DNA of 64,000 nucleotides. Source: Heptranchias perlo (Eukaryota). Positions 1 through 64,000 of this stretch are shown here, piece after piece. Below the pieces are notes generated by a model, which had not been told where the DNA came from, made no database searches, and saw nothing but the letters and a program-made list of their open reading frames with translations. The stretch lies in the NCBI RefSeq assembly GCF_035084215.1, contig NC_090336.1:29388001-29452000 (forward strand), in the 5' to 3' direction. Position 1 is the first letter of the stretch, and each line of letters starts with the position of its first letter. The position numbers and the translations under genes were made by a program.

Positions 1-23
1 ATGTGTTTAAAATGAGACACAAG

Positions 24-741
24 GGGATCGATATTAGGAGGGAGGCGGGTTGGCAGTGGGGGTTCGACTGGGCGCGTGGGTTACCCACGCGCCCAGTGAA
101 TTTGGGGTGCTCTGCATACGATTGCAGCCTATTGAAGGCACTTACCTTGGCTTCCGGGTTTCCCGTTCTAGACCTGCGCAGCGGGTGCACTGTGCACCCG
201 CATCACAGGCTGTCAGCAGGAGGAGCCCTATTTAAAGGGCAGTCCTCCAATGCTCCTCCTGCAGCAAAGAACCAATTTTGGATCATGGAGCAGGCCAGAG
301 GCAAGGCTGCTCCAAGGCTCTCTGACTCCTCACTCCAGGTGCTGCTCGATGGGGTGAGGAAGAGGAGGGAAATTTTTTCCATTGGAAGGGAGGAGGTGTC
401 CTCCCTCCGCCACCAAGAAGGCCTGGCTGGGGATGGCCGAGGAGGTCAGCAGCAGCGGCAATGTGTCCAGAACCTGGATCCAGTGCAGTAAGCGATTTAA
501 TGACCTAACCAGGTCAGCCAAAGTGAGAATACTTACGCATTCTCCCACACTCCGTCTTCCACATCACCTCCACCACCACACAACTCCTTCTGCACTGCCA
601 CCACAACACTGTCGCATCACTCCTCAAATCCACTCAACTATCATCCTCACCTTGCCTGCACGCACTCACCGCCCCTGTCCCCATTCGAACACTACCACAC
701 AACCCAATCCTCATGCAATCTCATGGCTATGTTGCACACGC
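24..741 (+). mobile_element. PIF/Harbinger DNA transposon fragment (one TIR plus exon 1 of the Myb/SANT-like gene), truncated at the LINE junction
   Basis: Begins GGGATCGATATTAGG, similar to the TIR GGGCTCGATATTAGC of the 35792-39087 element. Encodes frameshifted MEQARGKAAPRLSDSSL...KKAWL...WIQCSKRFNDL, colinear with 38103..38828(-). Confidence 0.85.
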
Positions 742-743
742 TA

Positions 744-830
744 GGGTACGGTAGCATAGTGGTTATTTTGCTGGACTAGTAACCCAGAGGCCTGGACTAT
801 AATCCAGAGTCACGAGTTCAAATCCCGCCA
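744..830 (+). promoter_or_regulatory. tRNA-derived internal Pol III promoter (A box/B box) heading the LINE
   Basis: A box TAGCATAGTGG at 752-762 and B box GTTCAAATCC at 816-825. Internal duplication CTGGACTA..A.CCAGAG lies between them. Confidence 0.75.
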
Positions 831-3800
831 CGGCAGCTGGTGAATTTAAATTCAATCAAATAAAATCTGGAATTAAAATACTAGTATCAGTAATGATAGC
901 CATGAAACTACCGGATTGTTGTAAAAACCCATCTGGTTCACTAATGCCCTTTCGGGAAGGAAACCTGCTGTCCTTACCCGGTCTGGCCTATATGTGACTC
1001 CAGACCCTCAGCAATGTGGTTGATTCTTAATTGCCCTCTGAAATGGCCCAGCAAGCCACTCAGTTGTAAAATCTCACTACGAAAAGTCATAATAAGAATA
1101 AAACCGGACAGGGCACCGGACACGACAACGGCAAAACACCAAGCCCAGTCGACCCTGCAAGGTCCTCCTTACTAACATCTGGGGACTTGTGCCAAAATTG
1201 GGAGAGCTGTCCCACAGACTAGTCAATCAACAGCCTGACACAGCCATACTCACAGAATTATACCTTTCAGCCGACGTCCCAGACTCTTCCATCACCATCC
1301 CTGGGTATGTCCTGGGAGTCCTCAACATTGACTCTGGACCCCACGAAATCTCATGGCATCAGGTCAAACATGGGCAAAGAAACCTCATGCTGATGAGTCA
1401 GTCCTCCTCCATGTTGAGCACCACTTGGAGGAAGCACTCAGGGCAGCAAGGGCACAGAATGTACTCTGGGTGGGGGACTTCAATGTCCATCACCAAGAGT
1501 GGCTCAGTAGCACCACTACTGACCGAGCTGGCCGAGTCCTGAAGGACATAGCTGCTAGGCTCAGCGTGCGGCAGGTGGTGAGCGAACCAACACGAGGGAA
1601 AAACTTACTTGACCTCGTCCTCACCAATCAACCTGTCGCAAATGTATCTGTCCATGACAGTATTGGTAGGAGTGACCACTGCACAGTCCTCGTGGAGATG
1701 AAGTCCCGTCTTCGCACAGAGGACACCATCCAACGTGTTGTGTGGCACTACCACCGTGCTGAATGGGATAGATTCAGAACAGATCTAGCAGCTCAAAACT
1801 GGGCATCCATGAGGTGCTGTGGGCCATCAGCAGCAGCAGCAGAATTGTATTCCAGCACAATCTGTAACCTCATGGCCCGGCATATTCCTCACTCTACCAA
1901 CCATTACCAACAAGCCAGGGGATCAACCCTGGTTCAATGAAGAGTGTAGAAGAGCAAGCCAGGAGCAGCACCAGGCGTACCTAAAAATGAGGTGCCAACC
2001 TGGTGAAGTTACAACTCACGACTACATGCATGCTAATCAGCGGAAGCAACATGCTATAGACGGAGCTAAGCGATTCCACAACCAACGGATCAGATCAAAG
2101 CTCTGCAGTCCTGCCACAGCCAGTCGTGAATGGTGGTGGACAATTAAACAACTAACGGGAGGAGGAGGCTCTGCAAACATCCCCATCCTCAATGATGATG
2201 GAGTCCAGCACCTGAGTGAAAAGACAAGGCTGAAGCGTTTGCAAGCATCTTAAGCCAGAAGTGCCGAGTGGATGATCCATCTCGGCCTCCTCCCGATACC
2301 CCCACCATCACAGAAGCCAGTCTTCAGCCAATTCGATTCACTCCACGTGATATCAAGAAACAGCTGAGTGCACTGGATACAGCAAAGGCTATGGGCCCCA
2401 ACAACATCCCGGCTGTACTGCTGAAGACTTGTGCTCCAGAACTAGCTGCGCCTCTAGCCAACCTGTTCCAGTACAGCTACAACACTGGCATCTACCCGAC
2501 AATGTGGAAAATTGCCCAGGTATGTCCTGTCCACAAAAAGCAGGACAAATCCAATCCGGCCAATTACCGCCCCATCAGTCTACTCTCAATCATCAGCAAA
2601 GTGATGGAAGGTGTCGTCGACAGTGCTATCAAGCGGCACTTACTCACCAATAACCTGCTCACTGATGCTCAGTTTGGGTTCCGCCAGGACCACTCGGCTC
2701 CAGACATCATTACAGCCTTGGTCCAAACATGGACAAAAGAGCTGAATTCCTGAGGTGAGGTGAGAGTGACTGCCCTTGACATCAAGGCAGCATTTGACCG
2801 AGTATGGCACCAAGGAGCCCTAGTAAAATTGAAGTCAAGGGGAATTAGGGGGAAAACTCTCCAGTGGCTGGAGTCATACCCAGCACAAAGGAAGATGGTA
2901 GTGGTTGTTGGAGGCCAATGATCTCAGCCCCAGGACATTGCTGCAGGAGTTCCTCAGGGCAGTGTCCGAGGCCCAACCACCTTCAGCTGCTTCATCACTG
3001 AACTTCCCTCCATCATAAGGTCAGAAACGGGGATGTTCACTGACAATTGCACAATGTTCAGTTCCATTCGAAACCTCTCAAATAATGAAGCAGTCCGAGC
3101 CCGCATGTAGCAAGACCTGGACAACATCTAGGCTTGGGTTCATGAGTGGCAAGTAACATTCGCGCCCGACAAGTGCCAGGCAATGACCATCTCTAACAAG
3201 AGAGAGTCTAACCACCTCCCCTTGACATTCAACGGCATTACCATCGCCAAATCCCCCACCATCAACATTCTGGGGGTCACCATTGACCAGAAACTTAACT
3301 GGACCGGCCATATAAATACTGTGGCTAAAAGAGCAGGTCAGAGGCCGGGTATTCTGTGGCAAGTGACTCACCTCCTGACACCCCAAAGCCTTTCCACCAT
3401 CTACAAGGCACAAGTCAGGAGTGTGATGGAATACTCTCCACTTGCCTGGATGAGTGCAGCTCCAACAACACTCAAGAAGCTCGACACCATCCAGGACAAA
3501 GCAGCCCGCTTGATTGGCACCTCATCCACCACCCTAAACATTCACTCCCTTCACCACAAGCATACTGTGGCTGCAGTGTGTACCATCCACAGGATGCACT
3601 GCAGCAACTTACCAAGGCTTGTTCGACAGCACCTCCCAAACCCGCGACCTCTACCACCTAGAAGGACAAGAGCAGCAGGTACATGGGAACAACACCACCT
3701 GCCCATTCCCCTCCAAGTCACACACCTTCCCGACTTGGAAATATATCGCCGTTCCGTCATCGTCGCTGGGTCAAAATCCTGGAACTCCCTTCCTAACAAC

Positions 3801-3843
3801 ATTGTGGGAGAACCGTCACCACACGGACTGCAGCGGTTCAAGA
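744..3843 (+). mobile_element. Non-LTR retrotransposon (CR1/L2 group, single APE-RT ORF, degraded) with a tRNA-derived 5' head; 3' end displaced to 8915-9014
   Basis: APE motifs (VLLTNIWGL, ILTE, GDFN, LDLVL, SDH). RT motifs (NYRPISLL, QFGFR, DIKAAFD, GVPQGS) spread over frameshifted ORFs 1189-3908. No ORF1 between head and APE. Confidence 0.9.
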
Positions 3844-4615
3844 CAGCTGAGAGGAGCCGAGTGGAGCGGAGGGAGCGTCCGATAAAAGGCGGGATTTCAG
3901 AGCGCTGAGAACAGCTGAGAGGAGCTGAGTGGAGCGGAGGGAGCATCCGATAAAAGGCGGGATTTCAGAGCGCTGAGAACAGCTGAGAGGAGCCGAGCGG
4001 AGGGAGCGTCCGATAAAAGGCGGGATTTCAGAGCGCTGAGAACAGCTGAGAGGAGCCGAGCCGAGCGGAGGGAGCTTCCGATAAAAGGCGGGATTTCAGA
4101 GCGCTGAGAACAGCTGAGAGGAGCCGAGCCGAGCGGAGGGAGCGTCCCATAAAAGGCGGGATTTCAGAGCGCTGAGAACAGCTGAGAGGAGCCGAGCGGA
4201 GCGGAGGGAGCGTCCGATAAAAGGCGGGATTTCAGAGTGCTGAGAACAGCTGAGAGGAGCCGAGCCGAGCGGAGGGAGCGTCCGATAAAAGGCGGGATTT
4301 CAGAGCGCTGAGAACAGCTGAGAGGAGCGGATCGGAGCGGAGGGAGCTTCCGATAAAAGGCGGGATTTCAGAGCGCTGAGAACAGCTGAGAGGAGCCGAG
4401 CGAAGCGGAGGGAGCGTCCGATAAAAGGCGGGATTTCAGAGCGCTGAGAACAGCTGAGAGGAGCCAAGCAGAGCGGAGGGAGCGTCCGATAAAAGGTGGG
4501 ATTTCAGAGCGCTGAGAACAGCTGAGAGGAGCCGAGCCGAGTGGAGGGAGCGTCCGATAAAAGGCGGGATTTCAGAGCGCTGAGAACAGCTGAGAGGAGC
4601 CGAGCCGAGCGGAGC
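3844..4615 (+). repeat. CpG-rich 68-bp tandem array (~11.5 units) forming the CR1-A 5' end
   Basis: Unit CAGCTGAGAGGAGCCGAG...CGTCCGATAAAAGGCGGGATTTCAGAGCGCTGAGAA starts at 3844, 3912, 3980, 4043, 4111 ... 4587. Confidence 0.95.
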
Positions 4616-4929
4616 TGCGACCGAGTTCGAAGTGACGTCAGGAATCAGATCGGGACGCGACACAGGGGAGGCACCTGATTGGGGAGTAGGTTCAGGTGAG
4701 TATTTCTACTTATCGACAGTAACTAAAGTAAAAGGAAAGGGAAGGTCTGCAGGTCTTATAGGAAGTAGCGTTTTTTTTAGTGAATCAAGGTCCCTAGTGT
4801 AGTTAACATTCTCTAAATTAAGAACAATTTAAAGGAGTAAACTCCTTAAAGGGAGTGGTAAGTAGTTTTTCTTTCCTTTTTTTTCTCTTGACATTGTAGT
4901 TGTTGTTAAGCTAACTTAAGGGTTAAGTC

Positions 4930-5877
4930 ATGGCAGGAGATCCCACAGCCGTGTCATGTTCCTCTTGTGGGATGTGGGAATTCAGGGATCCTTCCTGTAT
5001 CCCTGATTCCTTCACCTGCGGGAAGTGTGTCCAGCTGCAGCTATTGTTTGACCGCTTGACGGCTCTGGAGCTGCGGATGGACTCACTTTGGAGCATCCGC
5101 GATGCTGAGAAAGTCGTGGATAGCACGTTCAGTGAGTTGGTCACACCGCAGATAAAAATTACTGAGGGAGATAGTGAATGGGTGACCAACAGACAGAGGA
5201 AGAGTAGGAAGGCAGTGCAGGGGTCCCCTGCGGTCATCTCCCTCCAAAACAGGTATACCGTTTTGGATACTGTTGGGGGAGATGGCTCACCAGGGGAAGG
5301 TGGCAGTGGCCAGGTTCATGGCACCGTGGCTGGCTCTGCTGCACAGGAGGGCAGGAAAAAGAGTGGCAGAGCTATAGTGATAGGGGACTCGATTGTAAGG
5401 GGAATAGACAGGCGTTTCTGCGGACGCAACCGAGACTCCAGGATGGTATGTTGCCTCCCTGGTGCAAGGGTCAAGGATGTCTCGGAGCGGCTGCAGGACA
5501 TTCTGGAGGGGGAGGGTGAACAGCCAGTTGTCGTGGTGCATATAGGCACCAACGATATAGGTAAAAAACAGGATGGGGTCCTAAAAGCTGAATTTAGGGA
5601 GTTAGGAGTTAAACTAAAGAGTAGGACCTCAAAGGGAGTAATCTCAGGATTGCTACCAGTGCCACGGGCTAGTCAGAGTAGGAATGACAGGATAGCTAGG
5701 ATGAATACGTGGCTTGAGAGATGGTGCAAGAGGGAGGGATTCAAATTCCTGGGCCATTGGAACCGGTTCTGGGGGAGGTGGGACCAGTACAAATTGGACG
5801 GTCTGCATCTGGGCAGGACTGGAACCAATGTCCTAGGGGGAGTGTTTGCTAGTGCTGTTGGGGAGGGTTTAAACTAA
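4930..5877 (+). CDS. CR1 ORF1: zinc finger/leucine zipper plus SGNH esterase domain (intact, 315 aa)
   Basis: CxxC...CxxC at the N-terminus, followed by heptad leucines. SGNH blocks GDS, GTND and DGLH. Confidence 0.92.
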   Translation: MAGDPTAVSCSSCGMWEFRDPSCIPDSFTCGKCVQLQLLFDRLTALELRMDSLWSIRDAEKVVDSTFSELVTPQIKITEGDSEWVTNRQRKSRKAVQGSPAVISLQNRYTVLDTVGGDGSPGEGGSGQVHGTVAGSAAQEGRKKSGRAIVIGDSIVRGIDRRFCGRNRDSRMVCCLPGARVKDVSERLQDILEGEGEQPVVVVHIGTNDIGKKQDGVLKAEFRELGVKLKSRTSKGVISGLLPVPRASQSRNDRIARMNTWLERWCKREGFKFLGHWNRFWGRWDQYKLDGLHLGRTGTNVLGGVFASAVGEGLN

Positions 5878-8818
5878 TGTGGCAGGGGGATGGGAACCGA
5901 TGCAGGAAGTCAGTGGGAAATAAAGTGGTGACAGAAACAAAAGGCAGTAAGGGAGAGTGTACAGAACATGACCGGACAGATGGTCTGAGAAAGCAGGGCA
6001 AAGACCAAGGGAAGTCTAGATTAAACTGCATTTATTTCAATGCAAGAAGTCTGATGGGCAAGGCAGATGAACTCAGGGCATGGATGGGTACATGGGACTG
6101 GGATGTTATAGCTATTACTGAAACATGGCTAAGGGAGGGGCAGGACTGGCAGCTCAATGTTCCAGGTACAGATGCTATAGAAAAGATAGGGCAGGAGGTA
6201 AGAGAGGAGGGGGAGTTGCGTTCTTGATTAGGGAGAACATCACGGCAGTAGTGAGAGGGGATATATCCGAGGGTTCGCCCACTGAGTCTATATGGGTAGA
6301 ACTGAAAAATAAGAAGGGAGAGATCACTTTGATAGGATTGTACTACAGACCCCCAAATAGTCAACGGGAAATTGAGGAGCAAATATGTAAGGAGTTTACA
6401 GACAGCTGCAAGAAAAATAGGTTGGTAATAATAGGGGACTTTAACTTTCCCAACATTTACTGGGACAGCCATAGCATTAGGGGCTTGGATGGAGAGAAAT
6501 TTGTTGAGTGTATTCAGGAGGAATTTCTCATTCAGTATGTGGATGGCCCGACTAGAGAGGGGGCAAAACTTGACCTCCTCTTGGGAAATAAGGAAGGGCA
6601 GGTGACAGAAGTGTTAGTGAGGGATCACTTTGGGACCAGTGATCATAATTCCATTAGTTTTAAGATAGCTATGGAGAAGGATAGGTCTGGCCCAAAAGTT
6701 AAAATTCTAAATTGGGGAAAGGCCAATTTTGATGGTATTAGACAGGAACTTTCAGAAGTTGATTGGGAGAGTCTGTTGGCAGGCAAAGGGACGTCTGGTA
6801 AGTGGGAGGCTTTCAAAGGTGTGTTAACCAGGGTTCAGGGTAAGCACATTCCTTATAAAGTGAAGGGCAAGGCTGGTAGAAGTAGGGAACCTTGGATGAC
6901 TCGGGAGATTGAGGCCCTAGTCAAAAAGAAGAAGGAGGCATATGACATGCATAGGCAGCTGGGATCAAGTGGATCCCTTGAAGAGTATAGAGATTGCCGG
7001 AGTAGAGTTAAGAGAGAAATCAGGAGGGCAAAAAGGGGACATGAGATTGCTTTGGCAGATAAGGCAAAGGAGAATCCAAAGAGCTTCTACAAATACATAA
7101 AGGGAAAAAGAGTAACTAGGGAGAGAGTAGGGCCTCTTAAGGATCAACAAGGTCATCTATGTGCTGAACCACAAGAGATGGGTGAGATCCTGAATGAATA
7201 TTTCACATCGGTATTTACGGTTGAGAAAGGCATGGATGTTAGGGAGCTTGGGGAAATAAATAGTGATGTCTTGAGGAGTGTACATATTACAGAGAGGGAG
7301 GTGCTGGAAGTCTTAACGCGCATCAAGGTAGATAAATCTCCGGGACCTGATGAAATGTATCCCAGGACGTTATGGGAGGTTAGGGAGGAAATTGCGGGTC
7401 CCCTAGCAGAGATATTTGAATCATCCACCGCTACAGGTGAGGTGCCTGAAGATTGGAGGGTAGCAAATGTTGTGCCTTTGTTTAAGAAGGGAGGCAGGGA
7501 AAAGCCTGGGAACTACAGACCGGTGAGCCTGACATCTGTAGTGGGTAAGTTGTTAGAGGGTATTCTGAGGGACAGGATCTACAGGCATTTGGAGAGGCAG
7601 GGACTGATCAGGAACAGTCAGCATGGTTTTGTGAGAGGAAAATCATGTCTCATGAATTTGATTGAGTTTTTTGAAGGGGTAACCAAGAAGATAGATGAGG
7701 GCTGTGCAGTAGACGTGGTCTACATGGACTTCAGCAAAGCCTTTGACAAGGTACCGCATGGTAGGTTGTTACATAAGGTTAAATTTCATGGGATCCAAGG
7801 TGAGGTAGCCAATTGGATACAAAATTGGCTTGACGACAGAAGACAGAGGGTGGGTGTCGAGAGTTGTTTTTCAAACTGGATGCCTGTGTCCAGCGGTGTG
7901 CCTCAGGGATCGGTGCTGGGTCCGCTGTTATTTGTTATTTATATTAATGATTTGGATGAGAATTTAGGAGGCATGGTTAGTAAGTTTGCAGATGACACCA
8001 AGATTGGTGGCATTGTGGACAGTGAAGAAGGTTATCTAGGATTGCAACGGGATCTTGATAAATTGGGCCAGTGGGCCAATGAATGGCAGATGTAGTTTAA
8101 TTTAGATAAATGTGAGGTGATGCATTTTGGGAGATCGAATCGGGCCAGGACCTACTCCGTTAATGGTAGGGCGTTGGGGAGAGTTATAGAACAAAGAGAT
8201 CTAGGAGTACAGGTTCATAGCTCCTTGAAAGTGGAGTCACAGGTGGATAGGGTGGTGAAGAAGGCATTCGGCATGCTTGGTTTCATTGGTCAGAACATTG
8301 AATGCAGGAGTTGGGATGTCTTGTTGAAGTTGTACAGGGCATTGGTGAGGCCACACTTGGAGTACTGTGTACAGTTCTGGTCACCCTATTATAGAAAGGA
8401 TATTATTAAACTAGAAAGAGTGCAAAAAAGATTTACTAGGATGCTACCGGGACTTGATGGGTTGACTTATAGGGAGAGGTTAGACAGACTGGGACTTTTT
8501 TCCCTGGAGAGTAGGAGGTTAAGGGGTGATCTTATAGAAGTCTATAAAATAATGAGGGGCATAGATAAGGTAGATAGTCAAAATCTTTTCCCAAAGGTAG
8601 GGGAGTCTATAACGAGGGGGCATAGATTTAAGGTGAGAGGGGAGAGATACAAAAGGGTCCAGAGGGGCAATTTTTTCACTCAAAGGGTGGTGAGTGTCTG
8701 GAACGAGCTGCCAGAGGCAGTAGTAGAGGCGGGTACAATTTTGTCTTTTAAAAAGCATTTGGACAGTTACATGGGTAAGATGGGTATAGAGGGATATGGG
8801 CCAAGTGCAGGAAATTGA
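5868..8818 (+). pseudogene. CR1 ORF2 (APE + RT) with a 1-bp frameshift near 6165 and an in-frame TAG at 8093-8095
   Basis: Motifs [53 protein letters not shown]. One G is missing near 6165 relative to copy B. Confidence 0.92.
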
Positions 8819-8914
8819 GACTAGCTTAGTGGTATAAACTGGGCGACATGGACATGTTGGGCCGAAGGGCCTGTTTCCATGTTGTAACTTCTATGATTCT
8901 TCTATGATTCTATG

Positions 8915-9014
8915 AAGAAGGCGGCTTACCATCACCTTCTGAAGGGCAATTAGGGATGGGCAATAAATGTTGGCCTCGCCAGCGACACCCACATCCCATG
9001 AATGAATAAAAAAA
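8915..9014 (+). mobile_element. 3' end of the tRNA-headed LINE
   Basis: Continues ...CAGCGGTTC|AAGAAGGCGG and ends GAATGAATAAAAAAA. A related tail lies on the minus strand at ~18934-18995. Confidence 0.85.
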
Positions 9015-9249
9015 CATGTTAAGTCATTTATTGTAATGTATTACAATGCTTCTGCATTGTTGTAGTCTGCTTAGCCTAACCGTATTCAAAATAGTTGCAT
9101 GAAAGCTCTCCCAAATGGTTATTGGCCAAGTGCATTGCCTGGGGTGAGATTAAGTCATACCGCCCAAAGCAATCTCAGATTTCATCCCCAGTCTATACTT
9201 AGTTGTCTAATTCCAGCTGCACCAGCAATTACCTGCTTCAGACCACCAA

Positions 9250-9450
9250 ACAGCCAGCCATAATAGGAAGTGCTTGTATGTAGACTCAGGTGAATATAGG
9301 ATCTATAGTGGAATAGCCAGCCAGCACTTAATGTAGGTACAAACATGAAGAATGGGCATTTGGTGAGGTTCAGTGCAGCAGTGGTAAACATATAACCTTA
9401 TTCTAGTAAGAATCAATCAACCCCTCTGTAGAGAAGCGGAGAAAGTAAAA
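9250..9450 (+). mobile_element. Degraded LF-SINE-like fragment
   Basis: GAATAGCC..CCAGCACT...CATGAAGAATGG.CATTTGG.GAGG matches the 3' half of the 15610-16000 copy. Confidence 0.5.
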
Positions 9451-9627
9451 AGAAATTACCCCAAGTACTACGTGTAACTTGCTTTTGTTGCACTGTTTAC
9501 AGTAGAATTGCAAAGAGTGCAAATTAATGCTAATAGTTCCTATAATATTAGTACTTGAAATACTCTATTCTTCATAAAATAAGGAGTCTTACAACACCAG
9601 GTTATAGTCCAACAGCTTTATTTGAAA

Positions 9628-9664
9628 TCACAAGCTTTCGGAGCTTTGCTCCTTCGTCAGGTGA
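9628..9664 (-). ncRNA. Minimal type I hammerhead ribozyme in the Penelope terminal repeat (intact core)
   Basis: Minus strand reads TCAC-CTGACGA-A-GGAGC AAA GCTCC-GAAA-GC-TT-GTGA: stem I, CUGANGA core, stem II, GAAA, palindromic AGCU stem III. Confidence 0.8.
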
Positions 9665-11031
9665 GTGCAGGGTTCCATAAAGGCACCGCATATATAGTCA
9701 CAGAACAATGCCTGGTGATTACCGATAATCTTTCCAACTGCCCGTTTTCACACCTCGGCAGAGAGATAATCACAGCAATCAAAGGAGTGGATGGTGTTCA
9801 GACAGGGGAACATTACACCCAAGACTACTGAATACACAAGCGGTCAGATTACAAAGACAGAGAGAGAGAGGGAGAGAGACACCCGAAAGGCAGAGAGAGA
9901 GAGAGAGAATGACCAGTTGTATTAAAAACAGATAACTTTTTTCTCCTGGTGGGGTTACATGTAGCGTGACATGAATCCAAGATCCCGGTTGAGGCCGTCC
10001 TCATGGGTGCGGAACTTGGCTATCAATTTCTGCTCGACAAATTTGCATTGCCGTGTGTCTCGAAGGCCGCCTTGAAGAACGCTTACCCGAAGATCGGAGG
10101 CTGAATGTCCCTGACTGCTGAAGTGTTCCCCGACTGGGAGGGAACCTTCCTGTCTGGCGATTGTTGTGCGGTGTCCGTTCATCCGTTGTCACAGTGTCTG
10201 CATGGTTTCGCCAATGTACCATGCTCCGGGGCATCCTTTCCTGCAACATATGAGGTAGACAACGTTGGCCGAGTCACAGGAGTATGAACCATGTACCTGG
10301 TGGGTGGTGTCCTCTCGTGTGATGGTGGTATCTGTATCGATGATCTGGCATGTCTTGCAGAGGTTGCCGTGGCAGGGTTGTGTGGTGTCGTGGACGCTGT
10401 TCTCCTGAAAGCTGGGTAATTTGCTGTGAACGATGGTCTGTTTGAGGTTAGGTGGCTGTTTAAAGGCGAGTAGTGGAGGTGTGGGGATGGCCTTAGCGAG
10501 GTGTTTGTCGTCATCGATGACATGTTGAAGGCTGCGGAGAACACGGCGTAGTTTCTCTGCTCCGGGGAAGTACTGGACGACGAAGGGTACTCTGTTGGTT
10601 GTGTCCCGTGTTTGTCTTCTGAGGAGGTCTATGCGATTTTTCGCTGTGGCCCGTTGGAACTGTCGATCAACGAGTCGAGCGTCATATCCCGTTCTTACGA
10701 GGGCGTCTTTCAGTGTCTGTAGGTGTCCATCGCGTTCCTCCTCGTCTGAGCAGACCCTGTGTATTCGCAGGGCCTGTCCATAGGGGATGGCCTCTTTGAC
10801 ATGGTTAGGGTGGAAGCTGGAAAAGTGGAGCATCATGAGGTTGTCCGTGGGCTTGCGGTAGAGTGAGGTGCTGAGGTGCCCGTCTTTGATGGAGGTTTGT
10901 GTGTCCAAGAAAGAAACCGATTCTGAGGAGTAGTCCATGGTGAGTTTGATGGTGGGATGGAACTTGTTGATGTTATCGTGTAGTCTCTTCAGTGATTCTT
11001 CGCCGTGGGTCCATAGGAAGAAAATGTCAAC

Positions 11032-12156
11032 TTCTTCACTGCACAGGACCTCCAACTAACGCTATACACCAGATACATCGACGACATTTTCTTCCTATGG
11101 ACCCATGGCGAAGAATCACTAAAGAGACTACACGATAACATCAACAAGTTGCATCCCACCATCAAACTCACCATGGACTACTCCTCAGAATCGGTTTCAT
11201 TCTTGGACACACGAATCTCCATCAAAGACGGGCACCTCAGCACCTCACTCTACCGCAAGCCCACGGACAACCTCACGATGCTCCACTTTTCCAGCTTCCA
11301 CCCTAACCACGTCAAAGAGGCCATCCCCTATGGACAGGCCCTGCGAATACACAGGATCTGCTCAGACGAGGAGGAACGCGATGGACACCTACAGACACTG
11401 AAAGACGCCCTCGTAAGAACGGGATATGACGCTCGACTCATCGATCGACAGTTCCGACGGGCCACAGCGAAAAATCGCATAGACCTCCTCAGAAGACTAA
11501 CACGGGACACAACCAACAGAGTACCCTTCGTTGTCCAGTACTTCCCCGGAGCGGAGAAACTACGCCATGTTCTTCGCAGCCTTCAACATGTCATCGATGA
11601 CGACGAACACCTCGCTAAGGCCATCCCCACGCCTCCACTACTCGCCTTTAAACAGCCACCCAACCTCAAACAGACCATCATTCGCAGCAAATTACCCAGC
11701 TTTCAGGAGAACAGCGTCCACAACACCACACAACCCTGCCACGGTAACCTCTGCAAGACATGCCAGATCATCGACACAGATACCACCATCACACGAGAGG
11801 ACACCACCCGCCAGGTGCATGGTTCATACTCCTGTGACTCGGCCAACGTTGTCTACCTCATACGTTGCAGGAAAGGATGCCCCGGAGCATGGTACATTGG
11901 CGAGACCATGCAGACACTGCGACAACGGATGAACGGACACCGCACAACAATCGCCAGACAGGAGGGTTCCCTCCCAGTCGGGGAACACTTCAGCAGTCAG
12001 GGACATTCAGCCACCGACCTTCGGGTAAGCGTTCTCCAAGGCGGCCTTCGAGACACACGACAATGCAAAATTGTCGAGCAGAAATTGATAGCCAAGTTCC
12101 GCACCCATGAGGACGGCCTCAACCGGGATCTTGGGTTCATGTCACGCTACATGTAA
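11032..12156 (+). CDS. 5'-truncated Penelope RT/GIY-YIG reading frame, open from the inversion junction to the stop
   Basis: FFTAQDLQLTLYTRYIDDIFFLW...SFLD...LYRKPTD...CHGNLCKTC...VVYLIRC...YIGET...GLNRD. The left arm carries the same frame with a stop. Confidence 0.75.
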   Translation, partial: FFTAQDLQLTLYTRYIDDIFFLWTHGEESLKRLHDNINKLHPTIKLTMDYSSESVSFLDTRISIKDGHLSTSLYRKPTDNLTMLHFSSFHPNHVKEAIPYGQALRIHRICSDEEERDGHLQTLKDALVRTGYDARLIDRQFRRATAKNRIDLLRRLTRDTTNRVPFVVQYFPGAEKLRHVLRSLQHVIDDDEHLAKAIPTPPLLAFKQPPNLKQTIIRSKLPSFQENSVHNTTQPCHGNLCKTCQIIDTDTTITREDTTRQVHGSYSCDSANVVYLIRCRKGCPGAWYIGETMQTLRQRMNGHRTTIARQEGSLPVGEHFSSQGHSATDLRVSVLQGGLRDTRQCKIVEQKLIAKFRTHEDGLNRDLGFMSRYM

Positions 12157-12450
12157 CCCCACTAGGAGAAAAAAGTTATCTGTTTTTAATACAACTGGTC
12201 ATTCTCTCTCTCTCTCTCTGCCTTTCGGGTGTCTCTCTCCCTCTCTCTCTCTCTCTGTCTTTGTAATCTGACCGCTTGTGTATTCAGTAGTCTTGGGTGT
12301 AATGTTCCCCTGTCTGAACACCATCCACTCCTTTGATTGCTGTGATTATCTCTCTGCCGAGGTGTGAAAACGGGCAGTTGGAAAGATTATCGGTAATCAT
12401 CAGGCATTGTTCTGTGACTATATATGCGGTGCCTTTATGGAACCCTGCAC

Positions 12451-12487
12451 TCACCTGACGAAGGAGGAAAGCTCCGACAGCTTGTGA
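12451..12487 (+). ncRNA. Minimal hammerhead ribozyme, right arm (GAAA changed to GACA)
   Basis: TCAC-CTGACGA-A-GGAGGAAAGCTCC-GACA-GCTT-GTGA. Confidence 0.7.
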
Positions 12488-12590
12488 TTTCAAATAAAGC
12501 TGATGGACTATAACCTGGTGTTGTAAGACTCCTTACATTTGTCCACCCCAGTCCATCACCGGCTTCTCCACTTCATAAAATAAGGCATAC

Positions 12591-12911
12591 CTGGGACGAT
12601 GAGTTCAGCTTCCACTATAGTGTCATTAGGAAGAGACCGGTGTTTCACAATGCATCGGTAATTATTACCATCATCTTCCAGTGGTGCTGCAATGCTTATT
12701 TGACTGGATTTACTAAATGTCCCATCATCATTGCTAACCAATTCACCTCCAGAATCATTGCTCGCAACACTTTCCGTTTTCCCTTGCGATAGCTTTTCCC
12801 AGCTGATATGTAGCTGACGTGGATAAAATCCAGTCACGTCACATCTCACAGACCACTTTGAACCATTTGAGATCGTAACACGTTCAGTGGACAGGTTGAT
12901 CTTTGGTCGAG
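12591..12911 (-). CDS. NCR3LG1: IgC1-domain exon of an NCR3LG1/B7-H6-like gene (phase 1-1, open)
   Basis: cag|CTCGACCAAAG...GTCCCAG|gtatgc. Translates ARPKINL...CDVTGFYPRQLHISWEK...NDDGTFSKSS...YRCIVKHRSL, resembling the B7-H6 C1 domain. Orthology not established. Confidence 0.8.
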
Positions 12912-14359
12912 CTGTATATACAAGGGAAAAGCAAATCGAAGATTAAGTCATCAGGCTGGATATTACTAATTGTTAATTCAGCAGATGTAAAATGTGGGAC
13001 TTTGCAGCTACTTGCAGTAAAGTTACTAGCTACAAGCCCATTTTCCTTTTGTTGCTTTGGGCTGGTTTTGTGTACAAAAACAATTGCTCTTTGTGATGAA
13101 TAATCCACAAAGCCTCATTTATTGTCTGTTCTTTCCCATCATGAATTCAGTTAATCTAACCTAGACAGTGGTAGACCACAGTTGGAGTCACTGGATATTA
13201 CTCAAGAGCAGGAACCCATCTGTAGTACCTCATGGATCCCTGACATTATCTTCTCAACTCCGCACAGACTGAGGATCAAACATGGGATCTTCCTAATCTG
13301 TCATCAGTTCCCTTCAAATATTATGGATTTTTATCTTGTTTTGTCTTTCCACAGCTTTGATCTTACAATCTTGCACTCATTGTCACAAAGATGGAGCTAT
13401 TTTAGCTTTTCCCATCAGAATTTTGCCCTAAAGGTTTCTTTGAATTACTTATTTTGTGAATTGTGAATCCAAAAAACTGCAGCATTTTTGTAAGCTTGGT
13501 TTTTTTTAAATTTTGGTTTCTATATAATTAATGAAGATTTTTTAAAAAAAGAACTAGAAACACTGGTTGGAATGAAACCTTCAGTGCACAAGAGAGAGCA
13601 AGAGGAAGAAATACATTTGTAAAGCCTTCCCTCACCAACACTCTGGGAAGATACCATTTTGCTCCAGTCAAAATACCCAATTGAGTTAAATACCTTTACA
13701 GCTTGACAAGATTTTTTTAAAACCACTCCCAGGAGATTGCATGGTTAGAAAGTGGGTGAATGGTGTGTGTGTCAGGATGGGAATAGGCTTGATGGTTTTT
13801 TCCACCTCTTCCTTTCCAATGTTAAACATAAACGAGCACTATATCCTGAAATGAGCAATGACTTTCATTTTATAGATTCTTCACATTATACCACTGCTGG
13901 CGATGGTAGCCCTGGCTGCAGTGGTATCACTGTAAAGTAAACAAATCAGCACCACTATCTCCAGAGGTGCACAGTAACACATAAAGATGTGGTTATTCCT
14001 GGCTCCTGGAAGGCAGCAGTGATACACCAGCCACCAGCTAACTCAGCACAGACTAAGGATCAAACTTGGGACCTTTCTTATCAGGTGACTCCATTTCATA
14101 CCAGGCAATGCATTTACTGAGTTAAAGGCACTACTTGGCAATTTCACTCACAATAGTTGTTGTGGAAAATGGAAAAATGTCACGCTGGTGCAGAAGGGGG
14201 ATGGATGCCATTCTAAGATTAGGACTGAGGCACATTTTTAAAGGGAACTTTACTTTGCATCTAACTTTGCTAAACCTGACCAATACTTCCATGGTTCTAC
14301 GACCAAGGAGTGCTTGATGCTGACATTGGGTGCCTAAAATGAAAAGTATTTCTTCCCCA

Positions 14360-14682
14360 GGGTTGCCATCTTTCGGATGAGATGTTAAACCAAGGCTCCA
14401 TCTGCCCTCTCAGGCGGATGTAAAAGATGTCATAGCACTATTCAAAGAAAAGGAGTTCTCCCAGTGTCCCGTCCAACATTCATCCCTCAGCCAACATCAC
14501 TAAAACAGATTATTTGGTCATTATTGCATTGTTGTTTGTGGAACCTTGCTGCGTGCAAATTGGCTGCAGTGTTTCCCTACATTAAATAGTGACTACACTT
14601 GAAAAGTACTTCATTGGCTGCGAAGCACTTTGGGATGTCCTGAGGTCATGAAAGGCGCTATATAAATGCAAGTCCTTTCTTA
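14360..14682 (+). mobile_element. Deu-domain SINE fragment (SacSINE1/AmnSINE-like) with L2-type tail
   Basis: TCTTTCGGATGAGATGTTAAACC...GGATGTAAAAGAT...GCACTATT...GTGCAAATTGGCTGC...GGCGCTATATAAATGCAAGT. Related copies at 40385-40545 and 61640-62000. Confidence 0.7.
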
Positions 14683-14800
14683 TTTCTGACTTCCTTATGC
14701 TCTTGTGTGTGCTACAATCAATTTCAGTAACCTGGTTTATGCACAAATATACTTTAAGATAAGTCGCAACAATACAGAGAGTGTCTTTTTTAAAAATTAC

Positions 14801-15148
14801 CTGACACTTGGAGCATTGAGCTGTTTTGTACTTTTGATGGAGTATAAAATACAGTACAGATATATTGACCTTCTTCGTTGATTTGTATTTTTGGAAGATA
14901 TAGTGAAGCATTTCCTTTCCGCAAATCATCTTCATTAATTCGTGCACCTGGTCTAATAGAGGAATGATTCCCTTCATTAAATGCATACACATTTCTCATT
15001 CTTTCTTCATGTACCAATGACCACTGGACTGCTACATATTCCAGGTCAAGCTCTGCAGTGTTAAAGCCGGATACTTTACATCCCAGAAGAACATCTTCAT
15101 TCACTAGAACTTGCAGTGGACTTTGAAATATGTTTATATTCAAGGTAT
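14801..15148 (-). CDS. NCR3LG1: IgV-domain exon of an NCR3LG1/B7-H6-like gene (phase 1-1, open)
   Basis: aag|ATACCTTG...GTGTCAG|gtaatt. Translates DTLNINIFQSP...LLGC...VQW...RPGA...GNASLYLPKIQINEEGQYICTVFYTP. RPGA/GxASLxLPxIQ/CxVxxTP is B7-H6-like. Splices in frame to the C1 exon. Confidence 0.82.
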
Positions 15149-15609
15149 CTTTACAGAAAGAAAATAGTTTGAAATATATTATAAAACACCCAGTATCACA
15201 ATTACAAACACAAGAATTATCACCACAGATTAAAATATATCAGACACAATAGTATTCTATTTTTCTTTAATTATTACACAAAGAAAAGCCAAGAAATTTG
15301 ATTTCTACAGTAAGGAACAATTTAATATGGCTTTAAGAACATTGCTAGACTGTAGATACCCAGTACCGAAGCAAAGAGCTGCCAGACCTGAGTTATAATG
15401 CTGACTCTGCATCCCTCTGTGACCAGGAAAGACAGAGTTCTGTATATGTTGGCTTGCATGTATCTGGGCAGTTTCACTGACTAGCATCAAATGCAAGTTA
15501 AATTTTAATACCAGGACAGATCAAAAATAATTTATGTTTAATGTTACCAGAGAACTACCAAAGCCTGTCAGCTCTCTGCAAACAATGAAAAGGTGAAGAA
15601 CGCAGTTTG

Positions 15610-16000
15610 AGTTCCCTGGTGGCCTAGTGGGAAAAGGCATTTCATAGTATAGAACTAAACCATATATATTAAAAAGATCCAGGTTCAATTCCTCATTTGT
15701 GCTGAGTCAGCCCACCTCAACTGGAACAGTCTTTGAGGCACTACAATTTACTTCAGAATGTGAAAAATCAACCAAGGTTCTCACTCATGACCAGCGATCC
15801 CTGTGGATGTGTGGATATTGAATGAGAAAAGGATTGGGTTCAGCTATGATCCTTCTACCATCTCTCCTAATACTCGGTCAAATTATCTGAACACACTCAT
15901 AATCTAGACTCACATTTGAAGTGTGGCCACTTGGGTGAATTACTGGAGGCCTGCTGGAACTGCACAGTCATCACCTTCAGAAGAGGGAGAAAATTAGGAG
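15610..16000 (+). mobile_element. LF-SINE-like element (near full length, diverged)
   Basis: tRNA-like head (GGTGGCCTAGTGG...CAGGTTCAATTCC), TGTGCTGAGT, GGCCACTTGGGTGA, 3' CCTTCAGAAGAGGGAGAAAATT. Family assignment is from memory of the consensus. Confidence 0.6.
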
Positions 16001-16160
16001 GGATGGGGATTTCATAGATTAAAAAAAGACTACCTGGGAATTTTTAAAATTTCACTTTAGAGCCACTGTAGCACAACTGCAGTCAGTATGAATCCAAAGG
16101 ATACACAAGAGGTCACCTTATAATTCTTGGCTAAACCTGGTTCAGGTGACTTCATACATT

Positions 16161-17684
16161 AGAACATAAGAACATAAGAAATAGGAGCAAGAGTAGGCCA
16201 ATCGGCCCCTCGAGCCTGCTCCGCCATTCAATAAGATCATGGCTGATCTGATCCTAACCTCAAATCTAAATTCATGTCCAATTTCCTGCCCGCTCCCCGT
16301 AACCCCTAATTCCCTTTACTTCTAGGAAACTGTCTATTTCTGTTTTAAATTTATTTAATGATGTAGCTTCCACAGCTTCCTGGGGCAGCAAATTCCACAG
16401 ACCTACTACTCTCTGAGTGAAGAAGTTTCTCATCATCTCAGTTTTGAAAAAGCAGCCCCTTATTCTAAGATTATGCCCCCTAGTTCTAGTTTCACCCATC
16501 CTTGGGAACATCCTTACTGCATCCACCCGATCAAGCCCCTTCACAATCTTATATGTTTCAATAAGATCGCCTCTCATTCTTCTGAACTCCAATGAGTAGA
16601 GTCCCAATCTACTCAACCTCTCCTCACATGTCCGCTCCCTCATCCCCGGGATTAACCGAGTGAACCTTCTTTGTACTGCCTCGAGAGCAAGTATGTCTTT
16701 TCTGAAGTATGGAGACCAAAACTGTATGCAGTATTCCAGGTGCGGTCTCACCAATACCTTATATAACTGCAGCAATACCTCCCTGTTTTTATATTCTATC
16801 CCCCAGCAATAAAAGCCAACATTCCAATGGCCTTCTTGATCACCTGTTGCACCTGCATGCTAACTTTTTGATTTTCTTGCACTAGGACCCCCAGATCCCT
16901 TTGTACTGCAGTACTTTCCAGTTTCTCGCCATTAAGATAATAACTTGCTCTCTGATTTTTTTCTGCCAAAGTGCATAACCTCACATTTTCCAATATTGTA
17001 TTGCATCTGCCTGTCTATATCCCCTTGTAGGTTTTTTATGTCCTCCTCACTCTCCGCTTTCCCTCCCATCTTTGTATCATCTGCAAACTTTGATATGTTA
17101 CACTTGGTCCCCTCCTCCAAATCGTTAATATAGATTGTAAAGAGTTGGGGACCCAGCACCGACCCCTGCGGAACACCACTGGTTACTGGTTGCCAGTCCG
17201 AGAATGAACCATTTATCCCAACTCTCTGCTTCCTGTTAGATAACCAATCCTCCACCCATGCCAGAATATTACCCCCAATCCAGTGATTCTTTATCTTGAG
17301 CAATAATCTTTTATGTGGCACCTTGTCGAATGCCTTCTGGAAGTCTAAATACACTACGTCCACTGGTTCCCCTTTATCCACCCTGTACGTTATGTCCTCA
17401 AAGAACTCAAGCAAATTTGTCAGACATGACTTCCCCTTCATAAAGCCATGCTGACTTTGTCCTATTAAATTATGTTTATCCAAATGTTCTGCTACTGTCT
17501 CCTTAATAATAGACTCCAAAATTTTACCCACCACAGATGTTAGGCTAACTGGTCTATAATTTCCAGCCTTCTGCCTACTACCCTTTTTAAATAAGGGTGT
17601 TACATTAGCAGTTTTCCAATCTGCCGGGACCTTTGCCGAGTCCAGAGAATTTTGGAAAATTATTACCAAAGCATCAATACCCAA
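16161..17684 (-). mobile_element. 5'-truncated CR1 LINE (RT C-terminal half)
   Basis: ORFs 16932..17684 and 16272..16775 with RT motifs. (TTCTTATG)n tail at 16161. Confidence 0.92.
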
Positions 17685-17714
17685 ATTATCAATACAGTTT
17701 ACACTGAGGCAAGT

Positions 17715-18334
17715 TTAAAACCAATCATAGAAATTACACCACAGTAGGAGGACACCCGACCTCCGAAAGCAGACCCCCCCCCCAATCACGTACCCCCCTG
17801 CAATCGCAGACCCCCGACCCCTCGATCGTGGACCACCAACCCCCCGATCGCGGACCCCCGACCCCAATCCTCCCCCCCCAACTCCGATCCCCGACCCTCC
17901 CCCCATCCTCCCCCCAGTCCAATCCTCCGACCTCCGACCCCCGACCCTCCCCCTCAAAGATCGTGGACCCCACGATGACCGCCGACCCTGACACCCACCC
18001 CCCACCCCCCGTGACTGACCCCCGATTCCATCCCCCATAACTCACGGCCCCCGTTCCAATCTATGCCCACCCATGCCAAACTCTGCCCACCCATGCCAAC
18101 CTACGCCCACCCATGCCCCCCCCCCCATCCATACAAGACTTACCTGCAGACTTAGCTGAAGACGTCCTCTCCCTGGCTGGTCGCCCGTCCGTCAGTCGGA
18201 CAAGAAACCAACAAAAGAAAAGACGTCCTTACGTCAAAATCGTAAGGATGTCTGGGAAACCCGAACTAATGGGTTTCCAGGCTTCAATTTGACCCTCCTG
18301 CGGCCTTCCCCGCTAGGTTTTAAAATTGAGCCCC
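17715..18334. repeat. C-rich low-complexity repeats inside a probable non-autonomous DNA transposon end
   Basis: CCGACCC/CCGATC-rich tract and ~3 ATGCCCACCCATGCC units. Ends AAAATTGAGCCCC, similar to the Harbinger TIRs here. Confidence 0.5.
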
Positions 18335-19683
18335 ATATTTTGGAGAGGGTTCTGAGAAGAGCAACCAGGATAATTATGCAACCTCAATTACTACTTGGGT
18401 TATGATGAAACTGGGTCTTATCTCTGAATACTTTTAAATCTTTGCAACTTCAAAGCAATGATCATCCACAAAATTAGCAGGTTTGTTGGCCATGGGAAAA
18501 TTTAATTTTTTTTTTAAAAAGGTACAAGTTACTACAGTCAGTGCCCACCCTCAAGTCTAAAAGATCTCTTTAGTAACCACTCAAAGATTCCATTTCACGT
18601 GATCAGTTTTTGTGCAAGAACTTCCAGCCATCAGTCCTAAATTTTCATTTCACCAGTTTGAACCTCTACCCTCTAATCTTACTACTATAGTTTTACAAAG
18701 TATTGTTCCAGATTTATGTTTTCTATATCAATTTTACATAGCCCGAAATGGTACCTGCTTTCATTTTCTCCTTTCGAGGCTGAAGCACCAAAGCATTTAC
18801 AGTCTTTCCTCATAACTTAGTCATCTGATCCTTTGTGGTTCTTGTGGTGAACCATTATTTACAGCTTCGTTTTGAGAGGGGATGAATTTTTAAAAATGTA
18901 AAATACTGCATTCTTGGCTTGGAAAAATAATTTTAAAAATTATTATTCATTCTCGGGATGTGGGCATCGCTGGCAAGGCCAGCATTTAATGCCAATGAGT
19001 GTGTCAGCATGGCTCAGTGGAGCAGCCTCACCTCTTGAATATCTCCATGTTTCTAGGTGGCCAAATCTAGTCACAGTATAGCCAGAGCAACTCTTCCAAT
19101 ATATTCTACTGATAAAGGAATTAATTGTTTTGTTGCATGTTTTCCGCAGTGGCTGGAAATGTTAAGTGCCAAGTACACCAACATTCCTAGATTACGGGGC
19201 AGGGCGGCAGCTCCCCACTGACAGAGGCACAAAACTCATTTTCCGTTTTTGAAATTAAGCCACTGTGGAAGAAGTAAATCGTTCCCACAATATTTTACCT
19301 GAGGCTGAAAATAAGAGCGTGACAGCAGTCAACGTTAGGAGCGTTTTTGCGGAGTAAAATCCAGCACGGGGAGCCATGTCTGCCGAGTTATACAGAAGAT
19401 GTTCCGACACCTCGATCCCTTTCGCTTTGATTCCTTGAACCAGGATGTAAATATCACCCAGCAGAGCCCGGAAATTTACCGCATCGACTCTGCCACTCAC
19501 AAATATCTCTTGTGACCGGTTCTCTTCCACTTTCTCTCTGGAGTAATGATGAAAATTTTCACTGGGTGCTCAATCGTTTTAAATTAAAAGCACAGCTCTC
19601 TCCACTGAGCTCACTGAGTGTGTCATTACTCCGTTCCCTTAAAAATCTGGGGCTGAACCTGCCAAATGTTGTGTTTAGCAGTA

Positions 19684-20811
19684 ACATCGGAATATAGGAA
19701 CAGGAGTAGGCCATTCAACCCCTCGTGCCTGCTCCACCATTTGATAAGATCATGGCTGATCTGTGATCTAACTCCATATACCTGCCTTTGGCCCATATCC
19801 CTTAATACCTTTGGTTGCCAAAAAGCTATCTATCTCACAATTTAAATTTAGCAATTGAGCTAGTATCAATTGCTGTTTGCGGGAGAGAGTTCCAAACTTC
19901 TACTACCCTTTGTGTGTAGAAATGTTTTCTAATCTCGCTCCTGAAAGGTCTGGCTCTAATTTTTAGACTGTGCCCCCTACTCCTAGAATCCCCAACCAGC
20001 GGAAATAGTTTCTCTCTATCCACCCTATCCAGTCCCCTTAATATCTTATAAACGTTGATCAGATCACCCCTTAACCTTCAAAATTCTAGAGAATACAACC
20101 CAATTTGTGTAATCTCTCCTCGTAACTTAACCCTTGAAGTCCGGGTATCATTCTAGTAAACCTACGCTGCACTCCCTCCAAGGCCAATATGTCCTTCCGA
20201 AGGTGCGGTGCCCAGAACTGCTCACAGTACTCCAGGTGCGGTCTAACCAGGGTTTTGTATAGCTGCAGCATAACTTCTGCCCCCTTGTACTCTAGTCCTC
20301 TACATATAAAGGCCAGAATTCCATTAGCCTTCTTGATTATTTTCTGCACCTGTTCATGACACTTCAATCATCTATGTACCTGAACCCCAAAGTCCCTTTG
20401 GACATCCACAGTTTTTAACTTTTTACCATTTAGAAAGTACCCTATTCTACCCTTTTTTGATCCACATTTGTCTACATTGAATTCTATTTGCCACAATTTT
20501 TCCCATTCACCTAATCTCTCAATATCGCTTTGTAATTTTATGTTTTCATCTACACTGCTTACAATACCACCAATCTTTGTGTCATCGGCAAATTTAGATA
20601 TGAGACTTACTATGCCTTCATCTAAGTCATTAATAAATATTGTGAATAATTGAGGCCCCAAGACAGATCCCTGCGGGACTCCACTAGTCACATCCTGCCA
20701 ATGTGAATACTTACCCATTATCCCGACTCTCTGTCGCCTTTCTCTCAGCCAATTTCCTAACCAAGTCCATAACTTTCCCTCGATTCCATGGGCTTCTATC
20801 TTAGCTAACAA
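19684..20811 (-). mobile_element. 5'-truncated CR1 LINE
   Basis: [19 protein letters not shown]. Same family as 33933-34436 and 48450-50778. Confidence 0.92.
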
Positions 20812-23293
20812 AGTGCTCACTCATTTTGCTCTCTGGGAGTACTTTGGTTTAATGTACCACAACAGATCCAATGCTTCATTTGGCATGCTAAACAATGATG
20901 AAAGGACTAGAGTTGATTTCAAACCCACATCTCATGACAGTAATTATTTATTAAGGTGGCATTAAGGCAGCAAAGAGAGTTGACAGGCGGCATTTACAGG
21001 GGGACATTAATACAGCCAAATATAGGGCTTCCAGCAAGACTCACCATAACGCAGAAAAGCTGCATTCAACTGCTGGATTAGTTTAATTTAAGTGTAGTAT
21101 ATTGTGATGTGATTTGCTTTATTACTAATGTAGTGTGTAAACATTCTTCATGCAATTCCGATTATCTACTTCTTCATGCAATTTACTGCACGCTTACCTT
21201 TTAACGGATCGGAAGGGATTGTGTGGGAGATGTGGGGGCACCCTGAATGTTCTTGATGCCAAAAGACCCGAGAAATCTTAATCCAGCTCTGGGCATGTAA
21301 AGGAGTCAAGCAGTTGTTTTAGTCCACATGGAAACATGGGTGCCTCACTTCCTTGACAGAAGTCTGGGCTTTCCACTTCCCCCTCCCTCCTCCATTCCAG
21401 TGATTTTTCAGGGGATCGGGGGCAGGCAAAGACAGAAAGCAACTTGGGAATGGCCCCTGCCACATCTTCTCTTCCCTGCTGTTTCCCAGCATCTGGTCCC
21501 ATTGGGACGTATTATTCCTGCCCAACGTGTTCCTCACCATTTGCACTCTTCAAATACTGAACACTCGGGCCACCTGTTAGGCTCCAGCATTTAGATACCA
21601 ACAGAGGGGGCTTTGGGTCAGAAAGAGAATATAGCCCTATACAAACACTCCCAGAGCGTGGCCACATCCAAACACTGTTAGTTTAATCCAACATTTTCAA
21701 TCTTTGAAATGTATTTTAAAACCAGGCAGCTCGCTGGCCAACTCTCTCTCCCCCTGGGGCTACCGCAGCAAGACTGTGCCCCCTTAAGGGCACAACTCCC
21801 TGGCAGAGGCTGGCGAACCTGGCTCCTGTGTGTAAATGACCCTGGGGCCAGAAATATGGCTGGAGTCAGCAACACATCTCCAGGGTGGGCAGAAAGCTCG
21901 CCTCACCAGAGATGCGCTGCAACCTAGGGAGGAGTTGAAAAGCCCTAGCCGCAGAATCAGCAGAGGAGGGACAATTGAGGTCTGAAAACATAGAAAGGAG
22001 ATGCACTTCCTTGCTATTACCCAGCCAGCAAGTCAACCACAGGTAACAAAGTTACCTCTATCTCACCAAGCAATACTGTGCCAGGAGGCTACACTTCAGT
22101 CAGGAAGGCTGAGATGAATTGAGACATCTCTTGGAAACAGACCTACAGCAAAGCAGCAACATCAAAACTGTGCTGCCAGTAGTAATAGAAGTGTTGATGT
22201 CATTGAACTGTTTTGCGACAGGGGCCTTCCGGGCAATGGCTGGGGACTAGGCAAGGATCGTCCAGGTTGCGATTCACTATCTATGTAACCAAAGTCATAG
22301 ATATTCTGTTTCAAAATGCTGCTGACTATATAAAATTCAGCTCTGGGATGTAGCGGAGGCAGGAGAGGCTTACAGGGATTTTGAAAGACGTGGCATTGCA
22401 ATTGGAGCTCTCTTCCAACACTTCTAATTGGGCTTACAGCAATTAGGCAGTTTCGATGAGCAGATTCACTTCTTATGCGTACAGAAATAGAAAAAAGCCA
22501 GAAATATCCAGCAGGTCAGGCAACATCTGTGGAGAAACACGTTTCAGGTCTCAGGGGTTCTGTCTGAATTGTCGAGCAATCAAAGTTCAGCAGTGGGGGG
22601 GGGGGGGAAGATCACTCATATCGCAAGAGAAAACTCACAGCTGTGGTGAGCGGGGGGAGCATTTCCGGATGGGAAACCTGGAAGTATGAGTTTCCCGGCC
22701 GTCACGACGATTTTCATGTCAGGACGTTTTTTACATTTTATCAGCAGGTTTCCCACCCAACAGGCTGGCTGCCTGACAGATGGGAAAGCATCAGAACACC
22801 AGTTAAAAGTTTAATATCAAGTATGGGACAGTCGTCTCTCTACTAATATTAAAATGATGATAAATGAAGATTAAAAAGTTGCCAGGTCGTGCAATGCAGT
22901 TATGTAATAACCAGTATGAAGTCAGGGTGATGCAAGACTATCTCCTGGAGTTAATCCTGTCCAACTTCCCTGAACTGAATTTGGGCAACTTCACATCCAA
23001 AATACACTACAAGGCTTCAATCAATTCAAAGTAAAAACTGTTTCACATTGGGGCAAATGATGTTTTACAATGTGCCAATAAAGTAACTTGTGCTCAACTG
23101 ACCTCTTCAAATTAGGTCTAGAACAGGTTGCACGATGCTGCAAGTTACAAGATAACAACTTGCTGGGCAATATTGGTTTTATCGACACCGCAGGTCATTA
23201 GTAGGTTCCTGAGGAACAATAATAATAGCACCTCCTGTGTAATAATACATGAATAAATGATTAGAAAAGGTGTTACACCCATTCTACATACAC

Positions 23294-23599
23294 CCTGTTG
23301 ATCCAGTACCCATTCCATTTCTGTAGACTCAACTAGGCCGTTGTAAACATAGCACGTGTACTTCCTACCAATATCCTCTTTAGTTGGTGTCAGCTTTAGA
23401 GTGCTGGTACAATAATACAGACCATTGTTTCCACAAGTAGGATTGCTAATTTCTGCTTTCCTAATCATTCCCTCACCATCATTGCACCAAACAACTGAAA
23501 TATTTTTGGCAAAAAAGGAGTGGATTCGACAATTTAACATCAGCTCTTCTGTGATTGGCACCCCTGGAACATTCTGTACTGGCTCCAGTTATGGAGTGG
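23294..23599 (-). pseudogene. Orphan IgC1 exon with an in-frame TAA at codon 4
   Basis: tag|CC ACT CCA TAA CTG..., giving ATP*LEPV...LNCRIHSFFAKNISVVW...NGLYYCTSTLKLTPTKEDIGRKYTCYV. Donor GT at 23293 (phase 1) or 23291. Confidence 0.75.
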
Positions 23600-25100
23600 C
23601 TAAAGATGGAAAGTGAAATAAAACATTGTAAAAAGCTACTCCCTCAGTAAATGTTTACTTGCCTGCAAAGTTAAAGGTGTGATTTATTTGAAATACTTAG
23701 TAAAATTCCAGCAATGACCTGTATTTTCTGGGAATCAATTATAACTGTAGGTTAATGAATATTAATAGTATTTATCAAAGTCATTTGTTAAGGCCATACA
23801 CAGTTTAAATGCATTTATAAATAAAACGGCCAAAGTAGCAGGTTACTTCATTTAAAGGGTACCTCAGGATAGAGTGCTAGAATGGTTTTATTTCTCTATG
23901 TTTGCCTTAAAAACAAACAGTCGTGTATGTGGCTCACTTTTAAAAGATTATTACAAATAACACAAAACATTTCTTAAGCACAGCTTCCGAACAGGATTCG
24001 TCATCTTCTTGCCAGTTCCAAGGCTGAACACAAGCCTGTGACAATTCATTACTTAGCCTCAGATCTCAGCATCATCTCCATCCGTACTGTTTATTGAGCA
24101 GGGAACAAGGGCGGGAAGGGGCTGACAGCCAAAGACACAATAATAATGTATTTGTACCCAGCCTTGAATATGCTAAGGTATTGGGCAGGGAAATTTAAAG
24201 AAATACTTTTAATTACATTTTGGACTATATGTTTTAAATTGAATATTGGCAGGAAACGGCCATACTAAGAACTTATCTTGAAATTTACCTTGAAAAGCAA
24301 GTCTAAGAGAAAGAATTTGTATTTAAGAACAAGCTTCCTGTATGCAGAGTTTTCCTTGTGCATTTCTAAGAAACTGGTGAAAATTAATTGTTCCTCTTTT
24401 AAGCAAGTTTTTCCCGATAGTCACATGATATGCTGAATAATCAAAAGTCACAAAAGTCACATATTACACAATTTCTTCAAGACTGTTATCGTCAGCTATT
24501 TGGGAGAATGTTTATGGTATTGTATTGAGCTCCACAAAGTGCTGCTCCTAAAACTTCAAATCGGTGATTTGTGGAGAAATTTACTACTTTGTGAAATGTC
24601 TGGATGAATAGAAACACTGCAAATACAAATTGCTTTAAGGCAAATTGCTGTGAAGGACAACAGAAAAGAACAATAGGATTCTGACAAAAGAAAAGCTGCA
24701 AACAACTATTTATATAAAAAAAGAAAGCTAGGTAAAGGTCCACAGCCCATGCTGCAGGGCTCCAAAAGGATGAAAACGGTAAGAGAGAAAATCAGATAAA
24801 TCAAGTCGTGGTGCTTAGGTGATGCCAAGCTTCGAGCCTTGTAAATTCACATTCAGGATAGTAAAATAGGTTTTCAATGCTACAATAATGTCAATTAACA
24901 GCATTCAAACAGGCAACACAGCAGAGGTTAAACGTTTACAATTAGCAATAAGGTCCTCAACTGTTATGAAATTAAACACCGTTAAGATAACTTTTAATAA
25001 AAAGAACTTGTACTTATGTAACACTTCAAGTCACCAGGATGTTTCAAAGTGCTTCACAGCCAATGAATTACTTTTTGTAATGTATACTGGGAATGTATAA

Positions 25101-27400
25101 AGGCTAGAAATTGGACCGTGTAGCGGCCGTTGTTTCGGCGCTATGCGGCCTCTCGAAGTGCCAATATGGTGTCTTGGCTGCGCACGCACGTTTCCAGCGT
25201 GATGTGCGCTGGACGCCAACTTGGTATAGGTATTAGCACATGCACAAATACCGAATACTGGCAGCATGTAAAGTAGGGATAAAGTGATAGACACCATTTT
25301 GGAACTTAATGCTCAACACATTGCACAGTCTTAGTTACGCACACCTGAACATGTCTAAGACGGCTTGGATGAACCCCCCTCCCCACCAGTGCTATTTAAA
25401 GGGACCATGCAGGTGTTGCAGGTTAGTTGCTGGATTATTGCTTCTGGCTGCTGGTGGAATAAGAAGTGTTTTTTGAAGATCCCTATACTTACTGAGATTT
25501 GCTGGAGCACATTTCAGAGTGGTTTGGCAGGTACTGCCTTACGGTTTGGAAAGTTACAACCGTAGTTGAACAACATAGAAACTTAGAAAATAGGAGCAAG
25601 AGTAGGCCATTCGGCCCTTCGGGCTTGCTCTGCCATTCAAAATCATCATGGCTGATCGTCTAACTCAGTACCCTGTTCCCGCTTTTTCCCCATATCCCTT
25701 GATCCCTTTATCATTAAGAAATATATACAAGATTCCTGGCAGCCATGGGTGGTCTGCTAGGGCTCCCGCTGGGCATTGAGCACAACTGGGTGCATCCAGA
25801 GGGGCCATGCACTGCAGGTCAAGCTGCAAGGAGAGGGAGGAGGAGGAGTAGCTGGGCACCGAGCAGGAAGCCATATTCAATGAAGGCCTGGATATTTCAA
25901 CATGAGCGAGGAGGATTGCATCCAGTGGCTGAGGTTCACCAAGAAGGCCGTGACAGAGAGCTGTCAACTGGTGCGGCCACAACTGCAGCCTCAGAGCAGG
26001 GCGAGGACAGCATTGCCTGTGGCTGTGAAGGTCACCGTGGTGCTGAACTTCTACAGCTCTGGATCATTTCAGGCCTCTGCTGGCGACTTGTGTAACATTT
26101 CGCACTATGCAGTGCACTGCTGCATAAGGGAGGCCACAACCTGACAATAGGAGATGAGGAACAGGATCATCACCTTCCCTCTTGACAGAGACAAGCAGAA
26201 CAAGTGGGCATGGAGTTTGCTCGCATTGCTGGCTTCCCCATGGTGCAGGGTGCCATTTACTGCACGCACAATGCCCTGCGTGCCCCACATATCAACTCAG
26301 CCATCTTCGTCAACCGATAGGGCTTCCACTCCCTGAACGTGCAGCTGGTGTGCGACCACATGCATTGAATCAGTCCAATGTGCCAGCTAACTTTCACCCA
26401 GCTTGGCAGATCAAAGGCTGGCTACTGGGCGACAACGGCTATCCCCTCACGCAGTGGCTTATGACTCCGGTCAGGAATCCAGGCACAAGTGCAGAGCAGG
26501 CCTATAATGAGAGCCATACTGCCACATGCAACGTCATGGAGCACACCTTAGGCTTCCTGAAACGTTTCCGCTGCCTGGACCGGTCTGGAGGAGCCCTGCA
26601 GTACTCCCCTGAGCGGGTGGGAAGATTCGTGATGGTATGCTGCATGCTGCACAACCTCGCCATCATGAGGGACCAGCCCTTGCCACCGATGATCGGAGAA
26701 GACCCTGAGCCAGAGGTGGAGGAGGAGGAGGAGGAAGAGGCTGAGGAGGAGGAGGAGGAGGAGGAAGAGGCTGAGGAGGAAGAGGGAGAGGAGCCGGAGG
26801 AGGAAGTGGAGGAAGATGCAAGGGTGCAACAGGGAACACACGCCTTGTCCGGAAGGGCCCTGTGTGCTCACCTGATCCGTGCCCGCTTTCAATGATGTGA
26901 CCTACATCCCCCAACTCACCAACAGTCCTACACTGCCCAGCTGTCTGCTCCCACATGACCATCAAATCGCCCTCCATCTGATTACACATTGCTTTCCCCC
27001 TCAGCTCATCGCATAAATAAAAACCACCATCAAATGCAAATGCAAAGCCACATTTATCAATTAACAAACACTGGCAGCATGTAAACTAGGGAGAAAATGC
27101 AACACTGATTTAAAGTGATAGACACCATTTTGGAACTTAATGCTCCACACATTGCACAGTCTTAGCTAAGCACACATGAACATGTCTAAGACGGCTTGGA
27201 GGAACCTCCCCCCCACCCCCATCAGCGCTATTTAAAGGGGCCGTGCAGGTGTTGCAGGTTAGTTGCTGGATTATTGCTTCTGGTGGAATAGGAAGTGTTT
27301 TTTTGAAGCTCCTTATACTTACTGAGAGTTGCTAGAGCACATTTCAGAGTGGTTTGGCAGGTACTGCCTTACGGTTCAGAAAGTTACAACCGTAGTTGAA
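25101..27400 (+). mobile_element. PIF/Harbinger element with a decayed HARBI1-type DDE transposase (25745-26895)
   Basis: LPVAVKVT..LNFY.SGSFQ, GFPMVQGAI, WLLGDNGYPL..WLMTP, RFRCLD, CCMLHNL and a poly-Glu tail. Contains frameshifts, stops and an internal deletion. Confidence 0.85.
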
Positions 27401-27401
27401 C

Positions 27402-27930
27402 AACATAGAAACTTAGAAAATAGGAGCAAGAGTAGGTCTGCTCTGCCATTGAAAATGATCATGGCTGATCATCTGACTCAGCACCCTATTCCCGCTTTCT
27501 CCCCCATATCCCTTGATTCCTTTTAGTATTAAAAATATATCGATCTCCTTCTTGAATATATTTAATGACTTGGCCTCCACTGCCTTCTGTGGTAGAGAAT
27601 TCCACAGGTTCACCACCCTCTGAGTGAAGAAATTTCTCCTCGTCTCAGCTCTTAATGGCATACCCCGTATCCTGAGACTGTGACCCCTGGTTATGGATTC
27701 CCCATCCACCGGGAACATCCTCCCTGCATCTAGTTCCTGTTAAAATTTTATATGTTTCGATGAGATCACCTCTCATTCTTCTAAACTCTAGTGAATATAG
27801 GCCTAGTCGACCCAATCTCTCCTCATATGTCAGTCCTGCCATCCCAGGAATCAGTCTGGTAAACCTTTGTTGCACTCCCTCCATGGCAAGGACATCCTTC
27901 CTCAGATAAAAGAGACCAAAACTGCACACA
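27402..27930 (-). mobile_element. CR1 3' fragment
   Basis: LGLYSLEFRRMRGDLIE...FFTQRVV..WNSLP, with the tail at 27402. Confidence 0.88.
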
Positions 27931-28720
27931 CAAAAAAAGGACATCTCATTGGCTTTATTCCTTGTAACAAGCTTCGAGTTCCATTATTATGCAACATTGA
28001 CTCATGTACAGTAATTTCTACAAATGCTGAATAGTAATTTCTACAAATCCTGCATAAAATACTTCCCAACCTTTTGGATCTTGCTTGTACTGGTCATAGC
28101 CATACAAACCACAGAACCCTAGATCATACACCCGCCTCCTTCCTCAATAAACAAATTCCCTATTACCATTCAGAGTTACCCATTTACTAGCATTCATTTA
28201 GCACCAATTGCACAATTTCATAACTTGGTATCAGTGCCACTCTACAGAGTTCCTCATTAGAGGTAGTTGGTTCTACAGATTTGTCCCTCTGCAATGGGAT
28301 AAATACAGTCAGACCAATTATTTCTTTTTCACCTACTGAACTAAGGCCAAACATTTCAAAAATAAAATCAACACACATATTTTGTAGTCTCTATATTCAA
28401 TTATCATTAGCCCTTTGTAAAATATTGCATTTTATTGTCTGGTGAGAGTCTTAAGTAAATATTTCTCTGGTGGAGTCTTGTCTCTTTGTTGGTTTATTTG
28501 TCACACCCAATACATTTTTCTGAACATACTTCATCTTTCACAGGAGGAAAATATACCCAGCCAGAAAATGTGTGGGGTGTTAAAGAAACGGCCTGATAAT
28601 AACGGCCAGGCAACATTTCTGATGTTTGAGGGACAGCTTTTGATTAACACTTAATGCTTTTTCAGTTTTACATTGTCTTTATAGAACTCTTAACCTAGGT
28701 AGATAAGAGGTGTGACCTAT

Positions 28721-29053
28721 GCAAAGGCTCTATGGGGAAAGTCCAGCGTTTAGAGCCATTGTATACCGGGGAGGAGTTTGGAATCAGGGAAAAACCCTCT
28801 TGGATAGAATGTAAAATGATAAATGAACAGAACAAAATGTACTGTATCTGTAACCGGTAACGACTGGAATGCAATGAGACACCCTAGGGTGCCATGAAAC
28901 TGTATTTACAATGTATGGTGTGTAACTATTGATTGTACCAGGACCATTGTTTTGTGCTGTAGCAAATTGTATGACTTGTATTGTATTGTTTGAAGCGTGG
29001 CGTGTATGTACCTTTACACATATCAATAAAGTTTATTTTGAAATTTAAAAAAA
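28721..29053 (+). mobile_element. Tx1/L1-clade 3' fragment
   Basis: Encodes AKALWGKSSV* (compare AKALWGKATV* at 30188). 3' UTR is similar to 29879-30100 and ends AATAAA plus an A-tail. Confidence 0.7.
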
Positions 29054-29539
29054 GCACTTCAATAAGATAACTAAGTGGTGGCAACACAAAGGGTTAAATT
29101 GGGTGAGTTTGAGACAAAGCTCTGCTTACTTGGCTTTAAAAGATTTCGTAGTATTAATCTTAGCCTAGAGGAAAAAGGGCTTTTAAAAAAAAAACCCATT
29201 GCAAGTAGGTAGATAAACGTTTTCCTGCAAGTAATTTTTCTAAGTACAAAAGTCACCCTACAAATAATGTTTTGCACTGTAGAAATAGTTAGACTTTATA
29301 CTGAAAACAGGAAGGAAGGAAAGCAGAACAAGGTCACTGTTAGCAACAAGTATCTTAAGATCTGTGTGACAAAGTTTAAACAATCCACCTCTTGTAGGTT
29401 CCTTTAATAAAGCACGTACCTATGAGTAGAAAATTCTGGGCTAGATAAAATTGTTTACTACTGTAATGGAAGCAGAGCCTCACCTTGCTTCAAACCATAA
29501 AATGTCTTACGTGAAGTTTTAGATAAGCCAACACATTAT

Positions 29540-29787
29540 GGGGTAGATTTTCAACTTACTACTGGGCATAAAACCAGCAGTGCAGATTGGAAATGAAAAT
29601 CAGGCAGGTTCTATAATTGTAAACAATTTTACAACACCAAGTTATAGTCCAGCAATTTTATTTTAAATTCACAAGCTTTCGGAGGCTTCCTCCTTCCTAT
29701 AATGGTTCTATAATGGCTGACTGATCCACAACACACTACTTTCACACTCGGTGGGCGGGCGGGGAGGTGGAGTTGAAAATCTACCCT
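29540..29787. mobile_element. MITE with TIRs and TAT TSD (Harbinger-type), containing a Penelope terminal remnant (29618-29697, minus strand)
   Basis: GGGTAGATTTTCAACT ... AGTTGAAAATCTACCC, flanked by TAT on both sides. The inner piece matches the Penelope 3' end, including CCGAAAGCTTGTGA. Confidence 0.75.
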
Positions 29788-29878
29788 TATGAATTTAAAA
29801 TTAACCTCTGAAAACAATTCTTTTGTCTGTGCACTGGGGGAAATGTGACAATATACAAGTATGTCTATAGGCAGCTTA

Positions 29879-32569
29879 TTTTTTTTTCATAAATTATACT
29901 TTATTCATAAAATTTGCAGCAATACATACAATAGTTGTCATATCACAGTCCAAACGTACACAATACAGATTATACAATTTGCAGGTTACATCAAGTGCAG
30001 TTCAATGAACACATTGTACATAATTACAGTTCATGACACTCTAGGGTGCCTCATTGCATTGCACTCAATACAGATTATTGATTACAGATACATTACATCA
30101 ATTTGAATTTTACATTCTGCCCGGGGTGTGGCGGGGGGGGGGGGTTTCCCTGATTGCAGCCCCTCGGTATACAATTGTGGGAAGGCTCTAAACAGTTGCC
30201 TTTCCCCACAGAGCCTTTGCGGTGGCCGCACCCAGCCTCAGTGCATCCCTGAGCACGTAGTCCTGGACCTTGGAATGTGCCAGTCTGCAACACTCGGTCG
30301 AGGACAGCTCCTTGCACTGGAAGACCAGCAAGTTTCGGGCAGACCAAAGGGCGTCTTTCACCGAGTTGATGGTCTTCCAGCAGCAGTTGATGTCCGTCTC
30401 AGTGTGCGTCCCCAGGAACAGCCCATAGAGCACAGAGTCCTGTGTTACGGAACTGCTCGGGACGAACCTGGACAGATACCACTGCATCTCTCTCCAGACC
30501 TTCCTTGCAAAGGCACATTCCAGACGGAGATGGGTGACGGTCTCGTCTCCACCGCAGCCTCCTCGGGGACAGTGCGAGGTGGCGCTGAGAGTCCGGGAGT
30601 ACATGAAGGATCTGACGGGAAGGGCCCTTCTCAAAACCAGCCAAGCTAGGTCTTGGTGCTTGTTTGAAAGCTCTGGTGATGAGGCGTTCTGCCAAATGAC
30701 ATTGATAGTCTGCTCGGGGAACCAGCCGACAGGATTCATCATCTCCTTTTCCCGCAGGGTCTCGAAGACGTTGCGTGCGGACCACTTACTTTGTGGTCAA
30801 AGGTGTTTTTTTGCATAAATTTTTCGACGAAGAACAGGTGGAGCAGAACGGTCCAACTGGACGGAGCGTTCCGTGGCAGCATGGCCAGGCTCATCCTTCG
30901 CAACACTGGGGATAGGTAGAACCTCAGCACGTAGAGACACTGTTTGCGCCCCTCTTGATTCCCCAGTACACTGGTGGGAAGCCATCAAGGCAAACATCAA
31001 GAGGTTCTTCATCCTCAAAAGGTGTTCAGAAGGCGAGAGAGAGGCAGAGGGAAACATCCCGACTTCAGAAAAGCATGCAGAATCTTCTCCTGCTGCAGTT
31101 GATGGGGATCGATGTCGGGGAGGAACTCAGATGCGAAGGACCAGCAAACCTCGCTCTTTGCCTCAGAGGCCTCCAAGATCATCTTCCGGTCCAGAGTCCG
31201 CTCCGTGGAGCGGGATGAGACTTGCTCACGTTTCTTCTTCCAAAAAAGTGCGCAGAGAGAGCTCTGTGATCAGAAGCCTGAAGGAAGAGGACGGCTCGAT
31301 CACATCCTCGCAGCCCGACATACTGAGGATCTGCAAATCATTTTATGCCGAACTGTACGACACAAAGCCCATAGACAGCGCGGCCTCCCAGTCCTTCTTG
31401 TCATCTATCACGGAGGTTCTAGACGACAGCAAGCGGGAGAGTCTGGATCACCCGCTAACTCTGGAAGAACTAACAAAGGCAGTCCGTTCCTTTGAGAAGA
31501 GTAGTACTCCTGGAAGCGACGGCTTACCGGTGGAGTTGTACTCGGCTCTGTGGGACTGGATAGGCCCAGACCTGCTAGAATTGTACGGGGGTATGTTTCT
31601 GGCAGGCAGCATGTCGGACTCGATGAGGAAAGGCATCATCACCCTTATCTACAAGCGGAATGGGGAGAGGGAAGAAATCAAAAATTGGCGACCTATCTTA
31701 CTACTTAACGTGGACTACAAAATTCTATCCAAGGTCATCACCAATCAGGTCAAGTCAGCCCTGGAGGTGGTGATCCACCCCGATCAGACCTGCGCTGTAC
31801 CCGGCAGGAAGATCTCTGATAGCCTGGCGCTACTCAGGGATACGATCGCCTACGTACAGGACAGGGGGGTGAACACCTGCCTAATCAGCCTGGACCAGGA
31901 GAAGGCCTTTGGCAGAATATCCCACACGTACATAGACGTGCTCTCCAAAATGGGGTTTGGGGAGGGAATCCGCAATTGGATCCAACTGCTCGACACAAAC
32001 ATCAGTAGCGCCGTTTCAATCAACGGGTGGGAATCAGAAAGCTTTCCGATCAAATTTGGAGTCAGGCAGGGCTGACCTCTCTCCTCCTACTTGTTCGTAT
32101 GCTGCATCGAACCCTTTGCCGAGTCCATCAGGAGGGATGCGGGCATAAGAGGGGTGACGATCCCAGGCAGCGGAGGCACTCAGGTGAAGGCCTCCCTGTA
32201 CATGGACGACGTCACCGTCTTTTGCTCAGATCAGCTGTCAGTCCGCAGATTGATGAGCATCTGCGACCAGTTCGAACTGGCCTCAGGGGCCAGGGCAAAT
32301 CGTACCAAGAGCAAGGCCATGTTTTTTGGGAACTGGGCCGACCGATCCTTTGTCCCCTTCACCGTCAGGTCGGATTACCTGAAGGTGCTGGGGATCTAGT
32401 TCGGGGGGGCGCCGGGGCATGCACCAAGAACTGGAAGGAGCGTATTTCTAAGGTGAAGCAGAAACTGGGACTGTGGGATCGACGATCCCTCTCGATCGTG
32501 GGCAAAAACCTGGTCATCAGGTGTGAGGTGCTCTTGGTGTTGCTGTATGTGGCACAGGTCTGGCCCGTT
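29879..32569 (-). mobile_element. Tx1/L1-clade LINE with a 5' inversion (3' part minus 29879-~30935; RT part plus ~30936-32569)
   Basis: Poly-T at 29879. C-terminal CCHC (CPRGGCGGDETVTHLRLEC) on the minus strand. PGSDGL, NWRPI, DQEKAF, GVRQG and YMDD on the plus strand. Confidence 0.9.
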
Positions 32570-33881
32570 GAGGGGAGGCAACCTTCCAGTTCTCATTAAT
32601 GCTTTTGATTGATTTGTAAGTATACACACAACAGAAATTACTTCACATTTGAGATGCTAATGCATGCAAGCTTGTCATATCAGCAGAACAAATTTGATGT
32701 GCAAGTGAGTTGGCAAAAACAATTAAAGGTCACCTCAATGACCAGAAATCTGCTTTTAATACTTCACAACTTAAATGGCAACCATTAACTAACATAATTG
32801 CCTGCCTATTGGGAAACACTATTTTTGGTTTGGTATGATGTATTCAGCCTTAGAGACCCAAGAAATGGCATAATGATGGGGATTTTCATCAGTTCCCCTG
32901 CTTCAATCATGCATTTCCAAGTTGCTGTAGTAAGACAGGACTTAGTCTGAAATCTTAGGCATTAAGAATTTTTAACATGACTAAGATTTCAGACTATCAT
33001 TTTGGTTTCACAAACAGCTTAAAAAGTGGAATGCAAGTCAAGAACTATATTGTAAACAATTCTTGCATATGTTTTGTTACTATGTAATTAAGTATCATGT
33101 AAACAAATCCAATCATTCATTTTAGCTTGAATGATTGTCTGGGTGTTGCTTTGTCATTTGGAAAGCACAGGAATGTATGGTGTGCAACCCTTGCAATCTC
33201 TGGTGTAAAATATCAGTAAGAGAGTAATTGTAGCTCCTGTGGTATATTATTCCAAATCATTATGTACAAATGTGCAAATTTAGGATCATAAGGGTCATAG
33301 ATTTGCCTATGGAAAATACACTTTGGTTTGAACAAAGTTGGGGAGCAGTGTTTTGGGACAAGTATTGTTGGACCTTTACATGAAGCAGGAAGTGGACCTC
33401 TTGTGGGAATAATGGTGAACTAACACACCTATAATTATAACTATATGCTGTTCATAATATTCAATGTATCTGTTAATACTATTCCCTGAAGTCTAAAATA
33501 TAATTACACTATCCAATCTAAAAGTTAATTGGTGAGTTTGCCTATGCGATATCTGCAACACATTAGTTAATGCACTTGTATAAACTATCTCCATTTGCTA
33601 ATTTGAGTCATTAAGCTATATCGTTTAAATTGTTTAATATGATTTCATTAAAATAATTAACAGAAAAGTTTCACATCAATACATTACAAATATTATATGG
33701 AGCAATTTCTTCCAAACAAAACAATACTGGGGCATTTCACGTGAACATGTTAACCAATGTCGTACAGAAGAACTTCAGCTCTCAAGTGTTATCTGCATCT
33801 CCCCCACAAAAGTAAAATAATTAAGAATACGATTGTTGTAATTTTCAAATGACTATTTCACCAAAATGAATGCCATCGCAC

Positions 33882-34503
33882 CGTGGAAATCAATGTGTCA
33901 GTTGTCCACCTCTGCAGAAGGTCAGCTATGTTACCCGGACTTCAAGGGTTAAGTTACGGGTTAAAATAAGTTAAGGGTTAGAATGATACTTGGACTTCAA
34001 GGGTTAAGTTACGAGGAGAGATTACACAAATTGGGGTTGTATTCTTTCGAGTTTCAAAGGTTAAGGGGTGATCTGATCGAAGTTTATAAGATATTAAAGG
34101 GAACAGATAGGGTGGATAGAGAGAAACTATTTCCGCTGGTTGGGGATTCTAGGAGTAGGGGGCACAGTCTAAAAATTAGAGCCAGACCTTTCAGGAGTGA
34201 GATTAGAAAACATTTCTACACACAAAGGGTGGTAGAAGTTTGGAACTCTCTTCCGCAAACGGCAATTGATACTAACTCAATGGCTAAATTTAAATGTAAG
34301 ATAGATAGCTTTTTGGCAACCAAAAGTATTAAGGGATATGGGCCAAAGGCAGGTATATGGAGCTAGATCACAGATCAGCCATGATCTTATCAAATGGCGG
34401 AGCAGGCACGAGGGGCTGAATGGCCTACTCCTGTTCCTATGTTGAGAAGAACAGTGTTTGGGATGTAGGGGGCAGCAATGTACTGGCCAGACTTGTGCAT
34501 AAC
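33882..34503 (-). pseudogene. Dioxygenase exon 6, split by a CR1 insertion
   Basis: tag|VMHKSGQYIAAPYIPNTVLLNI [CR1] NIADLLQRWTTDTLIST|gtgcga. Confidence 0.9.
33933..34436 (+). mobile_element. CR1 3' fragment inserted in dioxygenase exon 6
   Basis: ORF 33983..34366. CTATGTT is duplicated at 33926-33932 and 34437-34443. Confidence 0.92.
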
Positions 34504-34604
34504 CTAAAATACAGATGTTGTAAAGTGTTAAACACCACCAGCAGTCACATTAAATAACATCTCTTGTTTATATTTCCACCCCCACCCCCAACACTCTTCC
34601 ATTT

Positions 34605-34925
34605 TTATTCTCTTCTCCTGAAGAACCAATTCATGCTCGGGCACTGGCAGCCCTCTGGTACCTTGCCCAAAGTGGCCATCTTTCATGCATTGAACCTTAA
34701 CAGTGAGTATTGGCAGACTAGTCAACTCATCATGGCTGAGTCTAATCCTGTCATGACCTGACATCCCCACACATGCAGTTTCCTACAGAGGTCACTGGAT
34801 ATGATCAGGGGCAGGAACCTTTGCTGATTTTGTTTCTAGCTCTAGGTTCTATGTCTAGCTGTGGTGCCTCAGTTAACTGAACACAAACTGGGAATTGAAC
34901 CTGAGACTTTCCTGGTCTTTTCCTT
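34605..34925 (-). mobile_element. LF-SINE-like element
   Basis: Reverse-complement similarity to 15610-16000 (GTACCTTGCCCAAAGTGGCCAT, GGTCACTGGAT..GATCAGG, GGAATTGAACCTG). Confidence 0.6.
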
Positions 34926-35391
34926 ATCAGCTTCATCTTTTCAGCTATATCCTGGTCGCTTATAAGTCATCAGTTCCTAACTGTAACTGAGTGATTTCAA
35001 TCAACACAATGAAAATAGAAAGAGACACAAAGAATGCTTATCTTGGCTGCGAGTATTAATGTAATAATTCAAGAAGCCACAGGGTGATTAATCTTGTTGG
35101 GGCAGCACTGCCTGTCAAATCATATCTTTTATTATGAACATATCCAATTTGAGCAGAAAACAAAAAGATTGTTACAAAATAAACGTGCTGGCATGGAGAA
35201 TAGGTGCTCAATATGGGCAGTACTGTAAATGTATATACTAAAGCACAAATGCATCATACTTGAGTACGTTACCATCAAAAGATGCAGCTTAATGGACAAG
35301 GTTTGGGAAGGTGCTTTAGTAATTCCTTGTAACACAAATAGAAAACAATTAAATCTGAAAGAAGGATCACACTGTAGAGATTTACGTTTAC

Positions 35392-35535
35392 CTCTAAACC
35401 TGCACTCTTATCTCGGAAGAGTAAAGTGAATGTTCCATAATCGGAATGCTCTCCACATCGGACCTGATGTTCCTTCAGAGGATTTCTGTATTGGTGGATA
35501 ATACAGAATGTGAAGGGTTGTAGGATTTTGATTAC
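35392..35535 (-). pseudogene. Dioxygenase exon 5 (HxD iron ligands)
   Basis: NQNPTTLHILYYPPIQKS[frameshift]LKEHQVRCGEHSDYGTFTLLFRDKSAGLE|gtaaac. Confidence 0.9.
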
Positions 35536-35791
35536 CTTTCAGACATTGCACAAATCGACTATAATGATCTACATTTATTTTATCCTTTCCATGCTTCTGC
35601 ATAGCAGATGAGGTATCCTATGTGAAGGACAATCTCCAAGCAGTTTTATATAAATACTAATAAATCTCCTCTGGCATAGCATGGAGAATTATTTTTTTTT
35701 TTAAAAAGCACATACATGAATGTGTTTCTCACCCATTGTAGTTACAAAAAGAAATAAATCCATACCCTTAAATTAGGCCAGTTAACATTAT

Positions 35792-38700
35792 GGGCTCGAT
35801 TTTCGCACCCGTGATCGGGTGCGTTCGTGGCGGGGGGGGGGCTGCGAGAATCCGGGATTCCCGGGGTGGGTCGAGAGCCCGGCTCCAACCCGCCCATTTC
35901 CGGGTTCCCCAGTGACGCGCTCACATGCGCACGCAGCCCCCGCATGTGGGACTCCCGCCAATTAAAGCCGGCGGGGTGCCACTTAAAGTACTTAAACAGG
36001 TACTTCAGGTTGTTTACAGACCTGATTGACCTGATATTTTAGGAGGGATGGGATTTTGAAATTAACTGAGACTGTTTCCTGTACTGGGGGAAACACTCCC
36101 AATTCAAATGGACGTGTTGCAGCCATCAGCCTGTTGACCCTCACTCATTGCAGGAGGCCACTCTGTCACTTTGGACAAAGTTTGGCCTCCACCACCCTCC
36201 TCCTAACAATAAAATTCACCAACTTGCACACTTACCCCAGTGTCCAGACACATGTACCTACCTTGCGGACCCCCTCAGATGTACATCTTCTGGATGGGGG
36301 CCGCCGTAGCTGCAGTCATGGCCTCCTCGGAGGGCGAACAGCATCACCAGCCTCGCCGGTCAAGCCGTCCACCTCTGACACGTGGAGCTCCACAACACAG
36401 TGCTGTGACACATCCACCTGCACAGCAGGAGGGAGGGCAACCGCAGAGAGAGATGCGTCGCAGAGGGCACTACCCTCGCCACAGGGTCTATAGACCGAGA
36501 CTCAGCTTCCTGGACCTCTGAGCAGTAGTGCACACGGAGGCTCAGAGTCACTCGACATGTAGTCGTGGACATCTGCAGCCTCCTTCATGCCGAGCTGCTC
36601 CCGGCTGGCCCGAGCACCATCTTCTTACCTGTCGCTGTCAAAGTCACCACTGCCCTCAACAAATTCTCCTCCACATCCTTCCAGGGTGCCACCGGGGACA
36701 TCGCCGACGTCTCTCAGTCGTCTGCACAAAAGAGCCCTGCAAATACACCTACACCCACTTTGCAGTGACACAGTGGGTGGCATCAAGTGTGCGTGTTCAT
36801 GGTGAACCCCATGAAAGGGACCTACTCCACAAGCCAGTCAAGAATGGGCAAGACGTGGCAGTAGTGGTGATAATAATAAGATTTATTGTGCATGTGAATT
36901 AAACAAATATAAATAAAAAACATGACAAATCGTCAGACACCCTTGTGCATTCCCTTTGTGCTCACAAAACCTTCACCTTACGTTTCCGGGAACCCCTACG
37001 TGGTGCTACCCCTGTGGCTTCAGCAGAGGTAGTGGCAGGTTGCTCTTGTCCATGCCCTGACCGATGAAATGCTTTGTGCCAACGCCCTCTGGGTTTGGGT
37101 GCCCATGAGGGCCCCTCCAAAGACTGCTACACCTGCACCTGTGCAGGGGCAGACTCGGCCACCTGGAGAGGGGGCAGCATTGCGGGTACTGGTTGAAAGG
37201 GGGCAACGGGTGAGACGTGGGAGCGCTTTGAGTGGCGTCCCCACTTCCATGTCCCCTTTCACCATCATCCCTCGCGTGGCCCAGGCCCAGATCACTCCTT
37301 CCACCCTGCTGGACGGCAGTTTGGAGGACTTGTGTGAGGCCTTGGAAGGGCATTTGTAAAGTATCTGTCAGACTGTTCAAGACGGCAGAATGTTGCTCAC
37401 CCTGAATCCGAACGGCCGTTGTCAGGGCCTGAATGGACTCATTGTTGAGCCGTGCTTGACGCTCGAGGGAGGCTAGCCTTTCCTCCATCGCAAACATTCC
37501 CACACCTACCCGCGACACTATCTCAGAGATACCTTCACGTCCCTGCCACACTATCTCGGAGATACTCTCCTGTACCAGTGCCACCATTCCCCTCATGCAG
37601 GAGTTGGACTCCTCAATCCTCTGCGCGATTGTGGAGAGTGCGCGTGGCACCTGTTCCAGCGCTTTGGCAACGTGATGCTGCCCCTCGACGACTCTCCTTC
37701 TCGCGGCTGGCCCCCAGAGTTCAGCATCTGGGTCCAGCTGAGCAGAGCCTGGAGAAGAGTGCTCCCACCGACGCGGACTCTCCACGGCTGCCCCGCCACC
37801 AGGGTCTGTTCGTGCTTACATGTGCGTGGTAACTCACCATGTGCAAGCCCAACTAAGTGAGGACGGGGACCCACCGAGGTGTGAGTATCTGCGCTGGTGG
37901 ATGGCTGGCTCCGATGTGAAGATGCCCCCTCGCAGGCCGGCAGGTCCTCTGAGGAATCGCCCTCCACAGTCACGGTGGTCGCAGATGGCCCTGCAAGAGA
38001 ACAGAAAGCAATATTAGGCATGTGGACAGATTTTGAGGTGCTGCAGATGCCAAGTGATGCTAAGATCATTCGCTATCATGAGTGCTGAGCGTTAGCTTTC
38101 TGTCACCGGCCGCTTGTGCAATCCCAGCCTCGGCATCCACCACGGACAGGCACTCCAGCATGCGGCTGATCTCCAATGCCTGCTGCTCTGCGTCCGTTAG
38201 GACCACCTGGTGTGGCGGGCCCCCTCCGGTCCGTGCCTTCTCCCGGGCATTCTAGCATCTCTTCTCCTATCAAGGCAAAACACAGAGGAGTGATTGAGTG
38301 ATGGTTGCATGGTGAGCCACTGCATGTGTTGGTGTGGGTGGGGTAGAGCGTGAGGGAGATGCATGGGAGGGTGCGTGTGCAACATAGCCATGATATTGTA
38401 CGAGGATTGGGTTGCGAGGTAGTGTTCGAATGGGGACAGGGGCAGTGAGTGCGTGCAGGCAAGGTGAGGATGATGGTTGAGTGGATGTGAGGAGTGATGT
38501 GAGAGTGTTGTGGTGGCAGTGCAGAAGAGGTTGTGTGGTGGTGGAGGTGATGTGGAAGATGGAGTGTGGGAGAATGCGCAAGTATTCTCACTTTGGCTGA
38601 CTTGGTTAGGTCATTAAAGCGCTTCCTGCACTGGACCCAGGTTCGTGGCACATTGCCACAGCTGGTGACCTCGGCCACCTCCAGCCAGGCCTTCTTCGTG

Positions 38701-39087
38701 GTGGAGGGAGGGACCTTCCTCCCATCAGATGGGAAAAAGATTTCGTTCTTCCTCCTCACCCCATTGAGCAGCAGCTGGAGTGAGGAGTCTGAAAATCTTG
38801 GGGCAGCCTTCCCTCTGGCCTGCTCCATGGTTCAGCATTGGTTGTTTGCTGCAGGAGGAGCATTCGTGGACTGCCCCTTTAAATAGGACTCCTCCAGCTG
38901 ACAGACCTTACTGCGCATGTGCAGTCCGCCCGCCGCGCAGCTTACCAGCGGGGATCCCGGAAACAAAGGTACGTGGCTCCAGTTAGCCTGCGATTGCATG
39001 CGGAGCGCACTGATTTCACCGGGCACGTTACCCACACGCCCAGTCGACCCCCTGCTGAGAACCCACCGCCCTGCTAATATCGAGCCC
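35792..39087. mobile_element. PIF/Harbinger transposon with both TIRs and TAT TSD; internally deleted transposase (+, ~36289-36730) and spliced Myb/SANT gene (-, 38828 to ~37006)
   Basis: TIRs GGGCTCGATTTTCGCA and TGCTAATATCGAGCCC. TAT at 35789-35791 and 39088-39090. RVYRPRLSFLDL and LPVAVKVTTALN on plus; AW..VA...WVQCRKRFNDL on minus. Confidence 0.92.
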
Positions 39088-40552
39088 TATGTTTCTGCTC
39101 GTTCCAATCCTATACTCATACCGTGTGCTATGCTTGCCTCCATACAGGCCTGTGTACATAGGTGTCCTTATAAATTAACTACTATTATCATGTAGATCAA
39201 TCCTCTCATGCATTGGCATTCTCAAGGGCCGATTTTAAATCCAGACTGGTTTTGAGCAGGTGAGCAGCGGTGAGTTAAAAACTAACCTGCTGCTCAAGGA
39301 ATGAGGTCAGAGGTATTTTAATGCCTGGGCCTCATTTAAATCATGCCGGCCGACTTCCCACCTGTTCCAGGCGGGACGTGGTGGAAAATCACATGGTGCC
39401 GACAGCAGGTAGGTTGCGGGAGCAGCTCCAGGGGCAGTCTCATTGAGATCCAGTGTTGGGGAGGGGGGTGAGTCGGTGGCAGTGGAGGCCTAAGCTTTCC
39501 TCCTAGCTCCACAATGGAAGTAAAAAAAAAAGTTAAAAATCTTACCTGTTTCTACCTCTTTTGGGCCTGGATCCTCTTTCCTGCTATCTTCAGTAAAGCC
39601 ACCGTGGCTTCCTGCTCAGGCCACTGAGTTAAAATTGCAGTCAGGTCCTGAACATGCATATGTGAAAAAGGACCCCACTGGATGGGTGTCCTTGCTGCCT
39701 GCTCCATTGAGCAGCTTAGAATCATGAATGGTCAGATCCCAGCAGCTCCAGGGCAGTAATCTGGACTATTTTAACTACCTACTGCCCGATTGCCGCTGGG
39801 CAAGTAAGATTAAAACCGCTTGTGTCTCAGTATCATGTAAGCCTTGGCCTATTTTGTATATCAGACTTGTCATAGTCTAGTTTCAGACACAGAGCTCTGA
39901 GGGGTTGACTTTCAGTTTGCTCTGGATTATTTGGGAAATTCTGGCTGGGATGTGTGTCAGACAGGAGCCTTGTTGTAGTTAGGGAATAATGTTCTGTTGA
40001 AGTTTGGGGTGGAGGGAAGGATCTATCATGGCTGCTAGCTGTGATTTTTTTTTTGTAATTTGATTAGTGATGGGATGACAAATGGAAAAGGAGGATTAGT
40101 TATGTAATGTGATTCTTATTTTTTAAACCATTAACAGCAAAAGAGAAGACGACTTTCTTAATTTGATTTTTCCAGAAGATTGCTACATTATCCAACAAAA
40201 TATCCTAAGTGTAAGTGGGCTAACTATTGCCCTCAGTCTCAGGTTGAGTTTGATGGTGTTTTTATTGGAACAAGATGCTGTCTGGAGTTAGCTCACATTC
40301 TTTAATGTACCTGGCATCTTTAACTACAGAAACCAAAGCTCGATTTCACTATCATTGAAAGAGGTATGTAACCAACACCTACCTAAACACAGATTATCCG
40401 GTTATCACATTGCTATTTGTGGGAGCTTGCTGTGTTTCCTACATTACAACAATGACTACATTTCAAAAGTACTTAATTGGTTGTAAAGTGCTTTGGGACA
40501 TCCTGAGGTCACAAAAGGCATTATATAAATGCAAGTCTTTCTTTCTGCTTAT

Positions 40553-40693
40553 TGCCTATCATTTTGTGCTTGTTAATAAAGAAATCACTCAAGTTCCAGG
40601 CCCAGTGCAATCACTTTCATAATTCAGGCAGACAGCTGCTCACAGACTTTGAAGAAGGATTCCAGACATTTCCTAAACTCAGGATCATCATTT
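40553..40693 (-). pseudogene. Dioxygenase exon 4
   Basis: NDDPEFRKCLESFFKVCEQLSA*IMKVIALGLELE[frameshift]DFFINKHKMIG. Donor reads ATAAG. Confidence 0.8.
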
Positions 40694-40769
40694 CTAAAAA
40701 AAATGCAAGTGAAAACAGCAGGACTTTATTTCAGTAAAGAAAATATGAATTAAAATTATCAGACAAATT

Positions 40770-43700
40770 GTAGAATGGTTACAGCACAGAAGGCTGCCAT
40801 CTGGCCTGTGCCTGCTCTTTGTAAGAGCAATCCAGTTGGTCCCATTCCCCCTCCTCCCCCACGTAGCCCTGCAAATTTTTTCCCTTCAAGTATTTATCCA
40901 ATTCCTTTTTGAAAGCCACAGTTGAATCTGCTTCCACCATCCTTTCAGGCAGTGCATTCGAGATCATAACTGCTCGCTGTGTAAAAACATTTTTCCTCAT
41001 GTCGCCTTTGGTTCTTTTACCAATCACCTTAAATCTGTCCCCGCTGGTTCTTGACCCTTCCACCAATGGGAACAGTTTATCTTTATCTTTCATGATTTTG
41101 AACACTATCAAATTTCTTCTCAACCTTTTCTGCTCTAAGGAGAGCAACCCCAGCTTCTCCAATCTATCCACGTAACTGAAGTCCCTCATCCCAGGAACCA
41201 TTGTAGTAAATCTTTTCTCTAAGGCCTTCACATCCTTCCTAAAGTGCGGTGCACAGAATTGGACACAATACTCCAGTTGTGGCTGAACCAGTGTTTTATA
41301 AATAGTTCAACATAACGTCTGTGCTTTTGTACTCTATGCCTCTATTTAGAAAGCCCAGGATCCCGAATGCATTTTTAAAATCACTTTGTTGACCTGTCCT
41401 GCACTTTCAAAGATTTATGCACTTTTCCCCTCAGGTCTCTGTTCCTGCACCCCCTTTAGAATTGTACCATTTAGTTTATACTGCCAAAATGTATCACTTC
41501 GCAATTTTCTGCATTAAATTTCATTTATCATGTGTCTGTCCATTCCACCAGTCTGTCTCTGTCCTCATGAAGTCTATTACTATCCCCCTCACTGTTCACT
41601 ACACTTCCAAGTTGTGTGTTATCTACACCCAATTCATTAATGTATTATATCAAAAAAAGCAGTGATCCTAGTACTGACTCCTGGGGAACACCACTGTATA
41701 CCTTCCTCCAGTCCAAAAAACAATCGGTCACCAGTACTCTGTTGCCTGTCACTTAACCAATGTTGTAACATGCTGCCACTGCCCCTTTTATTCTGTGGGC
41801 TTCAATTTTGCTGACAAGCCTATTGTGGCACTTTATCAAATGCCTTTTGAAAGTCTAAACACACAACAACAGCATTGCCCTCATCAAAAAACTCAATCAA
41901 TTTAGTTAAACAACAAATCCATGCTGGCTTTCCTTTATTAATCCACATTGTCCAGGTGACTTAATTTTGTCCTGGATTATCGTTTCTAAAAGCTTCCCCA
42001 TCAGAGGTTAAACTGACTGGCCTGTAGTTGCTGGGTTTATCCTTGGACCCTTTTTTGAACAAGGGTTTAACATTTGCAATTCTCTAGTCCTCTGGCACCA
42101 CCCCTGTGTCTAAGGAGGATTGGAAGATTATGGCTGGTACCTCCACAATTTCCACCCTTACTTCCTGCAACTTAAGATGGATTTTATCTGGACTGGGTGA
42201 CTTATCTACTTTAAGTACAGCCAGCCTTTCTAGTACCTCCTGTATTAATTTTTAGCCCATCCAGTACCTCGACTACCTTTTACTGTGACTTTAGCAGCTT
42301 CTTCTTCCTTGGTAAAGACAGATGCAAAGTACTGATTTAATACCTCAGTCATGCCCTCTGCCACCATGTGTAGATCTCCTTTTTGGTCCCTAAATAGGCC
42401 CCATCCCTCTTCTTACTAACTGTATGCCTATAGAAGACATTGGGATTCCCTTTTATGTTAGCTACTAGTCTATTCTCATTCTCAGCCCCTCTTATTTCCG
42501 CTCTCTCGCTCTCACCATCCAGGGACCCTACCTTTCCCCCTCATGGGAATGTACCCAAACCATCTCCTCTTTAAAGGCCACCCATTGGTCAATTACAGTT
42601 TTACCTGTCAATCTGATTCCAATTTACCCGGGTCAGATCAGTTCTCAACCCACTGAAATTGGCACCCCTCCACTTAAGTATTTTTACTCTAGATTGCTCC
42701 TTGTCCTTTTCCATAAGGAATTTAAACCTATTCCTACAATGATCACTGTTCCCTGAATGTTCCTCATGGACAATTGCTCCACTTGACCCACCTCATTCCC
42801 CAGAACTAAATCCAGCAATGCCTCCTTCCTCATTGGGCCAAAAATATACTGATCAAGAAAGTTCTCCTGAACACACTTCAGAAATTCCTCCCCCCTTTAC
42901 AGCATGCACACAATCATATTCCCATTTGGCTACTTGCAGCTGCCCACCTAATACTGCACTGTTTCTTAAGCTAGACCTATCTGTCTCTGCCAATTCTTTG
43001 TGCACCTTGTATCTCCTTTCTAATGCTACATCCTGGTGTCCATCCCCCTGCCAAATTAGTTTAAACCCTCCCCCACAGCACCAGTGAGCCTCCCCATGAG
43101 GACATTGGTCCCATCTCTGTTTAGGTCCAACCCGACCATCTTGAACAGGTCCCAAGAATCTGAGCCCTCCCTCTTACACAGTGTCTCTAGCCATGCATTA
43201 ACCTGCCTTATCATCCTATTTCTGTTATCACTGGCGCATGGCACTAGGAGTAATCCAGAGATTACTACCTTTGAGATCCTGCTTTTTAAACTTTGTCCCT
43301 AGCTCCTGAAACTCTGACCACAGGATCTCATCCCTTTTCTTTCCTATGCCATTGGTACCCACATGGACCACAACTTCTGGCCATTCCCTATCCTTTACCC
43401 TGACACCAGGGAGGCAACACAACATGTCAGTGGTCACAGAAACGCCTGTCTGTACCCCTGACTATCGAGTCCCCTATGACTACTGCATTTCTACACTTCA
43501 CTGTGCCCCCATGCGGTCCTTTGCCCCACAGTGCCATGCTCAGGACTGCACTCCTTTGAGGTGTCGTCACCCTCACTGGTATTCAATGCTGAATACCAAT
43601 TTGAGTGCGCCACACACCCAGAAGATTCCTGCACTGTCTGCCCCTTTCAGATAGCCACCCACTTGCTATCCTGAACTCTGGCTGTGGGGTGACCACCTCC

Positions 43701-43870
43701 TGGAACGTACGATCCAGGAAACCTTCAGCCTCCCTTATGCTCTGCAGTGACTCCAGCTGCCCCTCAAGCTCAGAAACCCTCAGCTTGAGCAACTGGAGGC
43801 ATTTCCTGCACGAAGCATCCTGAAGTTCTCACACGGCACTGGAATTGCAGGCGATGGGTCTCAGTTGCCC
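40770..43870 (-). mobile_element. Old degraded CR1 (ORF1 remnants, internally deleted ORF2)
   Basis: CCLPG, HVGTN, AVGEGLN* and RT C-terminus remnants. Confidence 0.85.
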
Positions 43871-44935
43871 ATCTATTATATTTGGAAACTTTTCTTCCCT
43901 GTATCCCCCCCATACTCCTTTTAGATACTTGATTATTAATTTACTTAGTTTACTTACCCTTTTATTCTGGGTGTCTCAGAGCTCCTCCTCTCTGTTCACT
44001 GGGACACTACTCTGTTCTAGTGAATGGGGCTCCTCCTGGTGCTTAGCCTCACCTCTTGACTCCACTCACTTTCGTACTGATATTTATTTATAGATAATTA
44101 CTTTAGTCAGTTTTGGTTTCTTCGCTTTTTAATAATTTACCACCTCACTCCCCACATTCTCATTCCCAGTCATTCACGATCCACTTTCTGCGACGCCCAC
44201 TCTGTGCTTCACCTCTCATAAGAAACAAAATTAAAAGCAATATTTGCTTTACTAGACTGAAAATTATTTAAATTTCATGGAATTGCTCTCAGTAAGTTGG
44301 AGCCTATACTGTTGCAAGGTGCAGGGTGGGAGTTAGTGGGGAATGGGGAGGGTTGCACATGGCCGTTGAAGGATTTGGAAAGACACTTGTCACAGAATCT
44401 AATCAGACAGTGAAGTATTGGTTCCTGGAAAATAAATGTTTTTCTTCAGCCATATCAGGTGGGTCAATCTTGTGTCTGCATAAATGTCCTGTTGTACAAT
44501 TACTTCTTGTAGCTGTCACACTATTTCTGTAAGTCACACTTGTGCCACATTGTCACTGTTTATTACAAGATTTCCATCACACTTTTGTCACATTTTTCTG
44601 TTGACCTCACATCCCGAGTCCTGCTTCACTTGGTTATCAAAGATGCTTACTCAATGATGCTAACTTATCTTTGAGATCTCCCATCCATCTCCAGCCTAAC
44701 TGGTGCTATGGGGACCAGTTTCAGGACTTAAGACTTCCAGATAAGTAAAAAATATATATTTTTTAAAAAAACATCTTCTCCTCCCCACCTCACCACTATT
44801 CCTGTGACTTCTGTGGCCCCAAATCATTCCTGCAACTGCTACATTGCTAGCTCTTTCCTGCTGTCAGACATACCTCTGGAACACTTCCACCACTATCAGT
44901 TTTCCCCTCTTCCTGCTGTCCAGAATGGTTCTTGA

Positions 44936-47900
44936 TAAGAACACAAGAAATAGGAGCAGGAGTAGGCCATACAGCCCCTCAAGCCTTCACTGCTATTCAA
45001 TAAGATAATGGCTGATCTTTGACCTCAACTCCACTTTCCCGCCCAATCCCCATATCATTTGATTCCCCTAGATTCCAAAAATCTATCGATCTCAGCCTTG
45101 AATGTACTCAATGACTCAGCATCCACAGCCCTCTGGGGTAGAGAATTCCAAAGACTCAACCTTCTGAGTGAAGAAATTTCTCCTCATCTGAGTCCTAAAT
45201 GGCCAACCCCAAATCCTGAGACCATGCCCCTTAGTTCTAAACTCTCCAGCCGAGGCTAACAGCCTCAGTATCTATCCTGGCAAGCCTTCTTAGAATCATG
45301 TTTCAATAAGGTCACCTCATTCTTCTAAAATGAGAGTGTATAGGCCCATTCGACCCAATCTCCTCATAGTACAACCCCCTCATCCCAGGAGTCAATCTAA
45401 TGAACTTTTGTTGCACCCCCTCTAAGGGACGTATATCCCGCCTTAGATAAGGAGACCAAAACTGTACACAGTACTCCAGGTGTGGTCTCACCAAAGCCCT
45501 GTACAATTGCAGCAAGACTTCCTTACTCTTGTACTCCAACCCTCTTGCAATAAAGGCCAACATACCATTTGCCTTTTTAATTGCTTCCTGGACACCCAAT
45601 CCCTCTGAACAATATTTAATAGTTACTCACCATTTAAAAATATTCTGTTTTTCTATTCTTCCTACCAAAGTGAATAACCTTGTTTCCCCATATCATACTC
45701 CATCTGCCATCTTTTTGCCCACTCACTTAACTTGTCTACATCCCTTTGCAGACTCTTTGTGTCCTCCTCACAGCTTACTTTCCCACCTAGGTTTGGATTG
45801 TCAGCAAACTTAGATGAAGGGACTGAGTGTAATGCATCCAATTCATTAATATAGATTGTAAATAGCTGAGGCCCAAGCATTGATCTTTGCGGCACCCCAC
45901 TAGTTACAGCCTGCCAAGCTGAAAATGACCCATTTATTCTTACTTTATTTTCTGTCCGTTAACTAATCCTCTATCCATGCTAATATATTACCTCCAACCC
46001 CATAAGCCCTTATTTTGTGTAACAACCTTGTGGCACCTTATCGAATACCTTTTGAAAATCCAGATATACTACATCCACTGGTTCCCCTTTATCTATCCTG
46101 CTAGTTACATCCTCAAAAAACTAAGATTTGTCAAACACTTTCTTGTTCATAAAAGTATGTTGACTGCCTAATCATATGATTTTCTAAGTGCCCCATTACC
46201 ATGTCCTTATTAACGGATCCCAGCTATTTCCCAACTACTGATGTCAGATTAACTGGCCTATAGTTCCCTGTTTTCTCTCTCCCTCCTTTCTTGAATAGCG
46301 GTCTTACATTTGCTATCTTCTAATTCACTGGGGCAGTTCTAGAATCTAGGAAATTTTGGACGATCACAACCAATGTATCCACTATCTCTGCAGCCACCTC
46401 TTGGAACCCTAGGATGTAGGGCATCAGGCCAGGGGATTTGTCGGCTTTTAGTCCCATTCATTTCTCCAGTACTTTTTCTTTACTAATATTAATTACTTTA
46501 AGTTCCTCACTCTCATTAGCCCCTTGGTTCCCCATTATTTCTGGTATGTTTTTTGTGTCTTCTACTGCGAAGACAGATACAAAATATTTGTTTAACGTCT
46601 CTGCTATTTCCTTATTCCCCATTATAATTTCTCCAGTCTCAGCCTCAGGAACCCACATTTACACTCTCCTTTTTACATCTTTTGTAGAAGCTCTTACAAA
46701 TCTGATTTTATTATTTCTTGCTAGTTTACTCATTCTATCTTCTCTATCAATTTTTTGGTCATCCTTTGCTGGTTTCTAAAACTCCCAACCCTCTGGCTTA
46801 CTACTCTTGGCAACATTATAAACCTCTTAATCTAATACTATCCTTAACTTTTTATTTAAAGTTAGCCACGGATGGATTACTTCCCGTGGAGTTTTTATTT
46901 CTCAATGGAATGTATATTCATTAAGCATTATGAAATATCTCTTTAAATGTTCGCCATTGCTCATCAACCATCATATCTTTTAATCTAATTTCCTAATCAA
47001 CCTTAGCCAACTCGCAATTGGCTTTGTTTAAGTTTAAAGACTCAAGTTTTGGACTTAAGTACATCACTCCCGAACTCAATGGGAAATTCTATCATATTAT
47101 GATCACTCTACCCCAGAGGATCCCTTACTATGAGATTACTAATTAATCCTGTCTCATTACACAAGTCAAATAGACTGTTCCCTTGTTGGTTCCACAATGT
47201 ATTATTTTAGGAAACTGTCTCGAATGCATTCCAGGAACTCGTCCTCCAAACTTCTTTGGCAGTTTGGTTTGCTCAGTCTATGAAGATTAAAGTCCCCCAC
47301 GATCATTGAATTACCTTTATTATAAGCACCTCTTATTTCTTGATTAATACTCTGTCCAACAGTATAACTACTGTTAGGGGGCATATAAACTACATCCATT
47401 AATGTTTTCTGCCCCTTGTTATTTATTATCTCCACCCATACTGATCCTATTTCCTGATCTTCTGAGCCAAGATCCTTTCTCACTACTGTCTTTATCTCAT
47501 CCTTTATTATTAGGGCTACACCCCCACCCTACCACCAGCCCCACTCCCACCCTCCTTTTCCATTTTGTATGTCTTTTCCAAAAGTCAAGTACCCTGGAAT
47601 ATTTAGTTCCCAACCTTGGTCACCTTGCAACCATGTCTCCGTAATGGCTATTAGATCAAACCCATTTATTTCTATTTTGCCATGAATCCATCTTTCTTGT
47701 TACAAATGCCTCATGCATTCAGATAAAGCACCTTGAATTTTAACTTTTTACTATTTTTCCCTAATTTGAACTTATTCACTAATGCACTATTACCGTTAAG
47801 CAGTGTGTTTCAAGAAGAGACAGAGTTTATCTTTACCCAAATCGCTACACTGCTCTATGGCCTTGACTTTTCTCCTTAGATTTATAAATTTACCTTTACT

Positions 47901-48275
47901 TGATCCCTCCACCGCCACCCCCCACCTTTTTAGTTTAAAGCCCTATCTGCCACCCTAGTTATTCGATTCACCAGGACACTGGTCCCAGCCCAGTTTAAGT
48001 GGAGCCCATCCCAATGGAACAGTTCCCTCTTTTCCCAGTACACCATGAATTGAAACTGTCTCCCACACCACTCAGCCACACATTTAACTCTGATCTGTTT
48101 GACCCGATGCCAATTTGCACATCGTTCAGGTAGTAATCCAGAGATTACTACCTTTGAGGTTCTGTTTATTAATTTGGATCCTAGCTCCTCAAACTCACTC
48201 AGCAGAACCTCATTCCTAGTTCTACCTATGTCGTTGGTTCCTACATGGACCACGACAACTGGATCCTCCTCCTTG
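44936..48275 (-). mobile_element. Old degraded CR1 (end of ORF1 plus ORF2)
   Basis: HVGTND...DGLHL...RALN*, then GDFN, FAD and VRPHLEY remnants. Confidence 0.85.
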
Positions 48276-48449
48276 ATGCTTCAAGACTTGGGCCTTGATC
48301 ACTCTTTCCTACTTATGCTCCTAGTAGCTTTTGGGGCTCGGGCCTCAGTCGTTGCTACTGGCCCATCCCCTTCCCTCCATCCCTGTCATGTTCTTTCCTC
48401 TTTGCCAGTTTCAAAGCACTGAGCCTAAAGACTGGCAATTTGTTTTTTT

Positions 48450-50778
48450 AGGAACATAGGAACAGGAGTAGGCCATTCAGCCCCTTGTGCCTGCTCCGCC
48501 ATTTGATAAGATCATGGTTGATCTGTGATCTAACTCCATATACCTGCCTTTGGCCCATATCCCGTAATACCTTTGTTGCCAAAAAGCTATCGATCTCAGA
48601 TTTAAATTTAGCAATGAGCTAGTATCAATTGCTGTTTGTGGAATAGAGTTCCAAACTTCTACAACCCTTTGTGTAGAAACGTTTCTAATCTCACTCCTGA
48701 AAGGTCTGGCTCTAATATTTAGATTGTGCCCCCTACTCCTAGAATCCCCAACCAGTGGAAATAGTTTCTCTCTATCCACCCTATCTGTTCCCCTTAATAT
48801 TTTATAAACTTCGATCAGATCACCCCTTAACCTTCGAAACTCTAGTGAATACAACCCCAATTTGTGTAATCTCTCCTCGTAACTTAACCCTTCAAGTCCG
48901 GGTATCATTCTAGTAAACCTACGCTGCACTCCCTCCAAGGCCAATATGTCCTTCTGAAGGTGCGGTGCCCAGAACTGCTCACAGTACTCCAGGTGCGGTC
49001 TAACCAGGGTTTTGTATGGCTGCAGCATAACTTCTGCCCCCTTGTACTCTAGTCCTCTACATATAAAGGCCAACATTCCATTTGCCTTCTTGATTATTTT
49101 CTGCACCTGTTAATGACACTTCAATGATCTATGTACCTGAACCCCTAAGTCCCTTTGGACATCCACTGTTTTTAACTTTTTACCATTTAGAAAGCACCCT
49201 GTTCTATCCTTTTTTGATCCAAAGTGGATGACCTCACATTTGTCTACATTGAATTCCATTTGCCACAGTTTTGCCCATTCACCTAATCTATCAATATCAC
49301 TTTGTAATTTTATGTTTCCATCTCCACTGCTTACAATGCCACCAATCTGTGTCATCGGCAAACTTAAATATGAGACTTTCTATGCCTTCATCTAAGTCGT
49401 TAATAAATATTGTGAATAATTGAGGCCCCAAGACAGATCCCTGCGGGACTCCACTAGTCACATCCTGCCAATGTGAGTACCTACCCATTATCCCTACTCT
49501 CTGTCGCCTTTCGCTTAGCCAACTTCCTAACCAAGTCCGTACTTTTCCCCTCGATTCCATGGGCTTCTATCTTAGCTAACAGTCTCTTATGTGGGACCTT
49601 ATCAAATGCCTTCTGGAAGTCCATATAAATAACATCCATTGACATTCCACTTACCACTACTTTAGTCACCTCTTCAAAAAATTCAATCAGGTTTGTCAGG
49701 CACGACCTACCTTTCACAAATCCATGCTGGCTCTCTCTGATTAACTGAAAATTCTCGAGGTGTTCAGTCACCCTATCCTTAATTACAGACTCCAGCATTT
49801 TCCCCACAACAGATGTTAGGCTAACTGGTCTATAATTCCCCAATTTCCCTCTCTCTCCTTTCTTAAAAAGAAGAGTGACATGTGCAATTTTCCAATCTAG
49901 AGGGACAGTTCCTGAATCTGGAGAACTTTGAAAGATTATAGTTAGGGCATCCGCAATGTGCTCACCTACTTCCTTTAAAACTCTGGGATGGAAACCATCT
50001 GGTCCTGGGGATTTGTCACTCTTTAGTGCTATTATTTTCTTCATTACTGTTGTTTTACTTATGTTGATTTTAATAGAGTCCCTGTCCCCGATTCAATATT
50101 AGTTTTCTTGGCATTTCCAGCATGCTATCCTCTTTTTCGACTGTAAATACTGACGCAAAGTAATCTTTCAATATGTCCACCATTTCCCCATTGTCAATGA
50201 CAATATCCCCACTTTCAGTTTTTAAGGGGCCAACACTGCTCCTGACCACCCTCTTTTCCCTAATATAACTATAAAAGTTCTTTGTATTGGTTTTGATATC
50301 CCTTGTGAGTTTCTTTTCATACTCTCTTTTTGTAGCTCTTACTATCTGTTTTGTGACTCTTTGTTGATATTTGTATCTTTCCCATTTGCCAGGATCTGTG
50401 CCATTTTTTGCCTTTTTGTATGCCCTTTCCTTATGTCTTAAACTGTCCCTTACCTCTTTAGTTGTCCATGGCTGTTTTTTTTGGCAAGTAGAGTTCTTGC
50501 CCCTCAGGGGTATAAACCGATTCTGTATCACGTTAAATGTTTCTTTAAACATTTCCCACTGATCATCAGTCGTTTTACCCATTAACAGATTTGCCCAGTT
50601 TACTGTGGACAGTCTCTGTCTCATCCCATTGAAGTCGGCCTTGCCCAAGTCTAGAATCTTAGCAGCTGATTCACTTTTTTCCCTTTCAAACATTACATTG
50701 AACTCGATCATGTTATGATCACTATTGGATAGATGTTCACGCACAGTTAAGCCGTTAACTAAATCTGGTTCATTACTT
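48450..50778 (-). mobile_element. 5'-truncated CR1 ORF2
   Basis: SDHN through the RT C-terminus in ORFs 50070..50744, 49481..50044 and 48477..49106. Confidence 0.92.
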
Positions 50779-51230
50779 ACGGCACAATAAGTGCTTGAAA
50801 ATACTAAGTGCTGGTTTCCTAGCTTAGTCCTGTAAAATTGATTTTAGGTTTTGGTTGGTGATAGGTGGAAAAGGTGTTGAGGAAGAAAGGGATGGTAGGG
50901 GGAGAGATAGAGTATAGGCCATGAAGAATGGAAGGGGATAGGAGTGAGTAAGAGGGGAGGCAATAGGATGTTTAGGTGGGAGCAGCTTTTATACTGGTTA
51001 AGGGGCTAGTGGGAAGGGAAAAGGGAAGCAGATGATGGGTGTGAAATGGGTGGTGGGAAGGGGAAGAGGCAACAGAGGTGATGGAAGCAAGGAGTGGGAG
51101 GTAACATAAAGGTATCAGGAAAGGAGAGACAGCAGAATGGGAAGGGGAAGCAAAAGGGGAGGTGATGGAAGCAATGAAATGGAGAGAACAGGTAGGGGAG
51201 GCAGTGAGATTGTGGGAATGGGAGAAAGCA

Positions 51231-51770
51231 TGAGGGACAGGGAAGGAGGAGGTGATAGGAAGTTGAAAGAGGGACAACGACAGGGGAGCAGAATATAAAG
51301 GGGGTGGCAGAAATGGGAAGGGATGGGAGAAGGTGGGGTGTGGACCTAGGGGACGAGTCTAGGGGGAAAGGGGAATAGCTTTTTGGTACTGCCAGATCCT
51401 TCCCCCAATTAAGGGACTGTGGAGAAAAAACTCCCAAACCAGGAGTATTCTCAAGCCTAGGCTAGGTTCTGCTCATTGGCTGATGTAAGGTCCACCTGGA
51501 ATCTTGGCCTCACCTTCTGAAGACTTCAGCCTGCCTTGCTGCACAATCAGCTTTACTAACTGGGACTGGGACTGGGGCCGTGGCCAGTGCTTGAGCTGGC
51601 TTAACAAGTGACTAGTCAAATCCCCTTTCCCCCTAGATTAGTCCCCTAGGTCCACACCCCACCATCTCCCATCCCTTCCCATTCCTGCCACCCCCTTTAT
51701 ATTCTGCTCCCCTGTTGTTGTCCCTCTTTCAACTTCCTATCACCTCCTCCTCCTCCTCCCCTGTCCCCAC
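51231..51770. repeat. ~145-bp inverted repeat with ~245-bp spacer
   Basis: 51231-51375 is the reverse complement of 51620-51770, with few mismatches. Confidence 0.85.
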
Positions 51771-51836
51771 TTTCTTATCAGAGCAAATTTATAACATACA
51801 GTTCAAGAACTATAATTGGAACTTCTTTGATCTTAC

Positions 51837-51903
51837 AACATGTGAAGCTAGCAATGACACATTAAAAGCTTCCTTCAGGTCTCCAGGACGTGTAGGATTT
51901 AAC
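51837..51903 (-). pseudogene. Dioxygenase exon 3
   Basis: cag|(R)LNPTRPGDLKEAFNVSLLASHV|gtaaga, phase 2-0. Confidence 0.85.
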
Positions 51904-52852
51904 CTGTGAAGAACAAACATTTATTTTTATATTATACAAAGATAATGCCAAATTTTTACTCCTAAGTTAACATCTGATTAATTAGCTTGATTAGATCATA
52001 AGTTGTGGAAAAGGAAGAAGTCATCTGGCCTACCAAGCCGGCTTCTTCAACAGATCATATACAATCTACCTTACCATGAAATCAACCCTACCCAGGGAAT
52101 CCCCCCCCCCAGCAGAAATTCTTCTTTGATATTAATCAGGCAAAATTCCACAATACATATCTACCAGCATCACAGAATCCTACCATCTCATAACCTTCTT
52201 CATACAAAGAATGATAGTCCTTGACCAATTCATACTTCATCCCACATTTCTTTTATTTCACACCACACAAAGTCACACTACAGTACCTTTGACAACACCT
52301 AGTACATTTTCCCAATACACCATACCTTTGGCAACACCCAGTGCACTTTCCCAGTCCCAGGCTTTCAGCTGTCTTGCAACTGTCTTTCAGGGCAGGGTAG
52401 GGCTGCTTGGCTGCTTTCCCTTTGGGCTGTGTTCAGGGGGCTTTGTCTCCTCAGCAACAGCAGCAACCCTATTTCTCTCGTGCCTCACTCTTTGAACTCT
52501 CACCTGACTGGGGAAGGTCTCCACCCACTCCAGCCTTAATTACTTCTTAAAGGTGAGGTCTCTTAAAAAGGCTATACCCCTCCTCTTGAAGAGGAGGTTT
52601 CTAAAAGAACCATATCCTTACTCGGTGGTCAGGACCCTCAGTTACTCTGCTATACCAGGTATTGTCACTACTAAGTGTTAGAAAGACTTAACATAAGCAG
52701 TTCTAGACTAGTCTGTCTAAGAGAATGAGGCCATGATCAAATATTAATTCATGATCTTAAGCTACTTTGGTTTATTAATAAAATATTGTTCTACCAAAAC
52801 CTCACTAACACGATGCTAAAATAATTTTCAGGGATCCAGCATAGTGTGACAT

Positions 52853-53462
52853 CATAGAATAATACAGCACAAAAGGAGGCCATTCAGCCCATTGTGCCTG
52901 TGCCGACTCTTTGAAAGAGCTATCCAATTAGTCCCATTCCCCTGCTCTTTCCCCATAGCCCTGTAGATTTTTCCCCTTCAAGTATTTTTCCAATTTCCTT
53001 TTGAAAGTTATTGTTGAATCTGCTTCCACCACCCTTTCCAGCAGTACATTCCAGATCATCACAACACTGCGTAAAAAAAAGTTCTCCTCATCTCCCCTCT
53101 GCTTCTTTTGCCAATTACCTTAAATCTGTGTCCTCTGGTTACCGACCCTCCTGCCAGTGGAAACAGTTTCTTCCTATTTACTCTATCAAAACCCCTCATA
53201 ATTTTGAACATCTATTAAATCTCCCCTTAATTTTCTCTGCTCTAGGGAGAACAACCCCAGCTTCTCCAATCTCTCCACATCACTAAAGTCCCTCATTTCT
53301 GGTACCATTCCTGTAAATCTCTTCTGCACCCTCTCCAAGACCTTGACACCCTTTCTAAATTGTGGTGCCCAGAATTGGACACAATACTTCAGTTGAGGCC
53401 TAACCAGTGATTTATAAAGGTTTACCATAACTTCCCCGCTTTTGTACTCTATGCCTCTATTT
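52853..53462 (-). mobile_element. CR1 3' fragment
   Basis: LVRPQLKYCVQFWAP...LGLFSLE. Confidence 0.85.
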
Positions 53463-53536
53463 CTGTTCTCTGGACATGTACTCAGGATTGTATTAGCTAT
53501 GGGTTCTGCTGAAGGAAGTTCTTTAGGTTTTCCTAT

Positions 53537-53661
53537 CTTTCTGTCTCTGCTGCAATCCACCCATGATTTCGAGCTTCAGGTTCCATTGAACGGGCATATT
53601 GTTGTTTGATGTCACTTGGAAGTAGGAAGAATTTCTTGCAGATGTCCATCACTTTAATTAC
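53537..53661 (-). pseudogene. Dioxygenase exon 2
   Basis: VIKVMDICKKFFLLPSDIKQQYARSMEPEARNHGWIAAETE(R). Acceptor reads CG and donor reads AT. Confidence 0.85.
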
Positions 53662-54193
53662 CGAAGGAGCAATTAAGTTTTAAAGATGATAAAATGTGTT
53701 TTGCATCTTTGATATAGTAACATTGGGGTCTCACTGGTTTTAAATATCAGCATTTTCACTTTGAAAAACTGACAGAACTGGTTCTTCTGGTTTCTTTCTG
53801 TTCTGTGTTTTTTTCTGCCTTGTTATCCCTAATTTATTTTGACAGACTACGTAAATCACTCTGGAGTAGGAGTGAAGTGAAAAGGAGTGTGTATGAGTGT
53901 GCAGACATGTGCAGTTGATCCTTCTTTATGATGCTCAGCACAGGATCCTGATGGGGGCGGAGAAACAAAAATAATTTGGAATGTACCGTACTGTGAGGAT
54001 ATTGGGTACCAGTTAGGAACACACAGTCAAGAACACTGGGGTAATAACAAGGAGTGTGAAGACATTGGAATGGGCTGGGAACTTATGCAATACCCTCAGA
54101 AGATGATGGAAAGGGTCCCTGCTAAGAAGTAATTACATCGAGGTGGTGGGACTATCTATATGAGGACCTGAACAGAAGAGAGACATCAAATCA

Positions 54194-55528
54194 GACCAGC
54201 GCGGCGGCGGACCTGATCGGGAGCAGAGGAGAGAGACCGAGAGCGGGGATAAAAGAGCGGCGGACCGAGGCCCGAGACCAGAGCGGCGGCGGACCTGATC
54301 GGGAGCAGAGGAGAGAGACCGAGAGCGGGGATAAAAGAGCGGCGGACCGAGGCCCGAGACCAGAGCGGCGGCGGACCTGATCGGGATCAGAGGAGAGAGA
54401 CCGAGAGCGGGGATAAAAGAGCGGCGGACCGAAGCCCGAGACCAGAGCGGCGGCGGACCTGATCGGGAGCAGAGGAGAGAGACCGAGAGCGGGGATAAAA
54501 GAGCGGCGGCCCGAGGCCCGAGACCAGAGCGGCGGCGGACCTGATCGGGATCAGAGGAGAGAGACCGAGAGCGGGGATAAAAGAGCGGCGGCCCCAGCCC
54601 CGAGACCAGAGCGGCGGCGGACCTGATCGGGAGCAGAGGAGAGAGACCGAGAGCGGGGATAAAAGAGCGGCGGCCCGAGACCAGAGCGGCGGCGGACCTG
54701 ATCGGGAGCAGAGGAGAGAGACCGAGAGTGGGGATAAAAGAGCGGCGGACCGAGGCCCGAGACCAGAGCGGCGGCGGACCTGATCGGGATCAGAGGAGAG
54801 AGACCGAGAGTGGGGATAAAAGAGCGGCGGACCGAGGCCCGAGACCAGAGCGGCGGCGGACCTGATCGGGAGCAGAGGAGAGAGACCGAGAGCGGGGATA
54901 AAAGAGCGGCGGACCGAGGCCCGAGGCCCGAGAGGTGGCGGACCTGATCGGGATCAGAGGAGAGAGACCGAGAGCGGGGATAAAAGAGCGGCGGACCGAG
55001 GCCCGAGACCAGAGCGGCGGCGGACCTGATAGGGAGCAGAGGAGAGAGACCGAGAGCGGGGATAAAAGAGCGGCGGCCCGAGGCCCGAGACCAGAGAGGC
55101 GGCGGACCTGATCGGGATCAGAGGAGAGAGACCGAGAGCGGGGATAAAAGAGCGGCGGACCGAGGCCCGAGGCCCGAGAGGCGGCGGACCTGATCGGGAT
55201 CAGAGGAGAGAGACCGAGAGCGGGGATAAAAGAGCGGCGGCCCGAGGCCCGAGGCCTGAGAGGTGGCGGACCTGATCGGGATCAGAGGAGAGAGACCGAG
55301 AGTGGGGATAAAAGAGCGGCGGACCGAGGCCCGAGGCCAGAGAGGTGGCGGACCTGAGCGGGAGCAGGGAGAGAGACCGAGAGTGGGGATAAAAGAGCGG
55401 CGGACCGAGGCCCGAGACCAGAGCGGCGGCGGACCTGAGCGGGATCAGAGGAGAGAGACCGAGAGCGGGGATAAAAGAGCGGCGGACCGAGGCCCGAGAC
55501 CAGAGAGGTGGCGGACCTGAGCGGGATC
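54194..55528 (+). repeat. CpG-rich ~82-bp tandem array (~16 units) forming the CR1-B 5' end
   Basis: Unit AGACCAGAGCGGCGGCGGACCTGATCGGGAGCAGAGGAGAGAGACCGAGAGCGGGGATAAAAGAGCGGCGGACCGAGGCCCG. Confidence 0.95.
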
Positions 55529-55777
55529 AAAAACAACAACAGAAAACCAAGGAGTGACGTCACAGGACAGCAGGTAAGTGATTGGTTGGTGCATATTACT
55601 GTTTTTTTTTCTTCTTCTTCTCTAAATTAGGGCATTAGTTTAAACTAAGAGCTGGGAAACTAAGCAGCTTTTATAGCAGGTAGTGTGTTTTTTTTTTAGT
55701 GAACCTTGGTCCCTGGTATAGTTAACATTTTCAAATTTCAACGTAATTTAAAAGGGGTAACTAAGCTAAGGCAAATC

Positions 55778-56728
55778 ATGGCAGCAGACCTCGCACCCGT
55801 GATATGCCCCTCCTGCAAGATGTGGGAAGTAATGGACACTACCAGTGTCCCTGCCGACCATGTGTGCAGGAAGTGTATCCACCTGCAGCTACTGACCGAT
55901 CATATCTCGGAGCTGGAGCTGCGGGTGGATTCACTGTGGAGCATCCGCGATGCAGAGAAACTCGTGGATAGCACGTTTAGCGAGTTGGTCACACCGCAGG
56001 TAAAGGCAGTACAGGCAGGAAGTGAATGGGTGACCACCAGGAAGAGTAAGAGGTGCAGGCAGGTAGTGCAGGGGTCCCCTGTGGCCATCCCCCTCTCAAA
56101 CAGGTATACGGTTTTGGATACTGTTGTGGGAGATGGCTCACCAGGGGAAGGTGGCAGCGGCCAGGTTCATGGCACCGTGGCTGGCTCTGCTGCACAGGAG
56201 GGCAGGAAAAAGAGTGGCAGAGCTATAGTGATAGGGGACTCGATTGTAAGGGGAATAGACAGGCGTTTCTGCGGACGCAACCGAGACTCCAGGATGGTAT
56301 GTTGCCTCCCTGGTGCAAGGGTCAGGGATGTCTCGGAGCGGCTGCAGAACATTCTGGAGGGGGAGGGTGAACAGCCAGTTGTCGTGGTGCATATAGGTAC
56401 CAACGATATAGGTAAAAAACGGGATGAGGTCCTACAAGCTGAATTTAGGGAGTTAGGAGTTAAACTAAAAAGTAGGACCTCAAAGATAGTAATCTCAGGA
56501 TTGCTACCAGTGCCACGGGCTAGTCAGAGTAGGAATGACAGGATAGCTAGGATGAATACGTGGCTTGAGAGATGGTGCAAGAGGGAGGGATTCAAATTCC
56601 TGGGACATTGGAACCGGTTCTGGGGGAGGTGGGACCAGTACAAATTGGACGGTCTGCATCTGGGCAAGACTGGAACCAATGTCCTAGGGGGAGTGTTTGC
56701 TAGTGCTGTTGGGGAGGGTTTAAACTAA
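55778..56728 (+). CDS. CR1 ORF1 (zinc finger plus SGNH esterase), intact
   Basis: ATG at 55778 (MAADLAPVICPSC...). GDS, GTND and DGLH motifs. Confidence 0.9.
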   Translation: MAADLAPVICPSCKMWEVMDTTSVPADHVCRKCIHLQLLTDHISELELRVDSLWSIRDAEKLVDSTFSELVTPQVKAVQAGSEWVTTRKSKRCRQVVQGSPVAIPLSNRYTVLDTVVGDGSPGEGGSGQVHGTVAGSAAQEGRKKSGRAIVIGDSIVRGIDRRFCGRNRDSRMVCCLPGARVRDVSERLQNILEGEGEQPVVVVHIGTNDIGKKRDEVLQAEFRELGVKLKSRTSKIVISGLLPVPRASQSRNDRIARMNTWLERWCKREGFKFLGHWNRFWGRWDQYKLDGLHLGKTGTNVLGGVFASAVGEGLN

Positions 56729-59677
56729 AGTGGCAGGGGGATGGGAATCGATGCAGGAAGTCAGTGGGAAATAAAGTGGTGACAGAAACAAAAGGCAGTA
56801 AGGGAGAGTGTACAAAACATGACCAGACAAATGGTCTGAGAAATCACGGCAAAGACCAAGGGAAGTCTAGATTAAACTGCATTTATTTCAATGCAAGACG
56901 TCTGATGGGCAAGGCAGATGAACTCAGGGCATGGATGGGTACATGGGACTGGGATGTTATAGCTATTACTGAAACATGGCTAAGGGAGGGGCAGGACTGG
57001 CAGCTAAATATTCCAGGGTACAGATGCTATAGGAAAGATAGAGCAGGAGGTAAGAGAGGAGGGGGAGTTGCGTTCTTGATTAGGGAGAACATCACGGCAG
57101 TAGTGAGAGAGGATATATCCGAGGGTTCGCCCACGGAGTCGATATGGGTAGAACTGAAAAATAAGAAGGGAGAGATCACTTTGATAGGATTGTACTACAG
57201 ACCCCCAAATAGTCAACGGGAAATTGAGGAGCAAATATGTAAGGAGATTACAGACAGCTGCAAGAAAAATAGGGTGGTAATAGTAGGGGACTTTAACTTT
57301 CCCAACATTTACTGGGACAGCCATAGCATTAGGGGCTTGGATGGAGAGAAATTTGTTGAGTGTATTCAGGAGGAATTTCTCATTCAGTATGTGGATGGCC
57401 CGACTAGAGAGGGGGCAAAACTTGACCTCCTCTTGGGAAATAAGGAAGGGCAGGTATCAGAAGTGTTAGTGAGGGATCACTTTGGGACCAGTGATCATAA
57501 TTCCATTAGTTTTAAGATAACTATGGAGAAGGATAGGTCTGGCCCAAAAGTTAAAATTCTAAATTGGGGAAAGGCCAATTTTGATGGTATTAGACAGGAA
57601 CTTTCAGAAGTTGATTGGGAGAGTCTGTTGGCAGGCAAAGGGACGTCTGGTAAGTGGGAGTCCTTCAAAAATGTGTTAATCAGGGTTCAGGGTAAGCACA
57701 TTCCTTATAAAGTAAAGGGCAAGGCTGGTAGAAGTAGGGAAACTTGGATGACTCGGGAGATTGAGGCCCTAGTCAAAAAGAAGAAGGAGGCATATGACAT
57801 GCATAGGCAGCTGGGATCAAGTGGATCCCTTGAAGAGTATAGAGATTGCCGGAGTAGAGTTAAGAGAGAAATCAGGAGGGCAAAAAGGGGACATGAGATT
57901 GCTTTGGCAGATAAGGCAAAGGTGAATCCCAAAGAGCTTCTACAAATACATAAAGGGCAAAAGAGTAACTAGGGAGAAAGTAGGGCCTCTGAAGGATCAA
58001 CAAGGTCATCTATGTGCGGAACCACAAGAGATGGGTGAGATCCTAAATGAATATTTCGCATCGGTATTTACGGTTGAGAAAGGCATGGATGTTAGGGAAC
58101 TTGGGGAAATAAATAGTGATGTCTTGAGGAGTGTACATATTACAGAGAGGGAGGTGCTGGAAGTCTTAACGCGCATCAAGGTAGATAAATCTCCGGGACC
58201 TGATGAAATGTATCCCAGGACGTTATGGGAGGTTAGGGAGGAAATTGCGGGTCCCCTAGCAGAGATATTTGAATCATCCACCGCTACAGGTGAGGTGCCT
58301 GAAGATTGGAGGGTAGCAAATGTTGTGCCTTTGTTTAAGAAGGGCGGCAGGGAAAAGCCTGGGAACTACAGACCGGTGAGCCTGACATCTGTAGTGGGTA
58401 AGTTGTTAGAGGGTATTCTGAGAGACAGGATCTACGGGCATTTGGAGAGGCAGGGACTGATCAGGAACAGTCAGCATGGTTTTGTGAGAGGAAAATCATG
58501 TCTCACGAATTTGATTGAATTTTTTGAAGGGGTAACCAAGAAGATAGATGAGGGCTGTGCAGTGGACGTGGTCTACATGGACTTTAGCAAAGCCTTTGAC
58601 AAGGTACCGCATGGTAGGTTGTTACATAAGGTTAAATCTCACGGGATCCAAGGTGAGGTAGCCAATTGGATACAACATTGGCTTGACGACAGAAGACAGA
58701 GGGTGGGTGTAGAGGGTTGTTTTTCAAATTGGAGGCCTGTGACCAGCGGTGTGCCTCAGGGATCGGTGCTGGGTCCGCTGTTATTTGTTATTTATATTAA
58801 TAATTTGGATGAGAATTTAGGAGGCATGGTTAGTAAGTTTGCAGATGACACCAAGATTGGTGGCATCGTGGACAGTGAAGAAGGTTATCTAGGATTGCAA
58901 CGGGATCTTGATAAATCGGGCCAGTGGGCCGATGAATGGCAGATGTAGTTTAATTTAGATAAATGTGAGGTGATGCATTTTGGGAGATCGAATCGGGCCA
59001 GGACCTACTCCGTTAATGGTAGGGTGTTGGGGAGAGTTATAGAACAAAGAGATCTAGGAGTACAGGTTCATAGCTCCTTGAAAGTGGAGTCACAGGTGGA
59101 TAGGGTGGTGAAGAAGGCATTCAGCTTGCTTGGTTTCATTGGTCAGAACATTGAATACAGGAGTTGGGATGTCTTGTTGAAGTTGTACAAGACATTAGTT
59201 AGGCCACACTTGGAATACTGTGTACAGTTCTGGTCACCCTATTATAGAAAGGATATTATTAAACTAGAAAGAGTGCAGAAAAGATTTACTAGGATGCTGC
59301 CGGGACTTGATGGTTTGACTTATAGGGAGAGGTTAGATAGACTGGGACTTTTTTCCCTGGAGAGTAGGAGGTTGAGGGGTGATCTTATAGAAGTCTATAA
59401 AATAATGAGGGGCATAGTTAAGGTAGATAGTCAAAATCTTTTCCCAAAGGTAGGGGAGTCTATAACGAGGGGACATAGATTTAAGGTGAGAGGGGAGAGA
59501 TACAAAAGGGTCCAGAGGGGCAATTTTTTCACTCAAAGGGTGGTGAGTGTCTGGAACGAGCTGCCAGAGGCAGTAGTAGAGGCGGGTACAATTTTGTCTT
59601 TTAAAAAGCATTTGGACAGTTACATGGGTAAGATGGGTATCGAGGGATATGAGCCAAGTGCAGGCAATTGGGACTAG
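56719..59677 (+). pseudogene. CR1 ORF2 with a 1-bp frameshift near 57929 and an in-frame TAG at 58946-58948
   Basis: Near-identical to copy A ORF2, with an extra C in GAATCCC. Confidence 0.92.
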
Positions 59678-60171
59678 CTTAGTGGTATAAACTGGGCGAC
59701 ATGGACATGTTGGGCCGAAGGGCCTGTTTCCATGTTGTAAACTTCTATGATTCTATGATTCTAAATCACAATGGAGATGTCCTGTGGCATGTATGGCAGT
59801 CTGGTTACTGACTGAACGATTTACAACATCAAACAAGATTATCTTCATATAAAGGTCTTTAATGGAAAATACAGAACAAGTATATATTCAAATATTAGAG
59901 GTGTGCTGTCAGGATTCAGGTGACTCTTATAATTGCTTTTACATTGTTCCTTCAGTTGATGATATTATCAAACCTCTCAGATGTTAACTGCTTTATAACA
60001 CAGACCCAGTCATGGATTACTGCTGAACAATTGAGCTGAATCAACCTTTACATTGATATTGTTATTACATAAAAGAACAAAACTACATATGTTACTTCAC
60101 ATAGCTTGCATTGGCATACAGTTAAGGAGCGATGTAAGTAGATATAATGAGACAATAAAATGGATACACAC

Positions 60172-60325
60172 GTTTTGTTCTTCGATCCCAGTGTTTTTGA
60201 GGTACACAAACCCAAGGTCACTGAGCGCCCTTGTGGTCTCTGTAGATAATTGTTCCATTTCATTGGCTGAGGGCTCAGCTTTCCCTTAAGCCAAATGACC
60301 CAAAGTCAACCACTGCAATGCTCAA
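60172..60325 (-). pseudogene. Dioxygenase coding exon 1
   Basis: (TTG)SIAVVDFGSFGL[frameshift]GKAEPSANEMEQLSTETTRALSDLGFVYLKNTGIEEQN|gtgtgt. TTG sits where ATG is expected. Confidence 0.82.
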
Positions 60326-60409
60326 TTTCTTCCAAGGATTCTGGTTTCTTAACAGCTTTCAGTAAATAAAAGTAGAACCAAATGATTTAAATAGAAATGC
60401 AGAAAATTC

Positions 60410-60955
60410 CTTGCTCCTTCCCCTCCCCCCTCTCTTCTATCTCCCATCCTCTCCCCTCCACACCCCCTCTCCTCTCCCCCTTTACTCTCCCCTCCCCTGC
60501 CCCACATCCATCCCCTCACCCAATCCTGCCTCGCATTCCTTACCCCTCTCTTTCCCCCTCCCTTCACCCTCTCTCTCTCCCTCTCCTCCCCTCCGGTCCC
60601 GTTCCTTCCCTGAGAACGAACCGAAAAGAATACAGCGAGAAGCAAAGAACGTAGAGAGTAGGATAAACTAAGAGAAATACAGAGGAAAAAGCAACAACGA
60701 GGCAGTAGAAGAGAGAGAGAGAGGAAAGATAGAGAGAGAGGCAGAGAGGAAAAAAACCCAGCAACATGAAGAAGACAGAGACAGATAAAAAAGGGAATTC
60801 TGGAAACAGAATGCAAGAAAAAGAAAGACAGAAGAAGACGGAGAAAAAACCTCAAATAATAGAGAAACAAATGAGGTCAGAAATAAGCAAAAGAGGGGAG
60901 AGAGAAATGCAGAAAAGAGGGAGAGAAAGAAAACCAGCAGATAAGACAGAGAATG
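60410..60955. repeat. Polypyrimidine tract followed by a polypurine tract
   Basis: CT-rich 60410-60610, then GA-rich 60611-60955. Confidence 0.8.
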
Positions 60956-61639
60956 TAACTGGAAACTTACCACGGGCAATGCCACAGCAGAACTACTAGT
61001 AATCTAAAATTGTCACCTTAAATGCGAAGTATTAGTACTTTTGCCAAATTATTATAATGAACTTTGTAACCAAAATTCAATGTTGAGATTATTTTAAATT
61101 AATTTAAACCTTCTCAGGTTTCAGTTGACCTACTCACCAGTTTGTTGTGCTGCTTGTCAAATATTTGCCCTTCACTGTGTTGGCAATTGAAATGTTCAGC
61201 CTTGGTGCTGCAGCACAATATAAACAAATGTGAATCATGGGTGAATCTGACCTTTGTGACCATGTAGTTAAGTATTCAGTAGATGTGATTGGAAAGAAAT
61301 CATTTTTTATTTTGTGAACTTTGTGCTTATTAAGATGAGGGATGTTAGTATTCCTATTTTGTGTTCCTATTTTGAGCATTCAGTGTCGGCATCTCAGGTT
61401 AGTTATATCATAGATGCAGATTAAAGCTCCTTCTTCTCTGCCCCAACAATGCGCTCTAGCCCCAGATCACACCTACTACTGCAGCAGTGTGATATGTTCC
61501 ATTCTCCATACCACCCATCTTGTTGTGTTCTGAGTGACCTTGAAATTTTCACTTGGGGTGCCAACAATCAGTTTTTTAAATAGAAAGCTGCAAGGACAGG
61601 CTATTTATGAGATTCGAGAGGGTTAGGATGCAAGATACG

Positions 61640-62000
61640 CTGTCAGCCTGGCTCAGCAGTAGCACTCTAACCTCTAGTAACAGAAAGTTATGGGTTCAAG
61701 CCCCACTCCTGGACCTGAACACATAACCTATGCTGACATTTTAGTCCAGTACTGAAGGAGTGCTGCGCTGTTGGAGATATGTCTTTCCAATGAGATGTTA
61801 AGTTGATGGCCAGCCTGCTCAGCTGGATGTAAAAGATCCCATGGCACTATTTGAAGAAGAGGAAGGGAGTTCTCCTGATGCCCTGGTCAACATTTATCCC
61901 TCAACCACCAAGACAGATTAACTGCTCATTTATCACATTGTTGTTTGTAGGACCTTGCTGTGTGCAAATGAGCTGTTTTTGCTAACATAATAAGTGACTA
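61640..62000 (+). mobile_element. tRNA-headed Deu-domain SINE (SacSINE1-like)
   Basis: TGGCTCAGCAG ... GGGTTCAAGCCC head, followed by a Deu-like core shared with 14360-14682. Confidence 0.7.
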
Positions 62001-64000
62001 CATGTTAGACTATGCCGGTGTGTACTAAAAGTGTAACATGTGTCAAAGAATTGTTTTTACACAATGTATGTTAACATGAAATATATTTAGTATATAACCA
62101 CACATATTGTACAAATCATATGTCTGTATCAGCCACATTTACTCAGTATATTAAGGTGGTTGATGAGGTGAAATGTCTTGCCACTGCCTCAGCAAGTTGA
62201 TGATGTCAGGTCAGGTGCCGCCCAGCTGGGATCCTTTCAGCAAGCTGATGGGCTACGTCTGGCATCATCATCTATTCTGAGGATGTTAAGTCAGCTCACC
62301 ACAGGACTCCCAGATAACAGTGTATAAAGATAAAGCTCAAACAAGATTCAGAATAGAGGAACCCCAGAAGAAGGCATGCTAGGTTTGTCAAGGTGGACGT
62401 GCTGGCAGGAGTCCAACGCCCATGTAATCAGGAGAAGGGAAGATGTCTGCAGAAGGCAGGATCCGCGGGATCCAAGAGGGTGGGGCCGTGAGGACTGCCA
62501 GAGGCAAGAGGCCAAGGCACGAACTCTACCCAGCCTGGAAGCAGGTAATATATCTCTAGTTTCCATTCTGTAAACTGCTGCTTAAATACTGAGCGTATTA
62601 AACTGTTCTTTGTAATTAAGTACGTGCCACAGTAACAAATTGGTGACAACTCGAATCTTTCAGAACTGGGAAGTGAGTAGCAGAGCAAGGGCTCTCCAAG
62701 TGGTTGTAGACTGAAATATTCTGTTCCTTTTCTTCTGTTAAATGAGTCACTGTGATGTTTGCTTAAGCTCCACCCATACACAGAGCTAAAGCAGTTTCAC
62801 TCTCTGTTGTACATGTCTTTGATATTAGGTGTAATATAAACATGTCTTACGTTTGTTTTCTCTGTGCATGTGTGTAAGCACATTATTTTTGAGATATTGA
62901 GTCCTTTTGTTTTTGGTTTTGAACTGATTTTGGAGTAATTCACAGATTGAGTGTTTGATTAAATTATCAAATGATGAAACTGGTTTTCTGCGGGTGGCCA
63001 CTACAATCAGCTAGTTATTTAAACTATGTGAATATTCTTTGGGCTTGAGACCTGGGAGTATCACATAAAATTTGGCACTCTCTGAGTTCGTAACCCATTG
63101 CAGGAATCAATATTTTAATGTCTGAATATTGTTGTCAAGAGTACCTAAATTTTGACTTGACTTAGTGCCTTCAAAATCTTTTGAGGTGATTCTGCTTGTT
63201 TAAAATTATTAAAATGCAGTAGTGGTCAGGAAACTGCCAACACTCTTTGGTTTTGTGATTGTGGCAGAAAACAAAAATAACCAGAGTTCAAAATATAAAG
63301 GATTTAACGAAATTTGGATTTTTAATCTAAATTACACAAGTCCAGGAGAAAACCACTCTTTTGAATTAAAATAGACAAGCTTAAATTCTGTCTATCCCAA
63401 GATTGTATTTAAAGTTAATTACTCCCTTATCTTCCTCAAGATCTTTCAGAGTCCGAGGAGCCAAGAGGTGATTGGGCCTTCAATGCTGTACCATTGCAGT
63501 ATTGTTTCTCTTTAAGTGTCAGGTTTAATTTGAGAGGATATTTACAAATGCATTTCTTTAATTCATCCGAGGCTCTCAAGAAAGGCCACGGTGGATTTTT
63601 CTTTGTTTTTTTAACAGATGACCCATGGATTTCGGGACCACGTCAGTGGTAGTGGTGCAATATTTCTTTTACATGAAAGTAGCTCCACAGGGTTACAGAG
63701 GAGCCTTCACTGGAAAGGTGTTGGTGCAAGAAGGAGATCAACTAATGCTAAGAATTTAAATTCAGACCGGCAGAAAATATTAAAGGTCACAGCATAGTGA
63801 CAAGGCAGGCTAAGAACTTTCTCTCTCAAGGCTCGCTGTTAACCCTTTAATCCTTTGTTATCCTCCGAGACAAAGTGCTCGAGGGGGGGATACATAGGAT
63901 TTACCCCAAATTTAATTGCAAGCACTTATGTCTCTGCTGTAAAACTACCAAGCCTGGGCTTCATTGGTTTCTGAAATTTAAATTGATGAGATACATTGAA

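Follow-up and report, generated by a model that had tools for sequence, protein, structure and literature searches.

How is ORF2 translated in a CR1 retrotransposon whose ORF1 ends in a slippery heptamer directly followed by a stop codon? The translation of LINE ORF2 is called an open and important question in the available text of PMC3894237, and the routes named in the available portions of three reviews are reinitiation, IRES, or 2A only (PMC3894237, PMC2881922, PMC5009743). The window analyzed here, a 64,000-nt stretch of the Heptranchias perlo genome, contains four CR1 ORF1/ORF2 junctions, in copies that we call A, B, C, and D. From the sequence of these junctions and of related proteins, we infer that programmed -1 frameshifting, giving an esterase-APE-RT fusion, is the best reading, with a probability of roughly 0.8. 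This interpretation had been proposed in a sequence-only reading of the window and is supported, short of proof, by synonymous scrambling around the site, covarying protein ends, an unstructured ORF1 terminus, and the lack of a conserved ATG.

CR1 elements in the window

Copies A–D are vertebrate CR1 LINEs. A hallmark of CR1 is a 3' octamer microsatellite in place of poly(A), and TTCTATGA-type 3' octamer repeats are present in both A (8888..8914, +, without poly(A)) and B. Pfam assigns copy B ORF2 an APE domain (PF03372/PF14529) followed by RT (PF00078), and these are the only domains matched, with no protease that could process a fusion. ORF1 matches PF13472 and has the same SGNH esterase domain as PDB 4C1B (E 1.6e-38), and its relatives occur in birds, turtles, squamates, frogs, and rays. 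RT/ORF2 identities are 67-69% to unnamed or mislabelled ORF2s and 29% to another LINE at position 2232.

Copy A begins with a 5' UTR of tandem 68-bp monomers (11.4 copies; 3843..4614, +), followed by a 315-aa ORF1 (4930..5877, +) that encodes a Cys-rich N-terminus, a long helix (modeled as a zipper helix at residues 31-71), and an SGNH esterase, and that ends in GLN-stop. Its ORF2 (APE, RT; 5868..8818, +) is entered in the -1 frame and is interrupted twice, by a 1-nt indel near 6165 and by a TAG at 8093-8095. Copy B is flanked by a 6-bp AAATCA duplication and has a 5' UTR of tandem 82-bp monomers (16.4 copies; 54193..55529, +), a 316-aa SGNH esterase ORF1 with the same GLN-stop end (55778..56728, +), and an ORF2 (56719..59677, +) with a 1-nt indel near 57928 and, at 58946-58948, the TAG that it shares with copy A. 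Copy C retains a decayed ORF1 (43056..43870, -) and copy D an ORF1 remnant (47930..48268, -). Because A and B are 95.6% identical, the window represents three independent lineages, not four. A tblastn search with 10 diverse ORF1 proteins as queries found no fifth ORF1 in the window.

Sequence and frame of the ORF1/ORF2 junction

Coronaviruses shift frame at the heptamer U UUA AAC, and in Rous sarcoma virus the gag stop codon directly follows the heptamer. The sequence-only reading had placed TTTAAACTAA at 5868-5877(+), 56719-56728(+), 43056-43065(-), and 47930-47939(-), and we find it at exactly these positions. At every junction (4/4) the SGNH-esterase ORF1 ends in the phase xxT TTA AAC TAA, the codon before TTA being GGT in A, B, and C and GCT in D. 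The heptamer T TTA AAC lies in X XXY YYZ phase at 5868..5874 (+) in copy A, occupies 56719..56728 (+) together with its TAA in copy B, and lies at 43059-43065 (-) in copy C and 47933-47939 (-) in copy D. TTTAAACTAA occurs six times in the window versus 0.24 expected; TTTAAAC alone is common (25 matches versus 10.6 expected). The two further TTTAAACTAA matches form a palindromic pair (55635-55648) in the copy B 5' UTR, not at an ORF1 end.

The -1 frames read FKLMWQGDG, FKLKWQGDG, FKLIWQGDG, and FKLKRWG, as reported earlier, and are open through the ORF1 stop in 4/4 copies, beginning 1 to 36 codons upstream. In copy B this frame was said to run unbroken from the heptamer into the APE domain, with its first ATG after APE motif I, and both statements hold: the frame is open from 56704 to 57972, the motif-I Asn is codon 58, and the ATG is codon 63. 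The -1 frame of copy A contains APE motif I and the ETW motif before reaching the indel near 6165, and that of copy D contains the ETW motif after compensating indels. In copy C, where the APE start is deleted, the -1 frame stays open for 70 codons, and frames 0 and +1 contain 7 and 5 stops. The heptamer itself contains a stop in the +1 frame. On the question of ORF2 phase, the window junctions place ORF2 in the -1 frame, A, C, and D being consistent with B. An ATG overlapping the ORF1 stop is, as had been noted, limited to copy A, where the TAA abutting the heptamer reads TAATG (5875..5879, +); the corresponding bases in B, C, and D are TAAAG, TAATT, and TAAAA.

If the heptamer is functional, its codons should be fixed against synonymous alternatives, and in the window copies it is indeed fixed amid largely scrambled synonymous sites. 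Across the CR1 coding stretches in the window, TTA accounts for 39 of 216 Leu codons, AAC for 33 of 100 Asn codons, and third-position T for 0.26 of Gly/Ala codons, which together give 0.015 per lineage. Between the ORF1s of A and C/D, 2 of 23 shared Leu codons are identical, and 39 of 84 fourfold sites (46%) have the same codon, i.e., these sites are not fully saturated. The chance of C and D both keeping all three sites is roughly 0.0006-0.007 (0.6 assumed for Asn). Constraint at the junction acts on the RNA, beyond the needs of the protein, with this window supplying the DNA-level evidence.

ORF1 C-termini in related proteins

Asn is the last residue of 205 esterase ORF1 proteins. It is preceded by Leu in 182 of them and otherwise by G in 10, C in 4, K, S, and E in 2 each, and I, A, and F in 1 each. 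The named Leu-Asn matches come from rays, turtles, birds, squamates, alligator, and frogs. Leu-Asn ends 87 of 105 new relatives from the database search and 112 of 118 vertebrate-clade rows, and in tails of 22-39 aa it still lies at the stop. Of 115 proteins whose tails have the same length, 110 have the L and 111 the N, 109 the catalytic D and 108 the catalytic H, and helix-face positions vary by 1.2-2.2 bits. The last helix of the AlphaFold model ends at residue 310, and residues 312-315 have pLDDT under 50. In this model, the terminal Leu-Asn is outside the predicted esterase fold, yet invariant like the catalytic Asp and His.

The penultimate residues L, G, and K are those coded by UUA, GGA, and AAA (XXA codons), and the residue before them differs in kind. 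Residues that have no T-ending codon (K, E, Q, M, W) precede LN in 3 of 182 proteins, compared with 44 and 57 at the two positions before that, and Q precedes GN in 9 of 10. With proteins clustered at 60%, the ratio of pyrimidine-only to purine-only residues is 14:0 for residues preceding L and 0:7 for those preceding G/K (Fisher 9e-6 with 60% clusters, 0.002 with 50%, 0.036 with 45%); since the rows are related by descent, these Fisher values and the binomial values overstate independence, and the GN ends all fall within one 22-row clade. As read from the residues, this class switch matches what X XXA AAC demands. For the GN, KN, and FF proteins, the evidence consists of ORF1 ends. Exceptions are ELN in three proteins, and SN, EN, and CN ends also exist.

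A heptamer-compatible tripeptide is present in 40 of 48 tails of a deeper clade versus 12.2 expected; in ZfL2-like esterases, used as a control, the signature is found in 2 of 13 versus 2.7 expected. In one clade, KN sites lie 5-15 codons ahead of the stop. The ESM Atlas placed a GN-ending protein in 'Eukaryota, commonest Chordata' (0.96) and gave weak leads under 0.8 for another protein. Three frame-shifted database proteins (one named, Hypanus) have F-K-L in the -1 frame at the position where 82-89% identical relatives have LN-stop, a combination that forces TTTAAAY, and the residue after F-K-L is N, D, or G, never M. This window is the source of all junction DNA obtained, so the tetrapod and deeper-clade heptamers are deduced from residues.

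Candidate stimulators

G-runs had been noted after each heptamer and are present in 4/4 copies, with GG at +7 in every copy and a GG-repeat tract that begins 6 nt past the heptamer. In copy A the tract (5881..5894, +) has four GG steps and a G5 at +11 and is a candidate stimulator; its counterparts lie at 56732..56745 (+) in B, 43040..43052 (-) in C, and 47905..47926 (-) in D. The 6-nt spacer of copies A–D fits the 5-9 nt rule for stimulators given in the available text of PMC3542737. Quadruplex-stimulated shifting has an optimum of 6-8 nt, in an example with three tiers (PMC3919603); the quadruplex predicted here at the 6-nt spacer is weak, with two tiers only. Alternatively, the G-tract could reflect the conserved WQGDG residues. 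No stable local hairpin was found after the site in any of the four copies (z -0.01 to -1.08 versus shuffles, in pseudoknot-free folding), no Rfam family matched the junction, and a long-range duplex scan gave no homologous partner across the four copies. Duplex partners approximately 640-650 nt upstream in A, B, and C were rejected, the C partner being non-homologous to those of A/B and D having none.

Proposed mechanism and alternatives

We hypothesize that ribosomes translating ORF1 reach U UUA AAC with tRNA-Leu in the P site and tRNA-Asn in the A site. The majority would terminate at the adjoining UAA and release ORF1p, and a minority would slip back one base onto UUU AAA and decode CUA next. 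The GEGL/F-KL-x transframe peptide proposed earlier has to be corrected, because tandem slippage decodes Leu and Asn in frame 0 before CUA and would therefore yield GLN-L-x-WQG. Shifted ribosomes would then pass through a linker of 50-60 residues before translating APE and RT, producing a single ORF1-ORF2 polypeptide of about 1,300 aa, comparable to gag-pol. The pause would most likely come from the G-rich tract 6 nt downstream, which might form a small quadruplex or bind a protein, and/or from the adjacent stop codon.

An unlikely alternative to frameshifting, yet one documented for other elements, is that translation ends at the ORF1 UAA and resumes at an overlapping AUG, as in SART1 and influenza B BM2, or at any codon, as for mammalian L1, to make a separate ORF2p, with TTTAAAC as part of a termination or tethering context. 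SART1 (UAAUG coupling) and L1 (AUG-independent ORF2) use this route on bicistronic non-LTR RNAs, with low ORF2 output that needs ORF1 translation, according to the available parts of PMC2881922, PMC3894237, and PMC1965478. Copy A resembles SART1 in its exact UAAUG stop-start, near-cognate codons are present in B (AAG), C (ATT), and one codon on in D (AGG), and in the vertebrate clade stop and heptamer go together. Across the CR1 copies, however, it is the heptamer that is kept and not the AUG, and the predicted product is fused. ATG is found at 1/4 window junctions and 0/3 shifted database proteins, which differs from the conserved AUG overlapping or adjoining the stop in the UAAUG coupling of SART1, BM2, and calicivirus, and the -1 frame is open across the stop in 4/4 copies, unlike L1-type non-overlapping ORFs with an inter-ORF spacer. 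Reinitiation guided by TURBS uses a UGGGA motif located 40-90 nt ahead of the stop (PMC3542737, available text), and UGGGA does precede the heptamer, by 89 nt in A, B, and C and by 48 nt in C and D (in D also by 74 and 98 nt), but these matches are Trp-Asp or Gly-Thr codons and share no single conserved distance. Restarting also fails to predict the exchange of L, G, and K (X XXA AAC-type) with a matching preceding residue, or the upstream KN sites of one clade.

It is considerably less probable that ORF1p itself needs Leu-Asn, for folding, for a ligand, or as a degron, with the codons inherited by common descent and ORF2 made by some unrelated route. The i+4 spacing of the terminal Leu with hydrophobic helix residues, the unsaturated fourfold sites between A, C, and D, and the presence of only three lineages in the window are consistent with such a protein constraint. 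Against it, the final four residues are unstructured in the model, LN is missing from the solved ZfL2-1 esterase 4C1B and from its clade, L is swapped with G and K and not with I, V, or M, the preceding residue covaries by codon third bases, and Leu codons elsewhere are scrambled. Least probable of all is another event at the nucleic acid level, such as the slip of a single tRNA triggered by the stop, splicing that yields a separate ORF2 mRNA, or a DNA/RNA motif for protein binding. In favor of such an event, the stop abuts the heptamer in most relatives, and neither local folding nor the long-range scan found a canonical stimulator; a stop-triggered slip would, however, also count as -1 frameshifting and yield the same fusion. 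Splicing was rejected because the purine-rich junctions have no pyrimidine tract, and they also lack a fixed branch-point base. A binding motif would suit the palindromic TTTAAA and the similar palindrome in the copy B 5' UTR, but the GGA and AAA variants are not palindromic.

Programmed -1 frameshifting may extend across the entire radiation of esterase-ORF1 CR1 elements, which reaches from sharks to birds and takes in a deeper sister clade, a tentative proposal to which we give somewhat less than even odds. Under this proposal, a Gag-Pol-like ORF1-ORF2 fusion would have been maintained while heptamers were exchanged over time (U UUA AAC, G GGA AAC, A AAA AAC, U UUU UUZ), with the pause arising from the G-tract or quadruplex and the adjacent stop, not from a pseudoknot. 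The fusion would tether APE-RT to ORF1p, a membrane-binding, self-associating protein.

Relation to known systems

As in retroviral gag-pol, LTR retrotransposons, and nidovirus ORF1a/1b (described in available portions of PMC3542737 and PMC5009743), a canonical-phase heptamer ends the structural ORF of CR1, the replicase lies in the -1 frame without its own start, and G-rich sequence follows 6 nt downstream. Unlike these systems, the host is a non-LTR (target-primed) retrotransposon, its junctions yielded no stem-loop or pseudoknot in local folding, Rfam matching, or the long-range scan, and no protease domain was matched in its ORF2. Among the closest described elements are those of CR1 subgroup 7, whose type IVB ORF1 combines a zinc finger/leucine zipper with an esterase (Metcalfe and Casane, 2014; PMC4120745) and which share with copies A–D an esterase ORF1, an APE-RT ORF2, and an octamer 3' end; the words 'frameshift' and 'overlap' do not occur in the available part of that paper, nor is a junction signal described there. 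The ZfL2-1 esterase ORF1p (PDB 4C1B; PMC3905857, in part) has the SGNH domain common to CR1 ORF1 and belongs to a clade without the slippery-type C-terminus. Recoding in non-LTR elements is itself known from HeT-A, as covered in part of PMC5009743, where TART expression is given as unknown. The HeT-A shift sits inside gag, in an element without RT, whereas the CR1 site is at the ORF1/ORF2 junction. Frameshifting within a non-LTR gene is therefore not new, and the novelty would be an ORF1-ORF2 fusion made through a canonical heptamer. Our literature search, the scope of which excluded the 1997-2003 CR1 papers and Repbase, found no report of a slip site at the CR1 junction.

In the chicken, CR1 accounts for 11.8% of the genome annotation (PMC11835228). 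If the frameshift reading is true, the CR1 replicase in its active form is fused to ORF1p, and the delivery of RT by esterase ORF1p would have to be rethought. CR1 ORF annotation would change to an ORF2 without a start codon of its own, CR1 constructs in retrotransposition assays would need rereading, and the junction would become a naturally occurring candidate for stimulation by a G-tract or quadruplex. If it is true of the whole radiation, the signal would be an undescribed one, ranking among the oldest and most widespread cases of recoding in vertebrate genomes.

Searches beyond the window

A GTDB scan returned three loci at 23-28% identity, which were set aside as bacterial-type SGNH matches or a 531-nt contig, and tblastn of plasmid and phage sequences gave no match. 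No ORF1/ORF2 junction was found in the searched paper supplements, in which the table cells of PMC7757076 comprise only the first 400 characters, and a full-text motif search gave 0 matches. The matches in the PMC4316615 supplement correspond to the ORF2 3' end. In Ranitomeya, the ORF1-ORF2 gene model P0263 leaves out the junction and is uninformative. Among 38 long ORF2 relatives, a mixed survey that we do not count as support, 26 have a leader with a start, which weighs against the frameshift reading, and in only the other 12 does the first predicted start fall at or after APE motif I.

CR1 Elements of the Window

The window is vertebrate repeat-rich DNA with several CR1-type LINEs, four of which (copies A to D) keep the end of ORF1. 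Copies A (3843–8914, +) and B (54193–59763, +) are near full length, terminate in octamer repeats, and are 95.6% identical from ORF1 onward; C and D are decayed older copies of other lineages (A and C share about 64% identity across the junction region). ORF1 encodes an SGNH esterase and ORF2 an APE and RT, and the closest named ORF1 relatives come from the sawshark Pristiophorus japonicus (75–77% identity), followed by rays and sharks (40–57%). The ORF1 N-terminal halves of A and B are more diverged (83% protein identity overall).

The 5′ UTRs of A and B consist of unrelated tandem monomers (68 bp × 11.4 at 3843–4614; 82 bp × 16.4 at 54193–55529), which on such similar bodies is promoter swapping. 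Both contain splice-like signals (about 4697–4900; 55574–55700), namely a GTRAGT donor-like site and a common T-run ending in AG some 80–150 nt 5′ of the ORF1 ATG; these may explain why some protein matches are host-gene isoforms with a fused CR1 ORF1. Both ORF2s also carry an in-frame TAG (8093–8095 and 58946–58948, +) at a WQM-x-FN motif past the RT core. Divergence downstream of it (11 synonymous differences per 152 sites, 8 nonsynonymous per 568; ratio 0.19 vs 0.23 upstream) looks purifying, a combination that would require readthrough, recombination or two identical hits.

A Conserved Heptamer at the ORF1/ORF2 Junction

All four ORF1 ends carry TTTAAACTAA in the phase xxT TTA AAC TAA (5868–5877 and 56719–56728, +, in A and B; 43056–43065 and 47930–47939, −, in C and D), bearing out the slippery site claimed by the sequence-only reading. 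The frames of all four copies are likewise consistent with its placement of ORF2 in the −1 frame, which is open through the APE in B, in A contains the ETW motif as well as motif I ahead of a 1-nt indel, reaches ETW in D once compensating indels are passed, and is open for 70 codons in C, where the APE start is deleted. The +1 frame meets a stop within the heptamer in every copy. As that reading also held, only A has an ATG overlapping the stop, and the first ATG of B (codon 63) lies beyond APE motif I (Asn at codon 58). The 5′ UTR of B, unlike that of A, contains the palindrome TTAGTTTAAACTAA (55635–55648), which matches the junction 10-mer on both strands.

Codon usage was taken from ten pooled CR1 coding stretches of the window (eleven, less the near-duplicate ORF1 of B). 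With TTA at 39/216 Leu codons, AAC at 33/100 Asn codons and T-ending codons at 26% of Gly/Ala, the heptamer codons would arise by chance at 0.015 per independent lineage. Common descent does not account well for the conservation either, because synonymous codons between A and C or D have mostly changed (39/84 fourfold sites agree). Retention of all three sites in both lineages by descent has a rough probability of 0.0006–0.007, the Asn term being assumed. Free synonymous variation, which the sequence-only reading named as counting against it, is not seen at the heptamer within the window: the site is fixed while shared ORF1 leucines mostly differ in codon (2/23 the same).

ORF1 Protein Ends in Relatives

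DNA-level comparison was confined to the window and, since no DNA beyond it was obtained, relatives (364 ORF1-type proteins from three protein searches) were judged by protein ends. One search returned 105 new matches, 87 with a Leu-Asn (LN) C-terminus, from named sources including turtles, birds, lizards, an alligator and frogs; another also named a snake ORF1 protein. A quick ML tree was built from 191 proteins with the last esterase motif recognisable 22–42 residues before the end, and in its vertebrate clade 112/118 rows end in LN. Among 115 tails of equal length, L is kept in 110 and N in 111, the catalytic D in 109 and H in 108, and buried helix positions are variable. In an AlphaFold model the last helix stops at residue 310 and residues 312–315 have pLDDT <50; the solved ZfL2-1 esterase lacks a C-terminal LN. 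Three vertebrate CR1 proteins (P0007, P0260 and P0334) are labelled Pseudomonas aeruginosa, Carnobacterium maltaromaticum and Klebsiella pneumoniae, on 3–4 kb contigs, and are likely assembly contamination.

Most informative are the replacements of LN. After removal of 8 of 213 Asn-ending proteins whose end was not the esterase end, the penultimate residue of the remaining 205 is L in 182, G in 10, C in 4, K, S and E in 2 each, and I, A and F in one each. L, G and K are dissimilar, yet UUA, GGA and AAA, which encode them, are forms that the middle codon takes in X XXA AAC, and the third base of the preceding codon is set by the same rule. Residues without a T-ending codon directly precede LN in 3/182 proteins, vs 44 and 57 at the two adjoining upstream positions; Gln, whose codon can end in G but never T, precedes GN in 9/10, GN ends being confined to one clade. 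At 60% clustering (53 clusters, 9 proteins removed) the count of preceding residues with pyrimidine-only vs purine-only third bases is 14:0 for L and 0:7 for G/K; it is 8:0 and 0:4 at 50%, and 6:0 and 0:2 at 45%. In a deeper clade (55 rows, proteins alone) a heptamer-compatible tripeptide is present in 40/48 distinct tails, with 12.2 expected from upstream windows, vs 2/13 (2.7 expected) in the ZfL2-like control clade (18 rows); the rows being kin, p-values on such tail and residue counts are too generous. Finally, in three database proteins from frame-shifted copies the −1 frame gives F-K-L at the place of LN-stop in relatives with 82–89% identity. TTTAAAY followed by a stop is the sole sequence compatible with both readings; the residue after F-K-L is N, D or G, never M. 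The CR1 junction carries a real, deeply conserved nucleotide signal, one that has the sequence attributes of −1 programmed frameshifting save an identified stimulator.

Probable Frameshifting and Its Rival, Reinitiation

We consider that CR1 ORF2 is probably reached by −1 frameshifting (probability roughly 0.8), most likely by tandem slippage as set out in PMC3542737. Leu and Asn would be decoded in frame 0, both tRNAs would re-pair onto UUU AAA, and CUA would be the next codon, yielding an ORF1-linker-APE-RT fusion of ~1,300 aa; ribosomes that do not shift would terminate immediately. As Leu-Asn is read in frame 0 before CUA, the transframe peptide expected is GLN-L-x-WQG, correcting the GEGL/F-KL-x-WQGDG proposed earlier.

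The main rival is termination-reinitiation at the ORF1 stop, to which the UAAUG of A, near-cognate codons in B and C, and UGGGA motifs upstream of the site lend support. It leaves unaccounted for, however, both the exchange among L, G and K, with its matching third bases, and Lys-Asn sites lying several codons 5′ of the stop. Long ORF2 relatives, taken irrespective of ORF1 type, are mixed, 12 of 38 starting at or after motif I and 26 having a start-bearing leader.

A G-run tract claimed to follow each site is present in all four copies, with GG at +7 and at least five consecutive G from +10 or +11; such a run begins within a given 4-nt window at ~1% of positions. In three copies the tract doubles as WQGDG coding sequence; the quadruplex predicted by ViennaRNA has two tiers and is weak. 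Quadruplex-stimulated −1 shifting has an optimum spacer of 6–8 nt and reaches up to ~7% with a three-tier quadruplex, according to PMC3919603. A possible G-tract or quadruplex stimulator is a lead only. Folding of the 101 nt 3′ of each site did not exceed shuffles (z −0.22, −0.42, −1.08, −0.01), an Rfam search gave zero matches, and a scan of the four copies for long-range pairing revealed no homologous partner.

In the early 1990s, frameshifting was loosely proposed for some overlapping non-LTR ORFs. It is already known, at −1, in viruses and LTR elements; an ORF1-ORF2 fusion made this way in a LINE is absent from the literature searched. That literature, covered in part, included PMC2881922, PMC8665684, PMC4255032, PMC11835228, PMC1965478, PMC3894237 and bioRxiv 2025.10.02.679949, with supplements of PMC8665684, PMC4316615, PMC6523648 and PMC7757076, and held no report of CR1 frameshifting; an early remark is possible in Haas 1997, Kajikawa 1997, Kapitonov and Jurka 2003 or Repbase entries. 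In the text searched, PMC5009743 describes a HeT-A gag frameshift, gives TART as unknown, calls L1 initiation unusual and does not contain "CR1"; in the portions available, "frameshift" is absent from PMC3905857, as are "frameshift" and "overlap" from PMC4120745.

Other Elements

Copy A is inserted into the 3′ end of another LINE (APE-RT; 1332–3908, resuming past 8914) with 29% identity to the CR1 RT. A 3-kb inverted self-match (9580–12535, 95.6%) is made up of two opposed RT/GIY-YIG-like ORFs (10189–11055, −; 11017–12156, +) that matched no Pfam family at E 0.001; its motifs look Penelope-like. RT elements from a further LINE clade, in decayed form, lie at 30188–32599, and a Harbinger-type DDE_Tnp_4 nuclease remnant at 26158–26895.
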